Origin: a virus
Taxonomy: Duplodnaviria; Caudoviricetes
Virus record (IMG/VR): IMGVR_UViG_3300028832_000139
Span: 3,419 to 67,418 of that record
Length of the DNA stretch: 64,000 nucleotides
Direction: 5' to 3' (one strand)
Shown here: in pieces, positions 1 through 64,000 of the stretch
How positions within the stretch are numbered: position 1 is the first letter of the stretch
How the letters are laid out: each line of letters opens with the position of its first letter
The notes under the pieces: generated by a model
The model's database searches: none
The model's input: the letters and a program-made list of their open reading frames with translations, nothing else
Told to the model about the DNA's origin: nothing
Made by a program: the position numbers and the translations under genes

Positions 1-836
1 ATATCGAAGAATTGCTCTCTTGTGGCTTTAAATACTGGCTCATAGTCTGCAATGCTTTTCAGTTCATCCGCCAGTTTCTCCAATTCTTGCTTCTTGTATC
101 TTGCATTTATCCAATGTTGGTGTGCAGTCTTTAGGTTTGCAGGGCAAATGTAGTACGGATTGCGGGTGTCGAGTCCGAGATATTGCAAATCCTGAACCAT
201 ATCGCACCAGTCGGAAATCTCCTTTGTGTCATCCCAATGGTAGCCGTGACGCAATGCAATGCGTATCTGTTGCCACATTTCATCAATAGAGTGGCGAGAA
301 AAGCGGGAATAGAACTCAAATACCAATTCATACTGGCGCAACTTGAACAGCGTTTCAATCCTGTTATTCTCCATCAACGCACGGCACAGGAAATAAGGGT
401 GCAAGCCGTGTAATGAGGTCTTTAACCCTGCTCTCTTTAATTCAGGGATAACAGAATGTATCTTTGCGTAAGAGTAAGGCAGATAACGCATATCGCCTAA
501 GTATGAATAGCAAGTGTATTCCTGAATATGACGGAAAGAGAAATCGCTATCGGTTGCCCATCCGTCAACTCGCATATAACGCTGTCTTGCTATAACGTAT
601 TCCTCGCCCTTGCCTAACCATATCTGCATTACTTCCAGTAAACGGAAATTGCTTTTAAGGTAGTAGCGGATAACCTGATACTCCTTGCATCTTTCAAGAA
701 TGACAAAGTAGTACAAGCCTTTGCGCTTGTTATCTTCAAACTTGCGCTCTATCCAGTCAATATCAGACTTTCTCAATTCAGGCAGAGTAGCCGACAATTC
801 GGCAATCTTGCGCTCTTTCTTACTTCTTGTTTTCAT
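1..836 (-). CDS. PcfJ-like protein (3' end runs off window)
   Basis: Manually read open frame from ATG 836 (MKTRSKKERKIAELS...WCDMVQDLQYLGLDTRNPYYICPANLKTAHQHW). It overlaps the PcfK-like stop, the usual PcfK-PcfJ pairing. Confidence 0.7.
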   Translation of the reverse strand, partial: MKTRSKKERKIAELSATLPELRKSDIDWIERKFEDNKRKGLYYFVILERCKEYQVIRYYLKSNFRLLEVMQIWLGKGEEYVIARQRYMRVDGWATDSDFSFRHIQEYTCYSYLGDMRYLPYSYAKIHSVIPELKRAGLKTSLHGLHPYFLCRALMENNRIETLFKLRQYELVFEFYSRFSRHSIDEMWQQIRIALRHGYHWDDTKEISDWCDMVQDLQYLGLDTRNPYYICPANLKTAHQHWINARYKKQELEKLADELKSIADYEPVFKATREQFFD

Positions 837-1357
837 AATTCAAACAAACTAAGTTGCTGTGCTTGCTTTACTTCTTCGTGTTTAGGCTCTATTGGCTCGT
901 TTGTAGTAGTGTCAGGTACAAGGATAGGTGCTGCGGGCTTATTCTCCTTTGCAGCCTTAGCCTTTGCCTTGCGTTCCTCGTCTTTCTTGCGTTGTTCTGC
1001 GATAACTTTGTCCTGATACTCACGGATTGCGTCTTTGCGCATCTGTTCTTTTTCTTCATCCGTGAAAGAGGTTGCAGAGAGAGAAACGACCTTTACGTTA
1101 TTGAACGTGTTGCCATCGACTTTCAAATCTTCGTCAATATAGTATTGTTCAGCCAGTCCGAACACTTCATCGTCAGAGGGTACGACACACGCTGCATCAT
1201 TATCCTTTTGGTTCTTCACTTTCTCAAACATCTTAGCCTGAATGTATAAAACACACTCGTCTAAGTTCTTGTTCTTGTTTTCAAACTTTGCCTTAAAGTT
1301 TGGATCGTTGTATGCCTTTGCGGTCAAATACAGCGAAATTGCTTGTTTAATCTCCAT
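833..1357 (-). CDS. PcfK-like protein (AcrIIA9 anti-CRISPR family)
   Basis: DPNFKAKF..KNLDECVLYI...SDDEVFGLAEQYY motifs and C-terminal QQLSLF are typical of the PcfK family. Confidence 0.7.
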   Translation of the reverse strand: MEIKQAISLYLTAKAYNDPNFKAKFENKNKNLDECVLYIQAKMFEKVKNQKDNDAACVVPSDDEVFGLAEQYYIDEDLKVDGNTFNNVKVVSLSATSFTDEEKEQMRKDAIREYQDKVIAEQRKKDEERKAKAKAAKENKPAAPILVPDTTTNEPIEPKHEEVKQAQQLSLFEL

Positions 1358-1388
1358 AATCTTAAATATTTAATTGTTAATACTAAAT

Positions 1389-3077
1389 TTATGCTACTTC
1401 TTCAATTCTGCAAAACTCGCTATCCGATAACTCCCATGACTGCAAAACGGCAGAAATCTGAACATCGAAATACCCGCCATTTATCCACTCCAGTATTACT
1501 GCGCCATCCGTAACGGCTGCAATACGCTGATACGCTGTGCCATCCGTAATTACGTTGCCAGTCTTTATCCATTCTGGCAAACTCAAATTATGGTCTGCCG
1601 TAGGTGTTAGTTCTGCAACATTCGCCCATAACTTTGCACCGCCTTTTGCCAATAGGTAGGCAATACCTTTGCGGACTGCATCGACTTTGCAAATAATAGT
1701 ATCTCCGCACTTGCAAACATACTCAACGTAAGAGCCTTTAACGACCTTAGAGAGTTGTTCGTCAGTCAGGAAAATAGATTTATCCAAACGTGCCTCGATT
1801 GCGTCTGAAACGGCTTCTTTTTGCTCTTTTGCCGTTCCTAATGCGAAAATGGTATTTACTTCTTCCAGTATCTCCGCTTTCGTCTTAATGCCGTTGGCTG
1901 CGAACATATCTGTTTGTCCGCTTGCTGCGTCTATTGCCTGATGGTTATATACGGCTAATAACTTCTTTAATTGTGCATCCCTTTTGTCGTTCAGTATGTC
2001 AGCCAGTAACAAAACGGCTGCGTTCTGATAGTCGGCAATAGTACCACCGCCAAATAAGTTCATTTGTCGGGCAAAGGCACTCACACGCTCTCCGTCTTTG
2101 TAATCGCCCTCTTTGCGAGCCTGATACGCTAACGCAATACCCTGTTGCAATTCGCTGCAAAGGGTGTAATCTTCGCCCAATACTAAATTATTGCTGACCT
2201 CTCCCAAAGCGATAATAACCGATTTACGGATATTCTTATAAGATGTAATCTTTCGTGCTGCGTCAGGATCTTGCGCAAACACTTTGCCGATTAACACGTT
2301 TTCCAAAACTTCACGACCTGAAAGGCTGATACTATCGCCATCAAACATTTCTGCATATTGCATATTTGAAATAATGCCAATAGTACGCAATTCGTTAATA
2401 CAGCGTGTTGCAGCCTCTGTGCATCCGTAAAAGTCTGAAAGCGTTTCAAATGCGTTAATAGTGGCTATAATTCTGCCGAATGTTGCATTGTCAATCAGTT
2501 TGCCGTACTTTATCGCCTGTTCAGTCTTGCTCTGGCTTTTCATTTCCTGTGCGTTGAAACGTGCGAAAGTGGCTACAGAGTACGGCAGAGCCTCCGATAA
2601 TACAAATAGTATGCGAGGGCTTGCGAAAGAGTCTATTTGCGACTGCGTAAATCCATAATTTTCGCAATATGTACGCAAATAGTCTATATACGCTTTGTCT
2701 GTGCCATTATGCGCTGCCAGTTCGCCCGCCATAGTGCGACCATTACCCGACAATACTACACCATCGCCCGACACTATTACAGGACTTTGTAACGCTCTGC
2801 TGTCGTAATTATCCGCAATCGTGCGTGTGATACGCTGTGCGTCTGTGTCTCGTTGGTAGTCTCTATCGTTCACGTTTGCGCCTCTCTCGTCAGTTGGGAA
2901 ACCCTCCGAGGGTGCAAAGCCTTTTAGCGCATCGTGAGACGCTGTGCAAGCCCCTGAACACGTTAAATAATAATGTCCTGATACTTGCGTACCATCCGCC
3001 AACGTGAGAACATTTGCAAGCCCCTGTATTTTGTCGGCTGCGTTCCACTTCGTTTGTATTGTCTTGATGTCTGCCAT
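1389..3077 (-). CDS. DdrB-like ParB-superfamily domain protein
   Basis: ASHD...NDRDY...SPVIVSGDGVVLSGNGRTMA resembles the DdrB-like ParB domain of phage polyvalent proteins; 562 aa. Confidence 0.6.
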   Translation of the reverse strand: MADIKTIQTKWNAADKIQGLANVLTLADGTQVSGHYYLTCSGACTASHDALKGFAPSEGFPTDERGANVNDRDYQRDTDAQRITRTIADNYDSRALQSPVIVSGDGVVLSGNGRTMAGELAAHNGTDKAYIDYLRTYCENYGFTQSQIDSFASPRILFVLSEALPYSVATFARFNAQEMKSQSKTEQAIKYGKLIDNATFGRIIATINAFETLSDFYGCTEAATRCINELRTIGIISNMQYAEMFDGDSISLSGREVLENVLIGKVFAQDPDAARKITSYKNIRKSVIIALGEVSNNLVLGEDYTLCSELQQGIALAYQARKEGDYKDGERVSAFARQMNLFGGGTIADYQNAAVLLLADILNDKRDAQLKKLLAVYNHQAIDAASGQTDMFAANGIKTKAEILEEVNTIFALGTAKEQKEAVSDAIEARLDKSIFLTDEQLSKVVKGSYVEYVCKCGDTIICKVDAVRKGIAYLLAKGGAKLWANVAELTPTADHNLSLPEWIKTGNVITDGTAYQRIAAVTDGAVILEWINGGYFDVQISAVLQSWELSDSEFCRIEEVA

Positions 3078-3162
3078 AATGTTTGTATTTTTGTTTCGTG
3101 GGCTGTCCGCTTTCGCTGCGGATACAACGATAAATTTACAGCCCTTTATTTAAGATTATGAA

Positions 3163-3327
3163 TTATAAATTATTTCTTAACTCTTTGCGTAGCGTTTCGA
3201 CTCTATCCGCCCAGTACGAAAGCCCGCGCATTCCTACTATAATGTCGGGATCGTTCAGGCAAGTTAATACCGCATCTTTAGCCTCTAATAACTCCAGTAC
3301 ATTATTTGTAATTTCGTCTTTCTTCAT
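3163..3327 (-). CDS. Small hypothetical protein (54 aa)
   Basis: Manually read MKKDEITNNVLELLEAKDAVLTCLNDPDIIVGMRGLSYWADRVETLRKELRNNL with AT-rich start context. Confidence 0.55.
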   Translation of the reverse strand: MKKDEITNNVLELLEAKDAVLTCLNDPDIIVGMRGLSYWADRVETLRKELRNNL

Positions 3328-3748
3328 AACTTTGTCCTCCCCGATTTAGTGAAATATACTAATATCTTCTATTTTGCCTTTATAACCTAATTGTCGTGCG
3401 GTTAAATATGCGTTGTAACGGCTCACGGCTCTTACGCTCTTTGTGTAGCCGTACAACTTAAAGAAATACAACATAACTAAGCCCTCCAGTATTTAAGCGT
3501 TTGCGTTTGCGCTCGCAATCGTAAGCCCCGAAACGCTGCGCCCTAATTTATTCACAGAACAACACAAGCCAAGTAAAAAGGCGGTTAATTCATTCCTTTT
3601 GATAACTCCCTGTATAAAGTTTCCGTTATCGGTGTAAGATACTTTGTAACTCATAACTAAAACTTTTAATTTTACTTCGTTTCTTTTGCCTCTGTTAGCG
3701 TTTTATTCGGCTGCCTTGTAGTTATCAGGGAAAGCGGATAAAAAGCCG

Positions 3749-3994
3749 TTATTTGCTGATAAAATCTACTATAACGTTACCTGTTCGTGTTATATGATAG
3801 GTAATATTACAGGGTTTCCTAAACTCTGAATTGTTAATGCCATAGGCGCACGCTGCATTGTTAGCCGTCTCGCCTCTAAAATATTCGCCTGTTTCTACAT
3901 TCTCGAAAGATACAAAATATTTAGGGTTTCCGTAGTAACTCGTACTTTTATAACGTGTCGAAATAATACGACCTTTTATAATATTCTTTTTCAT
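3749..3994 (-). CDS. Hypothetical protein
   Basis: 81-aa ORF co-oriented with the left arm. Confidence 0.65.
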   Translation of the reverse strand: MKKNIIKGRIISTRYKSTSYYGNPKYFVSFENVETGEYFRGETANNAACAYGINNSEFRKPCNITYHITRTGNVIVDFISK

Positions 3995-4097
3995 AACCTA
4001 TTCTTTTACGTTATTAAATACCGCTTTCCAGTCTCTTAAATTGCGGGTACTGGCTACAGCGTAACCAAGTACCCCAATAATATAACATAGAAACATA

Positions 4098-4532
4098 TTA
4101 TAAATCATTTTCGTACACCCAATCCGAATATCTGTTCGCTACTTCCTCAAGGGCAAACCAAGCAAAGATATTATATATATGTGTTAAATCTTCGTTATAA
4201 TTGCCATACAAAGCCCGCCCGATCTCGTCTTGTTCGTAGTCTTTTAGACCATTAAAACCACACACCAAGCCAAGCAAATTTTCGCCTAAATCTTCGGCAA
4301 GTTCTTGCATACAATTAGTTATTACTTTGCGATTTTTGCGCCAAAATGCGCAAGTGTCTGAATAATACACAAAGCCACAGAAACCACCCGCAGCACCGCA
4401 AGGACTGTTAGATACATTTTCCAATTCTTGCCAAAAATCGGCAACCTCCAAACCTGTTTGGTTCTTCACAGGGCGAACAAGTGCACCGACACTTTCACCG
4501 CAATACTCAATGAAATTCTTAATTGTTTTCAT
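4098..4532 (-). CDS. Hypothetical acidic protein, first gene of the leftward arm
   Basis: 144-aa ORF downstream of the promoter at 4576-4583. Confidence 0.7.
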   Translation of the reverse strand: MKTIKNFIEYCGESVGALVRPVKNQTGLEVADFWQELENVSNSPCGAAGGFCGFVYYSDTCAFWRKNRKVITNCMQELAEDLGENLLGLVCGFNGLKDYEQDEIGRALYGNYNEDLTHIYNIFAWFALEEVANRYSDWVYENDL

Positions 4533-4575
4533 AATCTTTAAATTTATTGTTCAACTTCGTTTATTATTTACATTG

Positions 4576-4687
4576 CAAAGATACATATTATTTATGAATT
4601 ACGCAAACTTTTCGCCAACTTTTTGCTAAAATAATAGTATATTTTCGTATATCCTTACAAATATATCAAATTATCTCACTATCTTTG
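4576..4687. promoter_or_regulatory. Divergent Bacteroidota sigma-A promoters
   Basis: CAAAGATA (minus-strand TATCTTTG) at 4576-4583 and TATCTTTG at 4680-4687. Confidence 0.7.
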
Positions 4688-4713
4688 CACAAAATCACTA
4701 AAAAATAAAGGTT

Positions 4714-5262
4714 ATGGAATGGACAGAAGATACGTTAAAACTCGCAAAGACTTACAACCTGAACGAAAGAGATATTTTATTCATCCGCTTAGTAGCAAGC
4801 GGGGCAGATCGAGGCGAGGCATACAGAGTCATTTACGATCACGGAATAAAGAAAAGGGCAGAACTGGAACAGGAAAGAAGCAAAGCCAACGACTTTATAC
4901 AGAACAACCCCGCCAGTACAATATTATTGCAGCGTTTCAAACACAGACAGCCAACAAACTCAGCACAAGCAAAGGCGGAAGCAAACGCAGCACAAGAACA
5001 AGACGAACTGACAGAAGAAGAAAAAAGGAAGATTTCCGATAAATCGTACATTCTAAAAAAATTGTGGGAATCTGCCCGTCAGGTAAGCGGGAAAGAAAAG
5101 GCAGCAATATTTATGCAAATAGCCGATTTACAGCGTATGAAGCAAGAAGAAGCCAAGGTAGAAGAAGAAAAAAGAAGGTATTTTTTGCCTTGGCGAAGCC
5201 GTTGCAGAGCCTGTGAACTTATGAAAATAGCCCGCCAAATTTGCGAAAATGGCGAAGAGTAG
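4714..5262 (+). CDS. HTH-like protein, possible terminase small subunit
   Basis: N-terminal L(N/T)ERD..F..LVASG...EAYR resembles TerS N-termini. No other TerS candidate lies next to terL. Confidence 0.35.
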   Translation: MEWTEDTLKLAKTYNLNERDILFIRLVASGADRGEAYRVIYDHGIKKRAELEQERSKANDFIQNNPASTILLQRFKHRQPTNSAQAKAEANAAQEQDELTEEEKRKISDKSYILKKLWESARQVSGKEKAAIFMQIADLQRMKQEEAKVEEEKRRYFLPWRSRCRACELMKIARQICENGEE

Positions 5263-5286
5263 GCGAAAAGCGAATTTTATACTAAT

Positions 5287-5323
5287 AAAATAGGCTGATT
5301 TTCAATAAATTAGCCTATTTTTT
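5287..5323 (+). terminator. Rho-independent terminator
   Basis: AAAATAGGCTGA...TTAGCCTATTTTTT hairpin. Confidence 0.7.
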
Positions 5324-5336
5324 AACCCAACCCACT

Positions 5337-5990
5337 AAGATACAAGGTTGTGCCCCTGTACGGATATACCCCCACCCCCCAAGGCAACACAATACAAAGC
5401 GCTTTCATTCCTTCTCAAAATTTTTTTCCAAATTTTTATTTTTCTTCCAATTTTTTTCTTATTTTGTTGTGTTATGTAATATGTTTGTGCAGTTGTTGTG
5501 ATTGTTTTATGTTTTTACACTTTTGAACGGTTGTATATTGTTTGTGATTGTTGTTTTGTGTATAGATGTCTGGATATTGTATTAAATTGTTTTGCAAACA
5601 GGTTTATAATCTGCATTATTATGTATTTTGTTTATATTATTTTAGTGTTTTTGAGGTTAAATTCACGAGGATTTTTGTTTATTTGTTACTGATTATCAAA
5701 TTGTTATGTTTATAGAGGTGTATTTGTGTAGTAAAAAGTGTTTTGAAATATTATTTTTTGTTAAAACTGCTTTTATAAAGAAGAATGGGCAAATGCACTA
5801 ACTACACAAATACATTATTTTTTCGTTAAGTGCTTGGTTTTCAGCGAGATTTTCTGCTAAAAAGTAGTGTATTGGGGTATGTATTTGGTATCAAAAAACT
5901 TTGTAAAGTGGGTAGTAAATACATAAAATCGTGTATTTTTATGAAAAATGACGTTAAAGACATTTGGTAATTTCAGGTAATGATATTATA
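5337..5990. other. Strand-skewed non-coding region (possible packaging site or origin)
   Basis: C-run CCCCCACCCCCC followed by T-tracts and a G/T-rich plus strand; 14-bp inverted repeat at 5719-5732 / 5801-5814. Confidence 0.4.
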
Positions 5991-5994
5991 TTTG
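5963..5994 (+). promoter_or_regulatory. Sigma-A promoter
   Basis: TTTG (5963-5966), 20-nt spacer, TATATTTG (5987-5994). Confidence 0.75.
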
Positions 5995-6117
5995 CAGACG
6001 AAAGCACAAGTATATGGCGATATACCTTTGCAAGTATATGATTTTAGGTTTTTAGTTATTGGTTAATATGATTATTTCTTTGTGGCATATATTGTGAAGT
6101 ATGTGCCACTTTTTGAG

Positions 6118-6219
6118 GGGGTATGGATAGTTTATGTGCGCGACTTTCCGATGGTTAAACCACTTGTGAGCCTTGTCTTCACGATGCTGGTGTATTAGGT
6201 TCGATTCCTGAATATCCCA
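6118..6219 (+). ncRNA. tRNA-like structured RNA (non-canonical)
   Basis: Acceptor GGGGTAT/ATATCCC, T-arm TTAGG-TTCGATT-CCTGA, 5-bp stem with 7-nt loop CCTTGTC, oversized D region, no CCA. Confidence 0.5.
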
Positions 6220-6594
6220 CTATGCAAAGCGTTGCAGAGTCAGCGCAATGGTCTATATAGTCCGTTGCATGAGAGAGAACATATTGAACAATATTCGTTA
6301 AACTTAAATACGGCCTAAAAGGAGGTCGGGCGGGTGCGAGTCCCGTGTTTATGGCGAATAGTACTGTATCGGAAACGATTTGGTGCTTCGCATTAATGCG
6401 TTGCTATCAATCACAAAGTGTCTTATTACCAAGGCTTCTGATGAATGTTTCAATAGCGTTATGCTGATTACAACAAAAGTTTTACCGTCAAGCGTAGTTT
6501 ACGTGAGATCGGCCGTACATTTGGCTGTCAGGAAAGACTGACTACCCACATCTCTCATTGTGGGTTTTATTTAGCGAAGTTTTATACATTATAT

Positions 6595-6954
6595 ATGAAT
6601 AGCATATTAGACACAAAGGAATACAAAGAACGCTGGGCGATGTATAGTGCATCGTTACAGAGTGGTATTCCCATTGTTTCTACTGAGGTATGCGCCATTA
6701 TCTGCGCTATGCTCTTAGTATGGGGCAATACTGCTGAGTTCACGCATAACCACCGTTTAGTGTGTGAACTTCAATATGCGCAAAGGAGATTTCATATTGA
6801 GGGTGGCGAGAAGCCTACTGATAAGAATTTCCTTACTGCCTTTAATTACTATGTAGGCTTACTGGAGTTGAACCAGGAGAGAGAGGACAGGGTTCCTGAT
6901 TTCATTGATAATATGTTCAAAGAGCGTTACGGCTATCATTTCAATAGAGAATAG
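6595..6954 (+). CDS. Hypothetical protein
   Basis: 119-aa ORF directly upstream of the helicase. Confidence 0.7.
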   Translation: MNSILDTKEYKERWAMYSASLQSGIPIVSTEVCAIICAMLLVWGNTAEFTHNHRLVCELQYAQRRFHIEGGEKPTDKNFLTAFNYYVGLLELNQEREDRVPDFIDNMFKERYGYHFNRE

Positions 6955-6960
6955 ATATAT

Positions 6961-8946
6961 ATGCAGCAAGAAAATGTTAAGCGTCTCACCCGTGAGTTAT
7001 GGGAGTTATTGACTGCCGATGACGGAGTAGAGATTAAGAAGCTGAAAGCGATGAAGAAGAAAGAGGACAGACGAGGTAAGGTAAAGCGTATCATCTGCCG
7101 TACCATAGACGATAGTTCCCTTGGTTTCTTCAACGGCTTAATGTACTTCTTCGGCGGTAAGGTGTATGAGCCTATATCTAAGTCGGAGTTGTTCAAGGCT
7201 ATCTATAATATCATAGCCAACCAGATAGAGTTACCTGACTCTGATTTATCTAAGTTACAGGACTTGTATAGCGACTGCCTTAATGCAGTAAACTCTAAGC
7301 CAATCAACCTCAGTAACTCCATTATGATATTCCGTAATGGTGTGTTAGATGTGGAGAGAGGCGAGTTTCATCGTAAGTTTGATAGGAAATATGTTCAGAT
7401 GTGGGCAGTGGACTATGAGTACAATCCCGATGCTAAGACTTTCCTATGGTATCAGTTCTTAAATCAGGTACTACCTGATGCCTACTTGCAAGATGTGTTA
7501 CAGATGTTCCTTGGTGCTACCTTTGTCGATAGGCAGAAAGTTAAGATTGAGCATATATTGATTTTGCTTGGTAAAGGTGCCAATGGTAAGAGCGTGATAC
7601 AAAAGACTGTCTGCGGTGTATTAGGTGACGAGTATGTTACCACTCAGGAGGTGGGCAGACTATGTGCGAGAGGCATCGAGGGCGATATGGCTGTTGCTGA
7701 GGTCAACGGAAAGCGACTGAACTACTGTACTGAAATGGAGACTACGGACTTCTATAAAAAGAGTGCGAGGTTAAAGGCTATCGTGTCTGGCGAGAAAGTT
7801 CCTGCGAGACGATTGTACGGCTATCCGTTCTATGCTCAGAATATCCCTCTTTTGATGGCTAATGCTAACGCTATTCCTATCTTTAATAAGCAGGATGACG
7901 CTTTACTCAGACGTATCTATGTTATTCCGTTTAATGTCACTATCCCACCTGAGAAGCAGAACAAGACGCTGAATGACGAACTGATCTCTGAATATCCTGC
8001 TATCCTTAACTGGATATTGGAAGGCAGGGAGAAGTTTATCCGTAACGGCTACCAACTGCCTACTGACCTCAATTTTGAGCGTATCGTTATCACGGAGAGA
8101 ACACAATATAATTCTGCGCTGAAATTTATGGATACGTGCGGATATAAACCACGCTTGCAGGGTGTAGAACTTTCTCCCCTGTCGTGGATGCGCCTTGCTG
8201 ACTTGTATAGACGCTATTCCCGATGGTGTACTGCAAACGAACTGCCACCTATCCCTAAGAGCGCTTTTTCGTATTCTCTGGAGAACGAGGGTAAGTTTCA
8301 GAAGAAACGCACATCGACAGGCATTACCTTTGCCGTATATGGAGATAAGACTATCGCTGCGCTGAAACGTGAACAGCAGATGTTGAAGATTAGGGATAAA
8401 GAACCGAGAGCCACTACAATGATTTATGACGGAGTGCTTTATGCTTGCTCTCAGAAGTCTCTCAGCATCTACACTGGAGTAGGACTGACGGTTATTCAGC
8501 GTTTGATGCGTGAGGGTAAGTTCAAGGAATATACTAAGGCTTTCCGTGAGAAACCTCTGTATGATATAGAGGGTTGCTGCGGTGTGCTGAGAGCAAATAT
8601 GATTCTTGCGAATGACGAGCAGAAACGTATCAATCAGCGTATTCATAAGGAACTGAAATACCTGCGTATGGTATTCAATCAGCGTATGGAGTATAACGGC
8701 TGGCCGTATCGTAAGTATAGTCGTGAGGAAGAACAGATTGGCGATTGGTGTCAGGTTGTTCCTGACGAAATGACTGACGAGGAAGTATTTGCTATAGCTC
8801 TGGAGGCAGGCTTAGACACCTCGCATTGGAAAAAGTCTGCTGGTCTTGGTGCTTTTGGCAGAGGCGGCAAAGGCTTTTTTGAGACGAGAGACGATATTCC
8901 TACTGAGGAAGAAAAACAACTTATCAATAACATCAAAAACAGTTAA
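6961..8946 (+). CDS. P4/D5-family SF3 helicase (primase-associated type)
   Basis: D5_N-like IFRNGVLD, Walker A GKGANGKS, RLNYCTE, and motif C ANANAIP...LLRRIYVIPF. Confidence 0.85.
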   Translation: MQQENVKRLTRELWELLTADDGVEIKKLKAMKKKEDRRGKVKRIICRTIDDSSLGFFNGLMYFFGGKVYEPISKSELFKAIYNIIANQIELPDSDLSKLQDLYSDCLNAVNSKPINLSNSIMIFRNGVLDVERGEFHRKFDRKYVQMWAVDYEYNPDAKTFLWYQFLNQVLPDAYLQDVLQMFLGATFVDRQKVKIEHILILLGKGANGKSVIQKTVCGVLGDEYVTTQEVGRLCARGIEGDMAVAEVNGKRLNYCTEMETTDFYKKSARLKAIVSGEKVPARRLYGYPFYAQNIPLLMANANAIPIFNKQDDALLRRIYVIPFNVTIPPEKQNKTLNDELISEYPAILNWILEGREKFIRNGYQLPTDLNFERIVITERTQYNSALKFMDTCGYKPRLQGVELSPLSWMRLADLYRRYSRWCTANELPPIPKSAFSYSLENEGKFQKKRTSTGITFAVYGDKTIAALKREQQMLKIRDKEPRATTMIYDGVLYACSQKSLSIYTGVGLTVIQRLMREGKFKEYTKAFREKPLYDIEGCCGVLRANMILANDEQKRINQRIHKELKYLRMVFNQRMEYNGWPYRKYSREEEQIGDWCQVVPDEMTDEEVFAIALEAGLDTSHWKKSAGLGAFGRGGKGFFETRDDIPTEEEKQLINNIKNS

Positions 8947-8949
8947 ATT

Positions 8950-9237
8950 ATGGCAGAAAAGAAAAAAAGAGTGCGCCCTACGGTTGCGCAAGTGAGAGCA
9001 TTAGAGGCTAAGATAGCCGAGTTGGAAAAAGGTATGGGTAATGCAGTGCCTATCGCTAAGTTTAACGAGGTTCTTATGCGAGAGGAAGCGGTAATCAAGA
9101 CTAATGGCGAGCTGCTAAAGAAAGTGTCGCTTCTTGATTCTGAGGTGGAGTTCCATAAGGAGATTGCTGCTGATCGTGCTGCTGAGGTCGAAAGACTGAG
9201 AAAGCGCAACTTGTTTGAGCGTCTATTCAATCTTTAA
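8950..9237 (+). CDS. Hypothetical coiled-coil protein
   Basis: Operonic ORF. Confidence 0.7.
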   Translation: MAEKKKRVRPTVAQVRALEAKIAELEKGMGNAVPIAKFNEVLMREEAVIKTNGELLKKVSLLDSEVEFHKEIAADRAAEVERLRKRNLFERLFNL

Positions 9238-9240
9238 GCG

Positions 9241-9738
9241 ATGAAGAAAGAAGAAAGACAAGCAAAAGTGGATGCCGACATCGAGGCTATGATTGACCGC
9301 TTCGATATGACTACCAAGTGCGGACTGAGCAGAGAGGCTATACACAAAAAGGTACAGCGTGGTATGATACTCAATAACCTCGCATTTGTTCTTGCCGATG
9401 CTGCCAATAGCGCACTGATGGATATGGAAGAAGAACTTTCTGGTCTCGGTGTGGCTTTCTCTCAAAACGACAAGTACAATTTCAAGCAGATGCTCTCGCA
9501 CGTTACTGCTGCAAAGAAATGGGCTGAGAAGTCTGCATTGCCTATCTACGAGATTAAGGATGCCGATGATGCTTGTGCCGATAGCGACTGGTGGTACAAT
9601 ATGATTAAACTCATTGATGACCGCCTGGGCGATGATGGGCAAAAGACGAATATGCTCTTGGAGTATCTTCTTGCCATGCCCTCGGAGATAGGCTTATTCA
9701 AGATAACGTATAACGATTTCAAACAATTTAAGAAATGA
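9241..9738 (+). CDS. Hypothetical protein
   Basis: Operonic ORF with ATGA overlap to the next gene. Confidence 0.7.
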   Translation: MKKEERQAKVDADIEAMIDRFDMTTKCGLSREAIHKKVQRGMILNNLAFVLADAANSALMDMEEELSGLGVAFSQNDKYNFKQMLSHVTAAKKWAEKSALPIYEIKDADDACADSDWWYNMIKLIDDRLGDDGQKTNMLLEYLLAMPSEIGLFKITYNDFKQFKK

Positions 9739-10184
9739 GTAAGAAGAACGAAAACAAGTGGTTGCAGATTGGAAACTATCTGCTTGGTGTAGATACTAAC
9801 GCACACGGCTCTTATGTGGTGTTGAAAAGCGTTGCACAGAACTGGAGTGTACGCTGGCGAGAGGACACTATGATGTTTGCTTCTATGCTGAACATTATGA
9901 AGCAGGCTGCGGAGAACGAGAATGTTAAGGAGTATCTGCACTCCCTGATTACCGTTATGTTTATCACTACCTCTTATATGCACGATTTGGTGGCTCTCTC
10001 TACTAAACAGCAGATGCCTTTCTGCGAGGTTGTTGCTAAGTTGCTAAAAGAGCAGAACGACTATGAGCAGAGCCTTGCCGAGAAGAAACCTACCAAGAAA
10101 GAGGATGAAGAAGCCTTAAAAGAGGTGGTAGAAATGCGAGAGGTTGAAGAAGAACTGGAGAAACTGGATGAAGAAGCCAAATAA
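9735..10184 (+). CDS. Hypothetical protein
   Basis: Operonic ORF with TAATG coupling. Confidence 0.7.
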   Translation: MSKKNENKWLQIGNYLLGVDTNAHGSYVVLKSVAQNWSVRWREDTMMFASMLNIMKQAAENENVKEYLHSLITVMFITTSYMHDLVALSTKQQMPFCEVVAKLLKEQNDYEQSLAEKKPTKKEDEEALKEVVEMREVEEELEKLDEEAK

Positions 10185-10951
10185 TGAACTACACCGAAGA
10201 AGAACTTGAAGAAGCAAAGGCTTATCTAAAGGATCGGCTGCGTAACCAACGTTCGATGGAGAAAGACATCGAAAACTTACTGGCTATCTACGCTGCCTAT
10301 CTCCTTAGTGCCCTGTTCAGCAAAGCAAGTGACGAGGATATTCAGACACTCATAAACAGCCTTGTGGAACAACTACTAAGCGACTGCGAGACACTGGCGG
10401 TAGATACGCATGACAGAAAAGATGCTATCATCGCCTATATGACTGGAGAGCGAAACGGAGATACTCTTGAAGGTCGTATCAGAAAACGTGCTGAGACATT
10501 CTTTAATGAGGTGTTTGCAGTGTATCTTGCTGGAACACTACTCGGAAAAGGTCAGGAAGTGTTGCTGAAAAGCATCAAGGAGAGCCTAAAGCGACCTTGG
10601 GAGAACGAGGTGCTTGAAGAAGCCAGGGAAAAACAGGCAAATGGTGAGATTTCAAATGAGTACGACTTTGTGGAACCTCACTATGGTAGAGGTAACGCTA
10701 CATCGTCTTTGTTAGCCATAGAGAGAGCATTAAGTTATGCTGTTGCCGATGCGTGGACTTACTGGCAGTGGTTAGACAAGATAGATGGCGGTGCGGTTGG
10801 GTACTATGTACTAAGAGGTAGTTCATTCCCGTGTGACCTTTGCGATAGCCATACAGGAATATTCTTTGATGTGAACGATAAAGATAGCCTACCTCCATAT
10901 CACACTAATTGCGTCTGCTTTGCTGTCTATACCAAAGTTCCAAGGCTCTAA
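10184..10951 (+). CDS. Head morphogenesis / minor capsid protein (SPP1 gp7, Mu F-like)
   Basis: C-terminal RGSSFPCDLCD...LPPYHTNCVC motif. Confidence 0.75.
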   Translation: MNYTEEELEEAKAYLKDRLRNQRSMEKDIENLLAIYAAYLLSALFSKASDEDIQTLINSLVEQLLSDCETLAVDTHDRKDAIIAYMTGERNGDTLEGRIRKRAETFFNEVFAVYLAGTLLGKGQEVLLKSIKESLKRPWENEVLEEAREKQANGEISNEYDFVEPHYGRGNATSSLLAIERALSYAVADAWTYWQWLDKIDGGAVGYYVLRGSSFPCDLCDSHTGIFFDVNDKDSLPPYHTNCVCFAVYTKVPRL

Positions 10952-11005
10952 AAAGGCATATACTTGCATTTTAGTGTTAATTTATACTAAAATACTTGTA
11001 TAACA

Positions 11006-11037
11006 TTTGGAGAATTATGAAAATACAAGTATATTTG
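11006..11037 (+). promoter_or_regulatory. Sigma-A promoter
   Basis: TTTG, 20-nt spacer, TATATTTG. Confidence 0.75.
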
Positions 11038-11460
11038 CATCGCAATCGAACAGAGACGAAAGCAGACATATTAGAGTATCAAGGCGAAAGCCTCACGATA
11101 TAGAAGCCCTTGCAACCAATTCTCTGTTAACGGTTGCGGGGCTTCGCCCTTTTTAGGCGTTTTGTGAAGAGTTCCATAAGTTGCCACTCAAAAACGAGTA
11201 AAACCCAAAATATAAAAAGCACCTTTAGAAGTAGTAAGACGCTAATCCTGCAACGTCCAGCCCTGACGACAGGTCAAACCGAAGCCCGAAAGGGTAAATT
11301 GATAAAGCGAAAGGTGAATGACTGAAATTGGAGCACCCTACTTACTGCTATAGTGTAGAATTAAGAAAGTCCTTCTTTTTTTACATCACACCTCCTAATC
11401 TTTCGGAGGTAAAGGGCGAAAAGTATAAAGTCGAAATTAAAAAATAAAAGTGCAAAAATT

Positions 11461-11679
11461 ATGTCTATAACTGCCCAAGTAGAACACGCTGAGAATATCG
11501 CCAGAGGATTGAAAGCCTTGGCTAAAGTACAGCAACAGGAGATTGAGAAGAAGTCTTGTGGTTATCGTTACGTTACTCTTAGCAACCGCACAAGGGTTTT
11601 GGTAGAGTGCGATAGTAACGGAAATCCTACAAAGCGAGGTCAGCGTCAGATTAACTCACTTAAAGGTTGTTTGGTGTAG
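11461..11679 (+). CDS. Hypothetical protein
   Basis: 72-aa ORF, first gene after a long leader. Confidence 0.6.
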   Translation: MSITAQVEHAENIARGLKALAKVQQQEIEKKSCGYRYVTLSNRTRVLVECDSNGNPTKRGQRQINSLKGCLV

Positions 11680-11680
11680 T

Positions 11681-12109
11681 ATGTTCAATAGAGGTTACAA
11701 TAAGTTTGGTGCTAAGAAGCAGGGTGCTTACGACAGCAAGGTAGAAAAAGTTGTCGAACAGAAGTACGGCTTACTGCAAAAGGCTGGCTTGATTAGCGGA
11801 CTGCGTAGAAACACCTATCACTTCTTGATTATTCCTGAGATCGCTGATATAGTGGTCGAAGAAAAGCAGTTAAAGACTAAGGTAAAACGTATTGAGAAGA
11901 AGATAATAGACGAGAAGGCTGCGCACTACACACCCGATTTTCTCTATTACGACTTAGAGACTAACGAGTATGTGATGTTAGAGGTTAAGAGTTTTATCAC
12001 GATGAAGCAACCTGACTACACGTTGAGAAGAAAGTTGATTAAGCATATTATCCGCAAGCATAATGCTTTAGGCAGAAGTCAGTGGAGATTTGAAGAAATT
12101 AAAATGTAA
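11681..12109 (+). CDS. DUF1064-like PD-(D/E)XK endonuclease
   Basis: YNKFGAKK...YDSKVE...YTPDFLY...LEVKS. Confidence 0.7.
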   Translation: MFNRGYNKFGAKKQGAYDSKVEKVVEQKYGLLQKAGLISGLRRNTYHFLIIPEIADIVVEEKQLKTKVKRIEKKIIDEKAAHYTPDFLYYDLETNEYVMLEVKSFITMKQPDYTLRRKLIKHIIRKHNALGRSQWRFEEIKM

Positions 12110-12112
12110 GGT

Positions 12113-12367
12113 ATGAGTAACTATAAGCAAGCAATACAGATTGGCGATAACGTAACGGGCATAATGAAACTGCCGTGCGTATTCTCTTGCCATAAGACGG
12201 ATGACGGCTCTTTGGAGTATCTGCTGTATCAGTGGAATAATCGTCAGGAGTATATCAAGGCTCACAAGGGCGATTGGCTCTGCGAGGGAGAAGAAGGCAT
12301 CTGGAGTGTATTGACTGATGCTGAGTATAACGAAATAGTATTGAATGGGAAAGAGAAGAATAGATGA
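12113..12367 (+). CDS. Hypothetical protein
   Basis: Operonic ORF. Confidence 0.65.
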   Translation: MSNYKQAIQIGDNVTGIMKLPCVFSCHKTDDGSLEYLLYQWNNRQEYIKAHKGDWLCEGEEGIWSVLTDAEYNEIVLNGKEKNR

Positions 12368-12557
12368 CGAGACACCCAAAGGCAGATGTGGCGAGTGCGT
12401 TCACTGTACACCAGTAAAACGATTTCATACCCTGAACTTGCACGGAGAACCAACGCTCGGCACCTGCCCTTATTGGATGGAAAGCAAATGCGTATTACTT
12501 ACACAATTAGGTTGTAAACGATTTAATAAACGAGAATATGAACAAGGAGAAAGTTAA
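12345..12557 (+). CDS. Small Cys-rich (Zn-binding) hypothetical protein
   Basis: CGECVHC...CPYW...C...C. Confidence 0.55.
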   Translation: MGKRRIDDETPKGRCGECVHCTPVKRFHTLNLHGEPTLGTCPYWMESKCVLLTQLGCKRFNKREYEQGES

Positions 12558-13011
12558 GCCCATTGGAGAGGCTACAAGAGAAGATGAAAAGTTGCAGATG
12601 TCGGTTAGGCAGAATTGGGCTGATAACGTAACTGTTCGTGGTAAGAACTTCAAGGTACGTTGGCTGCACCCATTTACTAACGAGTGGATAACATCTTTGA
12701 TGCTTAAAGATGGTAACGACAGCAAGATTATCTGTCAGGCTGCTGCCCTTATCGCTCTTGGTAGTTTCTGGAAGTGTAAGTTTTGGTACTGGCTTGTATG
12801 GCGATGGTTCTATTACATCAAGCAGTATAACGCAAAAGAGCTGACTCCGCTTATCGAGACGGCTCAAAAAAAAACGGCTCAGGAGGTAGCGGTGGCTTAC
12901 TTGAACGCTACAATGTTACTGACCGCACTAAAGGACACGACGAAACAGATGACGAAAGCGGAAGCAGAGCGTACCCTTCAAGAACTTCGTATGGGCAAAG
13001 ATGGGAAATAG
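12538..13011 (+). CDS. Tail assembly chaperone G-like
   Basis: 157 aa; A9 run at 12866-12874 with an open -1 frame leading into the next ORF. Confidence 0.6.
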   Translation: MNKEKVKPIGEATREDEKLQMSVRQNWADNVTVRGKNFKVRWLHPFTNEWITSLMLKDGNDSKIICQAAALIALGSFWKCKFWYWLVWRWFYYIKQYNAKELTPLIETAQKKTAQEVAVAYLNATMLLTALKDTTKQMTKAEAERTLQELRMGKDGK

Positions 13012-13340
13012 CGCAAAAGCACCCTTGGCTGATGCAGCCTTTGACGTTTTTAGGCATCCCGATTACTAAGCCAGGCTACTATATGAACTGCGTGATGACT
13101 AACGCACAGATAGAATTGATAGCGTCTGATGTTTCTGTAGTGGACTACGACCTTAAAAAAGACAAGAAGAAAAAGAAGAAAGGCGAGTTTGATAATACTA
13201 AGGCTGATACTAAGCAGATTAAGGATGCTAACGAGCAATGGACTAAAGAGCATGGCGATGGTGCTAATGCTGGCTGGGTGAACTTAGGCAACATTCTCGG
13301 TAATGGAATGAAACAAGATGTAGGAGTAAACATAGAATAG
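12538..13340 (+). CDS. Tail assembly chaperone GT-like fusion by -1 frameshift (includes ORF 13032-13340)
   Basis: The -1 frame from 12873 (NGSGGSGGLL...EIAQKHPWL) is stop-free and in frame with ATG 13032. Confidence 0.6.
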
Positions 13341-13341
13341 T

Positions 13342-13812
13342 ATGAACCAAAAGGAATTAAGCATAGTATTAAGAGAGTTGGCTTGCAGTCAGCCTACCCC
13401 ACTCTGTCAGCAATGGACTGAGGAATGGGCAGACGATACGAATATAGACGAGCTTCTCGATAAGTATATTAGAGGCTTCGACTTCGTTGTGAAAAACAAC
13501 TATCCTCCACTTGATTTCTGCCGTAAGAACTTCAATAAGGAGGACTTGCACAGGCATAATATCTATCTTGACGAAAAGGTGACTATTGAGGATGCCCAGA
13601 ACGGCTACTATGTCTTTGTAGGCAACTGCGAGGCTACCATTATTGCTAAAGGCTTTAAGGCTATCACAGTCTATTGCAGACACGAAAGCAAGGTTAATGT
13701 GTATGCCTTTGAGGGTGCGAGAGTGTTTGTTCGATACTATGATGCTTCTAACGGAGATTGTGAGGCAGACCAGTGGAGTAAGGCAATACGATTTGATAGG
13801 CAGAAGAAATGA
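13342..13812 (+). CDS. Hypothetical phage protein
   Basis: 156-aa operonic ORF. Confidence 0.7.
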   Translation: MNQKELSIVLRELACSQPTPLCQQWTEEWADDTNIDELLDKYIRGFDFVVKNNYPPLDFCRKNFNKEDLHRHNIYLDEKVTIEDAQNGYYVFVGNCEATIIAKGFKAITVYCRHESKVNVYAFEGARVFVRYYDASNGDCEADQWSKAIRFDRQKK

Positions 13813-14416
13813 GCAAGGACTGGAACGGAAATAAGAAAAGTGTGTTTGCTACGCTTGGTGCAAGCAATCATACAAATAAGGATCGTGAAGAACACGATTT
13901 TTACGCAACCTCTCCAGAGGCTATTGATGCTTTGAAGAAGAAGATAGACTTGCCTTACACCATCTTAGAACCCGCTTGTGGTACTGGCTGCTTATCGGAT
14001 AGGCTAAAGAAGTTTGGGCACGATGTTATGTCTTACGATATAGTGGATAGAGGTTACGGAGAGCAACAGAACTTCTTTGAAATGCTTACACCACCGACAA
14101 ACGAAAACTTTGCTATCGTCACTAACCCACCTTACAAGTATGCTTTGGAGTTTGTGCTTCACGCATTGGAGTTAGTCCCTATGGGCGGTCTCGTTTGTAT
14201 GTTTCTAAAGACTACATTCTTAGAGGGTAAACAACGCTATAATAGATTGTTCAAAATTACCCCCCCGAAAAAGTTTTACAATTCTCGGAACGTGTGCTTT
14301 GTGCCAAAAATGCTGAGTTTGAGTATATGAGAGAACACGGAGGCTCTGCCGTATCATACGCTTGGTATGTATGGAGAAAAGGATATAAAGGACAAACAAT
14401 CATTGATTGGATATAG
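13809..14416 (+). pseudogene. Amino-DNA methyltransferase, frameshifted at C7/A5 tract
   Basis: ILEPACGTG (SAM binding) and IVTNPPY. The C-terminus VLQFSERVLCAKN...YAWYVWRKG...IDWI lies in the -1 frame after 14260-14273. Confidence 0.7.
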
Positions 14417-14440
14417 TATTAACTTAAAGTATTAACAAAA

Positions 14441-14650
14441 ATGAGCAAGAAACTTTTTACGTTGATTTCAATTATCATCGCTGCTGTGTAGTCAGTGTCA
14501 ATCGGTCTGGTAGATTACTTTGAATGTGCTCACGCAACAGCTATTGACGAGTCTATCACTGTCGCTGGTACGGCTATCGTTACCATCTGCGGACTTTTCA
14601 CGGTAAACGAGGAAGTTAAGAAGTATAAGGCTTTGAGCAAGAAAAAGTAA
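14441..14650 (+). pseudogene. Small two-TM membrane protein interrupted by an in-frame TAG
   Basis: MSKKLFTLISIIIAAV*SVSIGLVDYF...KKYKALSKKK; TAG at 14489-14491. Confidence 0.55.
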
Positions 14651-14667
14651 GTCTTAGTGCTGAGAGA

Positions 14668-14703
14668 AATAAGAGAGGTGCCAGTTACGACACCTCTCTT
14701 ATT
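14668..14703. terminator. Bidirectional terminator
   Basis: AATAAGAGAGGTG/CACCTCTCTTATT 13-bp stem between convergent operons. Confidence 0.8.
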
Positions 14704-14719
14704 ATATATAGGAACTAAC

Positions 14720-16228
14720 CTACTCTGCTGTTGCGCCAGTCCTGAGTTGGTATAGCCTATCTGCTGCCTGTTCTTGTTTCTGCTCTCTGAAAATCTTATC
14801 CGCTTCGGCATTGGTGCAATATGGGTTTTGCTCAACTCCAGTCTCGGTAGAAATCAATCCCGCATTTTTAAGAGCAACCAAATTAGCGACTTTGCCTGCC
14901 GTATCTTCGTGAACAAACGGCACGATGTACGACAATATATGTTCTTCAAGACGCTCTAACTCGCTAATCTTACCAAGTTCAATACCATAACCGATACAGA
15001 ACAAGTGTCTAACCTGATTGATGAAATCCTGTTGGTCTTTCGCTTGCGTCATAGCCAAATCAAGGTTAGGTGCATAAATCAGTTTAATGGTAGATGCAGG
15101 GGTATCGCCAGACTTTAATTCAGGCGTCTCAACCGTGAACGAGCCTCTAAAGAACTCCTTATACAATCGCTCAACGTAAGACTTGAAGAAGTCACCACCT
15201 GTTTTCTTCTCCAATAACTCTACGCTATCATCCTTACCCATCGTGAAAGCACGAACACGACCAAGCGGATCGCCCTTGATGTCAACATTATCGCCTTTCA
15301 TAATATAGGCATCGTTAGCAGTAGAAGCACAAGCCTTTGCCCAATAAGACAGAGCCACCTCTATTTCATCAGCAAGATACTGCACATCATTCCAACCAGG
15401 GCCGTTATCCTTTGCTCGACCATAGGCTACAGGCAGTTCGGGGAAACCATGCTCTTGTTCTGATACCAACTCAAAGGCATCAAGTCCTAACGCTTTCTTT
15501 GCTTTGTTGGCTACACCCTTCAATCCTACCTGAGACTGCTTGTAGCGATATAGATACTTATTATCCCACACCTCTACCCAAATGGCTACAACCTTGTTTT
15601 CTTCATCGTAAGACGAGAACTTGCGGGCAAACATATTCATACGACCTGTTACCATATCATAGTGCGGATATAGCGTATCGCCATTGAGGAACGAAAGCAC
15701 CTTAGTATAGCACTTCTTGTTATACATATAGAACACGATAGCCTTATCTGCCGTGATTTCCTCTGAACGACCAGCATCATAGATGGCAATATCAATGTTC
15801 TTCTGCAACCAACCCATCTGAAAGCGCATAAACTGGTCGTTAAGTTCATTAGAAACCTTGTTGTCCGCTAATTCGTGGTGTATGTCGTTTCCGTACAAGT
15901 GAACAAGATGCTGCAAGGCTACTACCTTTTGCAAAGGAACGGAAACACGGAACGTTTCCTCTCGGTACATCGTTTCCATCTTCTCGCCATCCTCAGTAAT
16001 AACCTCGCCATAGTTGTAAGACTCAGGAAAGAAAAACTCCGAATTGATTTTGTGCGCTGACGGATAGTATTCTTCTAAAAAGTCCGTCTGCGTCATCAGC
16101 ATACCTACTTGTGGCTTCTCCAGATAACGTAGAGAGGCAACATTTCCCGTTTTCTCCTGCTTAGTGGATAAACCGCTGTTCTGTAGCCTGTAAAACGGCT
16201 TCTTCGTCAATAAATCGTTTACATTCAT
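14720..16228 (-). CDS. Portal protein (SPP1 gp6-like)
   Basis: About 500 aa directly downstream of terL; likely start MNVNDLL at 16228. Confidence 0.8.
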   Translation of the reverse strand: MNVNDLLTKKPFYRLQNSGLSTKQEKTGNVASLRYLEKPQVGMLMTQTDFLEEYYPSAHKINSEFFFPESYNYGEVITEDGEKMETMYREETFRVSVPLQKVVALQHLVHLYGNDIHHELADNKVSNELNDQFMRFQMGWLQKNIDIAIYDAGRSEEITADKAIVFYMYNKKCYTKVLSFLNGDTLYPHYDMVTGRMNMFARKFSSYDEENKVVAIWVEVWDNKYLYRYKQSQVGLKGVANKAKKALGLDAFELVSEQEHGFPELPVAYGRAKDNGPGWNDVQYLADEIEVALSYWAKACASTANDAYIMKGDNVDIKGDPLGRVRAFTMGKDDSVELLEKKTGGDFFKSYVERLYKEFFRGSFTVETPELKSGDTPASTIKLIYAPNLDLAMTQAKDQQDFINQVRHLFCIGYGIELGKISELERLEEHILSYIVPFVHEDTAGKVANLVALKNAGLISTETGVEQNPYCTNAEADKIFREQKQEQAADRLYQLRTGATAE

Positions 16229-16275
16229 AATACTTTGGGTTTTATAGGGTGAGTGGGGATTGTGGGTTTTTCCCA

Positions 16276-18030
16276 CTACCACCTATACCCTCTGTTAATA
16301 TTTCTCCTAACATTCATATTCGCAAAAGGATTGAAGCCACCTCGCCTTACCTGACGCTCAGTAGCACCTGTAATCAAACCTAAGTTCTTAGGCGCATGGC
16401 TTATCTGCTTGATATTGAAAATCTCCCTAATCGTTGCAGCCTCTATCCAGTCTGGAGAGCGATGTATAATACGCTTCATTTGCTTTACCTTGTCGATAAC
16501 TCTCGTTGGATCATCTTCTCTAAAGCGAATACACTTGCGTTCTTCGTTAAGCAACTCTCTCAGCGTCTTATTGGTGTAGTTCTTTCCGCTAAACCTACGC
16601 TCTAACAACTCAGGGGCAATAGAATATGTACCATCCTTAATGTGGTCTGCAAAGTAAGTGAAGCATTGAGCCTTTAGATTGTAGTACATACCTTTGTACT
16701 TCTCGTCAACTGCTTCTTTTGCATTAAATGGTATCGCTTTCGGGAAGAAGCCCTTGAACACCTGACCTGTACCTATCAAGTCATAGGCAAATCTATCTTC
16801 ACGGACTTTCCAACGAGTCATCAACTCCCTTGCAAACTGAATGGTAGCCTTACTATCCAAGCTGCAAGCCTCAACATCAGCAATATGGTTTCCTACCCAA
16901 TGCCAGAAAACGCACTTATCGCCTCCGTCAAAGGCAGCGTCACAAGTGATGTAGTTCATACCGTCACCCAACTGTTCGGAATTGTTGTAGAACCTCTCCA
17001 TGTGTTCCATTTTGATAACATCATCACCTGCTGACTTGTATTTCCAGTTGCCATCGAGAAAACGAGCCTTTGTTTCTTCGTCTTGGTTAAACAAAATACC
17101 AAGATACTCAGGGTTGCTATCCATCAGAGCGTGGTTGTCAGTCAACTTTGCAGGGATAAACGTAGCAGAACGGATAAACAAGTCCTGTGGCTTACCATAC
17201 TCGTCATATTCGGGTTTCCACATAGCCATAATCTCTGCCTTGTTTTTCTCAAAACATTCCTCTCTCGTTGCGCCCCACGACACTTGCGAAATATCATCAC
17301 CCAACATACAGCAGTAGCGGATAACTCCTGCCCTCTCAGGAATAGGTAATCCTGTATTTTGGTCTATATACCATTCAATGAACTTTGCTACCCAAGAGTC
17401 GGGATCAGGGTTACAAGAGCCAACGATACGTGTAGGTATGCCGTAAGCAGAACGGTTACTCATAGAAAGCACTTTGAACTTCTTATACGACATCTGCGTT
17501 ATCTCGTCAACTGCGATATACGGATATTGCTTACCTTGGTATCTATCGTGGAAATCGTCATACTCCATATTATGATATGAGAAAGTAAGCCAACCGCCAT
17601 TATAGAAGTTCCAAGTCATATCGTTCTTGGCTCGGTTATAAGTTCCGTACTCGTTGAAAAGTTCGTAAGATGTATCTATAATATCCGACAAGTCATCCAA
17701 ATCTTTACGGAAAATGATAGCACGGAAGTTTGGGTTTGTGATGTCGTATAGCGCATTCATCAGCAGGACGTATGACTTACCCCCACCGCGCGAACCTCCC
17801 ACGATGGAGATGTCAGCCTCCGTCGGCAGCATATCGGTTTGTCCTTTTGCCTGAGTTGCAGTAATGCGGGGATTGGGATGCTTACGAAGTTGCTGACGAA
17901 TAACCTCTACATCATCTTCATCGAGAATATGTAACCCATTATTCGCCTTTTCTTCATATAGCCTTTGAGTAAAACGCTCTTTTAACTCAGGTGGCAAACT
18001 CGTAATCGGTTCAGAAAAATTCAATGTCAT
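16276..18030 (-). CDS. terL: Terminase large subunit
   Basis: Walker A GGSRGGGKS, Walker B IAVDE, coupling GSCNP, nuclease ITCDAAFDGGD. Confidence 0.92.
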   Translation of the reverse strand: MTLNFSEPITSLPPELKERFTQRLYEEKANNGLHILDEDDVEVIRQQLRKHPNPRITATQAKGQTDMLPTEADISIVGGSRGGGKSYVLLMNALYDITNPNFRAIIFRKDLDDLSDIIDTSYELFNEYGTYNRAKNDMTWNFYNGGWLTFSYHNMEYDDFHDRYQGKQYPYIAVDEITQMSYKKFKVLSMSNRSAYGIPTRIVGSCNPDPDSWVAKFIEWYIDQNTGLPIPERAGVIRYCCMLGDDISQVSWGATREECFEKNKAEIMAMWKPEYDEYGKPQDLFIRSATFIPAKLTDNHALMDSNPEYLGILFNQDEETKARFLDGNWKYKSAGDDVIKMEHMERFYNNSEQLGDGMNYITCDAAFDGGDKCVFWHWVGNHIADVEACSLDSKATIQFARELMTRWKVREDRFAYDLIGTGQVFKGFFPKAIPFNAKEAVDEKYKGMYYNLKAQCFTYFADHIKDGTYSIAPELLERRFSGKNYTNKTLRELLNEERKCIRFREDDPTRVIDKVKQMKRIIHRSPDWIEAATIREIFNIKQISHAPKNLGLITGATERQVRRGGFNPFANMNVRRNINRGYRW

Positions 18031-18116
18031 CCTGCGTAAATCACTATATATCAGTGGCAAAATTAGCAAAATATTTGCATTTTCACTAATTTTTGCCTAA
18101 AATTTTAGGTAAAATA

Positions 18117-18147
18117 TTTGTTATTTGCGAAAAAATCATTATTTTTG
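18117..18147 (+). promoter_or_regulatory. Promoter of head/tail operon
   Basis: TTTG (18117), 19-nt spacer, TATTTTTG (18140). Confidence 0.6.
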
Positions 18148-18183
18148 CGCTGTAAAAAGATAGTTTCAGGATAACAAATTTAT

Positions 18184-18369
18184 ATGCCGATACGTGTAGA
18201 AGTTAAAGCCGACAGCGACCAGACACAGAAGAAACGACACTTTATAACGTGTCCTAAGTGTCAGCAAAAACTCGGAGATATAGAGTATCTTCACGGAACC
18301 GTAATACTACGAATAAAATGTAGGCGATGCGGAACTTACGTTAAGGCAGATATAATAGGAGTTGAGTAA
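18184..18369 (+). CDS. Mu Com-like zinc-ribbon regulator
   Basis: CPKCQQKL...LRIKCRRC. Confidence 0.7.
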   Translation: MPIRVEVKADSDQTQKKRHFITCPKCQQKLGDIEYLHGTVILRIKCRRCGTYVKADIIGVE

Positions 18370-18401
18370 TTCTTTTATTTCGTATAAATTTAACTTAAAT
18401 C

Positions 18402-18441
18402 AAGCCAAGAGCTGTAGCCCGTGAGGGTTATGGCTCTTTTT
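18402..18441 (+). terminator. Terminator/attenuator-like hairpin before the scaffold gene
   Basis: AGAGCTGTAGCC-CGTGA-GGGTTATGGCTCT followed by a T-tract. Confidence 0.6.
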
Positions 18442-18477
18442 GTTTAGCATCAAATTTGACACTTAAATATTTGAATT

Positions 18478-19155
18478 ATGGAAATCGAAAAAATCGTTTC
18501 TACCGTGCAGGAACAACTCGGAAACACCGACTTTTCAGCACAAACTATCCAGAAGTACATTGAGTTGAACCCCGTAGCCGAGGGTGCAGAGCCTGACGAG
18601 GCTTATTTCTCTAAGGCAAAGGAGTTCTTTACAGGACTTCAAGGTCAGTTCAATCACGACTTCTCAACAAAGTTCACAGAAGCAAAGAAAAACTTGCTGA
18701 CTGAGGACACGTTCAAGAACCTGTCAGCCGAGCAACTTGCCGAGGTTAAGAAACTCATTGATGGTGTAAAGGTTGAACCTAAGACACCACAAGAGAGCGA
18801 GGAAGTAAAGGCTCTTAAAGAGCAGATTACCGCACTCAAAGAGCGTCTTGACAATGGCGATAGCGCAAAGCAAAAGGCTGAAATTCTCTCAAAGGTGAAA
18901 GCCGCTATGAAAGAACAGAAAGCCAACGACATTTACGTTCTTGAAAAAACTCTTGAAGGAGTGGATATAGACGCGAAGAAATCCGTTGAAGAACTCACGA
19001 AAGAGTATCTGGCTAAGTACGATGCAGAATACCTCAAATGCCGAGGTGATGGTGCTACTCCAAGATTCGTAGGTGGTGGTGGAGGCGATACCGAAACTGA
19101 ACTTGACAAGCGATTCAAGAAGAAAGCAGAAAAAGAGGGTTGGGGTAAGAAGTAA
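18478..19155 (+). CDS. Capsid scaffolding protein
   Basis: Charged coiled-coil protein upstream of the decoration and capsid genes. Confidence 0.7.
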   Translation: MEIEKIVSTVQEQLGNTDFSAQTIQKYIELNPVAEGAEPDEAYFSKAKEFFTGLQGQFNHDFSTKFTEAKKNLLTEDTFKNLSAEQLAEVKKLIDGVKVEPKTPQESEEVKALKEQITALKERLDNGDSAKQKAEILSKVKAAMKEQKANDIYVLEKTLEGVDIDAKKSVEELTKEYLAKYDAEYLKCRGDGATPRFVGGGGGDTETELDKRFKKKAEKEGWGKK

Positions 19156-19207
19156 TACACAAAGCCACAAAAGGTAACAAGATTGTTTAACAAAAAAGGA
19201 AACGAAA

Positions 19208-19669
19208 ATGGCAAATCAGGTTTTTCAGACTGGCAATACATTCGATGCTCAGTCATTTGCTATGGGGCATGCACGTAAGGTGTGGCGCCGTATTGAGGAA
19301 CAGCTTCCAGGCGGTTTCTTGATTAAGAATGTTTCGGACTTCGTTAGCGCAAAACTTATCCGTTCTGGTATGGCGGTTGTTAAGGACACGACAGAGGGTG
19401 CAGACGATAAGGACATCAAGGTTCTTACTTGGGCACAGGTTAAGTCTGCTATTAGCGGTTCGGGAATAGATTCTCTCAACATCATCGGCTTTTTGCAGGA
19501 AGATGCACCTATTACTGATGCAAACACTATTGCTACTGGCAATGTGATTGTAAAGGGCGAGATTTATGGTTATATGCTTGGCGATACTGCCAGCGATGCT
19601 GCAACTATCGCTGCTGCCGTTAAGGGTATGACACAGAAGAATGGTCTGTCAATCCGTGTGGTTGACTAA
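19208..19669 (+). CDS. Head decoration protein (putative)
   Basis: 153 aa between scaffold and capsid genes. Confidence 0.55.
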   Translation: MANQVFQTGNTFDAQSFAMGHARKVWRRIEEQLPGGFLIKNVSDFVSAKLIRSGMAVVKDTTEGADDKDIKVLTWAQVKSAISGSGIDSLNIIGFLQEDAPITDANTIATGNVIVKGEIYGYMLGDTASDAATIAAAVKGMTQKNGLSIRVVD

Positions 19670-19698
19670 TGTCTAACGAAAAAAGAAAGGAATAGATT

Positions 19699-20934
19699 AT
19701 GAAAACTATACCAGTTTCTCTGCGAGACATGATTAACCTCGGTATGTATGGCGAGTCTTGGCAGACATTCGTTGACAAATACGAGGAAAAGTTTAATGCT
19801 ATCACTATTGATGGCTTTGAGTTTGATCCAGTAAGCATTGGTTACACTTGGGCACAGATGCTGTCAAAGGTTGGTGCAACCGTGCTGCCTACTTATGTTG
19901 ATCCTGAGAGCGAGGGTTACGAAATGCCTCTCGGCCAGTTGCAGGGTGCTACAGGTAACGTACCTACGCAAAAGTTGTTCTACTCTGTTAACCGCACTAT
20001 TCTCCGTGAGAAGATGCAGTTGGTACAGAAGTACGGCAATGCCGTTATGGATGACGAAATGCGTGAGGTAATGTTTGGTCTGCTTGACGAGGGTACTGAC
20101 GGACTGATTCAGTCTTTCTGGAACGCTCTGAACCATCAGCGTCATCAGATTGTATCTAAGGGCGAGTTTACTATCAACGCTACCAACAATCCTCGTGGCT
20201 TGAAGGGTATCACTATCGGCTTTAATATGCCTGATGCTAACAAAGACGTGCTGACTGGCTCTGCTCGTTGGTGGACTAACCCAGACCACACTACTGAGGG
20301 TACAAACTCTGATCCCCTTGGCTACTTGGAGAAGCGAGTTAAGACTATCCGCCGCACTTTGCACTATGCAGGCCCGATTAAGATGGAGATTGCCCGTGAC
20401 ACTTGGGATGACTTCTGCGAGCACAGCAAGGTTAAGAGTGTTCTTGCTAATTGGGTATATCGTAACGTATCAAGCGACAGCGCACGTGCTGACATTGGTC
20501 GCTTTATGGATGACGATGTTGTTAAGGAGGCTGTTCGCCGCATTATCAAGGTTGACGAGATTGCTATTCAGGACACCTACGCTTACGTTAGCAAGGTTGG
20601 TACTGATGCCAACGGTCTGCCCGACCTCGTAGAAGATAAGATTGACAACTTCGATCCACAGAACATTGCCTTTGTTCCTACTGGCAAGTTGGGTGGTATT
20701 CAGGGTGTTCAGCCTCTTTCTATGGGTTACGATGCCGATAAGGTGGCTTACGCTATGGGTAATCGTCTGCTTATCGAGCAGGAGGATATGCCTCGCACTC
20801 ACTCTATCAATGTTAATGGCGAAATGGCACAGATTTGTGTTCCTGGCGCTATTATGCACATGTATATCTCTACCATTGCCCCGCATACTGCTGAGGCTTC
20901 AAGTTCTTCTGAGGCTTCAAGTTCAAGCGAGTAA
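19699..20934 (+). CDS. Major capsid protein with C-terminal EASSSSEASSSSE tag
   Basis: 411 aa; head-operon position; major-capsid-E-like motifs (NPLG...I..QD..AY...F.P.GKLG). Confidence 0.85.
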   Translation: MKTIPVSLRDMINLGMYGESWQTFVDKYEEKFNAITIDGFEFDPVSIGYTWAQMLSKVGATVLPTYVDPESEGYEMPLGQLQGATGNVPTQKLFYSVNRTILREKMQLVQKYGNAVMDDEMREVMFGLLDEGTDGLIQSFWNALNHQRHQIVSKGEFTINATNNPRGLKGITIGFNMPDANKDVLTGSARWWTNPDHTTEGTNSDPLGYLEKRVKTIRRTLHYAGPIKMEIARDTWDDFCEHSKVKSVLANWVYRNVSSDSARADIGRFMDDDVVKEAVRRIIKVDEIAIQDTYAYVSKVGTDANGLPDLVEDKIDNFDPQNIAFVPTGKLGGIQGVQPLSMGYDADKVAYAMGNRLLIEQEDMPRTHSINVNGEMAQICVPGAIMHMYISTIAPHTAEASSSSEASSSSE

Positions 20935-20959
20935 TGGCTAATGATAAAGGAATGAACCT

Positions 20960-21358
20960 ATGGCAAAGGTTATGACGATAACACAATACCTCAAAGGCGT
21001 TTCTCAGTTACTCACTGAGGAAGGCCTTGGGTATGTGCTTGCAAAGCGCAAACTGACTGGCGATGAACTGCTGCCTCAGTATGCAGGTACATCTTCTTCA
21101 TCATCAAGTGAGGAATACACCGTGCTTACTGATAAAGACGTGGATTTGGCAGAAGGTACAGCGTATTACTGGCTGTCAAACCTCCCTGTAGGTGGTGCTA
21201 CTGAAAAGGTTTCTGATGGTGGCTGGTCTCATAGCGAGGGTGGTTGGACTGTTTCTAAGGCTAACATTGACGAGTGGCTTCGGAAATATCGTGACCTCTT
21301 TGCTAAATGGGATGAAGCATTGCTCGGAAATTCTACTATACGAATTAAAACATTCTAA
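20960..21358 (+). CDS. Head-tail adaptor (DUF6706-like) with internal TSSSSSSEE
   Basis: Position after the capsid gene; DGGWSHSEGG motif. Confidence 0.6.
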   Translation: MAKVMTITQYLKGVSQLLTEEGLGYVLAKRKLTGDELLPQYAGTSSSSSSEEYTVLTDKDVDLAEGTAYYWLSNLPVGGATEKVSDGGWSHSEGGWTVSKANIDEWLRKYRDLFAKWDEALLGNSTIRIKTF

Positions 21359-21363
21359 CGGAT

Positions 21364-21783
21364 ATGGGCAGACTTGCAAACGGCTTTACTCGCTTTCCTC
21401 ATAGATGCAGCATATACACTATGACTGAACCTACAGGCTTTGAGACTGAGGAACAGATTGCTGCATTGAAGAAAGTAGTTTGGGAGGGCAGATGCCGTAA
21501 GGAAAGCAACACATCTATTCGTACCTTTAAGGGTTCGGAGAATGTTCTGAAAGGTGACTATCGTATTCAACTTGGCGCATTGGTAGGTGGCAACCTCTTA
21601 GGCGATAAGGATGCAGCACCAGACGGACAGCAAGGAAAAGAGTGTGGTGCAGTCGTTGGCGGTATCATTGCAGGAATGTTCATTGATGTAACGGATAGAA
21701 ACGGCAGTTTCACGCTGAGTATAAACGATGCGTATGCTGGCAATCTTGGTACTTCTCTTTACTGCGACGAATACAAAACTTAA
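21364..21783 (+). CDS. Head closure (stopper) protein
   Basis: Synteny; beta-rich, 139 aa. Confidence 0.55.
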   Translation: MGRLANGFTRFPHRCSIYTMTEPTGFETEEQIAALKKVVWEGRCRKESNTSIRTFKGSENVLKGDYRIQLGALVGGNLLGDKDAAPDGQQGKECGAVVGGIIAGMFIDVTDRNGSFTLSINDAYAGNLGTSLYCDEYKT

Positions 21784-21788
21784 TAGTT

Positions 21789-22178
21789 ATGGCAAACAGA
21801 TATAAGAGACAAGAAGTAATGACCGCACTTGTGAATATGGTTAAGCCTATTTGCAGTGAGGTACATACGGCAAACCGAGAGACTGTTAAATCGACAAGCA
21901 ATCAGTTTGTAATCATCAAACTACCACAGGGCATTAACCCTTATGCTGACACTCATAATATCGCCTATGTGCAGTTTCACCTTTTTGCAAAGGACATCAG
22001 CAACGGCATAGAGAGTATAACGAGGATGGAAAGTCTTATAGATGGTGTAAGTGGTCTTTTTCCGTTCAATACTGAACTGATTAGTTGTAACGACACACCG
22101 ACTATCACGGACTCTAAACCCGATGGTATGGGGTATCATTCCATTATTATGCAATTCAAGATTGTAATTAAGGTATAA
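21789..22178 (+). CDS. Tail terminator protein
   Basis: Synteny before the tail tube; QFHLFAKD-like strand. Confidence 0.55.
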   Translation: MANRYKRQEVMTALVNMVKPICSEVHTANRETVKSTSNQFVIIKLPQGINPYADTHNIAYVQFHLFAKDISNGIESITRMESLIDGVSGLFPFNTELISCNDTPTITDSKPDGMGYHSIIMQFKIVIKV

Positions 22179-22197
22179 CAATTAAAATAATACGACT

Positions 22198-22767
22198 ATG
22201 GCAATTACTGTAACAAACAAAGAAAATCTAAAGCAGATTTTTGACAAGGTAAACCGAGTTTACTACTTTGCCGACGCTAACACGGCACTTGGCTCACAGA
22301 CTCAGGCTTTGGAGTTCCCTGTTCTTGCTGATGGTGTAACCTTTAACACTGGCGATCCTGACAAGAACGAGGTTAAGTTGACTGACGATACCACTTGGAC
22401 TTCTAAGGTTAAGCAGGGAGAGAGCGACATCAGCTTTCAGGTTGCATCTGTTCACTCTACCATTAACGACTTGTTGATGGAGAAGAAGACATCTGCTGCT
22501 ATGACGGGTGCTTTTGGTGGCATCAACTATTCAGGTCAGGGTTACTCACTGGCTCCAAAGAAAGTTGCTGGTGCTCTGCTGATGGTTAGCGAGGACAAGC
22601 TGACTGCTATCTATCTGCCTAACGTGGAGATTTACGCTTCATTCAATGGCGAGGGTGGCGATGACTCTACTGGTTACTACAACGTATCAGTTACTCCGTT
22701 GACCGATACTAATGGTGCTGCTTTCTACCCAATGACAGGTACTGCAACATCTTCTTCAAGCGAGTAA
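22198..22767 (+). CDS. Major tail (tube) protein with C-terminal TSSSSE tag
   Basis: 189 aa, beta-rich, followed by a terminator. Confidence 0.75.
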   Translation: MAITVTNKENLKQIFDKVNRVYYFADANTALGSQTQALEFPVLADGVTFNTGDPDKNEVKLTDDTTWTSKVKQGESDISFQVASVHSTINDLLMEKKTSAAMTGAFGGINYSGQGYSLAPKKVAGALLMVSEDKLTAIYLPNVEIYASFNGEGGDDSTGYYNVSVTPLTDTNGAAFYPMTGTATSSSSE

Positions 22768-22794
22768 TCTTTTTGGCATAAATTCTATAGCAAA

Positions 22795-22830
22795 TGTGGG
22801 GCGGCGGCTAATGACCGCTACCCCATTTTT
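22795..22830 (+). terminator. Rho-independent terminator after the tail tube gene
   Basis: TGGGG-CGGCGG...CCGCTA-CCCCA followed by TTTTT. Confidence 0.7.
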
Positions 22831-22842
22831 AATTGAGAAACT

Positions 22843-24186
22843 ATGAGTGACTATAAAATATGGGTATCATATCACAAAGACGAACTTGTGCAGAAGTACG
22901 GCTTGCACGATGACGAAACGCACAAGTTATTCGCTACCCACCATGACGTAGAGGGTAAGAACATCAACGCTCTTAACCCTGTATATTCAGAAATGGTAAC
23001 GATGTACTATGTGTGGAAAAACAACCTTAAAAGCGATTATGTAGGCTTTAACCACTATCGTAGAAAGTTCGATGTTACCAGACTGCCTGAAAAGGGAGAG
23101 TGCCAAATCCTTAGAGTCAATGACTTTGGTTCGGAAACAATTTATCAGCAATACGCAAAGTGCCACAATGTGCGTGACCTTGACACTATGCTGAAACTCC
23201 TTGATGACAAATATGGTGCTGACAATGCTTACACAAAGCATATCAAGGAAAGCCATGTTATGTACTCAAAGTGCTGCTTCTTGATGAAGTGGTCTGACTT
23301 CACAAAGATGTGCAAGTACCTTTTCCAGTTGCTCGATGACTTTGCTTCCGTATGCGGTTGTGTTACTAAAGAGGACTGGCACAAGAAAGCCGAGAAAGAC
23401 TTTGACGATAAGGATGACTATCAGATGCGAGTAGTATCTTTCCTTGCAGAGCGTCTTATCTCTGCTTGGATAGCAACAAATCTCAGTCCGTATATTGATG
23501 GCAGAAATGTTGCGGTGGTACATTACAACACTCCTGAACTTACTGAGGCTGCTATCAAGTCGCTTATGAAGCATACTCACGGATGCCATGTTTATGTGTT
23601 TGACAATAGTGACAAGAAGCCTTTTACTGCTAAGATACCTAATGTGGAGGTTATCGACAATACCAATGGGCAGATTATCGACTTTGAGGCTGAGTTAGCA
23701 AAGTACCCTGACAAGTGGGAACGTGATACCAAAAAGAGCAACTACGGCTCTGCAAAGCATTCAATGAGTGTTGACAAACTGATGGATATTGTGCCAACAG
23801 GCTTTGTGCTGATTGATTCCGATGTTCTTATCAAGGAAGATATAAGCCGTTTCTGGGATAAAAAGGTTTCGTGCCTTGGTGCAGAAGAAGTAAAGCACGA
23901 TGTTCCCCTGCTTATGCCGTTCCTTTGCTATCTCAATGTTCCTATGCTTCGTGAAAAGGGCATCCGCTATTATAATGGCGAAAAGATGTGGGCACTCAGC
24001 AATATCGAGCCTAATCAGCATTACGATACTGGTGCTTGGCTGCTTGAAGAAGCAAGAAGAAATGATCTGCCTATCGAGTATGTCAACATCTGGCAGTATG
24101 TGATACATTTCGGACACGGCTCTTGGAGAGGGAATAAGGCTAAGACGGATAAATGGCTTGAAGAAAACGCAGCATTATGGAGGTAA
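22843..24186 (+). CDS. Two-domain glycosyltransferase (DUF4422 plus GT2-like)
   Basis: N-terminal IWVSYHK...NINALNPVYSEM...DYVGFNHYRR; C-terminal VVHYNTPELT...LIDSDVL (DxD). Confidence 0.8.
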   Translation: MSDYKIWVSYHKDELVQKYGLHDDETHKLFATHHDVEGKNINALNPVYSEMVTMYYVWKNNLKSDYVGFNHYRRKFDVTRLPEKGECQILRVNDFGSETIYQQYAKCHNVRDLDTMLKLLDDKYGADNAYTKHIKESHVMYSKCCFLMKWSDFTKMCKYLFQLLDDFASVCGCVTKEDWHKKAEKDFDDKDDYQMRVVSFLAERLISAWIATNLSPYIDGRNVAVVHYNTPELTEAAIKSLMKHTHGCHVYVFDNSDKKPFTAKIPNVEVIDNTNGQIIDFEAELAKYPDKWERDTKKSNYGSAKHSMSVDKLMDIVPTGFVLIDSDVLIKEDISRFWDKKVSCLGAEEVKHDVPLLMPFLCYLNVPMLREKGIRYYNGEKMWALSNIEPNQHYDTGAWLLEEARRNDLPIEYVNIWQYVIHFGHGSWRGNKAKTDKWLEENAALWR

Positions 24187-25064
24187 AGACGATAGACTAT
24201 GTTGTTCCAATGGTCTTTCACGAAGATACTCTTTGGCAGGAAGATTTCAAGAAAGTAAACCATCAGTATGATGCGCATAACCCTTATGACTTTGTGCGTT
24301 TCAGAAGTTGGAATACTGAGGAAATCCTTATCAAGTGCGTAAAGAGGTTTATGCCTTTTGTGCGTAACATCTTTATTCTCTTGGCGAGAGAGAGCCAAAA
24401 GAAGTCTTGGATGGATGCTGAGGGCGTTCGCATAGTCTATCATCACGATTTTATTCCTGAGAAGTTTTTGCCTACGTTCAATTCGTGCGCTATAGAAATG
24501 TTCCTGCATCTTATTCCAGGCATCAGCGAGCGATTTATCTATGGTAATGACGATATGTTTCCTGTTGCGCCACTAACAGAGCAAGATTTCTTTGAGAACG
24601 AAGTGCCCTGTTTGCATCACGGACAAAAGCCTTTCCCAACCTCACCGAATATCTTTCACGACTCTTGCCGTTGCGGTCAGAACTTTGTCGCAAGGGAGTT
24701 TGGTATGGACTTTAGCGATGTGCTTATTCGTGGCGGTCATAGCCTTACTCCAATGCTGAAAACAACGTGGAACTACCTTTGGCATATCGGTAAAACGGAG
24801 ATAGAGGATAGTGTTAGTCCTTTTAGGGAGCAAAAGAACTTCAACCAATGGCTGTGTCCTTGGTGGCATTACCTATCAGGCAACTATATAGACAGAGTGC
24901 CGAGCAAGGTATATGTCAGCACAAAGAATAGTGTTGAAGAAGTTGTTAAGGCTATAGCCGACTGCAAAGGTATCATCTGCATTAACGATAATGAGTGTGA
25001 AGATGACTATATGAAGTATGGTAATGCGGTAATAAACGCAATAACAAACAAATTAAATAACTAA
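24177..25064 (+). CDS. Stealth-family sugar-1-phosphate transferase
   Basis: CR1 IDYVVPMV; CR2 RF(R)S...MPFVRNIFI...FIP..LPTFNSCAIE..LH.IPGISERFIYGNDDMF; CR3 H..TPM; CR4 ICINDN. Confidence 0.88.
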   Translation: MEVKTIDYVVPMVFHEDTLWQEDFKKVNHQYDAHNPYDFVRFRSWNTEEILIKCVKRFMPFVRNIFILLARESQKKSWMDAEGVRIVYHHDFIPEKFLPTFNSCAIEMFLHLIPGISERFIYGNDDMFPVAPLTEQDFFENEVPCLHHGQKPFPTSPNIFHDSCRCGQNFVAREFGMDFSDVLIRGGHSLTPMLKTTWNYLWHIGKTEIEDSVSPFREQKNFNQWLCPWWHYLSGNYIDRVPSKVYVSTKNSVEEVVKAIADCKGIICINDNECEDDYMKYGNAVINAITNKLNN

Positions 25065-25067
25065 GAT

Positions 25068-25601
25068 ATGAACAGCAGAAATACATTGTTACTCCAAAAA
25101 GGAAATGGTAGTGTTGTCAATACTTACGACCAATGGGGTATTGTTTGCTGCAAAGTGCCTTTTAAGGCAGGCGGTAAGACAAAAGAACCTGCAAACCGAG
25201 AGTGGAATGACGAACACGGAGAGGATGCTTTTTTTCCTAATAAACTGATGTTTGAGGCTTACGATGCTGAGTTTGAAATGGCTTATATGGGGAAGGAATT
25301 AGCAACCAATCCTTTCAACCTCTCGCTTGCCTGTGTAAAGATTGGTTCTTTCAAAAAGTGGCTGACTGGTAATGATACAACAGGCGGTAGCGGTTCGGAG
25401 TTGAAGATATACTCGCCTTATGCCGCTATCGGTAGGCAGAAGTGCTACCTTTCCGAGATTTCAAGTGAGGATGCAAGAGTGGTAACGAGACAAGAGGGTA
25501 ACAATGTCTATAACGAGAATGTTGTGACCTTTAAGGTTAAGTTCCGTGTGTGCGATCCTATGACGGATATTACACTCAGTACAAGTTCTTCAAGCGATTA
25601 A
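25068..25601 (+). CDS. Distal tail (Dit)-like protein with C-terminal TSSSSD tag
   Basis: REWNDEHGED...VTFKVKFRVCDP; tail operon position. Confidence 0.6.
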   Translation: MNSRNTLLLQKGNGSVVNTYDQWGIVCCKVPFKAGGKTKEPANREWNDEHGEDAFFPNKLMFEAYDAEFEMAYMGKELATNPFNLSLACVKIGSFKKWLTGNDTTGGSGSELKIYSPYAAIGRQKCYLSEISSEDARVVTRQEGNNVYNENVVTFKVKFRVCDPMTDITLSTSSSSD

Positions 25602-25603
25602 CT

Positions 25604-26131
25604 ATGAGCCACAATAACGCAAAGATACTGAAAGACGGACTGAAAAAAGGGTATGAGCAGATAGTGAAGTACCTTTATAAGCAAATGTACGATATGTGCG
25701 AGCGTCTTTTAGTTGAAGTGCCTTTGCATCGTCAATACCTTGGCTTTACTGGTAATACGCAGACTTCTTACGCTTGTGGATTGTACGTTGACGGAACACT
25801 TGAAGGCATCGTTACGCAGAAGAATTGGAACTCGCCACCTGTTCATAGGAAAGTGAAGATTGGCGAATGGGTGTATCTACGCAATCCGTATGAAGGTCGT
25901 TCACGAAGTATAAGAGGTACTTCGCAAGTAACTGATAACTTCGGTCTTGACACCTCTATCCGTTTTTTGAGGTCTTTCAATGCAAAGAAGAACACTATAC
26001 AGATAGTTATGACTACTGGTACCGAATATTCGGCATATCTTGAAGCAGCAGCAGGTCTTGATGTGCTTACTGGCACTTATGAGGCTGCCAAAGTGATATT
26101 AGCGCAAGGTTTTAAGCCTATGCAGACGTAA
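25604..26131 (+). CDS. Tail completion protein (HK97 gp10-like)
   Basis: FTGNTQTSY...TGTEYSAYLE...VLT motif; start at ATG 25604. Confidence 0.6.
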   Translation: MSHNNAKILKDGLKKGYEQIVKYLYKQMYDMCERLLVEVPLHRQYLGFTGNTQTSYACGLYVDGTLEGIVTQKNWNSPPVHRKVKIGEWVYLRNPYEGRSRSIRGTSQVTDNFGLDTSIRFLRSFNAKKNTIQIVMTTGTEYSAYLEAAAGLDVLTGTYEAAKVILAQGFKPMQT

Positions 26132-26135
26132 TGAA

Positions 26136-26286
26136 AGAGAGGGGGTAAAAATCCCCCGACTTTTATAACAAGAAGAACCACCAACTTATTACAAATTGCC
26201 CTGCAAAGGTGCGTGTCGGGGGAGTAATTCCTTTAACGCATCCATGCAGGGTTTATTGTATGTCGGTGGTTCTGGGGCACAAAGAT
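26136..26286 (-). ncRNA. Structured ncRNA with pseudoknot potential
   Basis: Nested stems AGAACCACC/GGTGGTTCT and CCCTGCA/TGCAGGG; loop complementary to TCCCCCGAC; minus-strand TATCTTTG promoter at about 26279-26286. Confidence 0.55.
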
Positions 26287-26310
26287 AGTAATTAAAATCG
26301 AAATGCGCAA

Positions 26311-26538
26311 ATGAAAGTCGGGGATTTATTGAAAATAGGTGTCGAAATGTTGAAAATACTGCATGAAAACGGCATCAGTATAGACGATTATAAGTATATT
26401 CCTTTGTTCTTGGAATATCAGGCTATGAAAGAACAGGGGGAAAAGACTACTTATGTTGTAGCCATTCTTTCCGAGAGGTATAACTTGTGTGAAAGAAAGG
26501 TTTATAAGGTGCTACAAGCCTTTTTGAAAGACTGCTAA
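26311..26538 (+). CDS. Small HTH regulator heading the Cys-rich cassette
   Basis: C-terminal LSERYNLCERKVYKVL HTH-like segment. Confidence 0.6.
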   Translation: MKVGDLLKIGVEMLKILHENGISIDDYKYIPLFLEYQAMKEQGEKTTYVVAILSERYNLCERKVYKVLQAFLKDC

Positions 26539-26657
26539 TTTGGTGCAGTCGGCATATTTGAAATTGCTTGTGTTTAGCGGTTTTGTTTCCTACTTTTGTC
26601 TATGTCAAAGCGCAATGACAAGGTAACATAGTATTAACTCATTAAACACAAAAGATT

Positions 26658-27143
26658 ATGGCATTAGATTCAAATGACCTCGCAATGCTGCATGGTATGG
26701 GCTTTTCTCCCTATGAACAGGTAAAGATTGGCTATATGCAGAACAAAAAAGCCAGTGGCACTTCTATAGGTGCCCTTGCAACAGCCGTAGGTGCTGGTGT
26801 ACTCGCTATCGGTGGTGCCGCCTGGGCTGCATCCAGAGCACAGAACGCAAAAGATGTTGCTATCGCCAAGAATGATGGTTTGAAGGATTTGGTTCAGACA
26901 CTTGCAGGCACTCTTGCTGCCGAGCGTGGTGAGCGTATTGCTGGCGACCTGAACATTACGAACACCATCAACGACACTGTTAGTGGCTCTCAGCAAGGCT
27001 CACTTTCTCAGTCTCAGCAGCTTTCTAACGAGCTGACCTTTGGTCTTATGACAGGACGCTACTCTGAGAATCCACAGCGTGTAGCCCTTTATCAAGATGC
27101 CAAGCCTTGTGCTTGTCCTTGCTCTTGTGGCTGTAACGGTTAA
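26658..27143 (+). CDS. Gly/Ala-rich hydrophobic-helix protein ending CACPCSCGCNG
   Basis: Own promoter TACTTTTG at 26591; followed by a perfect palindrome. Confidence 0.75.
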   Translation: MALDSNDLAMLHGMGFSPYEQVKIGYMQNKKASGTSIGALATAVGAGVLAIGGAAWAASRAQNAKDVAIAKNDGLKDLVQTLAGTLAAERGERIAGDLNITNTINDTVSGSQQGSLSQSQQLSNELTFGLMTGRYSENPQRVALYQDAKPCACPCSCGCNG

Positions 27144-27150
27144 AGTTTGG

Positions 27151-27182
27151 TTTTGATCCCGAAACGGATTTCGGGATCAAAA
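27151..27182. terminator. Perfect 14-bp inverted repeat
   Basis: TTTTGATCCCGAAA-CGGA-TTTCGGGATCAAAA. Confidence 0.7.
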
Positions 27183-27237
27183 TCTTTCCAGTGTTTAAAG
27201 AATTGGAAAGAAATGGAAAGAACTAACACGGCAAGTT

Positions 27238-27594
27238 ATGTGGTTCATAAGTAAAGAAAGGAAAAAGAAGATGGAGTTTATACAGAACTTTGTACCGACA
27301 AGTAAGGCACAACTACTACAGGTCGCTATGTATCTCAATGGTGGCGATATTAAGAAAGCTCAGGAGTTTGTGGATTTCTATGCAAAGAATCTCGAACTGC
27401 CAGACTTTGATCCTATTGCACCTACTTTGATGCAACAACTGAAAAGCGGTGCATCGGGCTTTTTCTCTTGGGTAAAAGAAAACCAAAGCGACCTTGTGCA
27501 AGGCTACCAACTTATTCAGGGTATCATCCAAAATAAGGGTGTGTTGCCTATCACTCCATCAGCGAGCGAACCACTACCAAGTATTAACGATTAA
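27238..27594 (+). CDS. Hypothetical protein (cassette)
   Basis: Operonic ORF. Confidence 0.7.
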   Translation: MWFISKERKKKMEFIQNFVPTSKAQLLQVAMYLNGGDIKKAQEFVDFYAKNLELPDFDPIAPTLMQQLKSGASGFFSWVKENQSDLVQGYQLIQGIIQNKGVLPITPSASEPLPSIND

Positions 27595-27605
27595 AACACG
27601 GCATT

Positions 27606-27809
27606 ATGGAAGTAAGAAAAATATCGTTCAACATCTACGCAAGTAGTGACGAAGAAGCAGAACGTGGCTGTAAGGCTATCAAGCAGTTTATAGATATAAT
27701 CGGTCAGCATGGCGCAATGGTGTCTGGCAACAAGATAGCCGATGCAGTGAGCAAATTGCCTGAGAATAGTTTTGTTCTCTCGCAGATAATCAAGTTTTTC
27801 AAGGAGTAA
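27606..27809 (+). CDS. Hypothetical protein (cassette)
   Basis: Operonic ORF. Confidence 0.7.
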   Translation: MEVRKISFNIYASSDEEAERGCKAIKQFIDIIGQHGAMVSGNKIADAVSKLPENSFVLSQIIKFFKE

Positions 27810-27860
27810 CGTCACTGATTAGAGAGTAGTTAGAGAGTATTATTAAGTTCATAATAAGTT

Positions 27861-28130
27861 ATGGAAGAAAATAAGTTTAAGTGTTCTGGCGATTGCCTTA
27901 ATTGCCACCCAAGCCAAAGAGCCTATTGTGCAGCTCAGTTTACATATAACTCTATGCGTATGATAGAGGATATGAAAGGTTCTATCTCTGAACTCAAAGA
28001 GAAGATAGATGCTATGCAGAATAGGGAAGCAAACGTGTTTAACCCGTCAGGAGAAAATTCGGAAATTCCGAAATTACCCATAGCGCAAAGTGGGGATGGC
28101 GCAGAAAATAGAAGCCCCGAAACAATTTAA
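27861..28130 (+). CDS. Cys-motif plus coiled-coil protein (cassette)
   Basis: CSGDCLNC...YC followed by a heptad segment. Confidence 0.7.
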   Translation: MEENKFKCSGDCLNCHPSQRAYCAAQFTYNSMRMIEDMKGSISELKEKIDAMQNREANVFNPSGENSEIPKLPIAQSGDGAENRSPETI

Positions 28131-28141
28131 CTCAAAGTATT

Positions 28142-28582
28142 ATGTGTAACAACGGAAAAACAATCGTGGAGTATCTTACTCCTGTGCCAGGAGGTACGGC
28201 AGCAAACGCCACCTACCTATTGGCTCTCGACCACTTCACTTGTGGTAACAAGAAATTATGTGTAACGGATGCCTACCTCGTGTCGGCTGACGTTAAGTTT
28301 ACTCCTATCAGCTCTCCTGTGAGCGTAGGTAATGGCAGTTTTTGTCAGGAAGTACAGGTTAGCGGAACAGTCACCTATATGCCGTTCAAGTGTGGCTGCC
28401 AGTGCGGTGTCTGCCCTGTAACGGAGAACATCTACACCACCTTCTGTGTACCTTGCTCGTCAGCAGTAAGTCCTACACTAACAATAGGTGAGGCTGTAGC
28501 CAGTCCTACAAACGTACAGCCTTGCAGTAACGTGACTAACGCTATCGCTATCACTACAAGCATAAACGTAGCAACGGCATGA
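28142..28582 (+). CDS. Cys-rich beta-strand protein (cassette)
   Basis: 11 Cys including CGCQCGVC; 146 aa. Confidence 0.75.
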   Translation: MCNNGKTIVEYLTPVPGGTAANATYLLALDHFTCGNKKLCVTDAYLVSADVKFTPISSPVSVGNGSFCQEVQVSGTVTYMPFKCGCQCGVCPVTENIYTTFCVPCSSAVSPTLTIGEAVASPTNVQPCSNVTNAIAITTSINVATA

Positions 28583-28920
28583 ACTGGATAGATATTGCGT
28601 GTATAGTGTTCGTGTGTGTTACGGCTAACCACCTCGGACTGATTAAGGCCGTAGAAAGCGTGATAAGATGTCACGACTTGCCAATCGTCAGCTGCCCAAA
28701 GTGCTTAACTTTCTGGTGTACGTTAGCATACGACTTGTGGTGTGTCGGCTTTTCCGACATACCACTAATACTCGCAGTATCTTTCCTCGCAAGCTATCTC
28801 GCTATATGGCTTGAATTATTTGAAGGATATATTGACACTTTATATGATAGGTTCTATGAGAAGATTTATCCAACAACAGAGAACGAGAAACATACCGACG
28901 GCACCATGCCCGACGTGTGA
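28579..28920 (+). CDS. Membrane protein with CPKC motif (cassette)
   Basis: Hydrophobic segments; SCPKCLTFW. Confidence 0.7.
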   Translation: MNWIDIACIVFVCVTANHLGLIKAVESVIRCHDLPIVSCPKCLTFWCTLAYDLWCVGFSDIPLILAVSFLASYLAIWLELFEGYIDTLYDRFYEKIYPTTENEKHTDGTMPDV

Positions 28921-28946
28921 TAATAGTAACTTAAAAGTTAATAACA

Positions 28947-29429
28947 ATGAACGCAGAAGAATTAAAAAGTAAGTACGAGTCGCTGTATAAGTATATGGCG
29001 AACTCTAACGAGCCAGACAATATGAAAGCGTTTGGCAAAGTAATGACTGAAATGTTTATGTGGTATGCAGACAATAAGCCTGATGCCGCAAGTGAATGGT
29101 TAGATAAGTTGTCCGCTATTATGTGGAAGAACTATCTCACGCCAAAGGAGGCTGATGTCATCGTGGCTGCAATGAAGCCAGAAGCACCTTGGAACAGGGA
29201 ACAATGGAGAGGTGCAATGGAGAAACACGGCTTTGTTATGGATGAAGAACCATACTACAACCGATGCGCTCTGTATGCTACTATGAATATGATTATGTCA
29301 GATAGTAGCGCAACACTATCAAAGTATGTCAATGGCGAGGAAATGTTCAAGGTCGTTCACGATCTCGCTGTGGATAAGCTCAAAGACGCAGACGGAAAGT
29401 TTAGCATTAGAGCCTACTTTGGACTATGA
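28947..29429 (+). CDS. Helical hypothetical protein (cassette)
   Basis: 160 aa; W..EQW...YYN..ALY..MNMI.SD. Confidence 0.7.
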   Translation: MNAEELKSKYESLYKYMANSNEPDNMKAFGKVMTEMFMWYADNKPDAASEWLDKLSAIMWKNYLTPKEADVIVAAMKPEAPWNREQWRGAMEKHGFVMDEEPYYNRCALYATMNMIMSDSSATLSKYVNGEEMFKVVHDLAVDKLKDADGKFSIRAYFGL

Positions 29430-29671
29430 GTTATCGAGCCTTGATGCGTAGGAAACTCCTTGAACAGATATACGATAAGATGTCTGATGAAGAAAAACGG
29501 CTTTTTGTATATCGCTCTATGGAAGATAAAAACCATACTGAGATAATGAAAGAGTTGGAAAGCATCAAACGAGGTCAGTCATTTTGGATTGATTTAGGCT
29601 CAAATGTAGCGGGCAATGCTTTATTTGATGGGATAGCGTACCTATTTTCAAGGCTCATAAAGCGTTTTTAA
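29426..29671 (+). CDS. Small protein with C-terminal hydrophobic helix (cassette)
   Basis: SFWIDLGSNVAGNALFDGIAYLFSRL. Confidence 0.7.
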   Translation: MSYRALMRRKLLEQIYDKMSDEEKRLFVYRSMEDKNHTEIMKELESIKRGQSFWIDLGSNVAGNALFDGIAYLFSRLIKRF

Positions 29672-29724
29672 CCACCATGTGCCGTGTTGGTTAAAGGGGA
29701 GAGCGTAATGCCCTCCCCTATCTT

Positions 29725-29922
29725 CTATTCTACAACATCAAGCATTTCGTTGAAGAACATGATTGGCTGTACTACCTTTTCTGTTATCTCAGGACTTGCC
29801 TCAAAGTTTTTTGCGCAATCAGTAGCAAGAAAAATGGCTGAACGTGCAATTAGGCTAATCAAATCTTCTCTTGTTAAGTCTTTGGCTGCCAAAAACTCGT
29901 CAATGTTTTTGTACTTTTTCAT
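29725..29922 (-). CDS. Hypothetical protein (moron)
   Basis: Own minus-strand promoter CAAAAGTA at 30007-30014. Confidence 0.55.
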   Translation of the reverse strand: MKKYKNIDEFLAAKDLTREDLISLIARSAIFLATDCAKNFEASPEITEKVVQPIMFFNEMLDVVE

Positions 29923-30068
29923 AATCTTTTAATTTTTAGTTATTTGCTTTCTTGTCGGGTATAGGTCTATTGGTAGAAAATTCCTTAAAATATATAAATA
30001 TTTCAGCAAAAGTACAACAACTTATCAAAATGATTGCTATATTTGCAAAAACATTAAAACATGGTATT

Positions 30069-30593
30069 ATGAAGAAGATAGTATTACTTATTGTGTTTAT
30101 GGCATTTATGCTGAATACTGGCGCACAAAATGTTATGGGTATCAATATTGGTACCACAATGAAATCCTTTAACGTGCAGATGAAGAAAAAAGGCTACGCA
30201 CCTTATAAAACCACCCTTGGAAAGTATGAATATAAGGTTGTGTTTGCGGGCTATCCTGATGCAAACTTTATGGTAGAATACAATACTGATACGGATTCTA
30301 TAAATGGCATCGAGATAATCTTTAGGCACGAGAGTTATGAGCAAGACAAGAAAATCTATCACGATATTAAAGAACAACTGATAGCGAAATACGGCACTCC
30401 ATCGTATGAATTTGAAAAATACAATGCTGATTTAAGCCCTAACATATTAGTCAGAATGACTTATCGTGATGTTTCATTCCATAGCAACCCATATCTTGTT
30501 TGGGATTTTGGAAACGAAAACAATGTAAAACTCAAATATCAAACAACGGCATCAAGGAAAGTTAAGAAGAAAGCATTTAGTAATGATTTATAA
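30069..30593 (+). CDS. Secreted/periplasmic protein (moron)
   Basis: Signal peptide MKKIVLLIVFMAFMLNTGAQ; promoter TATATTTG at 30038-30045. Confidence 0.7.
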   Translation: MKKIVLLIVFMAFMLNTGAQNVMGINIGTTMKSFNVQMKKKGYAPYKTTLGKYEYKVVFAGYPDANFMVEYNTDTDSINGIEIIFRHESYEQDKKIYHDIKEQLIAKYGTPSYEFEKYNADLSPNILVRMTYRDVSFHSNPYLVWDFGNENNVKLKYQTTASRKVKKKAFSNDL

Positions 30594-30652
30594 ACTACTT
30601 GTATTTTCATAAATATTTCCCTTTTATTTTAGTATATTCCAAATAAATTTGT

Positions 30653-30724
30653 TATATTTGCAGCGATAATTGCAATTATTAACAACAAGCCATAGAGAGC
30701 TGCCCTTCTGGGTGGCTCTTTTTT
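30653..30724 (+). promoter_or_regulatory. Tape-measure promoter and attenuator-like leader hairpin
   Basis: TATATTTG at 30653; AAGCCA-TAGAGAGCTGCCC...GGGTGGCTCT-TTTTT. Confidence 0.6.
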
Positions 30725-30746
30725 GGTTTTTATTTGGGATAACGTT

Positions 30747-33700
30747 ATGGCAGGTAATCTTGGTACGCTGTGGTTTGGTGCTGATATTGACCTAACAGCA
30801 TTAAAACAAAAAATACAAAGTGGCAATCAGAGTATTCTTGATGCTCTAAAGATAAGTTACGATCCTCAAAGTTACCAACAAATGGTAACAAGACTGAGGA
30901 CACAACTTTCAAAAGAAACATTTGAGGTGAAACTGACTGCAAACACGCAGAATGTGGTAAACAATATCCAAAACGCTACTAAATCAGGAACGTTTAGGAA
31001 TACTGGAATTGACGAACTGAATGAAAAGATAAAAGTTCAAACGCAGTATGTAAATAATCTTGAAGCCAGATTAAAGTCACTTGCTGTTACCTATTCTCAG
31101 TTAAAGAATAACGGACAACTCTTGCAAGCAAGTAGTTATAAAAATCAAATAGCGAGTGTTAGTCGTGAACTTATTGGCGAAAGACAAACATTAAAGGATT
31201 TTATAGCGGAACGTGCTTCTTTGCGTAATTCTTCAAATGATGCTTTGCTTCAACTAAAGAGAGAGAGAGCAGAGCGCAAGGCATTAGGAGAGGAAGAACG
31301 CAGGTCAGTTGCTCAAAGAAGAAAAGAGGTAAACCAACTGACAAGCGACCATTTGAGAATGAATGCAACTATTGCGGGTGGCATCCACGTTTCAACGCAA
31401 TTAGGAAGTGCATTGTCTTCTGTTTTTGCAATACACTATGCTCGCCAGTTTTTAGACAATGTTATTGAGATTGGCGGTCAGTTGGAAAAACAGCGTATCA
31501 GTATTGCCGCTATTCTTGGCGATGCCTTAAAAGCAACACACCTGTTTGAGCAGATTAAGGACTTGGCTCTTAAATCTCCATTTGGTGTTGTCGAACTCGA
31601 CCAATATACTAAGCAACTTGCCGCTTACGGATTTAAGCAGAACGAGTTGTTTGATATGACAAAGCGACTTGCTGATATTTCGGCTGGTGCAGGTCAGGAT
31701 ATTGGCAGATTAACATTAGCATTAGGTCACGTTAGAAGTGCTACATACCTTACGGGTATTACACTTCGTCAGTTCTCTATGAACAACATACCTATGTTGA
31801 AGATGCTTGCCGACTACTATTCAGAGGTAGAGAAAAAGGCTGTATCTACTGCCGATGTTCAAAAGCGTATTTCTAAGCGTCAGGTAAGTTATCAAGATGT
31901 TATTGAACAGATACGCAGGCTGACTGACGAGGGAGGTATGTTTTACAATATGCAAGAGAAGATTTCAGAGTCACTTGCTGCAAAGTACAAGAATTTGAAA
32001 GATGCTCTTGATATTATGTATGGCGAGATTGCTGAGAGTAATATAGGCGATGCGATGAAGAATACTGCCGAGGTTTTACTAAAAACTACAAGGCATTGGA
32101 AAGAGATTGCGGCAGCCGTAAGTATTGCTGCTGCTGCTTTTCTTGTTGGTAAAATGAGAATTGGCGTAGAAACACTTGCGCTGCAAGGCAATACTGCTGC
32201 AACATTAAAGAATATATCAGCAAGCAAGCAAATTACTGCAAACAAACTGAGAGCTGCTGCTGCTTATAGGTCGTTAACAAATCAGGAACGCATACAGATA
32301 GCATCTTCAAATAGCCTTACTGCTGCCGACTTACGTTTGGCTATGGCAGACAAAACGCTGAATAAGGAAGATGTATTGCGTCTTGTAGCCTTAAAGAAAA
32401 TTAAGATAGCTCAGGCGATGCACCTTGTAGGTGTAAACGGAATTACTGCTGCTGAGATTAAGGCTGCTGCTGCCACAAAGGCATGGAGAGTGCAGTTGGC
32501 TGGCATCGGTATGTCGCTAAAGAACGCTTTTCGTGGTGTCGGTGCTGGTACGTGGGGTACATTGGCAATGATGGTTGGTGCTGAACTTTATATGGCATGG
32601 GATCAGTGGAACAGCAGAATAGACGAGAAAGCAAATGAAATGAAAGATTTGGCTAAGTCGCATATTACCGACTTACAAAAGATGCAGAAGTCTATCCTTA
32701 CTAACGGAAAGCCAAAAGATAATACCTCTATGAAGAATACCATTACTGAAATGAAGCAAGTTTTGGCTAATTCGGAGGCATATACTAAGACACTTGACGA
32801 GCAACTGAGTAAGACTTCTTCTCTTCCAAAGCAATACGAAATACTAAAAGGTGCTATTGACGATGCAGTAGAGGAAAGCCGCAAAATGCTTGATGTTCAA
32901 GATAGAGCAGCAGAACTTATCAAAGCAAGTAAGAGTGATTTTTCTTGGTGGGATGTCACTAAGATGGGTTTATTATCCCCTACTGCCACCAAGAATGTGT
33001 GGAACCAGGTATTTAATGATGATGTAAAGACTAATATTGACGATGTTAATAACGCTTACAAGTCACTTCGTAAGACGCTTGATAGCCTATACGAATACAA
33101 AGAGCCGTTAAAGGAACTAATAGAGAGTATTAAGAACTCAGATATTAGCGAGGACTTAAAAGAGCAACTTGAAAAAGCACCATTTGAGGAACAATTAAGA
33201 ATACTCGCAGAAAATGGCTATTGGAAAGAAATAGAAAACAAATTAAAAGGTGTTGGAAAAGCATTTGGAAATAGCGAAACTGAGGTTAAGAACGTTTGCG
33301 AAAAATTAAAAGGCTCTTTGGATGGAGTTAAAGAGGAATGGGGAGAAATATATGGCGATGACATTCCAAAGATGTATGAGAAGATGCTTGCTGAGTTTGA
33401 TGGCGATGAAAAGAAACTGAAGCAATGGGTGTTTAATAACATTGACGATGTTCGCAACCTTCTTGACGGTATATTAGACCAAATTGGCGAGAAAGAGCCA
33501 CAGATTAGAAAATATTTTAAGCGAATGTATCTTAACTATGTTCGTTTTGCCGACCTGATGAAAACTGAGGAAGGTGCTGCACTTGCCGAGGGTGCTACTA
33601 TTGGCGCAACTCTCTTTGATAAATCAATGATGGATAAGTTGAATAAAGAAAAAGAACTTGCAAACTTAGACGATGATGGCTCTGGTGCAAAAAACGACAA

Positions 33701-36305
33701 GAAAGGCAAAGACAAGGAGTTAGAGGCTGCAAGAACAAAGTTAGAGCAGTATAAGGCTTTCTTGTCTGAATACAAGAAGTTTAGGGAAATGTATAGCAAG
33801 GAAGCCGCTATTACTAAGTTGGAGAGCCTATTCCCTGACCTGAAAGATAAAAAAGGGAAGTTCCTTGGTGGCAAACTCGTTGACAATTACATCGAAATGC
33901 TTGATAAACTGAAATCCTCTCTTAAACTGACTACTGATGCTCGCAAGAAGTGGGCTAACGATGTAGATAAGACGAAATCAGATACCACTTTCGATAGAGA
34001 GAAAGAGGCAATGAAAGAGAACGCTGATGCTATGCAAGAATATATGAAGCGTATTGAAAATCAATGGAAACAATATCGCTCACTCTTGCAGAAGTCAGGT
34101 GGTAATCGTAATATTGCGTCTATGGCTTTCAACGACAAAGGGGAGATTTGGGATGAAACAGCAAAAAAGATGCTTGAACGCTTCAACCAACGAGGTAATG
34201 AATTAGGCGTAGTTCCTATCAAGTTCCGTTGGGATATGAGCGAGAAAGAACTGAAAGATGCGCTTGTTGACTCCAAAGGACAAATTCAGGAAGAACTGGT
34301 TAAGGCTGCATTAGAGATACAATCAGTAATTCGTGGAAACTATGTTCAGTTTGTCGAAGATGTAGCATCTGCTTATGAGAAATCTCTTACTGAGGCTCAG
34401 AAACTTGTAGAGTTAGAGCGTCAGCGTCAGGAATTATTAGACAAAAAGGCTAACGACAACGACCAATCTGCAGAGCAGCAAGCAAAGCACGATATTCTTA
34501 TTGCTGCAATGGATAACGAGATTGCAAAGCAGCGTTGGGCTGCATTTAAGGACACAGAAGAGTGGGTACGCATCTTTGGAAACCTTGATAAAGTTAGCAA
34601 ACAGAGCCTTGTAAGTATGCGTGAACAGTTGCTTGCCGTTCTACCGTCTATCAATGAGAACGTAGAAGCTACAAAGGCTTTGTATGAGGCTTTGGAGAAG
34701 TTAGACAAAGCGATTAACGAGCGTAGCCCATTTGAGGCAATGGGTAATGCGATAAAGAGGTCTTCGCAAATTAGCAAGTTGTTAAAGACTGGACTTACGG
34801 ACAATGGCTTTAGAGATGCAAATGGAAACTATATTGTTGGAGAAGAAAATGCGAGAAAGTTAGGTCTAAAGGTCAAAAAAAGCGGAAAATACACAAAGAA
34901 AGACTTAAAAGATGCTGATAAGGGTGCAAAGGTTGATTTTAATGAGGGAATGCAATCTCTATCAAACACTTTCAGCCAACTTGCACAAGCAGCACAACCA
35001 CTTATAGATATATTTGATGCTCTCGGCATGACTGAGGTAGGTCAGGTAATGAGTGGTGCGCAAGATGCACTTAGTTCTGCAATGGCTGGTGGTTTTTTAT
35101 TCGGGCCTTGGGGTGCTGCAATAGCAGGGGGGCTTAGTGTAGTTTCTTCTGTATTAGGTGGTATAATTGGAAACCATGACGAGGCGCTTGAAGAAAAAAT
35201 AAAAGCCTCTAAGCAACGTGTAAAACTGATTGATAACCTGTCAGATACCTTTGAAAGAGCACTTGAAAAAGTGTTAGGCGGTGTGTATGGCTATAAAGAC
35301 TCGGAAACCACCTCTAAGTTCAAAACGCAAAGTGATGAATACTTGAAAAGGTATAATGAGGCAGAAGAGGCGAAAGAAAGAATAAAGAAAGGCGGAGAAA
35401 TTCTATTCGATTATCAAAAAATAAGTCGAAACTATACAAGCGATAAAACCTACGATGCTATCAAGCAGGCACAAGCCTCTGGAGAGTATTACGACCAACA
35501 GCGAGCATTACTTATGATGCAGCGTGACGAAGCAGCAAAGCAGTTGCGTGACGAGCAGAGTAAGAAAGACTCAGACGGCAACGCTATTGACGAGTACAAG
35601 CAGCAGATTGAGGAACTGAACGAGCAGATAAAGAGCTTTGCTCTTGATATGGCAAATACTTTATACGACATCGACCTCAAATCGTGGGCACAGGAGTTTG
35701 GCGATGCTATTGTTACTGCATGGGAGAATGGTGAGGATGCAGCAGAAGCCTACTCAAAGAGCGTTAAGAGCGTGATGAAGAACCTCGCTAAGAACCTCTT
35801 GCAGCAAAAGATTATTGAGGCTGCTTTCAAAGCATCTGACATAGAGGATATGATTGTAAAAATGATGGACGTGTCAAGTGGTAAGCTGGACTATAGCAAT
35901 GTCGAGCGACTTTCCGCAGCATTTATGACTATGAGTGATAATGTTACGGAAATGTACACCGCCGTACTTGACGAACTCTACAAGAAAGGTGTTATCGACA
36001 AGGGAGAGAGTAATGGCGGTCTTTCAAGCACCATCCAAGGTGTTACTGAGAGTACGGCTGATCTGCTCGCAAGTTACATCAATGCAATGCGTCTTGATTT
36101 GAGTGTAAACAGGAATATGATAGCACAATATTATCCTCAGTTCTTAGGCGCACTTTCTCAGGGTAATACAATAGCCAATGCTCAGTTGGCACAACTTCAA
36201 ATGGTTGTAGCGAACACAAACCGAAACGCTAATGCAGCGCAAGATATTTATGACATTCTTCACGCTGTAATGTTAGGTCAAAAGTCTTTGAAAACTAAGG
36301 TATAA
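30747..36305 (+). CDS. Tape measure protein
   Basis: About 1850 aa, helical; SPFGVVEL..YTKQLAAYGF tape-measure motif; start ATG 30747. Confidence 0.92.
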   Translation: MAGNLGTLWFGADIDLTALKQKIQSGNQSILDALKISYDPQSYQQMVTRLRTQLSKETFEVKLTANTQNVVNNIQNATKSGTFRNTGIDELNEKIKVQTQYVNNLEARLKSLAVTYSQLKNNGQLLQASSYKNQIASVSRELIGERQTLKDFIAERASLRNSSNDALLQLKRERAERKALGEEERRSVAQRRKEVNQLTSDHLRMNATIAGGIHVSTQLGSALSSVFAIHYARQFLDNVIEIGGQLEKQRISIAAILGDALKATHLFEQIKDLALKSPFGVVELDQYTKQLAAYGFKQNELFDMTKRLADISAGAGQDIGRLTLALGHVRSATYLTGITLRQFSMNNIPMLKMLADYYSEVEKKAVSTADVQKRISKRQVSYQDVIEQIRRLTDEGGMFYNMQEKISESLAAKYKNLKDALDIMYGEIAESNIGDAMKNTAEVLLKTTRHWKEIAAAVSIAAAAFLVGKMRIGVETLALQGNTAATLKNISASKQITANKLRAAAAYRSLTNQERIQIASSNSLTAADLRLAMADKTLNKEDVLRLVALKKIKIAQAMHLVGVNGITAAEIKAAAATKAWRVQLAGIGMSLKNAFRGVGAGTWGTLAMMVGAELYMAWDQWNSRIDEKANEMKDLAKSHITDLQKMQKSILTNGKPKDNTSMKNTITEMKQVLANSEAYTKTLDEQLSKTSSLPKQYEILKGAIDDAVEESRKMLDVQDRAAELIKASKSDFSWWDVTKMGLLSPTATKNVWNQVFNDDVKTNIDDVNNAYKSLRKTLDSLYEYKEPLKELIESIKNSDISEDLKEQLEKAPFEEQLRILAENGYWKEIENKLKGVGKAFGNSETEVKNVCEKLKGSLDGVKEEWGEIYGDDIPKMYEKMLAEFDGDEKKLKQWVFNNIDDVRNLLDGILDQIGEKEPQIRKYFKRMYLNYVRFADLMKTEEGAALAEGATIGATLFDKSMMDKLNKEKELANLDDDGSGAKNDKKGKDKELEAARTKLEQYKAFLSEYKKFREMYSKEAAITKLESLFPDLKDKKGKFLGGKLVDNYIEMLDKLKSSLKLTTDARKKWANDVDKTKSDTTFDREKEAMKENADAMQEYMKRIENQWKQYRSLLQKSGGNRNIASMAFNDKGEIWDETAKKMLERFNQRGNELGVVPIKFRWDMSEKELKDALVDSKGQIQEELVKAALEIQSVIRGNYVQFVEDVASAYEKSLTEAQKLVELERQRQELLDKKANDNDQSAEQQAKHDILIAAMDNEIAKQRWAAFKDTEEWVRIFGNLDKVSKQSLVSMREQLLAVLPSINENVEATKALYEALEKLDKAINERSPFEAMGNAIKRSSQISKLLKTGLTDNGFRDANGNYIVGEENARKLGLKVKKSGKYTKKDLKDADKGAKVDFNEGMQSLSNTFSQLAQAAQPLIDIFDALGMTEVGQVMSGAQDALSSAMAGGFLFGPWGAAIAGGLSVVSSVLGGIIGNHDEALEEKIKASKQRVKLIDNLSDTFERALEKVLGGVYGYKDSETTSKFKTQSDEYLKRYNEAEEAKERIKKGGEILFDYQKISRNYTSDKTYDAIKQAQASGEYYDQQRALLMMQRDEAAKQLRDEQSKKDSDGNAIDEYKQQIEELNEQIKSFALDMANTLYDIDLKSWAQEFGDAIVTAWENGEDAAEAYSKSVKSVMKNLAKNLLQQKIIEAAFKASDIEDMIVKMMDVSSGKLDYSNVERLSAAFMTMSDNVTEMYTAVLDELYKKGVIDKGESNGGLSSTIQGVTESTADLLASYINAMRLDLSVNRNMIAQYYPQFLGALSQGNTIANAQLAQLQMVVANTNRNANAAQDIYDILHAVMLGQKSLKTKV

Positions 36306-36357
36306 AACTTAGCGTTAAAAAATATAAATACAAAATTTATTACTTGTAAAAACTTAC

Positions 36358-36365
36358 TATCTTTG
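36358..36365 (+). promoter_or_regulatory. Internal promoter (-7 element) before the tail gene
   Basis: TATCTTTG. Confidence 0.5.
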
Positions 36366-36396
36366 TGAGGACTCAAGTACATAACATCAGGATAAC

Positions 36397-39300
36397 ATGG
36401 CAAAGACACAGATATACAGAAAAGACGGAAATCCTATCTATCAGGAAGGACATAGCGGAGAGGAAGCATACAAGGTGTATGCCGACTCTCTGGAGTATAG
36501 CGGTGCTGATATGGCAGAGCGTTTTCTGACCGTGACCGTCAAAGCACCCTATCCTATCTCTTTTGCCGTTGGCGATTACATTACCTATCGTAACGAGAAA
36601 TTTGCTCTCTTTGGCGATGGTGGTGTAGTGAAGTGTTCAAGTAGCGGTACTTATGGCGATGGCTTTGTCTATGAGGGCTTGAAGTTCTGCTGGTCTGGGC
36701 AGGAATTGGTTGAGAACGAGTTTCTTGACCTTGTGTTGCTCGATAATCAGGTACACTACACATGTCTGCCTGAGTTCTCTTTCTTCTGTGAGAACGTAGA
36801 TGATTTGCTTGACCGCTTGCAGGCAAATATGGATGCCTTGCAATTCCCTGTAAAGTATCTTACCTTTGCTTCTGACGAGGCTCTTGACGATAACTTTGAC
36901 TATCGCTTTGTATATAACGCAGAGAGAGCGTTTCTTTATACTGCAAAGACTGGCAATAGCGTTACGGCACTGATATTCCGTACTGCTGAGTGGATAATAA
37001 AGTTCACGCTTTCTAATGGTGTGTTTGTTCGCTCTGGTAGTGCGCCTGTTGCCTACTCTGCTGCAAATTGGAATACGGCTACATCAGGATATAGCAGCGT
37101 AACACTCTATCGCCTTAATGGTCGTTGGAAGTTCTTTTCTCCAAGTAAGACACGAAGCATACAGCGTGGAGTCACTGAGGAAGAATGGAATGCTTACTAC
37201 TCTCTCCCACAAGGAGAAACCTATCAGGAACCTGTATATGAGATTAGGCGAAAGAATGTAACCATTTCCTCTCAGAATTGTTGGGGTGCGCTGACACTTG
37301 TAAAAAGCGACTTCAACCTATACTTCTTTGTGCAGGGTAAAGATGTTGTTATCGGTGCTGATCGTGCGGCATTATCTCAGAACTTTGTCTATGGTAAGGA
37401 CAACGGCTTATACCAGATAGGCAGAAGTGTTGACGATGGTGCAGCCGTTATTACTCGCCTGCATGGTTATGGTACAGAGCAGAATGTAGCATCGAGGTAT
37501 TATAATCATAAGGCAATGTTCCCTTGGGCAAAGATAGAAAACAAGCAATATATAGACTTTACTATTGATGGTACCAAGTGGCAGACGTTCACGTTATATA
37601 CCGAGAACAGGCTTGGCGCAGAGAAGCCGCTTAACAGACTTGACAGAAACTATTTCGATAATGTTTCTGAACTGAATAACGACACTACAAGAGGTCAGCA
37701 ACTGCCAAAGATATACCCTTGGGTGGGTATGTATCACTCATATATCTGCCCTGTAAAGATTGCTGCAAGTAAAGAGGCTTGTATGCAAGGTCAGGTGTAC
37801 GATGCGTATGTAGGTTTTAATATCTGCTGCCACAATACCGATGCCGTGTATATTGGCGAGCATGGCGGAGACCAGAACTACTACGATGTAGAGTCAACAC
37901 ACGGCAATGCGGCTGGTAAAGACTACTATTACGATACTGCATTTGGTTCAATAATGCCCGACTGCTTGTATATGCTGTATAGCGACTATCAGGCATTAGG
38001 AGTTGAAAGCCTTTCAAATATCTACTTTGCCGAGGGTACAAACAAAGATGTATGGAATGTGTTAACAAAGGATGGCACTACCTATCGTGGCTACGATATG
38101 GTTACGCAGAACAACAATATGGCTATTCAAAAGCTGATGCTGCCAGGCTTTCCTTTGGAAACATTGCGTGAGTGGGTACTTAACCACCTTGACGCAGAAC
38201 GTGGCGATGTAGTCAATGCCGATGGCAGTATCACTTGGAACGGCATTACGGCTTTCTTCTCAGACGAGATAGATAACCCTTATCTTGATAGCGTAAATAA
38301 GGCTGCAATAGGCTTGCGCCCCTACTCTACCATCTTTGACGGAAACGACAATAAGAAAGATGTGCATCCTACCATTGAGGAAATAACCATTGGCGATTTG
38401 CTTGATGCTGGATTGCTCGTTTCTAACCCATACTATCAGCAGAACAGGACAACAAGGGTAGATAAAGTCTTTGAGGCTGGAGAGCCTATTACCGATACTG
38501 GTATAGTCGATGCTGACGGATATACGAATGACGAGGCTACTAACGAAAAGATAAAGGCAAAGGAAACCTTTGAATTAACTCTTTATCCTCTTGGCTTTGA
38601 CCTAAAGAAGTATATCGAGGCATCAGGCGCAAACGCTACCATATCGTTTACGGATGGTATGCTCTCTGGTCGTGAGTTTGAGATTAAGAGCGCACAGGTG
38701 GTAATGAAAAGTGTAGAGGTGTTTGACGAACCTCTTGGCTACTATATGTCTATCCCCTGTTGGAAGATAACGTGCGCACGAAAGACTGACGATACTCTTG
38801 GTATCTATTTCCCAAAGTACGGCTATAACGTGTCTGCTGACGATAAGTTTGTGCTTCTTGGCATTAACCTACCCGATGCGTATGTCGATGTAGCATCGGT
38901 AAAGTTGCTGAAAGAGTCGTTGAAGTATCTTAATGAGAATGAGCATACAAAATACCTCTATGAGCCTAAGATTGACGAAATCTTTATGGCTCGTCAGCAT
39001 CAGTCGGCTATCGCTAACGAAACGCCCTCTCTCTATGATACTATCAAGGAAGGTCAGTTGTTCTCGTTTACTGATACTGACTTAGGACTGGATATTACAA
39101 TGCCTATCAATACTCTCAGCATTAAAGAGGATGGCAATAACGGCATACCGACCTTTGAAATAACGCTGAAAGACGATATAGAGGCTACTCAGGTTACACG
39201 TTCAGGACAAGCATCTTCGGCTGGCGAGCCTGTGAATATTGATGGCGGTATGACCTACCCGCAAGTGAAGTCGCTTATCGAGGATTGGGTAACTCCACGT

Positions 39301-42300
39301 TTCCTGTCTAAGTTTGGTGACGATACGGCTAACGGAGTTATCGGCTTTGTCAAAGGCTTATGGGTTAAAGCCAAAGGTTTGTTTGGTATCAGCGAAGATG
39401 GTGATGCAAGAGTAAAGAGCATTAATGTTAACGAGGACTACGGAATAGACGAGAACGGAGATACTAATGTTCACGACCTTACGGCTGAGAATAACGCTAT
39501 CATCAAAGGCATACTGCAAGCATTTAGACAAGTTCTTACCAATGAAATTCAGAGCGAGAACTGGACTGGCGATGGTGGTTTTGATACAGGCTTCAAGTTT
39601 TGGAAAGACGCTACTACTGGTATAACATCATTAGTAGTGGATAAACTCTTTGTCCGTATGAAAGCAATCTTTGACGAGTTAGAGATACGCAAGTTGTCGT
39701 TTGTAGGCGGTAATATCGTTGTTTCCTCTGCTGGCTCAAAGATTGTTAAGGTAGAGCCTTTATATAGTGAATACTACCTGTATATCCCCGATGGTACTTA
39801 TGACGAGCGACACGAGGGTATCATACTTGACAATGGTAAGTATATCCCTGCTGACGAGGGCTTAGACCTTGAAACTGCTTATCTTGTTCCAAAGGAAGGT
39901 GCTACCATTATTGGCTATCGTTGCTATTTGATGAAAGACGATGGCACTACTGCTACATCTAACGGATGGGCTGTAGGCGATTTGGCAATGTGCAAGACAT
40001 TCAATGTAGTGGAGCCTGGCAATTACTCGCACGCAGAGAATAAGTATTATTGGCGAATGGTTACTGAGGTAGGACAAGACGAGATAGACGGAAAGACATA
40101 CGACTATATAGACCTGTCTAATGAAGCCAATGGCTATGATACAAATAGTACCGATGTGCCAGAGGAAAACGACCAGATAGTACAACTTGGTAGTAAGACT
40201 GAGAGTGACCGACAAGGTGCTATTACCTTTGAGGTTAATTCACTTGATGGCGGTGCTGTTCCTGCTATTAAGATGTATAAGAATATCGACTCATTCTCTT
40301 TGGCTAACAAGCGCAAGATAATCATTTCTCCTGCTGATACCGACTTAAAGGTACAGAAGTTGACTATCGAAACGGAGTATGCCACTTCAAGAGTGCCAAT
40401 GGATAGAGGTAACTGGAGTGATATTGCCGATAGTAAGTGCTATTATTACGACCTTGTGCAGTATAATGGTGCATCGTGGTTATGTATCGTCAATGAGGGC
40501 AGTTATACTACTGAGGCACCAAGCGAAGATAAGCCTACCCTATGGCGAGTATATGCGCAAAAGGGTGCTAAAGGCGATGATGGTAAGAACTCGGCACCTG
40601 TGTATCTCTATCAGCGTGCAGCATCAGCACCAAGCAAGCCAAATAGTGCTTTGACCTATACCTTTGCTACTGGTGTACTTAGTGGTACGTTAGGCGATTG
40701 GTCGCAGTCTATCCCAAGTGGTACTAACCCTTGTTGGGTAATACAAGCTATGGCTATTGCTGATGCGGCAACAGTCAGTATCGGTGTTAATGATTGGAGT
40801 AGCCAGACTAAACTTGTAGAGGATGGTGCTGACGGAGAGGATGCTATCAATGTTAAACTCTCTACCGAGTCGTTTATCTTTAACCAAGATATTACGACTG
40901 GTGCTATCGACCTTTCGCAAGCAACCTCACGTATAGAGGTTTATAAGGGAGAAACGGAAGTGCCGCAAAACCAATACACTATTGCGTTAGGCACAGGACA
41001 GGAAGCACCATATCATTGTAGTGCATCTATCATTCGACCTACTAATAGCGTAGAAATTACTGCAATCGGACAGGATAGCAATAACAAATACTACGAAAGC
41101 GGTTATGTGATAGTCAACGTAACCTATAACTCTCACGTTTACGAAGTGCAACTGAAATTTGTGGTAAACCTCGTTGGTACTTGGAAAGAAACCATTGAAG
41201 CCGATGTAGATCATGCTATCGCCACAAAGAAATACTACTTTGAGGATGAAAACGGAAACATTGTAGCACACGAAACAATAGGCGATTATATCAAGTCCTC
41301 TACTGAGAATATCAGCCGTCTTACATCGCAGATTAATAACGGAAAGAACCTGTTAAGCGGTGTGCTTACTGGTACGGGATGGAAGAGTGTAAGCAGTAAT
41401 TCACCAACGAGTGCCCATGATGTTTCCGTTGATAGCGACGGATGGTTTGATGTCTATAGTGGTGATACCTATATTATGAGCCCTGCCTTTAGAATGGAGA
41501 ACGGACAAAAATATACATTCTCTTATGAACAGGGTGCTATTTCTAACAACCGAGTATATTTGAAGTACCTTGATACAAGCAGTAATACATGGGAAGAGGT
41601 AGCAAAACCAATTACTACTGGCTCGTCACTTCGTAAGTCAGTAACATTTGAAGGTTCTTCCGCGATTGTAGGTAAAGACTTGTATCTCTTTATCTATCGT
41701 GGGCAGAGAAACACCAAGATTATTCGTCCTCAGTTAGAACTTGGCGAGGTTGCTTCTGCTTTCGATACAGGTATAACTGAAATCAATTCTGAGATAAAGC
41801 AAACGGCAGACGAGATTAATCAGAACGTTACTAATCTTGCTACAAACACGCAGACAGCCCTCAATCTAAAAGCCGATTCTGCTGACCTTACTACTATGCG
41901 AAATGGCTTGGAAACCGCAGGAGTACATCTTGACGGAAACAATAGTAAGATAAAGGCAGTAGCCAACCATTTCGAGATACAAAAAACAGATGGCACAAAG
42001 ACATTCGGAGTTGACGCAGAAGGAAACATTGAGGCACTGGTAATGCTGCTTTCAAGGGTGCAATCAAGTCGGGTGCTTACGGAACTAATCAGTTCGCTAA
42101 CGAGATAAACGCTGATGGTAGCGGAAAGTTGGCTAAAGGCAACATTGAATGGGATGCAAACGGACAAATTTTATTTAAAGGTGGTACGGCAAGTCCGTTT
42201 GAAGGATTGTTCCCAGATTCTTTCGTTTGGAAAAACTACTCTGATAACTACATATTCTATGGAACTGCAAGTAGTTATTCATACGCAAAGACACTGCCGA

Positions 42301-42569
42301 CAGGTCTTGCATACTCAGGTAGAAGAATAACTATTGTGAACGGAATATGGCACGGAGTGAAGTCTGGTGGAACTCTTTATTTGCAAGTAGGAGGCGCAAA
42401 CGACAAAATCTTCTACGAAGATCCGTCAACTGGTATAAATCCAAATAGAAATGATATAAACCTTTTTGCTGGTGAATGTATGCAACTTCTTGGATATGGC
42501 GATGATACTACATTCTACGGATGGATAGTATTAAGCATTACAAAGATTTACGATAGAAACGCAACATAA
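36397..42569 (+). CDS. Large tail tip/hub-spike protein (one-base frameshift near 42033)
   Basis: Tal-like N-terminus (ITRLHGYGTEQN) then fibre-like parts. The -1 frame from 42033 (GTGNAAFKGAIKSG...) joins ORF 42129-42569. Confidence 0.8.
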
Positions 42570-42647
42570 CATTAACGCTTATGAAAAAGATAGAAGGCTA
42601 CACAGAGATATAATAACCAAAGTATAACAATATAAAAATGAAATGAA

Positions 42648-43178
42648 ATGAACTCAAATGTAGGAAGTAAAGGTGTCATGTGGACTGTATTAGGCGGAGA
42701 AATGCTTAACGTGGTGTATGAACTACGCTACATGATACTTCTCTCGGCAATTTTAATCTTGGCTGATTTGTGGTGGGGACATAGTGATGCTATGAAGCGT
42801 TACGCAAAAGCCGAAATGAACGATGATAGAGTTGGTATGGAAAAATACCGATGGCGAAAATCGAGAGCAATCAGAAGAACGGCAAACAAGTTTACTGATT
42901 ACCTTACATTTTTGCTGATAGGTTCTTTCCTCGGTTTAGCAATAATAGAGCCGATAGGTTTAGGAAACCACGTCTATTCTGCTATTGTCGGTCTTACGAT
43001 TGGTTGCCTTGCTGAGATAGCCAGTATTATAGGTCATTACTTCTACGTTAAGTTTGAGGTGGAATTTAGGATTTCAGATACATGGAAACTATTGGTACAC
43101 ATCTTTGTAAAAATCGTAAAGATAAAGAATAAAGATATTGGTAAGGCTTTGGAAGAAGTAGAACAAGAAACTAAATAA
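42648..43178 (+). CDS. Holin
   Basis: Three to four TM segments; LADLWWG...RRTANKF.DY...EIASI.GH pattern. Confidence 0.7.
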   Translation: MNSNVGSKGVMWTVLGGEMLNVVYELRYMILLSAILILADLWWGHSDAMKRYAKAEMNDDRVGMEKYRWRKSRAIRRTANKFTDYLTFLLIGSFLGLAIIEPIGLGNHVYSAIVGLTIGCLAEIASIIGHYFYVKFEVEFRISDTWKLLVHIFVKIVKIKNKDIGKALEEVEQETK

Positions 43179-43186
43179 TTACGACT

Positions 43187-43453
43187 ATGGGAGAGATAAA
43201 AGAAAGATGGAGTAAGGCAATGCCTAAGTTCTTCAAAATGATATTCTCGGTTGCTGCTGCAATCGGAGTGGTAGCGTTAGCCATTAACACGGCTATGGTT
43301 AGTGGAGGCGCAACACCTCCCGAATGGTGGAACGAGTTGTTTCCGTATCTCTTGGGTATAAGCGGTGGTGCTGCTGCCGTTGCTAAGTTCACTGTGAAGG
43401 GCGGTATGGAGAAAGAAAGTGGTAACACTATCTTAGACAAAGATAACTTCTAA
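43187..43453 (+). CDS. Second holin/antiholin-like two-TM protein
   Basis: Two hydrophobic helices and a charged C-tail. Confidence 0.5.
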   Translation: MGEIKERWSKAMPKFFKMIFSVAAAIGVVALAINTAMVSGGATPPEWWNELFPYLLGISGGAAAVAKFTVKGGMEKESGNTILDKDNF

Positions 43454-43464
43454 AGATTACGATT

Positions 43465-45534
43465 ATGGCAGAGAAAAATGTAAAATTTTACAAAACTAAA
43501 GACGGCACAATAGTCTATTGTAAGGATGAAGTTGCTCGTCAGCAGATAGAGCAGTTACAGGGTATCTGGGAAGCTATCGAAGAACTCCCAGACGGACAGG
43601 CTGTATCAGCACAAGTGGCTATCCACACCACGGAGATTGCGGCTTTGCAAAATGGCAAAGCCAACATTAATGGTTCTTACGATAGCATGACTGTTGGCAT
43701 GGCTAAGAATGTGGAAGCGACCAGCGAGATTTCTGGCACATCACTCTATCGCCCAACGGCAGGCAATGCCGATATTGCCGAAGGCGTAGCGAAAGTGCTA
43801 AAGATTTGGGGCAATACGGTGCCTTGGAACCAACTTGCACCGTTACCATCAGAGTGGAAGTTCTATAACGGCGCTTATGTCACATTACAAGCTGACGATG
43901 AAAACAGGACACTAACTATAACAAACAAAACTAATGACGGCATCAGAGGAGATAACTCTATGGTGATGTTAAAAAACTCACTTAGCATCAACGGCCATAA
44001 ATGCTACATTAGTTTCTATCATTCGGCTTCTTATGCTCCCAATAAAATTGTTCTTGATGTGAACAATACCTATTACGGCGAGGTTAGCAACGATGTTGAT
44101 ACATGGGAGTTATCGGAAATGATAGTACCATTAACAAATGTGCCAGACTTTAACTTCTTTATCAAGCAAGAAGGCTCTGGTGGTATATATGGAACTATTC
44201 CAGCACAAGGCTCATATAAGTTAAAAGATATAATGTGTTTTGACCTCACTCTTAAGTTTGGTGCTGGCAATGAACCATCATCTGTTGCTGAATTTAAGAC
44301 TTGGTTGCTGAACGACATTGGAAAGCAGAACTGGTACCCGACAAACCCAGGCAAACTGCTTGCTGCAAAGTTGCTCGGACTAAAAAATGTTTGGTTGAAC
44401 CAGTGGGATGAAGAATGGGAATTGGGTGAAATTGGTGCGGCCGACGGGCAAAACTATCCTGCTTCTAATCAAATAAGAAGTAAAAACTATATATCAGTAT
44501 TCCCTGCAACTGAGTATTACTTCAAAGGAGGTGCCGCAGGTATTGAAGCACGTTTCTATCGTAGTGATAAATCGTATATCGGTTATGTCGATTTTAATGG
44601 TAGTGGTGTAAATAATGATTCTGTGTTTAAGACGCCAGCGGATTGTTCGTATATGCGTTTTGCCTTACAGTCAACTTACGGCACCACATACAACCACGAC
44701 ATCTGCATCAATCTTCACTATACCAATGGTCGTGACGGAGAGTATGAGCCGTATGAAGAGCATCAGTATAACTTCGACACGAGCAAAGTCTATGGTAAAC
44801 TGAATGGCGAGGGTAATTATGTTCAGGTATTCCCGAATGGAATGATGGGCGCAAAAGCAATCTTTGATATTCTTGACATTCAAGAGAGAAAAGCATATAT
44901 CAGGACTAATCTTGTTAATCTATCAGAAATAAGTTATACTTATAGCGGTATTTATTTTATAGGTTCTCTATCTGTCGCAGGAGATGGAACAGCAAATTGT
45001 ATTGTTAATCGCAAGTACAAAACAACTTCTTTAGCCTTACTATCACAAAATGACAATCCTGGACTTGGATTAGGTACTGCTAACTTTTACATTCGAGATA
45101 CTGATTATTCTACTGCAGAATCACTAAAAGCATCATTAAGTGATACATATTTATGTTACGCAAGACAAACACCATTAGTTTATACCGACCTCGTGTATCG
45201 TGACAACGGAGTAGATACACCTATTGATGCTCTGAATATCCTTGTCAGCAACTATGGCACGGAAGAGCAGATAGTAGAGAGTCCTACTAATGGCGAACCC
45301 AACTCTTGCGCTGCCACACTTGATATTCTCTATGGTGTAAACGCTGCCGACTTCATGGATGCAGCCAATAATGGTGCATTTGTTTCTAAGGCTTCTCTTG
45401 ATGCGTTGTGCAACACGCTTGGCTCTGCCCTCGGTGGTACACTTACTTCTACTTGGAACAGCGCAGAAGGACATTACGACTTCACGTTTACTCCTGCTAC
45501 TCGCCAAATTGAAAACCCAGAAAATAACGAATGA
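43465..45534 (+). CDS. Tail fibre / receptor-binding-like protein
   Basis: 689 aa; N-terminal coiled segment and beta-sandwich-like body. Confidence 0.55.
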   Translation: MAEKNVKFYKTKDGTIVYCKDEVARQQIEQLQGIWEAIEELPDGQAVSAQVAIHTTEIAALQNGKANINGSYDSMTVGMAKNVEATSEISGTSLYRPTAGNADIAEGVAKVLKIWGNTVPWNQLAPLPSEWKFYNGAYVTLQADDENRTLTITNKTNDGIRGDNSMVMLKNSLSINGHKCYISFYHSASYAPNKIVLDVNNTYYGEVSNDVDTWELSEMIVPLTNVPDFNFFIKQEGSGGIYGTIPAQGSYKLKDIMCFDLTLKFGAGNEPSSVAEFKTWLLNDIGKQNWYPTNPGKLLAAKLLGLKNVWLNQWDEEWELGEIGAADGQNYPASNQIRSKNYISVFPATEYYFKGGAAGIEARFYRSDKSYIGYVDFNGSGVNNDSVFKTPADCSYMRFALQSTYGTTYNHDICINLHYTNGRDGEYEPYEEHQYNFDTSKVYGKLNGEGNYVQVFPNGMMGAKAIFDILDIQERKAYIRTNLVNLSEISYTYSGIYFIGSLSVAGDGTANCIVNRKYKTTSLALLSQNDNPGLGLGTANFYIRDTDYSTAESLKASLSDTYLCYARQTPLVYTDLVYRDNGVDTPIDALNILVSNYGTEEQIVESPTNGEPNSCAATLDILYGVNAADFMDAANNGAFVSKASLDALCNTLGSALGGTLTSTWNSAEGHYDFTFTPATRQIENPENNE

Positions 45535-45692
45535 TTATGGAACATATAGTTATAACAGAACTGCAAGACGGATATTTCCGTCTAGCCCCCGAAACTGGCT
45601 ATCAGTTAATGAATAAGAAGTCCGGTCGCTTATACAGTGAAGTAGTCACTAAAGAGAATACAGAGAACGATTACGTTGCGGTAGAAATCTAA
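45531..45692 (+). CDS. Small tail-fibre accessory-like protein (53 aa)
   Basis: Manually read MIMEHIVITELQDGYFRLAPETGY...VAVEI. Confidence 0.5.
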   Translation: MIMEHIVITELQDGYFRLAPETGYQLMNKKSGRLYSEVVTKENTENDYVAVEI

Positions 45693-45703
45693 AAGTTACG
45701 ATT

Positions 45704-46273
45704 ATGACACTAACAAAAGCACAATTACTAAGAGCCGTTCCCAACCTCTACAAGCCGAGAGTTGACGAATTTGTTGCATCATTCAACATGTGGGCTATCA
45801 CTTTTGGTATTGACAATCCGAAACGTATCTGCCACTACCTCGCCCAATGCTTCCACGAAAGCGGTAATCTCCGTTATGTAGAGGAATTGGCAAGCGGGGC
45901 AGCCTACGATACTGGCAAGCTCGCAGAACGATTAGGTAACACCCCCGAAAAGGATGGTGACGGGCAGAAGTACAAAGGTCGAGGTTTTATTCAACTAACA
46001 GGCTTGAATAACTACAAGGCTTTTAATAAGTCTGACTGTTGTACGGAAGATGTTGTAGCACACCCCGAAAAGGTTGCTAAGTTCCCACTCAACCAAGTTG
46101 CATCTATGTGGTTTTGGCAGACACACGGACTGAACGAAATCGCAGATAGTGACGATGGTGGTACTTCTGGAGAGGATATTTGCAAGAAGATAACCAAACG
46201 TGTCAATGGCGGTTATAACGGACTTGCGGATAGATTATACCTTTATCGAAGATTCAAAAAGGATTTTTTATGA
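45704..46273 (+). CDS. Endolysin, glycoside hydrolase family 19
   Basis: HYLAQCFHESGNL...GDGQKYKGRGFIQLTG..NY...ITKRVNGG.NGL.DR. Confidence 0.9.
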   Translation: MTLTKAQLLRAVPNLYKPRVDEFVASFNMWAITFGIDNPKRICHYLAQCFHESGNLRYVEELASGAAYDTGKLAERLGNTPEKDGDGQKYKGRGFIQLTGLNNYKAFNKSDCCTEDVVAHPEKVAKFPLNQVASMWFWQTHGLNEIADSDDGGTSGEDICKKITKRVNGGYNGLADRLYLYRRFKKDFL

Positions 46274-46794
46274 AGAACAAGAAGTATAACATCATAGCCA
46301 TGTACCTGTTTATCATCGTGGCTGTGTGTGCGTTTGTCGCTGGCAGATGCACAAGTGGTAGCAAGTTTGTGACCGATACTATCATAGAGAAGAAAAGCGA
46401 TACGACTTATATCGAGAAGTACAACACTCTACCGATAGCAAAAGCAGAAAAGATTATTAAGTATGTAACTATCCCTTCCACTAAGCCAGACCTCGGCTTA
46501 GACGATAGCACAAAGAACGATACTGCAATAGTTCTACCTGTTGTGCAAAAGACCTACACAGACGATAGCACCTATACGGCATACGTTAGTGGCTTGAAGC
46601 ACGAAGAATATCCGAAACTTGATAGCATTATCACTCGTCAGCGTACTATTACTAATACGATAACGCAGTCTATCCGCATCAAGGAGAAACGAAGCCGTTG
46701 GAGTATAGGCATACAAGGTGGTTATGGCTTAACACCCAAAGGCTTTCAGCCGTATATCGGTGCTGGTATAGAGTATAGCATTATCCCGCCCTAA
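46270..46794 (+). CDS. Spanin (probably unimolecular type)
   Basis: N-terminal hydrophobic segment ending VAGRC; C-terminal beta-hairpin WSIGIQGGYG..PYIGAGIEY. Confidence 0.65.
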   Translation: MKNKKYNIIAMYLFIIVAVCAFVAGRCTSGSKFVTDTIIEKKSDTTYIEKYNTLPIAKAEKIIKYVTIPSTKPDLGLDDSTKNDTAIVLPVVQKTYTDDSTYTAYVSGLKHEEYPKLDSIITRQRTITNTITQSIRIKEKRSRWSIGIQGGYGLTPKGFQPYIGAGIEYSIIPP

Positions 46795-46908
46795 GAAACA
46801 TTCTTCATATTAAATAGTTGTTTTAGGTAATTATTGGTAATTTGTCCTACAGAGGTAGGTTTTTGTATAGGTTAGTAATATTTATAGTTTTAGGTTTTTA
46901 GTTATTAG

Positions 46909-46947
46909 AAAAAGAGTAACCCATCCGTGAGGACAGGCTACTCTTTT
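46909..46947. terminator. Bidirectional terminator
   Basis: AAAAGAGTAAC...GCTACTCTTTT between convergent operons. Confidence 0.75.
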
Positions 46948-47569
46948 ATATTGGTTTCCAATCTAAACCAAACGATTCCAATAAATCACTTAACTCTCCG
47001 AGAGATACCTTTCCGCTATTACGGAACTTTAGAAAATCAACTTTGCATATCTTAGTGAGATCGCCCAATGTTACAATTCCATTTGCCTTGCAGATATTCA
47101 AAGAACGTACTGATAGGTAGCAATCTTCCAACTTGATAGCAAGCGTTTCGTTGTATTCTTCCTTTGGTGGTGTATAAGATGTGCCGATAACTTCTATCTC
47201 TACATCAATAAGGTCATTGCTTTCTATTGATGCGTCAATACTACTTTCGTTACCTTCCTCAACCTTGAAATTAAAACAAGCACGAAACTCATTGTAAACA
47301 ATCTCAGCCTCTCTATCGACTTGTATAGTATTTACAAAAGTAGAAGGAACGAGAGAGGCAGTAACATGGACTATATCGCCTTGATATACCTCTCTGCCAT
47401 TCTTATCTCTAAGTCCTGTCCATATTCCTACGCTCTCTGGTGCCACCTCATAGCCGCCTACCATTGTGCGAGGCTCTAAGCCTGTCTTAGTCACTCTCTG
47501 ATTGTGGGCTAAATCTCCGTACACCCACTTGTTACCTATAATGTCGTAACCTCTAAACTTCCAATTCAT
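46946..47569 (-). CDS. YopX domain fused to an RNA polymerase alpha-CTD-like domain
   Basis: WKFRG..WVYGDL...GIWTGLRDKNGREVYQGDIV; then LEDCYLSVRSLNIC...FRNSGKVSLGEL. Confidence 0.8.
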   Translation of the reverse strand: MNWKFRGYDIIGNKWVYGDLAHNQRVTKTGLEPRTMVGGYEVAPESVGIWTGLRDKNGREVYQGDIVHVTASLVPSTFVNTIQVDREAEIVYNEFRACFNFKVEEGNESSIDASIESNDLIDVEIEVIGTSYTPPKEEYNETLAIKLEDCYLSVRSLNICKANGIVTLGDLTKICKVDFLKFRNSGKVSLGELSDLLESFGLDWKPI

Positions 47570-47913
47570 ACCCTCTTAATCATTATGTATTCGTTATTGT
47601 CTTCTCCTTGCACAACAAAACCTAATCGTTTATACCAATTCACAAGCCATTCGTTGTTCTTGTCTGCGGAGAGCTGCATAAAGTTACAATGATAAGCTTC
47701 TGCGTAATGTTCACAGACAGCCATCAATGAACTACCAATACCCCTACGCCTTGTCTCATCGGAAACAATAAGTCCTTTAAGATACATCGTCTGTGGCGAT
47801 TTGCTTTCTATCTGCATTTCAATAAGTGACAGCGTCAGTTTGCATACGACGGTAATGCTCTTTCCCCACCACCAATTTGCTACTTGAAATTTATAACCTT
47901 TGTTGCAATCCAT
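47566..47913 (-). CDS. GNAT acetyltransferase
   Basis: VSDETRRRGIGSSLM (motif A); NWYKRLGF. Confidence 0.85.
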   Translation of the reverse strand: MDCNKGYKFQVANWWWGKSITVVCKLTLSLIEMQIESKSPQTMYLKGLIVSDETRRRGIGSSLMAVCEHYAEAYHCNFMQLSADKNNEWLVNWYKRLGFVVQGEDNNEYIMIKRV

Positions 47914-47918
47914 AATTT

Positions 47919-48491
47919 TTAATATTTTTTCCCTCCGTGTTTATATGAACGAAGTTCGTTATACTTCATCTTCCATTCAATATGCTGCCACAAATCTATA
48001 CCGAGGTCTTGCGCCCAGTCGAACATGAACGACACGCAGTCACTGATGTTCATCGTGCCCCAATTCAGCACCTCACGAATAAAATACCAAGCATTTTCTA
48101 TGAAACTTTTGTTTTCATGATATACTTGTCCGTATGGATAACAACCAGACCACTTCATTTTATCTCCATGAACCTCTTGCGCCAAATCGAGCAAACGGAT
48201 AACTACATCAGCAAACTCTTCATCGATGCTGCCTTTGATGTAGCGTTTATACATCTCCTTGAAGCATTCGTCGCTGCCGTCAAGGTTGCTCATTCTTTCA
48301 TTGAATGATTCAATGTCTGCCCGTATGCCGTTGCGGTCTGCTTCTATTGCTTCGGACATTTCAGTCATTATCAGTCCACAATACTGCTCTTTAGATATGG
48401 GTTTGTCGTGCCAACCATGTTCGGTAGCAATTTCCCATACACGTTTCTGTAAATTTTCTAATTTCTTTGGTTCTAAGTAACTATTTTTCAT
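47919..48491 (-). CDS. MazG-like nucleotide pyrophosphohydrolase
   Basis: LIMTEMSEAIEA...DEEFADVVIRLLDL...IEWKMKYN. Confidence 0.75.
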   Translation of the reverse strand: MKNSYLEPKKLENLQKRVWEIATEHGWHDKPISKEQYCGLIMTEMSEAIEADRNGIRADIESFNERMSNLDGSDECFKEMYKRYIKGSIDEEFADVVIRLLDLAQEVHGDKMKWSGCYPYGQVYHENKSFIENAWYFIREVLNWGTMNISDCVSFMFDWAQDLGIDLWQHIEWKMKYNELRSYKHGGKKY

Positions 48492-51400
48492 ACCTTACAT
48501 TTTTACTTTCTAAAATTTCAAAATACTCTTTGAAAACTCGTTCAGTAAACATCTCATAATCAGTAGAATCTTTCCAAAGTCCGCAATAAGCATAGATAAA
48601 ATTAGAATATGCTCCATACTCCCATTCTATTATATCGCCTACCTTGAACTTAATGCCATAATCTTTGATACATTTTGCCTTTTGCAAACAGTAGCCACCT
48701 TCTTTCATAGTCGTATCTGTTTGATAGTTATTTATGAAGACTAATGTATATCAAAAACGCTAAAGTAAAATGTATTGTAACAAGAAATCCTAAAAGGAGA
48801 TACTTTCCGTCTAATGCCATCTTGCTTACATATACACTCATATAGAAGAAGTACATCAACACACTACTTCCGACTACTGATGCTATTATTTTTAATATTT
48901 CATTATTCATACTTTACCATCCTATTCTTTAGTAAAACCGATGATAACACTTCTAGCAATACCACCGATCTTCGCCTTTATACTTATACTTACTTAGGTG
49001 CCTGCTACCACATTTAGGGCAACGCTTCCTGTGAAAAGGTATGCAGATTATTGCTATACCTATTATTAGAGCGACTAAAACTTCCATAATCTATTCAATT
49101 AAAGTCCACTTTTCGATAGCACTATATGGTATTTCGTCACAATCCTCACTATAGTGCTGGTAAGGATATTCACGAAAGCGCAAAACAGCATAACGATTTT
49201 TGTCATAGCAAAAACTCTCTGCTATTTTAGCCAGTATTATTGAGCCTGTAGGCTTATCTGTTCTCCATTCAATCATACTACTTATTTTTTAGTTTCTTAC
49301 TTCATGCTGTTCTCCTTCTATTAAATAACCGTTTGCTTCACAGTACTTCCTGTTATGCTCGAAAAACTCAAATATTTCGGCATCTTCGGTATTTATTGCC
49401 CATTTCTTCCATTTCAACGCTTCCGTTGCAGATTCTGAAGAGCCGCAATTTTCCAAATGGGAGCATCTTATGTCAGTAAAGTACCAAGATAAACTTCCAC
49501 AGTCTCTAAACGCTCTTTCGTGCGTATGCCATTTCGCGTCTTGTGGTATATTAAAACCAAACCCTTCGTTTAGTCTTTTTATAATTCTTTCCTTTACTGT
49601 CATACCTTACCCTCCATATATTTTCTAAATTCATCAACATTGATAGTATATTCGCCACAACCAATAGTTGCCCTTGCTCCATGCTTTAAGACTTGTTTTT
49701 GATTGTAGTTGTAAAGAAACTCCTCAGCCTTCTCAATAAAGGCATCTGTTCGGGCGTACTCTACAAACAGCCCATCTGGTAAACCTTTTGGCACGCTTCC
49801 TTCAAACCATCTGTCATGTGCATTTGGTTGAATATGTATCTTCTTTGGTACTTCATTTGGTGTCATAATTATTTCTTTTTTCTTTCTAAAAATCGTTTCA
49901 AAACTTCTTGGCTTGTTTCGTCAAATCCGAAGATTTTTCCTTCTGCGCAAACTTCATTGTATATTCTCCAAATGTCATATACATCTTCATTTGTCAGTTC
50001 CAAGTCTTTCTCTGCTTGGTGGTAGCCCTCCTTGTACCCTCTTATTATTTGGTCGGCAAAAATGTTAGGTTGAATCTGTTGCCGTACCAAGAATGTAATA
50101 GCCAAACTATTTATTCTATTTTCTTTTTCTGCCTTACTCATTTTTCATTGTCTGTTAGTAAATATATAACTTTATCATAATCGTCAGCACTCAATTTATT
50201 CAACTCTTTTAATATTGTAGCGTCAAGTACGTTTTCTAATTTTATTCCTGCTACTAATTCAATAGCACAAATTACATCTTGCCTATTGAAACTTTTTCCA
50301 ATAAATGTAAACTTATCCATCTTTCATTGCTTGTTTTAAGTCTTCAATCCAGCCATCAAATTTGCAGCCCCCATTTTCATTGTTGTATTCCACCCATTTG
50401 ATAGCCCTTTCTGCCATTTCTTCCCTTGCAATCTCAATAGCCGTGAGTGCTTGGTCGGGAGTTATCCAAGGATGATTTTCTTCAGTGCCATCCAATCGTG
50501 GATTTATAAATACATTACTACAATTTCTTGTGCAATCTTTAACAAATTCTTCCGCCTTACCCATAGTCAGTCCTCCTTAATGATTATCAGTTTTACTTTG
50601 TCGCCCAATTCTATATCCGTTAGGTGTTCATCAATATCGCAGGATATGTGTTTATATCCATTTCTATAAGAGAAACAGCCGCCATTCACGGCATCCTTCA
50701 TCATCTGCTCTTTCTGCCAGTTAGCAAAGTGGTGGGCTGCTTTTCGTACCAATGATGTACTGATGTCTTCATCAACTTCTTTCGGATAGCCTACATAGCG
50801 TATGATTTCCTGTTCCAAGTCCTCGCTTGCAGCTTCTTTACAATTCTTTCCATTTCTTTCAACATTGGAAAGTTTCAACAACTGCTTATGTTCGGCATCC
50901 CACTCATAACCTGCTTCTTTCATCTTGATAAACAGCAAATCGCGCTCTTCATCGGTGGCAGGGCGTATGTCTTCAGAATGTTCAGTAACACCCATATAAC
51001 CATCCTCGAACGCATGAAAGCAACCTTTATACACTCTACAATGAAAGTCTATACAATTCTTTGCATAATCACGGTTGCTGACACCTTTGAAGATAAAAAT
51101 CTGTCCACCAAGTTTACCTATTGGTAACGCTTTAAGCACATCACCATTTTTGGCATCTTCGATAGTCCAAGGGCGACATAATTCTTCGATGAAGTATGTT
51201 TGGTATCTTCTTCCTTGAAGAATAAGGTTGTCAGATTTTCCACTCCTAACGACTTGAAATGTCTCGTTCTGGTATACCACCCAGTCACCCTCTTTGATAT
51301 TGTTGGAAATTCCCCCTTTATTTCCCTTGTTTTCCTCTATTGGAACGATATGCTCACCATCAAACTTAAAGCCTTGTTCATGTAAGCAGTTAGCAATATC

Positions 51401-53062
51401 TTCTACCAAGTTGGGGTCTTTACTGTTCTGAAGTAAATATTCCCACATCTTTTTATTATCTAATTGTTTTTCCATAGTTATTCTCCTTTCTGTGCCTTTA
51501 ATCCAAGTTCAAAGAAATGTTTGGCAGTTTCAAACATAGAACGACCATTATCACTATTGATAAAGTCCTTGTATTCTTTCTCAAAATCCACCTCTTTTAC
51601 TTCAAGGGTGTTAATGAAAGAAAGAATACTCATCAACACATGGCATTTTGCTCCATACAAAGCCTCCAATTCGCCACTAACTCCTACATCAATGGTAGCG
51701 TACTTTTTTATTTTTTCCCCTATCTCCGCTACTAAAGCGGCTTTTGATATATACTGTTCCATAACTATTTCTCCATTAGTTTCTTTAATTGTTCTAATAA
51801 CTTTACAAGTATTTTGCCATCGTCTACACTTACACATCTGTTAGAAGCCCTTGCAAGACTTCGTAACTGCTCTTCACTCGGCTTCCACCTGTTCTGAGGT
51901 CTGAGGAATTTGGCACGTTTAGTCATCCAATCCAAAACCCTTTTAAGCATAAGTTTGTAGGTTTCTTCTGGATAGTCCTCGTCATTGTAGAAATATGTAT
52001 CTGACAAGTCGTTATACAACTGTTCGTCATCTTCACTCCAAGTAGGTTTCTGCTCACCTTGCTTTTCGAGCCAATAAGCATCATGCAATCTATCGTGTAA
52101 ACTTTTAAGTTGCTCATACAAATCCTTATCTTTTTGCACTTTCTTTGCGGCTTCCATTGCACATTGTAATGCAAGTACATCGTCAAATGTAAACTTAGGT
52201 AGGCTTATATTTTCACCTTGCTTTTCAAGTTCGCGCTTTGCATCACACATACCTTTTATCCAAGCATTGTCAACATCTTTCTTGGTAAAAGTTTGACCTT
52301 GCTTTTCAAGGTAAGCAACCCAAGAATCATATTGTTCTTTATGCTTTGACGGAAAGCAACCTTGTTGTTTCATTGCCTTAAAGCAATCAAGTATTTCTTT
52401 CCTTATCCTCTCGTCCTCATCCTCTTTGAGTTCTGGGAACATTTCATAAATGTCGTTAGGTGTAAATGTATCTACCATATCAGCCTTGTCGACGCAAAGT
52501 TTTCTCTTTGCAACCTCAATAGCCCTCTTGTATTCCTTTTCGTAGTCCATATTATATTGTTTTAAGTTTTGTAAAAATCTCCAAAAGTGTTTTTGCTACA
52601 TCACTACCATTTCTCTTATCGTTGCCATAGTTATTCTCCTTTTAGTTCTTTAATCTTCTTCTCAATCATAATGCGTTGTCCGTCGTTCTTTGGATATACC
52701 AAAGCCTTTTCTATCTCTTTAAGAACAGCGTTTGCACCTTTGAAATATGCACCACGCTTTTGCTTAATTTCAACTTCATATTCCATTGGTGACTGTTTAA
52801 ACTCACCATTTTCAATAATTGGGTAGGCTTCAATCGCCATGTCTTTAATTGTCTTTGCCATAGTCTAAACTTTTTGATTACTAAACTCTATTCTATAACT
52901 CTTACCTTTCAGCGAGGGAAATTTACCAAGAATTATGTCTTTAATCTCCTTATCGCTATATTCTGGCTTATTGGCTATCTTTACTTGTTTGTAGAAGCTG
53001 CCGTTAAGCATTATGTCAATATAAAGGTTAGCCATTCTCAACTTCCTTAAATTCTCCGTCAA
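48481..53062 (-). other. Cluster of about 14 small to medium hypothetical early genes
   Basis: Tightly packed co-oriented ORFs (e.g. 49289-49603, 50567-51475, 51478-51762, 51765-52550). Confidence 0.75.
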
Positions 53063-53957
53063 TCAACCTATACCATGTATCTTCTTTGATACGCTCACCA
53101 TCTACTTGCTCAGTCTTAACACACTTAGGAACGTAGCGACCTTTTTCTTCGCTATATACCCATTCAGAAAGTGTTATCCAAGAGCCTTTCTTAGCTTTTG
53201 CAATAGAATTGTAGCCTGCGCAACAGATTACCGAGTCTTCGCCAGTAGAGTTAATCTGAGCAGAGTAACCGCTTGAACCAATCTGAGCAGAGTAACCGCT
53301 TGAACCAATCTGAGCAGAGTCACCGCTTGAACCAATCTGAGCATAGTCACCGCTTGAACCAATCTGAGCAGAGTAACCGCTTGAACCAATCTGAGCATAG
53401 TCACCGCTTGAACCAATCTTAGCAGAGTAACCGCTTGAACCAATCTTAGCAGAGTCACCGCTTGAACCAATCTTAGCAGAGTAACCGCTTGAACCAATCT
53501 TAGCAGAGTAACCGCTTGAACCAATCTTAGCAGAGTCACCGCTTGAACCAATCTGAGCAAAGTTACCGCCATTATCACTAAGCATCTCGTCTTTACTATC
53601 GGACTGATTTACTTTCTCCTTTATCCATTCTACTCCAAGTTTAATGAAGTCAGCAAACTTCAATTCAGCCTTAATCTTAATCTTAGAAGAAGCGACCTTA
53701 GTGCTTTCTCCATTCTCTTTATCGAGAGTGCCAGACTGCTCAACCTCACAGAAACGTGCCAATCTGCAATCGTCGTCTAAAAAGTAATGGTCTAACACTT
53801 CCAATGGTGACTCGCAAGCATGAAAGCCATGCTCACAACATTTAATATCACCATCAATTTTATACTCATTACCGATTTCGTATTGGAAACCTCGGCAAGT
53901 CATATCTTGATTAAACCCTTTATAGGCGGTTATTACCTTTTCATCTTTCTTACTCAT
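53028..53957 (-). CDS. DUF7666-like protein with 9-aa repeats
   Basis: AYKGF...CRGFQYE.G...GFHAC..PL.V followed by (IGSSGxxAK/Q)n. Confidence 0.75.
   Translation of the reverse strand: MSKKDEKVITAYKGFNQDMTCRGFQYEIGNEYKIDGDIKCCEHGFHACESPLEVLDHYFLDDDCRLARFCEVEQSGTLDKENGESTKVASSKIKIKAELKFADFIKLGVEWIKEKVNQSDSKDEMLSDNGGNFAQIGSSGDSAKIGSSGYSAKIGSSGYSAKIGSSGDSAKIGSSGYSAKIGSSGDYAQIGSSGYSAQIGSSGDYAQIGSSGDSAQIGSSGYSAQIGSSGYSAQINSTGEDSVICCAGYNSIAKAKKGSWITLSEWVYSEEKGRYVPKCVKTEQVDGERIKEDTWYRLIDGEFKEVENG
53253..53560 (-). repeat. 27-bp coding tandem repeat, about 11 copies
   Basis: Unit like ACCGCTTGAACCAATCTGAGCAGAGTA. Confidence 0.95.
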
Positions 53958-53968
53958 ATATCTTTCTT

Positions 53969-54896
53969 TTAATTACCAAAAACGATCTCAACTTCATGCA
54001 CATTATTACTATATTTATATTCTTTAGTGCTAACCTCAATACTCTTTACTGAGCCATGTTCTTCTTCCATTGACTTTACAATATCGAGAAGCTGCTTTTT
54101 ATATTCATTTATAGTCATACTGTCAATCATTAGAGGTTTTATTTTCAATCTTAATATACTTGTCAAAATTGAGGATTTTAACCTCTGACAGCCAACTGAG
54201 AATAGTCGTTTCTATACCATCTTCATTATTGCAAATAAAGTCTTGCTTGATTACACCAGCGATAACACATAAAGCCTTAGTAAAAGCGTGCGCTATCGTT
54301 AACGCATCAACATAACCCATTCCATCATACGGCTCTAATAACTGAGCTGTCATTTCTTTAGACTTTTCTAAATCAACTGACACTTTTATAGTTTTACTCA
54401 TACTTCCTTGCTATTACGTTCTACATACATCTTACGCATAGTATTCACTGCTACTACAGCATCGTCTCGAAGAAAACTACAGGGGCAAACCAAGTTACCA
54501 TTGTAGGTGAACCACAGAGCATTGTCGTGCTCACAAATCTGGTAGAGGTCTTTTGCATCTTCCTCTGCCTGTTTTTTCTTGTTTTCGGCATCTTTGCGCC
54601 AATAAGAATCCCACCACGTCATAGTTTATGCTTTACGATTATAAATGCACCAAAGGCTAATATTGCTATTATTGCTATAAAAGCAATATCAAAAAGCTCA
54701 ATAGGTATTTCTCTCATAATATTTTGTTTTAAGTTTCTTTTTCTCTGCAAACGGCTAACCAACGATGTTTCTCGGTTTCATCCTCTAAGGACTGGAGAAG
54801 TGTTTTGATTTTAGACCATTTGTTTTCTTCGTTTGAGTCTCTTACGGCTACGATCTGCTGAACGATAGCCTCGTCATGTTTCGATAGTGTTGTCAT
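53969..54896 (-). other. Small hypothetical genes
   Basis: ORFs 53969-54118, 54123-54401, 54398-54622 and two shorter ones. Confidence 0.6.
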
Positions 54897-55477
54897 TTTC
54901 TTAATGAATCTCCTTTGAATAATATTGTTGTTGTCAGGGAGTGGAGCCTGTCAATGGTTCGCTCTCCGTATCTCTCTTTAATTTCGCTTAGACTGAGGTT
55001 AGTCGTAATAACAAGTAACTTCTGCTTTCGCTCTGCCAGGTCAACAAGTTCACGGAAATAGTCGTGCTTCTCTCCGTACTGGTTAGCGATACTTTCCGTT
55101 CCTACATCATCAAGAGAGATTATCTTCTTGTCGCTGATGCTGCTAAACTTGTTAGAGATTTCAGCCATACTTACTACGTTCATTATCAGTCCGTGCCAGT
55201 TCTGAAAGATAATAGGCAGTATCTTTTGGCAGATAAGCGACTTCCCTCGCCCGCAGTTGCCGTAACAAAGCAAGCCTCTGCTCTTGTTGTCAGCAAGCCA
55301 CTCGGCTACTTCTTCGTATTCAGGCAGCCATTGTGTTTCTTCGCCACAGAAATGCACAAGTCCACGCATTAGCACGTTTCTTGCGTTGCGTGTTTCGATG
55401 TGTATTCTATCATCGTCAGCCTTGAAACCGCTACTACGCTGCTGCTCGATAATCTTGTTTAGTTCTTCGTTTACCAT
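54893..55477 (-). CDS. DnaC/IstB-like helicase loader ATPase
   Basis: GNCGRGKS; SLDDVGTE; ITTNL; RYGERTIDRL. Confidence 0.85.
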   Translation of the reverse strand: MVNEELNKIIEQQRSSGFKADDDRIHIETRNARNVLMRGLVHFCGEETQWLPEYEEVAEWLADNKSRGLLCYGNCGRGKSLICQKILPIIFQNWHGLIMNVVSMAEISNKFSSISDKKIISLDDVGTESIANQYGEKHDYFRELVDLAERKQKLLVITTNLSLSEIKERYGERTIDRLHSLTTTILFKGDSLRK

Positions 55478-56358
55478 CCTTTATCTTTGTATTTGTCAGG
55501 TTCGTTATTGAGATTAAAACCGATAGGCAGTTCTTGTGCTGGTATGCCATCGTACTTGCCTTCAAGTATCTTCACGAAAGAGTTAGGATTGATAATGAAG
55601 TCTATGTCGGCTTTCCAACCTCTATTTCCACCACCATTGCAGAAATTACTTGTCGTAACCTTGGTAATGGCTTCATAGACTTTCTCTATACCGAAATCCT
55701 TTATTCTTGCCTCTATTGACTTCTTTCGTTTTTCCGTCAGTTTTATACACTTTGGTAGTTTAGTGTTTACGACAGACTGATTATAGAAGTCAAAGACCTT
55801 TCTTGCCTCTGTTGCATCTTCTTTTTTTGAAGAAGATATATTATTTTCTTTCTTATATTCTTTATTATTATATATATGTGTTTCGGGTTGTGTTTCACCT
55901 TGTGTTTCAGGTTGTGTTTCACTAACACCCTCAAAACCCCTTTGTTTATTATGGTTTAGGTGTTTCAAAGGTGTTTCACCTTGTGTTTCAGGTTGTGTTT
56001 CACTTCCGAAATCAATTATTGTTATTATTGTTTTGTCTTTATCGAAAAGAATAGTTATATAGCCTTTACTTTCAAGGCTTATCAAGAATCGTCTTACTTT
56101 ACTATAACTCCATATCCATTTATCCGCCATAGCGCGAAGTGATAGCGAGAGCTGATTACGTTTCAACTTTGTTCCGTCAGCCTCAGTTCTATCTCTTATA
56201 TTGGCAGAGGCATATATATCATAGAAAGCATCAAGTTCGCTATAAACTCGTTTAGTGTTCCATTGTCTTTCTTCATATATACGTCTTGGTATTTTAATAA
56301 ACCCCTTGCACATAGTTAGTCGCTGCATACATGATACCTCAGTCCTGCCTCTTTGCAC
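55471..56358 (-). CDS. Replication initiator (lambda O/DnaD-like); likely start MCKGFIKI
   Basis: GFIKI.R N-terminus, wHTH-like region, C-terminal GWKADIDFI...FVKILEGKY. Confidence 0.8.
   Translation of the reverse strand: MQRGRTEVSCMQRLTMCKGFIKIPRRIYEERQWNTKRVYSELDAFYDIYASANIRDRTEADGTKLKRNQLSLSLRAMADKWIWSYSKVRRFLISLESKGYITILFDKDKTIITIIDFGSETQPETQGETPLKHLNHNKQRGFEGVSETQPETQGETQPETHIYNNKEYKKENNISSSKKEDATEARKVFDFYNQSVVNTKLPKCIKLTEKRKKSIEARIKDFGIEKVYEAITKVTTSNFCNGGGNRGWKADIDFIINPNSFVKILEGKYDGIPAQELPIGFNLNNEPDKYKDKGW
55878..56001. repeat. Iteron-like repeats (GTGTTTC x8, 11-12 bp period), probable origin
   Basis: Two blocks of four repeats inside the initiator, next to an AT-rich tract. Confidence 0.7.
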
Positions 56359-56743
56359 TCATATACGGTATCATATCCGTGTTCGTTATGTTCCACTTGC
56401 TCAAAGGTATATCCTGCCTTTTTAGCCATATCTACGAGTCTCTGTTCAAGAGAGTCAGAAGCCCAGCCGTTAGCCGTTCCGAGGTCTTTAATATTCTGTG
56501 TCATATTGTTTAAGTTTGAAGTTAGAAAACACCATCACTATCATTGCTTCCTTTCGGCTGATAGTATGGCTTGTATATACATTCTTTATCGTTATAGGTG
56601 TCAAGTTCGATGTATTCCTCTGGGTGCATTAAGGCTGTCCTTAGATTGGTGTTCTTATAATAAGGGCAGTGTTCCCGATGCTCACAGGTGCGCTCTTGAA
56701 AGATGTCGTTTACTCTTATGCCCAGGCAATACGAAAACATCAC
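56316..56743 (-). other. Two small hypothetical genes (56316-56504, 56522-56743)
   Basis: Co-oriented ORFs. Confidence 0.6.
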
Positions 56744-57162
56744 TTATATGTTTGATAAAATTCTTCAAAGTACCGATCTTCGGGGTTAGGCAATCTTATT
56801 CCGAACTCTGTTAAAGCATCTGCTTGTACCTTATTCAAGAAGTCCGTCATTTTGTCTTTCGACTGCTTGCTTGTTCCCTCTACGATAGTCCGTATAGTGC
56901 CGTTCCAAGTTATCTGCTTGCGTAAGAACTTAGCACAATAGTAGTCGTGAACATCTTGCTTAGATGTACCAGTCTCAGCCTCTATACAAGTAAACCAAAG
57001 CCACATCAAAGCGTTCTGGTCTATGCTGCGAGGCTCTTTCTCCTTGGATATGGTAACGATGTACCTACCATTCCTAAGAGATTGGAAGATGGCGGCAGGC
57101 TCTTTATCGAAAGAAACCTGCTCGCCGTTCTTTGTAAGAATGAGAGTTTTGACGTTAGCCAT
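56740..57162 (-). CDS. NinB/Orf-like recombination mediator
   Basis: RSIDQNALMWLW...TSKQSK..M..FL..V. Confidence 0.7.
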   Translation of the reverse strand: MANVKTLILTKNGEQVSFDKEPAAIFQSLRNGRYIVTISKEKEPRSIDQNALMWLWFTCIEAETGTSKQDVHDYYCAKFLRKQITWNGTIRTIVEGTSKQSKDKMTDFLNKVQADALTEFGIRLPNPEDRYFEEFYQTYK

Positions 57163-57166
57163 AATA

Positions 57167-57698
57167 CTAAAAGTTAATTAGTAAGATTTCTTCGTTCAAA
57201 CCAGAATTTTTTAATATATCCTCATATACTTTCTTAGCTTGTTCTGCTGTTTCCAGCTTAACTCCATCGTTGGTATAACAGCATTTGTCACTACGACTCA
57301 TTGTTATAGCGCAATGAATACGATGATGTGCTTTTCTTGACATCAAAAAAACCGAATGAGGAAGGTTGTAATTCCAATGATGAGCCTCTTTGTCTTTTGT
57401 GTCATATCCACGTCTACGAAGGTACTTACTAATAGTTGAAGCTCCAGTGACGTTAAAGTCACTTCTTGTTGTGTTTTTTAGATTAACATAACCGAGTCTT
57501 TTGTACTTCTCACGCCCCCTAACACGCTCTTTTTCCATCCATTCTTCATCAGACGATTTACGTACATAATCATTGCGAACATCTTTTTTTTGTGCATTCT
57601 TTACACTTGTTAAGGTGTCCATCTGCCATCCGAGAATGTTTATAAAATTCTGTAAGTGGTAATTCTCTACCACATTTGAAACATTTTTTCTTTTGCAT
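57167..57698 (-). pseudogene. Zn-ribbon/HNH-like protein, frameshifted at an A8 run
   Basis: [21 protein letters not shown]...NKCKEC joins DVRNDY...EAHHWNY...H.RIH only if A8 (57584-57591) is read as A7. Confidence 0.6.
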
Positions 57699-57727
57699 AT
57701 TATTGAGATTTTGTTAACGGGGTGTAG

Positions 57728-58051
57728 CTATGCGGCCACACCCCTTAAATCAAAAGGGAGATCATCGTCTTGTGCTGCGGGTGCGTTGGCTATATCGTCA
57801 GTAGTCGGCTGATTGTTCTGCTGTACCCAAGCCTTCGCTGAACCTATAATGTAGTTTACACCCTCTTTACGTTCCTCTTTCTTAGGTTCGCAAGAAATGA
57901 AGTGTGTATCGCCATACTTACTCGGCTCTTTACGTTCCTTAATCTTCACGTTAAGGTACTTCTTCTTCTCTCCGCTTTTGAGCGTTACTTCTTTGATTTG
58001 GTCTCTGGGAATATCCGAAAGACAAATGCTACCAAATAATAATTCTGCCAT
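57728..58051 (-). CDS. Single-stranded DNA-binding protein (putative)
   Basis: Acidic C-tail DDDLPF; recombination module. Confidence 0.65.
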   Translation of the reverse strand: MAELLFGSICLSDIPRDQIKEVTLKSGEKKKYLNVKIKERKEPSKYGDTHFISCEPKKEERKEGVNYIIGSAKAWVQQNNQPTTDDIANAPAAQDDDLPFDLRGVAA

Positions 58052-58055
58052 AATA

Positions 58056-58979
58056 CTATTGATTTTGGATTGTTATTTTCAAACTGCCACTACGATTAGT
58101 GGTCTTTACATATTGCTTATATATCTCTGGCTGCTCTTCTTTGAGCCGCTTTGAGTCGAGAGTTTCCGTTGTAGATGGTAATACTCTTGTAAGAAGTACC
58201 TTTCCACCCTTATAGGATTTGATGTTATGTTCGCTCATAATGTCGTACAAACCTTTCTTCAACGTGTCCTGACGCTCTTTCCATGCTTTCATCTGCTGTT
58301 CTATCTTGATGATTTCATCCTCAACCTCTGAAAGCCTTGCAGGGAGATTGCCGTAAGTCGTTTCGATAGACTTGTTCGCCTTATCAACCTCAATAAGAGC
58401 ATTGATGTACTCGTCACTACAAACTTCTAATTCGTGCAGCTCTGCAATAGAGGTGTCCTTATTGGGGAGCCAGAGAACGTAGATGTGAGCAACCTTTAGT
58501 GTCGGGTTCTGACGCTCAAAGAAACGCTTATAGATGGATAGTTGTAATGCTGTTGACAACTTGTCGAGGTTGTACGTTGTCTTTGTATCAACCAAACATA
58601 CCTCCCCGTCAAGGTTAGCCATTACTATGTCTATCTGCGAGGCATAGCGTTCTTCATCGGAAACAGTGTACTCGTTAGCAATAGTAATAAGCCCATGCTC
58701 ACGTTTCAGTCTGTCGTAAGATGCGATGCGTGGATCATCGTGTTCGCTTGCATCGGTCTTAAAGTTGTCGTGATACTCTATCAACTCATGCAGCCTGTGT
58801 CCTTTCTCTGCTGCTTGTGCTAACACCTCTGGTGCAACATCTTTGTACTTGTCGGGGAAAGCGCGTTTGATAAGAGTAGAGGTAACACCGAACAACTCTT
58901 TTCCGTTAAGCCAGTATCGGTGTTCTTTTTCATCGAATACTACTGGCGATTTGACTAATAAAATACTCATGTCGCTCAT
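58056..58979 (-). CDS. PD-(D/E)XK (Cas4-like) exonuclease
   Basis: GVTS...KGHRLHE...ASQIDIV...VDTKT...QLSIY. Confidence 0.75.
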   Translation of the reverse strand: MSDMSILLVKSPVVFDEKEHRYWLNGKELFGVTSTLIKRAFPDKYKDVAPEVLAQAAEKGHRLHELIEYHDNFKTDASEHDDPRIASYDRLKREHGLITIANEYTVSDEERYASQIDIVMANLDGEVCLVDTKTTYNLDKLSTALQLSIYKRFFERQNPTLKVAHIYVLWLPNKDTSIAELHELEVCSDEYINALIEVDKANKSIETTYGNLPARLSEVEDEIIKIEQQMKAWKERQDTLKKGLYDIMSEHNIKSYKGGKVLLTRVLPSTTETLDSKRLKEEQPEIYKQYVKTTNRSGSLKITIQNQ

Positions 58980-59584
58980 TGTACTTCCTTATATCGCTTA
59001 TTCATAGCCTGTTTGAAAGGCTCGTAATTTCCTAATTCTGGGTTATTCTTTTTTAGGTCAAGAAGATATGCTCTGCTCGGTGCGTTTTCGATGTTTGCCT
59101 TAATCAACTCAAAAGCCTCTTGCATTTCTTTGTTGGCTTTCTGCTCTTTTTCTGCTTGCTCACGTTCTTTTTCTTCGCTCTCGCTAATAGGCAAATCCTC
59201 TCCTGCGTAAACGTACAAGCCCAAGCCGTGACGAGCGCAAGCCTTAGTGAGTGAACGCTGAATAGCCTTGTTTACATCGAATGAAGTAACCTTTTCTGCT
59301 GAGATAGACTGATTACGGAAATCCATAACAGGCAGATACTCGATATGTTCCAAGCCGTTAATAGTTACACCAGTCTTAACCCAACAGGTACGGCCATCGG
59401 TAAAATAGTTCCACCCGTCATTGTTCTCATAGATGGTGTATGAGGCATCAGGGTATTTCTCTTTGACTGCTTGCCAAGCAAAAGCCCAGGAAAGATACGT
59501 TAAGCCGTTCTTCTTTTCCGTGAACTTGTTTACATTGACAGCGTTAAGCGTTTCAAACACGCTTTGTAATTTCTTCTCTGCCAT
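58976..59584 (-). CDS. Sak-like single-strand annealing protein (DUF1071/Rad52-like)
   Basis: LTYLSWAFAW...EYLPVMDFRN...NKAIQRSLTKACARHGLGLYVYAGEDLP. Confidence 0.85.
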   Translation of the reverse strand: MAEKKLQSVFETLNAVNVNKFTEKKNGLTYLSWAFAWQAVKEKYPDASYTIYENNDGWNYFTDGRTCWVKTGVTINGLEHIEYLPVMDFRNQSISAEKVTSFDVNKAIQRSLTKACARHGLGLYVYAGEDLPISESEEKEREQAEKEQKANKEMQEAFELIKANIENAPSRAYLLDLKKNNPELGNYEPFKQAMNKRYKEVQ

Positions 59585-59586
59585 AG

Positions 59587-60366
59587 TTAGATGTTGTCAT
59601 TGTAAATACTTCCGTGCTTTTCTTCCCACTCCTTTTCAATATCACGAATTGGTACATGGTGCGTTTTAGGATGCTTGTAATCTCTTACAAATTCAAGGAA
59701 AGCGAGTTTTTTGATACAGCCACCGCCTTTTCCTGCGTTGTCAAGGCTGCGTCTCATAACCCAATTATTACATTGGTAACTCGGTCGCTCAGTAGTGCCA
59801 AACTCACAAATACGTGTCTTTTCTGAGTCAGCACCCAAATTGTGTGCGCACGATGCGCAACACACAGCAATAGGTATTCCGTACCTATTCTTCATAAATT
59901 GTTTATCAGCCATAATATTATTTTGTGTAAAACATTCCGTTTATTTGTTCGTGAGACGAAAAGGCGGGATCTAACGTATCGTCTTTTTCCTTTTCATCCT
60001 CTTCGTAATCGTCATAGAGCATCCTTACCCTATCAGCGTGTCGTTGGTGCGGATTATAGAAGTCCACTAACGCCTGTTCGTCAGAGTTTCTTGTTCTTCT
60101 CATAGTTTATCGTTTTTTCTTGCACCAGTTATCGGTAGCAGTGAAATACCCTGCATCCCAAATTTCTTGCGTAGTGGCTTTCGGGTGCTTTCTCAGCCAC
60201 TCGTCACGTTGTTCTATGTAACTCATATCAGCCACTTTTGTACCATATCATTTACTAAGCACATAGCAATTAACCAGAGAGGTACTGTTATACCGTAGAT
60301 TAACACATCTTTCAGCGTATAGTTCTCGCTGAGAAAATCATTTTTAATGTCATTATATCCATCCAT
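59587..60366 (-). other. Four small hypothetical genes (59587-59913, 59918-60103, 60107-60226, 60223-60366)
   Basis: ORF track plus manual reading; ATGA coupling at 60223-60226. Confidence 0.6.
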
Positions 60367-60387
60367 ACCTTATTATATATTAGTTAG

Positions 60388-60479
60388 TGGGGATGCAGGT
60401 AACGAAACCTGACGAGTTCTGCGGTAAAAAGTGAATCAGTATTGTTAGTTATTATGGGATAACCGCCAACTCCATCCCC
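60388..60479 (-). ncRNA. tRNA-like element (acceptor plus T-arm-like stem)
   Basis: GGGGATG/CATCCCC 7-bp stem; CAGGT-TTCGTT-ACCTG arm; internal GCGGT/ACCGC stem. Confidence 0.4.
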
Positions 60480-60594
60480 TGCCCCATCAAGAGGCTCGTT
60501 ATAGGGTTAAACACTTGCAGAGATTATTTCACCCTGCGTTAATTATCTCTTATCGACTTCGTTTGTTCCAAAATGTCAAAGAACGAGTGTTTAT

Positions 60595-60776
60595 TGGTGG
60601 TGGCGAGAGGACTTGAACCTCTCTCTAACCCTAAAGGCTGCTGCTTAATGAAACCATAAACTTAACCATAATTATTACTATAAACAAATACGAAAAATTA
60701 CCAATATGAAACTAAAAAATATCAATGCCTTATCGGGTTATATCCGTGATAGAATGTCGCTACAACTATCGCCACC
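60595..60776 (-). ncRNA. tRNA-like element with long AT-rich insert and encoded CCA
   Basis: GGTGGCG...AGAGG-TTCAAGT-CCTCT-CGCCACC-A-CCA. Confidence 0.5.
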
Positions 60777-60836
60777 TTTTGCACTTCCACGTTTCACAAC
60801 GGAGAGAGTGCTAAAAACCTATTATTAACTAAAAAC

Positions 60837-61109
60837 CTATGATTTATGAGACAAAAAATTAAATTCCTGAATAAGTAGGTCTGCATCGAAGAACAACTTT
60901 GCCTGTTTACCAGTACCTCTTTTTATATGCGTGAAGTTGCCCTTGATCCTGCGCAATCTGTCTGGAGTAATGCCTAACCTTTTGGCTGCTTCGACACAAG
61001 GTATAAGCCGTCTTTCTGTTGCGCCATCATTGCGTAACATTTTAGCCAGTATCTTAGCGGTTTTTTGTGCTAAGAGGTTTAGCGTTTTATCATCCAGTTC
61101 TATTGTCAT
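60837..61109 (-). CDS. Excisionase-like HTH protein
   Basis: CVEAAKRLGITPDRLRR winged-HTH pattern. Confidence 0.65.
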   Translation of the reverse strand: MTIELDDKTLNLLAQKTAKILAKMLRNDGATERRLIPCVEAAKRLGITPDRLRRIKGNFTHIKRGTGKQAKLFFDADLLIQEFNFLSHKS

Positions 61110-61240
61110 TTGCTGACTGATTTATAGTGCTTAACAAGTATAGAGCATATAGTCATATAACTATCTCTTTTCTCTGTGTCTGCGACCATCGTTTCTACGA
61201 GGTCAACCAAAGCGTCTGCGATAATTATTTTTTCTTCCAT
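61106..61240 (-). CDS. Small hypothetical protein (44 aa)
   Basis: Manually read MEEKIIIADALVDLVETM..., ATGA-coupled to the next gene. Confidence 0.5.
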   Translation of the reverse strand: MEEKIIIADALVDLVETMVADTEKRDSYMTICSILVKHYKSVSK

Positions 61241-61243
61241 ACC

Positions 61244-61480
61244 TTATTTATTTTTGCGGTTTACATCTTCTGGGTTGACTACCTCAATAGTAATGGTGTT
61301 TGTACTCTTATCAACAGAAGTAGTGTAAGTAAGTCCATCAGTTCGTGGGTATCTTACCTTTACTCTTGTAACAAGGTTTTTTGCACTCTCAACGGCAGCG
61401 TAATCAGGCAAAGTTGCCACCAACTTGCCGTAAGCACCGATGTTTCTAATGTCATTTGTTCCAACTTTACTTGTAATCAT
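61244..61480 (-). CDS. First gene of the lytic operon (Cro-position DNA-binding protein)
   Basis: Divergent from the CI-like gene. Confidence 0.5.
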   Translation of the reverse strand: MITSKVGTNDIRNIGAYGKLVATLPDYAAVESAKNLVTRVKVRYPRTDGLTYTTSVDKSTNTITIEVVNPEDVNRKNK

Positions 61481-61524
61481 CTTGATTTATGAACCTTTAA
61501 TTTTACTTAAATATGCAACCAAAA

Positions 61525-61646
61525 AGTAGGAACTTTCACGATAATTACTTATATTTGCGCTGTGAACTGCCTTCTACTAAGTTTTACTTATGTGGAAGTC
61601 CTACTTGTTGTTGTCTTGTTGTTTTATCAACTTGATTGCAAATTTA
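61525..61646. promoter_or_regulatory. Immunity region: face-to-face promoter elements and a leader hairpin
   Basis: TATATTTG (+, 61550) and CAAATTTA (-, 61639); inverted repeat 61525-61539 / 61592-61605. Confidence 0.5.
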
Positions 61647-61727
61647 CGGAAATACCATCAAATACGCAAATATTTCGATGGTTTCTTAACATCATTTTGA
61701 ATATATTTACATCAATTTAGAGGAATT

Positions 61728-62375
61728 ATGTACAAAACCGATTATGAAGAGGCTCAACTGCGAGAACGCATCCTTAATTTGATACATCAAGAGGGCATTA
61801 CCCAAAGGGCTTTTGCCATAGCAATAAACCGCCAGCCTAATAATGTTTACCAAACATTGACAGGCGAGCGACACTTTCCGAGAGGCTTTTGTAGTGATAT
61901 TCTCACAGCCTTTCCAAAAGTAAACAGGGATTGGCTTGTATTTGGGGATGGCACAATGTATGGAAATGAAATAAAGAACGATGTACCAAAAGAAACAAAA
62001 CCTCGTCTGCCAAAATCTATTTCAGGCGGACATCTTGAAGATTACTATAATGGTGAAAAGCGTTCTTTATGTACCGAGAAACCTATCATTACGCAATTCC
62101 CAGATTATGACTTCTCTCTCTTAGTAAAAAATAATAGAATGTCTCCAAAGTATGAGAGAGGCGATGAATTATACCTAAAGAAAAGTACCATTATCGAATG
62201 GGGTAACGATTATCTCCTTGATACTCCAGAGGGATGCAAGTTTAAGAAGATTTTTGATAACGGCAATAGCGTAAAATGTGTTTCCTATAATAAAGAGGAA
62301 TACCCAGAGTTTTCCGTACCTAAGAATTTAATACTTGGCTACTACAGACTGGTAGGTGTTATAAGAATATTGTAA
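61728..62375 (+). CDS. CI-like repressor (XRE HTH plus S24-like domain)
   Basis: ITQRAFAIAINRQPNNVYQTLTGER; S24-like C-terminus. Confidence 0.85.
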   Translation: MYKTDYEEAQLRERILNLIHQEGITQRAFAIAINRQPNNVYQTLTGERHFPRGFCSDILTAFPKVNRDWLVFGDGTMYGNEIKNDVPKETKPRLPKSISGGHLEDYYNGEKRSLCTEKPIITQFPDYDFSLLVKNNRMSPKYERGDELYLKKSTIIEWGNDYLLDTPEGCKFKKIFDNGNSVKCVSYNKEEYPEFSVPKNLILGYYRLVGVIRIL

Positions 62376-62377
62376 TT

Positions 62378-62722
62378 ATGAAGAAAAATGAGTTTCCAAA
62401 AAAGGAAAGAGTAATAGACAGGCTGCTTGCCTTTGTTGAATGGGCGAAAAAAGGAAAGTTGGTTAAGTCAAGAATGGAGTTTGAAAAGAACTGCGGACTA
62501 TCAACGAACTATCTGTACAACACCCAATTTATGACTAAAAGCAGTATCGGTGTGGATCAGATTGCAAAGATACACGCTGGCTACCCTATGCTTAATCTAA
62601 CGTGGGTTGTTACTGGTAAAGGCTCTATGCTTGCTTTGCAGCCAGACGAGGGTTACAAAGAGGCTTATGAGAACTTGCGGAAAGAAGTGGATAAACTAAA
62701 AAAACTGATAGAGAACATATAG
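62378..62722 (+). CDS. HTH-like regulator
   Basis: FEKNCGLSTNYL...YPMLNLTWVVTGKGSM. Confidence 0.65.
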   Translation: MKKNEFPKKERVIDRLLAFVEWAKKGKLVKSRMEFEKNCGLSTNYLYNTQFMTKSSIGVDQIAKIHAGYPMLNLTWVVTGKGSMLALQPDEGYKEAYENLRKEVDKLKKLIENI

Positions 62723-62727
62723 AAGTA

Positions 62728-63011
62728 TTTACCATTTGTTTACCAAAACGCAAATTTTGAGCGTAAAAGCCTGATAGTCAATAAAGGTACATATACTCTG
62801 CGGGTGTACAAAATGGCAGGATGGTGTAAACGCTGTCCTGCCTTTGTATAAGGCAGTTTGAGGGCTACAAAGCCGATTTTTACAGGATTTGCAAGGGTTT
62901 TGCTTATTCTACTCTCATAAGGTTTTATAAGGTATCTATTAGTTTATATAAACAATATAGAATTACCATATATTTACCAAATACTATAAGATTTACCATT
63001 AAGATTTACCA
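62728..63011 (+). other. attP-like site
   Basis: (T/A)TTACCA direct repeats at 62728, 62739 and 62962, 62973, 62992, 63005 flank a tRNA-3'-end-like core CTGCGGGTGTACA (62798-62810) and a terminator (62815-62845). Confidence 0.65.
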
Positions 63012-63024
63012 AATAGCATTTATT

Positions 63025-64000
63025 ATGTTGCTACCTACAATAAAATACGTATTCGATAGGCATAAACGAGAGGCTGCAAGCGGTACTGGAACTATTGAGC
63101 TTCGCATATCGTATAACAATAAACATAAGTATATCTCTACTGGCATTAAAGTGCCTAAAAGCCGATGGGATGAAAAGAACCAGGCTGTAAGCGGTATCTT
63201 GGAGGCAAAAGATTACAATATCATTCTTTCAAGGTTACGCACAAAGGTTATGGAGATATTGCAGACGATGGATAAGTCTGGCTGTTATGATCTCGATGCG
63301 ATACCCTCTATGCTCAAATCGAATAGTCAGGATATTACTTTCTTAGAATATATCGAACTGCGGATAGAGCGTGAAAAAGGTGTTAAGACTGCGAACACTA
63401 TAAAGAATCATCAAGTATTTCTCCGTAAGATGCAGTCGTGGGGATATATTAAGAATTTTAGCGATATTACCTATGCTAATATTCAAAAGATGAACGAGTG
63501 GCTGCATCTACGAAAACTGAAAGATGAAACGATATATGGCTATAATAAGTTTCTGCGCCTGTTCATCAATAATGCTATTGCCGATGGGTTGTTAAAAGAA
63601 AATCCCTACTCTACCAAACAGATAAAGTTAAAACACGGAGAGCCTAATGCCGACAGTTACATCACGGAAAAAGAGTTGTTGAGGCTGAAAGAGGTTAAAC
63701 TCACAGGTTCCCTTGGTAGGGTGCGTGACGTGTTCGTGTTCCAATGTCTTACTGGTATGGCTTACGCTGACTTGTCGGAGTTCAATGCGAAAAAGGTTAA
63801 GGAGATAGAGGGATATAAGGTCTATTCAGGAAAGCGAGGAAAGACAGGTATTCCGTTCTTCTGCGTTCTCTTTAATGATGCAATGGAGATACTTGCTAAG
63901 TATAATAATAAACTGCCTGTCATCAGTAATCAGCAATACAATTTGAGGTTAAAGGTTGTTGCCGATGTTGCGGGTATAGATAAAAAACTCACTACCCATT
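63025..64000 (+). CDS. int: Tyrosine integrase (3' end runs off window)
   Basis: Arm-binding N-terminus, SAM-like domain, RDVFVFQCLTGMAYADL, ends ...KKLTTH. Confidence 0.92.
   Translation, partial: MLLPTIKYVFDRHKREAASGTGTIELRISYNNKHKYISTGIKVPKSRWDEKNQAVSGILEAKDYNIILSRLRTKVMEILQTMDKSGCYDLDAIPSMLKSNSQDITFLEYIELRIEREKGVKTANTIKNHQVFLRKMQSWGYIKNFSDITYANIQKMNEWLHLRKLKDETIYGYNKFLRLFINNAIADGLLKENPYSTKQIKLKHGEPNADSYITEKELLRLKEVKLTGSLGRVRDVFVFQCLTGMAYADLSEFNAKKVKEIEGYKVYSGKRGKTGIPFFCVLFNDAMEILAKYNNKLPVISNQQYNLRLKVVADVAGIDKKLTTH

Follow-up and report, generated by a model that had tools for sequence, protein, structure and literature searches.

Poly-serine tags on phage virion proteins change together with a Stealth-family transferase, suggesting a system for virion phosphoglycosylation

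Four virion genes in a 64-kb stretch of phage DNA (hereafter the window) carry short runs of serine codons that mostly end with an acidic residue, and two genes for predicted sugar transferases lie among them. Does this phage glycosylate its own particle and, if so, with what chemistry? To our knowledge, mycobacteriophages are the only phages in which glycosylation of the virion has been demonstrated to date. An earlier, sequence-only reading of the locus had proposed that the serine runs are tags that accept glycans on head, neck and tail. The features on which the question turns are as follows:

19699..20934, + strand: major capsid protein, 411 aa, with the C-terminal extension EASSSSEASSSSE (Pfam Phage_cap_E, E 2.8e-6)
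20893..20931, + strand: capsid tag, two EASSSS units and a terminal E (read directly)
20960..21358, + strand: 132-aa head-proximal protein with the internal insert TSSSSSSEE at 21089-21115 (read directly)
22198..22767, + strand: tail tube candidate, 189 aa, ending TSSSSE at 22747-22764 (synteny and an Atlas lead)
22843..24186, + strand: two-domain glycosyltransferase, 447 aa, soluble (Pfam DUF4422, E 1.3e-27)
24177..25064, + strand: predicted Stealth-family hexose-1-phosphate transferase, 295 aa, soluble (Pfam Stealth_CR2, PF11380, E 2.6e-26)
25068..25601, + strand: Dit-like tail protein with a tube fold, 177 aa, ending TSSSSD at 25581-25598 (fold match)

Direct reading of the DNA located all four tags where they had been reported, the serine runs of three of them (on the capsid, the tail-tube candidate and the 177-aa protein) stopping one residue short of the stop codon. 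Four real genes in the window, and no others, contain a run of four or more serines, and each of the four is a virion gene. The only further run in a long ORF, revealed by a six-frame scan of the whole window, falls in a 183-codon antisense ORF within the transferase gene. Since the scan gave no other such run in real long ORFs, the scaffold, portal, terminase and both enzymes are free of tags, in agreement with the sequence-only reading. Untagged homologues in Bacteroides phage BI-TP1 and in another relative, L014, end or continue without the tags, which are thus additions to the window proteins.

Runs of this kind could be functionless, neutral low-complexity sequence that arose by replication slippage or by duplication. 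Tag length does vary widely among close relatives (4-20 Ser), and the capsid tail consists of a 15-nt EASSSS unit that has been tandemly duplicated and has since diverged; the capsids of relatives have one to four such units (4-20 Ser in total). The serine codons, however, are mixed, both within this duplication and, as had been claimed, across the tags (TCA 8, TCT 7, AGT 5, AGC 3); the final residue is acidic in 38 of 45 unique tags; and the sites are restricted to termini or loops of virion proteins. Among the 79 window proteins (Ser frequency 0.063), 5 runs of four or more serines were observed where 0.29 were expected, and not one of 2000 within-protein shuffles reached either 5 runs or 3 near-stop runs. 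Tags have moreover been gained repeatedly together with one enzyme, as described below. A neutral origin thus has next to no probability.

The window capsid shares 48% identity with its BI-TP1 counterpart, annotated as the major head protein, which ends ...ISTVTV and has no tag. The 132-aa protein had been named a head-tail adaptor, a label that we reject because the protein matches no family in Pfam or PHROGs and Atlas gives viral hypothetical proteins only; in BI-TP1, which is annotated, it is the next gene whose homologue bears that name. Profile searches of the tube alignment against the PDB gave chance-level matches only, and in PHROGs the 189-aa protein falls in a family of unknown function, so its label as a tail tube rests on synteny (the homologues in BI-TP1 and L097 lie immediately ahead of chaperones and tape measure) and on an Atlas lead to tail-tube clusters, with PF25681 on 33% of members. 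Models of the tube and of the glycosyltransferase are of moderate confidence (pLDDT 66-70). The 177-aa protein had been called Dit-like, which holds for its fold and not for its gene position. Its AlphaFold model (pLDDT 70, tag region disordered), compared by VIA-align, resembles the monocin tip (Z 11.1), the 80alpha baseplate Dit (Z 10.5, rmsd 3.4, 110 aligned) and the Dit proteins of TP901-1, p2 and SPP1 (Z 9.1-9.8; p2 9.7, SPP1 9.1); the gene (25068-25601), however, lies 5 kb upstream of the tape measure gene (30723-36305) rather than directly downstream of it.

The tube gene and the 177-aa gene flank the two transferase genes, as the sequence-only reading had it (Pfam DUF4422 and Stealth_CR2). 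Of its description of the first enzyme as a DUF4422-GT2 glycosyltransferase, only the DUF4422 part survived: GT2 Pfam models gave no match to the whole 447-aa protein at E<=0.01, nor to residues 220-447 at E<=1. Instead, an N-terminal DUF4422/GT111 domain is followed by a GT8-like GT-A domain with VFDNSD and DSD motifs, the same order (DUF4422, then a retaining-type GT-A) as in WbbM of Klebsiella pneumoniae O2a (6u4b), a bifunctional GT111 and GT8 galactan polymerase whose DUF4422 part is the GT111 galactofuranosyltransferase domain (PMC12269835). WbbM is matched by sequence (E 2.2e-8) and is the top fold match of the model (pLDDT 66; E 2.3e-9 over 501 columns), with ~14% identity over the fold alignment. 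Next come the GT8-like or other GT-A enzymes LARGE1, GlyE, XXYLT1 (E 3e-6 to 4e-5 for these three) and PBCV-1 A64R, and the DSD motif is invariant. Pfam Glyco_transf_8 gave no match to the window GT-A domain and a weak one (E 0.052) in relative L008 only. Some relatives have the GT-A domain alone, or a GT92-like enzyme in its place. The phage also differs from the WbbM system in having no glf gene: UDP-galactopyranose mutase (GLF, PF03275) had no match in the 67-kb phage genome, and any galactofuranose would therefore rely on the host.

The second enzyme scores 92.4 bits with Stealth_CR2, against a gathering cut-off of 39.4, and profile searches match it to CpsY (8j2n, 2.3e-17) and to the catalytic domain of GlcNAc-1-phosphotransferase (GNPTAB, 7s6n, 5.5e-16). 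It has the conserved NDD motif, a CR1-like IDYVVPMVF at residues 6-14 and the CR4 motif CIND at 268-271, the latter two invariant in three relatives (CR1, IDVVYTF-like, and CR4, CLND/CIND, are defined in PMC1285062); Pfam Stealth_CR3 gave no match at E<=10 for the window protein and a weak one (E 0.19) for relative L105. Stealth proteins are hexose-1-phosphate transferases that build phosphodiester-linked glycans (PMC1285062, PMC5974469), and the chemistry expected of the family, in which a nucleotide sugar donates a sugar-1-phosphate and UMP is released, is predicted for the phage enzyme as well. CR2, the CR1-like start, CIND and NDD are common to it and to the capsule polymerases of the CsaB/CsxA type, M. 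tuberculosis CpsY and the animal GlcNAc-1-phosphotransferase. Unlike these, it is phage-encoded, soluble, only ~295 aa long and part of a virion operon, and its proposed acceptor is a protein tag or the first sugar on it rather than a capsule polymer or an N-glycan; it also lacks the C-terminal ...FPEKSxFE end of Bacteroidales capsule-locus paralogues. No membrane segment was found in either transferase, and the lack of membrane or signal segments fits the cytoplasmic site of virion assembly. In at least six relatives the Stealth, DUF4422 and GT-A domains are fused as single proteins of 737-746 aa, which argues that they act in one pathway.

The sequence-only reading had proposed a comparison of relatives, expecting the tags to co-occur with the transferases and to vanish where these are lacking, and this is what we found in several independent lineages. 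In two capsid families, a Stealth gene lies 2-4 kb downstream of every poly-Ser-tagged capsid whose downstream DNA is covered (17/17), while ~60 untagged capsid relatives have no Stealth gene. In family A (LoVEphage-like), Stealth is found with 9 of 9 tagged capsids, counting those followed by 4.4 kb or more of sequence, and is absent from 32 of 32 untagged ones; in family B (phrog_29 major head protein) it accompanies 8 of 8 tagged capsids. The family A tree has four changes per trait, all four independent pairs going in the same direction; that of family B has three independent pairs in the same direction, three unchanged and none opposite. Across both trees, tag and Stealth thus change jointly in 7 of 7 informative independent pairs. 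We used these tree-based pairs after setting aside a Fisher test on all genes, which is confounded by short loci and relatedness. A third putative capsid family (L105, L109, L033) has S-rich acidic ends adjoining Stealth. In the p132, p139, tube and Dit-like families, every tagged member comes from a Stealth-positive phage (tagged among Stealth-negative homologues: 0/53, 0/51, 0/56 and 0/8, respectively). Among Stealth-positive phages, the insert of the 132-aa protein, with up to 17 Ser, is present in 4/19, and tags occur on 10/19 tube and 4/6 Dit-like homologues. In BI-TP1 and L014, where the homologues are untagged, the next tail gene follows the tube gene with no enzyme genes in between.

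The same comparison bears on whether the enzymes act away from the virion, on host surface polysaccharide (in lysogenic conversion or superinfection exclusion) or on phage DNA, the tags being unrelated hydrophilic spacers or sites of phosphorylation or some other modification. The best-known roles of phage glycosyltransferases are the glucosylation of DNA and the conversion of serotype (PMC12619734); in bacteria, Stealth genes are found in capsule loci (e.g. L270-L286); and four Stealth-positive relatives (L023, L113, L162, L172) have untagged capsids, L113 having no S-rich end in any of the nearby genes. Such a role, however, sits poorly with the joint change of tag and Stealth, with the lack of any Stealth-less tag across five virion protein families, and with the position of the enzyme genes inside the late structural operon, immediately after the tube gene. 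The enzymes are moreover soluble, and no flippase, lipid-carrier enzyme or membrane anchor was seen near their genes. We consider action off the virion very improbable.

We favour, and hold to be fairly probable, a system by which the phage decorates its own virion with enzymes that it encodes, in which the Stealth and WbbM-like proteins would put a sugar-phosphate-containing glycan on the Ser tags of head and tail. Late in infection, the two soluble cytoplasmic enzymes would be made from the structural operon alongside their substrates, short disordered poly-Ser tags, mostly ended by Glu or Asp, at the C-termini of the capsid, the tail tube and the Dit-like protein and in a loop insert of the small head-proximal protein. 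The enzymes would join a glycan with at least one sugar-phosphate link to serine hydroxyls, and head and tail would thereby wear an anionic sugar coat. We infer the role of the tags as acceptors, the linkage, the sugars and the surface exposure. The proposal that the tags are glycan acceptors on the virion is thus supported by the co-variation of tag and enzyme. Because the invariant partner of the tags is a Stealth, a hexose-1-phosphate transferase, the glycan very likely includes a sugar-phosphate link, and the chemistry is probably phosphoglycosylation or a phosphodiester-containing glycan rather than plain O-glycosylation of the mycobacteriophage type.

As to the order of the steps, we infer that Stealth acts first, moving hexose-1-phosphate or HexNAc-1-phosphate from a UDP-sugar to Ser to give Ser-O-P-sugar, as in the phosphoglycosylation of Leishmania and Dictyostelium, which the GT111 and GT-A domains would then extend, possibly with galactofuranose and pyranose as WbbM does. 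Direct Ser-O-phosphoglycosylation is plausible. That the phage Stealth itself moves sugar-1-phosphate onto the serines of SSSS(E/D), may grow a capsule- or teichoic-acid-like poly(sugar phosphate) brush together with the WbbM-like enzyme, and makes the tag a portable sequon is a tentative proposal, to which we give somewhat less than an even chance. We found no characterised Stealth that modifies a protein serine, the known acceptors being sugars (PMC5974469; GNPT structures).

The same system could also run in reverse order, a glycosyltransferase (GT-A, GT111 or one of the host) setting a neutral sugar on Ser and Stealth then adding sugar-1-phosphate as a branch, cap or polymer starter. This would match GlcNAc-1-phosphotransferase, which acts on mannose, and capsule polymerases, which act on sugars, and agrees with the sugar acceptors of all characterised Stealth enzymes, among them those to which the phage enzyme is matched (GNPT, CpsY). 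A GT-A domain lies beside Stealth in 14-15 of the 17 tagged loci, and two enzymes near it in fold, GlyE and PBCV-1 A64R, glycosylate a serine-rich repeat protein and a capsid, respectively. Yet the invariant partner of the tags is Stealth and not the GT-A domain. In L097, whose capsid is tagged, Stealth alone follows the tube gene, and its 51-kb contig has no GT-A or DUF4422 domain; L099 likewise has tags and Stealth and neither domain in 51 kb. Viral loci with GT-A and no Stealth, more than 50 in number, carry no tag in ~800 genes, few of these loci including a capsid. We downgraded the claim that a GT-A domain alone means no tags: a recognisable capsid is present in only 2-3 such loci, and a capsid or tube in almost none. 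The converse, that Stealth alone may suffice for tagged phages, is weakly based, because the L097 contig is only 59% complete and one provirus, L105, has a GT-A domain elsewhere in its record, 60 kb away. On balance, we judge the reverse order unlikely, and retain Stealth first as the preferred order.

How does this system compare with known ones? According to the summaries of Freeman 2023 in PMC12619734 and PMC11256854, mycobacteriophage glycans sit at the C-termini of capsid and tail-tube proteins, and phages Che8, Corndog and Myrna likewise combine phage-encoded glycosyltransferases with C-terminal Ser acceptors on capsid and tube, in a cytoplasmic, whole-particle process. The Che8 capsid and tube end in plain ...TGS and ...DGS, as read from its genome, in contrast to the poly-Ser-Glu tags of the window phage, where neck and Dit-like proteins are tagged as well. 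The Che8 enzymes (gp108-110) are a GT2-methyltransferase fusion, a GT2 and a GT25 encoded 50 kb from the structural genes, whereas the non-homologous enzymes of the window phage, a Stealth and a GT111/GT8-like protein, are encoded within the tail operon. The hosts differ in phylum, too: Actinomycetota for the mycobacteriophages, Bacteroidota-type for the window phage.

In protists, serine phosphoglycosylation (Leishmania proteophosphoglycans, Dictyostelium GlcNAc-1-P-Ser, T. cruzi gp72) similarly combines Ser-rich disordered acceptors with a sugar-1-phosphate linkage, which for the phage we only propose. Ser-rich backbones carry the phosphoglycans of Leishmania (PMC3384971), and Stealth genes occur in phosphoglycosylating protists (PMC1285062, PMC3384971, PMC3630849). 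The protist process, however, is a eukaryotic one located in the Golgi lumen, and the literature we found does not link its transferases to Stealth. Our literature searches returned nothing relevant on Stealth or poly-serine tags in phage virions.

The phage had been assigned to a gut Bacteroidales host. Because the closest cellular Stealth relatives come from rumen Prevotellaceae/Bacteroidales MAGs, the host phylum is plausible and the habitat is apparently the ruminant gut. We found this type of Stealth in no cultured phage; metagenomes hold at least 266 Stealth clusters of the type, all unnamed, and the combination of tag and Stealth is widespread among rumen and gut phages. If our reading is correct, virion glycosylation reaches the abundant phages that infect Bacteroidales in gut and rumen, where it uses other enzymes and an acceptor tag simple enough to be spotted by eye. 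The partnership with Stealth suggests a glycan with phosphodiester links and a negative charge; a coat of this kind could, we speculate, affect how antibodies recognise the particle, how it adheres to mucus or host capsule, how well it resists proteases and what charge it bears, and the short tag would be a portable sequon able to direct it onto any protein. Should Stealth act directly on the tag serines, this would be the first known case of protein O-phosphoglycosylation in a non-eukaryotic system, and would provide an enzyme class for protein phosphoglycosylation together with a compact enzyme-tag pair for protein engineering.

Serine tags occur in the window within a late operon on the plus strand, together with the genes of the two enzymes. 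The window covers bases 3419-67418 of the 67,418-base IMG/VR virus record, which is rated complete, and the operon contains:

18478-19155, plus strand, scaffold-like protein
19208-19669, plus strand, decoration-like protein
19699-20934, plus strand, major capsid protein (Pfam Phage_cap_E)
20960-22178, plus strand, three small head-completion or neck proteins
22198-22767, plus strand, 189-aa tail tube candidate
22843-24186, plus strand, 447-aa transferase
24177-25064, plus strand, 295-aa Stealth protein
25068-25601, plus strand, 177-aa protein
30723-36305, plus strand, tape measure protein, preceded by further small genes

The sequence-only reading had located four SSSS(E/D) tags (such as ASSSSEASSSSE), on the capsid, the 132-aa head-proximal protein, the tube candidate and the 177-aa protein; all four were found in place, and their serine codons are indeed mixed. 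A six-frame scan revealed no other long ORF with a run of four or more serines, save one antisense ORF within the transferase gene. At the Ser frequency of the 79 window proteins (0.063), 0.29 such runs are expected and five were seen, three of which stop one residue short of the stop codon; none of 2000 shuffles equalled either count. In the capsid tail an EASSSS unit has been duplicated (15 nt), and the copies have diverged. Among the 45 distinct C-terminal tags of the phages, which contain from 4 to 20 serines in total, a single Glu follows the Ser run in 25 and the last residue is acidic in 38.

The label 'Dit-like', given earlier to the 177-aa protein, is fair despite the position of its gene upstream of the tape measure gene, because its model (of moderate confidence) has a tube-like domain that aligns best with Dit proteins, at Z 10.5 with 80alpha and Z 9.1-9.8 with TP901-1, p2 and SPP1. 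The tag is disordered in this model. The 189-aa protein is a candidate tail tube, named from synteny and an Atlas lead, and for the 132-aa protein no family was found in searches that included the Atlas.

The nearest named relatives of the phage are LoVEphage and the Bacteroides/Phocaeicola phages BI-TP1 and PV4-TP1, but the kinship is distant (DNA 72% identical over 154 bases; capsid identity 48%). Judged by comparison with relatives, the tags are additions to the virion proteins. BI-TP1 has the same gene order except for the enzymes, which it lacks; there the capsid stops at ...ISTVTV, the tube ends ...RKKVSE, and the 132-aa protein has a 124-aa counterpart without the serine insert. In L014, an IMG/VR relative with a capsid 73% identical to that of the window, the homologue of the 177-aa protein directly follows the tube gene with no enzymes between, and none of these proteins is tagged.

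The ORF next after the Dit-like gene (25550-26131, plus strand), whose true start is probably the ATG at 25604, just past the stop codon of the Dit-like tag, corresponds by homology to gp31 of BI-TP1, which is named a 'putative tail component'; since the gp31 gene lies between neck genes in BI-TP1, gene order is rearranged here. Two tail assembly chaperone homologues (12547-13337, plus strand; 60% and 48% identical to those of the relative L008) are found roughly 10 kb upstream of the tube gene, on the far side of the terminase and portal genes, which are on the minus strand; the chaperone genes of BI-TP1, L008 and L097 stand between tube and tape measure. The stretch from the Dit-like gene to the tape measure holds a module of small genes (26658-29429, plus strand). 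Its products include proteins of 161 aa and 160 aa, whose C-termini read ...CACPCSCGCNG and ...RAYFGL respectively, as well as one of 146 aa that is rich in Cys and one of 113 aa that is hydrophobic. The set recurs, at times inverted, in the unrelated Stealth-bearing phages L105, L108 and L109.

The sequence-only reading had called for tags and transferases to be compared across homologous phages, and the association held, with Stealth tracking the tags in both capsid families. We fetched 265 viral loci, many of them fragments, using as queries the capsid, the transferase C-domain, the Stealth protein and two capsid-family alignments, and called genes by greedy ORF calling. In capsid family A (LoVEphage-like), a Stealth gene lies 3.1-4.3 kb downstream of all nine distinct tagged capsids, counted only where at least 4.4 kb of downstream DNA was present, and is absent from 32/32 untagged ones. 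The family A capsid tree, with tag columns excluded, needs four changes per trait, and 4/4 independent pairs go in the same direction. In family B, which has a different major head protein (phrog_29), Stealth accompanies 8/8 tagged capsids; three independent pairs agree, three have Stealth without a capsid tag, and zero disagree. Over both trees the informative pairs thus all point the same way (7/7; two-sided sign test, p ~0.016). Members of a third putative capsid family, C, end EGSSSSD, GGSSDAGSSD or DSDSSI in L105, L109 and L033, adjoining Stealth. The other virion proteins are tagged as follows.

Tagged members of virion protein families in Stealth-positive versus Stealth-negative loci
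132-aa protein family: 4/19 versus 0/53
Next neck protein (139 aa in the window): 3/17 versus 0/51
Tube family: 10/19 versus 0/56
Dit-like protein family: 4/6 versus 0/8

The exceptions are four Stealth-positive relatives with untagged capsids (L113, L162, L172 and L023). In the first three, whose capsid and tube are without serine-rich ends, a divergent Stealth (~38% identity; L113:7425-8324) directly follows the tube gene; it may have a different acceptor or a different role.

The window Stealth protein matches Pfam Stealth_CR2 well over the cut-off, and carries IDYVVPMVF as a CR1-like start and CIND as the CR4 motif, as these motifs are defined for the family (PMC1285062). Its profile further matches CpsY of M. 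tuberculosis and the GlcNAc-1-phosphotransferase catalytic domain; members of the Stealth family are hexose-1-phosphate transferases building phosphodiester-linked glycans (PMC1285062, PMC5974469). The 447-aa enzyme has as its N-terminal domain DUF4422, a galactofuranosyltransferase domain (GT111) whose original definition comes from WbbM (PMC12269835), and VFDNSD and DSD motifs are invariant in its C-terminal GT-A domain. WbbM (6u4b) is both its best sequence match and, across both domains, the best fold match of its model (of moderate confidence), followed by GT-A enzymes, GT8-like and others, among them GlyE and A64R, the capsid glycosyltransferase of PBCV-1. The GT2 label given to it earlier falls, as no GT2 match was found. 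Neither enzyme has membrane or signal segments.

The make-up of the cassette differs between relatives. At least six of them have a single ~740-aa fusion protein that combines Stealth, DUF4422 and the GT-A domain; L008 has a GT92-like enzyme in place of DUF4422; and in L097 Stealth alone follows the tube gene. An extra 286-aa protein with a phosphoribosyltransferase-like domain is present in the cassettes of L005 (14556-15416) and L008 (14650-15510), and this 286-300-aa protein is also found in L033 (10669-11568) and is absent from the window. The resemblance of its N-domain is weak (Pfam E 2e-5, under the cut-off) and its C-terminal half is conserved; it may make or activate a sugar donor.

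Stealth was found in every tagged phage in which that DNA could be read, and the GT-A domain in most; none was found in the 51-kb contig of L097/L099, which is 59% complete. More than 50 viral contigs (L026-L093, up to 412 kb) carry the GT-A domain, in products of 230-814 aa that consist of it alone or join it to other domains, and have neither Stealth nor serine tags within 10 kb, an asymmetry that is weak because almost none of these loci has a recognisable capsid or tube. We tentatively favour a reading in which Stealth would transfer sugar-1-phosphate directly onto serine of the tags, by analogy with protists, where Ser-rich backbones carry phosphoglycans (PMC3384971, PMC3630849). A serious rival is the opposite order, in which serine first receives a neutral sugar, because every characterised Stealth enzyme that we found uses a sugar acceptor.

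The closest Stealth relatives in bacterial assemblies are in rumen Prevotellaceae and Bacteroidales MAGs, one being a provirus-like stretch with a family C capsid and tags; more distant bacterial matches belong to the usual paralogues of capsule loci. Among 5.8 billion proteins searched, 266 related Stealth clusters turned up, all unnamed, and the cultured-phage collection gave no match.

In the mycobacteriophage Che8, whose virion is glycosylated, the genome reads a capsid ending ...TGS and a tube ending ...DGS, and the transferases (a GT2 fused to a methyltransferase, a GT2 and a GT25) are encoded at the far end of the genome. Although the window phage differs from Che8 in tag, enzyme families, gene location, likely linkage and host phylum, the two have in common C-terminal serine acceptors, putative in the window phage, on both head and tail, and enzymes of the phage's own.

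What the first reader, a model, noticed from the sequence alone, without database searches (positions are those of the whole stretch)
26311..29671. Self-contained 9-gene Cys-rich cassette of unknown function inserted between tail genes
Seen: an HTH gene followed by an own-promoter operon (TACTTTTG at 26591) of eight unknown proteins. They include a Gly/Ala hydrophobic-helix protein ending CACPCSCGCNG, a CxxxCxxC plus coiled-coil protein, an 11-Cys beta protein with CGCQCGVC, and membrane proteins with CPKC. A strong palindrome follows the first gene, implying it is the abundant subunit. None looks like a standard phage structural gene. Inference: a multi-subunit metal-binding or disulfide-crosslinked, membrane-associated assembly. 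It is reminiscent of Cys-rich spore-coat/exosporium proteins and may protect virion or lysogen against oxygen or metal stress outside the gut.
Basis: partly seen in the sequence, partly recalled or inferred. Interest (0 to 1): 0.72.

Follow-up and report, generated by a model that had tools for sequence, protein, structure and literature searches.

The report
Cysteine-rich accessory operon of Prevotella phages
A separately regulated block of eight small cysteine-rich and membrane proteins is real, widespread and moves between Prevotella and Bacteroides phages. The phage does not need it to build its particle, and it matches nothing of known function, so its role is still a guess.

Summary
c1 (HTH) plus c2-c9 are real genes, kept in the same order in more than 15 viral contigs, in Prevotella prophages and in the cultured Bacteroides phage BS162P1.

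The block is a discrete 3.6-kb insert at a cargo hot spot between a tail gene and the tape-measure gene. Related phages have this site empty, filled with other cargo, or holding a decayed remnant.

It is built as a regulatory "head" followed by an eight-gene cargo:
- The head is a structured RNA-like element, c1, a host-type promoter and a start-site palindrome.
- The same head drives an unrelated cargo in other phages.
- A hairpin after c2 is conserved in shape but not in sequence in every relative, which marks c2 as the over-expressed lead subunit.

Only c8 matches any protein family (DUF7841, function unknown). Confident models of c6 and c8 have no clear fold relatives.

Best reading (inferred): an inner-membrane complex led by c2 and stapled by metal-thiolate or disulfide bonds, made independently of virion genes and serving an accessory role, probably in phage-phage or phage-host conflict. 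It is not a virion part, not the lysis module and not a spore-coat relative.

This scan has met the same cassette on other DNA several times without resolving its function.

The parts
26136..26286 (-). Structured RNA-like element at the left edge of the insert. It has a terminator hairpin (26141-26157), a CCCCCGAC box, a three-tier hairpin with an apical GTCGGGGG box, and ends at a minus-strand -7 box. The strand is inferred from that promoter.
   Evidence: The same architecture is present upstream of c1 in all 11 loci aligned. The boxes are conserved and the stem sequences differ between loci. No Rfam match.
26280..26311 (-). Bacteroidetes-type promoter-like site (TTTG-N-TAnnTTTG) pointing leftwards and overlapping the c1 start.
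   Evidence: Pattern match. Its -7 box (GCAAAGnTA on the + strand) is conserved in relatives.
26311..26538 (+). c1, a 75-aa helix-turn-helix protein and candidate regulator of the cargo promoter.
   Evidence: phrog_17790 at 2.6e-22, function unknown. Conserved upstream of both type-A and type-B cargos. PDB profile hits are not significant; the best regulator hit is phage Mu Mor at E=1.8.
26591..26598 (+). -7 promoter box TACTTTTG of the c2-c9 operon.
   Evidence: Sequence read directly. TAnnTTTG is conserved at this place in 10 of 10 relatives.
26603..26620 (+). Palindrome TGTCAAAGCGCAATGACA at the expected transcription start. It is either an operator for c1 or a 5'-terminal mRNA hairpin.
   Evidence: TGTCA-N6-8-TGACA is conserved 3-5 nt after the -7 box in 9 of 10 relatives. 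L019 has a compensated variant, TGGTT...AACCA.
26658..27143 (+). c2, the 161-aa lead protein. It has a conserved SPYEQ N-tail, one Gly-zipper membrane helix, a helical/coiled region, a Q-rich stretch and a C-terminal PCxCPxxGCGCNG tail.
   Evidence: Alignment of 15 homologues. Hydropathy. At least 2047 clusters at 90% identity, all unnamed. Homologous to BS162P1 gene 00095, hhalign probability 99.7.
27151..27182 (+). Perfect hairpin with 14-nt arms after c2: an attenuator or mRNA-end stabiliser that sets c2 apart from c3-c9.
   Evidence: A hairpin is present after c2 in every relative, with unrelated sequence, and also in BS162P1.
27226..27233 (+). ACACGGCA motif, copy 1, just before the c3 start.
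   Evidence: Conserved at the same place in 7 relatives.
27238..27594 (+). c3, a 118-aa protein with no hydrophobic helix detected. Conserved PTSKAQL and LPDFDP motifs and an EPLPxINE end.
   Evidence: Alignment of 14 homologues, mean identity 59%. No family match.
27596..27603 (+). ACACGGCA motif, copy 2, just before the c4 start.
27606..27809 (+). c4, a 67-aa small protein.
   Evidence: Conserved in 13 loci. No family match.
27861..28130 (+). c5, an 89-aa protein with an invariant Cx3Cx2Cx7C cluster followed by a region read as helical.
   Evidence: Alignment. No Radical_SAM or other Pfam match.
28142..28582 (+). c6, a 146-aa protein with 11 Cys, predicted as a beta sandwich, usually with 1-3 Cys in the first 8 residues.
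   Evidence: Alignment. AF2 pLDDT 85. No clear fold relative: Foldseek found nothing and the best VIA Z was 5.1. The family has 60 clusters at 50% identity among 1.84 billion proteins.
28579..28920 (+). c7, a 113-aa protein with about three hydrophobic helices (two detected by the scan, the third read from the alignment). It has an invariant NCPKC-type CxxC plus invariant D5, H18, E26, E79 and D86. Its start overlaps the c6 stop.
   Evidence: Alignment. At least 1377 clusters at 90% identity. DUF1360 is only a weak lead: Atlas cluster share 10%, Pfam E=4.4.
28947..29429 (+). c8, a 160-aa all-helical DUF7841 protein and the most conserved member.
   Evidence: PF25223 at 1.6e-12, above the cut-off. 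Mean identity 64%. AF2 pLDDT 91. No fold relative.
29426..29671 (+). c9, an 81-aa protein with a conserved C-terminal hydrophobic/amphipathic helix. It overlaps the c8 stop. It is missing in BS162P1 and shortened in L013 and L015.
29680..29687 (-). ACACGGCA motif, copy 3, inverted, inside a CCAnCA...TGTTGG hairpin right after c9. It could pair with copies 1 and 2 on the mRNA.
29695..29719 (+). Terminator-like hairpin (AGGGGAGAGC / GCCCTCCCCT, then a T-rich run). It corresponds to the ancestral terminator after the tail gene and marks the right edge of the insert.
   Evidence: I9. Comparison with the empty-site relative L038.

Best explanation
SHOWN. The block is a mobile accessory insert of about 3.6 kb (about 26135-29694) that can be lost.
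- It sits at a cargo hot spot between tail gene 25604-26131 and the tape-measure gene.
- It has two layers. The first is a regulatory head: structured RNA-like element, c1 HTH, host-type TAnnTTTG promoter, start-site palindrome and conserved leader. This head also drives non-homologous cargo in other phages.
- The second layer is an eight-gene cargo of fixed order.
- c2 is separated from c3-c9 by a hairpin conserved in structure only.

INFERRED.
- c2, made in excess, inserts in the host inner membrane through its glycine-zipper helix.
- c2 self-associates into a helical stalk whose C-terminal CxCxxxGCGC tail is held by metal-thiolate or disulfide links.
- c7 (a CxxC membrane protein), c9 (C-terminal anchor) and the proteins lacking signal peptides or membrane helices, namely c3, c4, c5 (4-Cys), c6 (Cys-rich beta sandwich) and c8, are lower-copy partners or assembly factors of the same complex.
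- The operon is transcribed by host RNA polymerase independently of the virion late genes and is gated by c1 and/or the antisense RNA.
- The complex acts in the infected or lysogenic cell. Its most likely role is an envelope-level function in conflict between phages or between phage and host, such as superinfection exclusion. It is not part of the particle.
For: Mobility and dispensability:
- Relatives with the same tail genes have the tail gene followed by the tape-measure gene within 130-520 nt (L037, L059, L056, L057). Others carry different cargo (L038, L040, L042) or a remnant with frameshifted c8 plus c9 (L044).
- The window's right-hand terminator matches the empty-site terminator of L038.
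- Elsewhere the block follows the endolysin and DUF6808 genes (L019, L024) or lies near integrase homologues (L007, L013, L022, L023).

Separate regulation:
- The TAnnTTTG box, palindrome and leader are conserved.
- Terminators lie on both sides.
- The same head sits in front of type-B cargo, which shows no detectable homology to c2, c6 or c8.

Lead subunit: the hairpin after c2 is conserved in shape in 15 loci and in BS162P1. c2 also occurs alone (L010, L011) or displaced (L007, L012).

Membrane and Cys chemistry:
- Hydrophobic helices were detected in c2 and c7. The c9 helix is read from its sequence.
- Invariant Cys occur in c5, c6, c7 and the c2 tail.
- Cys content is twice that of the rest of the phage.
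- Several Cys positions that are invariant among the Prevotella-phage c6 proteins are lost in the BS162P1 homologue, which has Cys elsewhere. This fits stapling or thiolate clusters better than one fixed catalytic site.

Not lysis: the window has its own candidate holins (42648-43178, 43187-43453), a GH19 endolysin (45704-46273) and a DUF6808 membrane protein.

Lysogen carriage:
- The phage has an integrase and an S24 repressor-like gene.
- DUF7841 is present in 22 of 301 genomes of the host genus, some on megabase contigs.
Against: - No protein-protein contact, membrane insertion, metal content or expression has been measured. The complex is inferred only from co-inheritance and sequence features.
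- c2 topology is undecided: flanking charges favour N-in only weakly. So the Cys tail could be periplasmic or cytoplasmic.
- No PADLOC hit supports a defence role.
- An eight-gene fixed operon is far larger than the superinfection-exclusion systems I know of (from memory, not tested here).
- The palindrome half-sites stay the same while the c1 recognition helix varies, so c1 may not be its binder.
- Sub-blocks occur apart: c6-c9 without c2-c5 in L013, and c2 alone in L010. The members therefore need not all form one complex.
Confidence: 0.4

Rival explanations
1. Virion-associated or virion-protecting material. The Cys-rich proteins would coat, decorate or embed particles, or form a cross-linked matrix released at lysis that hardens on contact with oxygen.
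For: - The block sits inside the tail module in this genome.
- It is rich in Cys.
- Cys-richness without strict positional conservation is typical of cross-linked matrix proteins (established knowledge of spore-coat and keratin-associated proteins).
- The alternative cargo at the same site is Gly/Tyr-rich, the other classic matrix composition.
Against: - It has its own host-type promoter and flanking terminators rather than late-gene signals.
- Phages with the same tail genes lack it.
- Its position varies: after the lysis genes, beside the integrase, and among small hypothetical genes in BS162P1.
- No similarity to any structural phage family or spore-coat family.
Confidence: 0.1
2. A lysis-timing module. 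c2 would be a class-III-holin-like or spanin-like single-pass protein, and c3-c9 would be antiholin-like partners that set or delay lysis.
For: - c2 has a short N-tail, one membrane helix and a roughly 100-aa C-terminal domain with Cys. This layout resembles T4 holin T and i-spanins (recalled from established knowledge, not tested here).
- In L019 and L024 the block directly follows the endolysin and DUF6808 genes.
Against: - The window already has holin candidates, an endolysin and a DUF6808 membrane protein together 12-17 kb away.
- The block is absent from close relatives, which must still lyse.
- It carries its own early or host-type promoter.
Confidence: 0.1
3. A redox- or metal-sensing regulatory device. 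c5 (4-Cys), c6 and c7 would sense oxygen or metal and signal through c1 and the RNA to the lysis-lysogeny decision of a strict anaerobe's phage.
For: - The invariant Cx3Cx2C...C of c5 resembles the H/CxxxCxxC zinc motif of redox-sensitive anti-sigma factors and 4-Cys Fe-S sensors (resemblance recalled, not tested).
- The cassette carries a dedicated HTH, an antisense-RNA-like element and a palindrome.
- The phage is temperate.
Against: - The same head drives a Cys-poor type-B cargo, so regulator and cargo are not a matched sensor pair.
- The lead gene is set up for high expression, which fits a structural product better than a sensor.
- No family match for c5.
Confidence: 0.1
4. An anti-defence or defence island. 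The genes would be small proteins that counter, or provide, host immunity under an Aca-like HTH autoregulator, and would not form one complex.
For: - The site is a hot spot with alternative, non-homologous cargos behind one conserved regulator and promoter.
- A strong promoter with an inverted repeat at the start site resembles acr-aca operons (recalled knowledge).
- Distribution is patchy and remnants exist.
Against: - Gene order and content are fixed across 30-79% identity, unlike the shuffled content of the anti-defence islands I know of (from memory).
- Three members appear to be membrane proteins.
- No PADLOC match.
Confidence: 0.15

Closest known systems
Pfam DUF7841 (PF25223)
   Same: c8 matches above the curated cut-off (1.6e-12, 48 bits against a cut-off of 25.2).
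   Different: The family has no known function or structure, and no paper in the library mentions it. It covers one of the eight cargo proteins only.
Genes BS162P1_00095-00101 of Bacteroides phage BS162P1 (OP172706.1), a cultured phage of B. salyersiae
   Same: - A run of seven genes with matching sizes.
- c2 is homologous (hhalign probability 99.7), as are c6 (probability 93), c7 (39% identity) and c8 (28% identity).
- There is a hairpin after the lead gene.
   Different: - All genes are annotated 'hypothetical'.
- The regulator is different, and c9, the ACACGGCA motifs and the TGTCA palindrome are absent.
- The c2 homologue has a CCC triplet.
- The c6 homologue lacks several Cys that are invariant among the Prevotella-phage proteins.
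'Type-B' gut-phage cassette (Gly-rich CCC lead protein, small beta protein, RGG/YGG protein, HExxH protein), known only from earlier notes of this scan and seen here in L058
   Same: - Same insertion site.
- Same regulatory head: RNA element, c1 homologue, promoter, palindrome and leader.
- Same plan of a membrane or Gly-rich lead protein followed by small partners.
   Different: No detectable homology between its lead, beta or 148-aa proteins and c2, c6 or c8 (this compared a single sequence with a profile, a weak test). It is Cys-poor apart from the CCC triplet.
Self-regulated accessory operons inside phage late regions (P22 immI with its antisense sar RNA; acr-aca operons)
   Same: A self-contained unit with a small HTH, an inverted repeat at a strong promoter and an antisense-RNA-like element, lodged among tail genes. 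This is a resemblance from established knowledge.
   Different: The cargo is eight membrane or Cys-rich proteins of fixed order, not an antirepressor or anti-CRISPR genes. No homology was found.
Cys-rich spore-coat or exosporium proteins and DUF1360 / CryBP1 families of Bacillota
   Same: High Cys content. Language-model neighbours include one cluster where 13% of members carry CryBP1 (for c6) and one where 10% carry DUF1360 (for c7).
   Different: - No significant sequence match: c6 gave none at E<=10 and c7 against DUF1360 gave E=4.4.
- No spore-protein fold match.
- The hosts are non-sporulating Prevotella and Bacteroides.

Membership tests
DUF7841 (PF25223) | Match to the Pfam model above its gathering score | tested here: met
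   c8 scores 48.1 bits against a cut-off of 25.2, E=1.6e-12.
Spore-coat / exosporium / endospore-appendage proteins (CotY/ExsY, CryBP1 PF07029, Ena-type jellyrolls) | Sequence match of the Cys-rich beta protein to one of these families | tested here: not met
   None of the 14 c6 homologues matched any Pfam family at E<=10. The PDB profile search was empty at E<=1.
Spore-coat / exosporium / endospore-appendage proteins | Shared fold with a solved spore-surface protein | tested here: inconclusive
   Foldseek PDB found nothing at E<=0.001. The best VIA-align wide hits were Z 5.1 and lower, to HSP20/CS-type sandwiches, with no spore protein among the top 50.
Spore-coat / exosporium / endospore-appendage proteins | Carried by or acting in spore-forming hosts | tested here: not met
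   Prophage copies lie in Prevotella and Bacteroidales genomes. The cultured carrier infects Bacteroides salyersiae.
DUF1360 (PF07098) membrane proteins | Match to the Pfam model | tested here: not met
   c7 gave E=4.4, 7.8 bits against a cut-off of 21, and only 1 of 14 members matched. The only other hint is an Atlas cluster where 10% of members carry the family.
Radical SAM enzymes (CxxxCxxC) | Radical_SAM domain around the Cys triad, typically more than 200 aa | tested here: not met
   c5 is 89 aa and has no Pfam or NCBIfam match. The motif alone is shared.
Phage lysis cassette (holin / endolysin / spanin) | Adjacency to, and co-transcription with, the endolysin; the only membrane-lesion candidates in the genome | tested here: not met
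   The GH19 endolysin is at 45704-46273, with separate TM proteins at 42648-43453 and 46270-46794. The cassette is absent from relatives with the same tail genes. It is adjacent to the lysis genes only in L019 and L024.
Known anti-phage defence systems (PADLOC-DB) | Match of any member to a defence-system protein model | tested here: not met
   Only two chance-level hits were found, at E=0.014 and 0.043.
Tail assembly chaperones (G/GT), which normally occupy this position | Required between the tail tube and tape-measure genes; conserved with the tail genes | tested here: not met
   In L003, homologues of window genes 12538-13011 and 13032-13340 sit in the tail module ahead of the cassette. 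Empty-site relatives run from the tail gene straight to the tape-measure gene without c1-c9.
Zinc-binding anti-sigma (ZAS) / 4-Cys Fe-S sensor proteins | H/CxxxCxxC within an anti-sigma helical bundle that binds a sigma or regulator; bound Zn or Fe-S | not testable with these tools
   Only the Cys spacing of c5 resembles the motif. No family match. Metal content and c1 binding need experiments.

The most novel reading that the evidence does not exclude
The cargo would build a previously undescribed phage-encoded supramolecular structure in strictly anaerobic hosts.
- It would be a membrane-anchored array of c2 stalks whose Cys-rich tips, with c5, c6 and c7, form a thiolate-metal or oxygen-triggered disulfide lattice.
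- The Cys-rich type-A cargo and the Gly/Tyr-rich type-B cargo would be two alternative 'matrix' chemistries plugged into one mobile expression platform (antisense RNA, HTH, promoter).
- Such a structure could harden or seal the envelope of the infected or lysogenic cell, or shield progeny, when the cell meets oxygen or a competing phage.
Probability: 0.15. Interest if true: 0.85.

Novelty: categorically new. Interest (0 to 1): 0.6.

Why it matters
- The c2 and c7 families each number in the thousands of 90%-identity clusters, and about 7% of sampled genomes of the host genus carry the DUF7841 member. Yet no member has a name, a structure or a paper.
- Prevotella and Bacteroides dominate rumen and gut communities. 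An eight-gene, separately regulated membrane and Cys-rich system carried by their phages is a sizeable blind spot in phage-host biology.
- This work narrows it in three ways. It shows that the block is dispensable cargo at a defined hot spot. It separates a reusable regulatory head from the cargo. It identifies a cultured phage-host pair (BS162P1 and B. salyersiae BSC162) in which deletion, expression, localisation and metal analysis can be done directly.

Tried and rejected
Family and sequence searches:
- Pfam, PHROGs, NCBIfam and PADLOC on all nine proteins returned only DUF7841 (c8) and phrog_17790 (c1).
- Pfam on every member of the c6 and c7 alignments at E<=10 gave nothing usable.
- PDB sequence-profile searches for c1, c2, c6 and c8 gave nothing significant.

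Structure:
- AF2 models of c6 (pLDDT 85) and c8 (pLDDT 91) were searched with Foldseek PDB, Foldseek BFVD (c6 only) and VIA-align wide.
- The best Z was 5.1 (HSP20/CS-like sandwich) for c6. For c8 it was 5.4, over a 45-residue helical hairpin only.
- I reject any fold assignment from these results.

Other searches:
- A search for fused or longer forms of c8 found none.
- blastn of the whole block against GenBank phages found no match.
- Rfam on the block found no real match.
- RNAalifold on a MAFFT alignment of the upstream element recovered only the CCCC/GGGG pairing, because the stems are not alignable by sequence. Per-sequence folds were used instead.
- Literature: 'DUF7841' and 'BS162P1' returned no papers. 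'DUF1360' returned two papers with no functional information.

Ideas dropped:
- A lysis role, because a separate lysis module exists.
- A tail-chaperone role, because of the empty-site relatives.
- A radical-SAM reading of c5, because it is too short and has no such domain.
- Homology between type-A and type-B cargo.

Full report
CONTEXT

The window is almost all of a 67.4-kb IMG/VR virus record, estimated complete. It is a tailed, temperate phage:
- terminase at 16276-18069 and major capsid at 19699-20934;
- two sugar-transfer genes at 22843-25064;
- tape-measure gene at 30723-36305 and a 1903-aa tail protein after it;
- GH19 endolysin at 45704-46273 with DUF6808 and holin-like membrane proteins nearby;
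- an integrase at 63025-63999 and an S24 repressor-like gene at 61728-62375.

Prophage copies of the cassette lie in Prevotella sp. tc2-28 and in rumen Prevotella and Bacteroidales MAGs.

THE OBSERVATION

All nine ORFs are present as described. I call them c1 to c9.
- c2 has one Gly/Ala-rich hydrophobic helix and ends CACPCSCGCNG.
- c5 has Cx3Cx2Cx7C, with all four Cys invariant.
- c6 has 11 Cys. c7 carries CPKC. c9 has a C-terminal hydrophobic helix.
- Cys makes up 3.07% of cassette residues against 1.42% elsewhere in the window.
- The -7 box TACTTTTG (26591-26598) and the perfect 14-nt-arm hairpin after c2 (27151-27182) are there.

The genes are real. c1-c9 recur in the same order at 30-79% protein identity in more than 15 viral contigs. 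The c2 and c7 families each have more than a thousand 90%-identity clusters, all unnamed. The c6 family is smaller, with 60 clusters at 50% identity among 1.84 billion proteins.

A DISCRETE, DISPENSABLE INSERT

A profile of the tail gene just upstream (25604-26131) retrieved 75 related loci. Their content downstream of that gene varies:
- In L037, L059, L056 and L057 the tail gene is followed by the tape-measure gene within 130-520 nt.
- In L038, L040 and L042 about 2 kb of other cargo lies there. It includes a 65-aa minus-strand gene that the window also has, at 29725-29922.
- In L044 only a frameshifted c8 plus c9 remain.
- In L058, L050, L041 and L051 a c1 homologue is followed by different genes.

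Comparing the junctions shows that the window's right-hand terminator (29695-29719) is the ancestral terminator of the tail gene. The insert is therefore about 26135-29694.

In other phages the same block follows the endolysin and DUF6808 genes (L019, L024) or lies near integrase homologues (L007, L013, L022, L023). It is not a tail-assembly component.

TWO LAYERS: A REGULATORY HEAD AND A CARGO

Upstream of c1 every locus has the same architecture:
- a terminator;
- a CCCCCGAC box;
- a roughly 100-nt three-tier hairpin whose stems differ in sequence between loci;
- an apical GTCGGGGG box that can pair with the first box;
- a conserved minus-strand -7 box overlapping the c1 start.

After c1 come a TAnnTTTG box, then 3-5 nt later a TGTCA-N6-8-TGACA palindrome (compensated to TGGTT...AACCA in L019), and then a conserved GGTAAC...AGTATTAAC leader.

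The identical head precedes a different cargo in L058. That cargo is a 309-aa Gly-rich lead protein with a CCC triplet, a 114-aa beta-type protein, an RGG/YGG-rich protein and an HExxH protein. It has no detectable homology to c2, c6 or c8.

So c1 and the RNA element form a reusable expression platform. The Cys-rich genes c2-c9 are one of at least two cargos.

SIGNALS WITHIN THE CARGO

Every relative, including BS162P1, has a strong hairpin right after c2, with unrelated sequence in each. This is the signature of selection on structure. It fits an attenuator or 3'-end stabiliser that makes c2 the abundant product.

The motif ACACGGCA occurs just before the c3 start, just before the c4 start, and inverted right after c9. 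The window has 6 copies against 1.1 expected. The same three places are occupied in seven relatives. On one mRNA the 3' copy could pair with either leader. I could not test this.

Sub-blocks can separate. c2 is alone next to a tape-measure-like gene in L010 and L011. c2 lies after c8 in L007 and L012. L013 has c6-c9 without c2-c5.

WHAT THE PROTEINS ARE

Only c8 belongs to a catalogued family, DUF7841. c1 matches a PHROG of unknown function. NCBIfam and PADLOC give nothing.

The c6 model (pLDDT 85, nine strands) and the c8 model (pLDDT 91, all helical) have no convincing relatives in PDB or BFVD. The best Z values are 5.1 and 5.4, and the second covers only a helical hairpin.

Language-model neighbours hint at CryBP1 for c6 and DUF1360 for c7. 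In each case the family is carried by only 10-13% of one cluster's members, and direct HMM tests fail.

c7 has invariant D5, H18, E26, C39, C42, E79 and D86. By the positive-inside rule its CxxC loop would face the cytoplasm, but the evidence is weak. c2 topology is not decided by charge. None of c3, c4, c5, c6 or c8 has a signal peptide or membrane helix.

In the BS162P1 homologue of c6, several Cys that are invariant among the Prevotella-phage proteins are replaced, while other Cys appear. This suggests that Cys density matters more than a fixed ligand set.

MECHANISM

What is shown:
- The block is a mobile, self-regulated accessory operon.
- It has a lead membrane protein set up for higher expression, plus seven co-inherited small partners.
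- It is separate from both the virion late signals and the lysis module.

What I infer:
- c2 forms a homo-oligomeric, membrane-anchored helical stalk through its glycine zipper.
- Its CxCxxxGCGC tail is stapled by metal-thiolate or disulfide links. CGC-type tails are known Ni/Zn binders in HypB and SlyD (recalled from established knowledge).
- c7 and c9 are membrane partners.
- c5 and c6 are Cys-rich partners, and c3, c4 and c8 are further cytoplasmic-side partners, or all five are assembly factors.

Why I favour a conflict-related envelope function, such as exclusion of other phages:
- hot-spot behaviour with alternative cargos;
- patchy presence and decay remnants;
- carriage in lysogens (22 of 301 genomes of the host genus against 1 of 301 across the phylum sample).

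My confidence is about 0.4 in the overall reading and lower for the specific role. The rivals are a virion-protecting matrix, lysis timing, a redox sensor and an anti-defence island. They are listed with their tests.

COMPARISON WITH WHAT IS KNOWN, AND NOVELTY

The nearest things are uncharacterised: DUF7841, the BS162P1 gene run 00095-00101 and the type-B cassette.

In design the unit resembles self-regulated accessory operons lodged in late regions, such as P22 immI and acr-aca operons. It is not homologous to them.

No paper mentions DUF7841 or BS162P1.

The same cassette has been noted many times by this scan on other DNA, and earlier follow-ups also left its function open.

- the exact insert boundaries and the empty sites;
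- the separation of head from cargo;
- the structurally conserved post-c2 hairpin;
- the triple ACACGGCA motif;
- models of c6 and c8 that found no fold relative;
- a cultured carrier in which to test it all.

Noticed in passing
window 26136-26311 (also L003-L019, L041, L050, L051, L058 upstream of c1): A conserved structured element with a CCCCCGAC box, a three-tier hairpin whose stems covary, an apical GTCGGGGG box and a minus-strand -7 promoter overlapping the c1 start. It travels with c1 whatever the cargo. It looks like a roughly 130-nt antisense or divergent small RNA with a possible pseudoknot/terminator alternative. There is no Rfam match.
   Followed up: partly
window 27226-27233 (+), 27596-27603 (+), 29680-29687 (-): The ACACGGCA(A) motif sits just before the c3 and c4 start codons and, inverted, just after c9. 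The same three places are occupied in seven relatives, and the window has 6 copies against 1.1 expected. It may be a long-range mRNA pairing or a protein-binding site. It is absent from BS162P1.
   Followed up: partly
window 29725-30593: Two further cargo genes lie between the cassette and the tape-measure gene. One is a 65-aa minus-strand gene (29725-29922), also found right after the tail gene in L038. The other is a gene for a protein with a signal-peptide-like N-terminus (from ATG 30070 to 30593) with what looks like its own TAnnTTTG-type box (TATATTTG near 30040). The site is a multi-cargo hot spot.
   Followed up: partly
L058:7715-10990 (also L050, L041): A 'type-B' cargo sits behind a homologous c1 and an identical head. 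It comprises a 309-aa Gly-rich lead protein with a QQCCCENK motif and a Gly/Tyr-rich end, a 114-aa beta-type protein, a 75-aa RGG/YGG-rich protein and a 154-aa HExxH protein.
   Followed up: partly
L044:4716-5198: A c8 homologue is split by a frameshift (50-aa and 88-aa pieces) and is followed by an intact c9, with c1-c7 missing. This is a decaying remnant of the cassette at the same site.
   Followed up: no
L010:3904-10364: In a GC-richer phage, c2 stands alone between a reverse-transcriptase-like gene with an upstream 703-aa tail-fibre-like gene (a possible diversity-generating retroelement) and a 1165-aa tape-measure-like gene with long internal repeats.
   Followed up: no
L006 and L017 (= L054, L053), downstream of c9: The tape-measure homologue lies on the opposite strand downstream of the cassette. 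This implies an inversion or a different module order in these relatives.
   Followed up: no
window 53228-53578 (-) and 53028-53957 (-): A DUF7666 protein has a collagen-like repeat region. The overlapping frame reads as a perfect VQAVTLLRL repeat, which reflects a tandem DNA repeat.
   Followed up: no
G443:C1:48712-49089 and 64964-65299; G460:C60; G537: Some genomes of the host genus carry two or three DUF7841 genes, two of them 16-20 kb apart on one contig. This may be two cassette types in one element.
   Followed up: no
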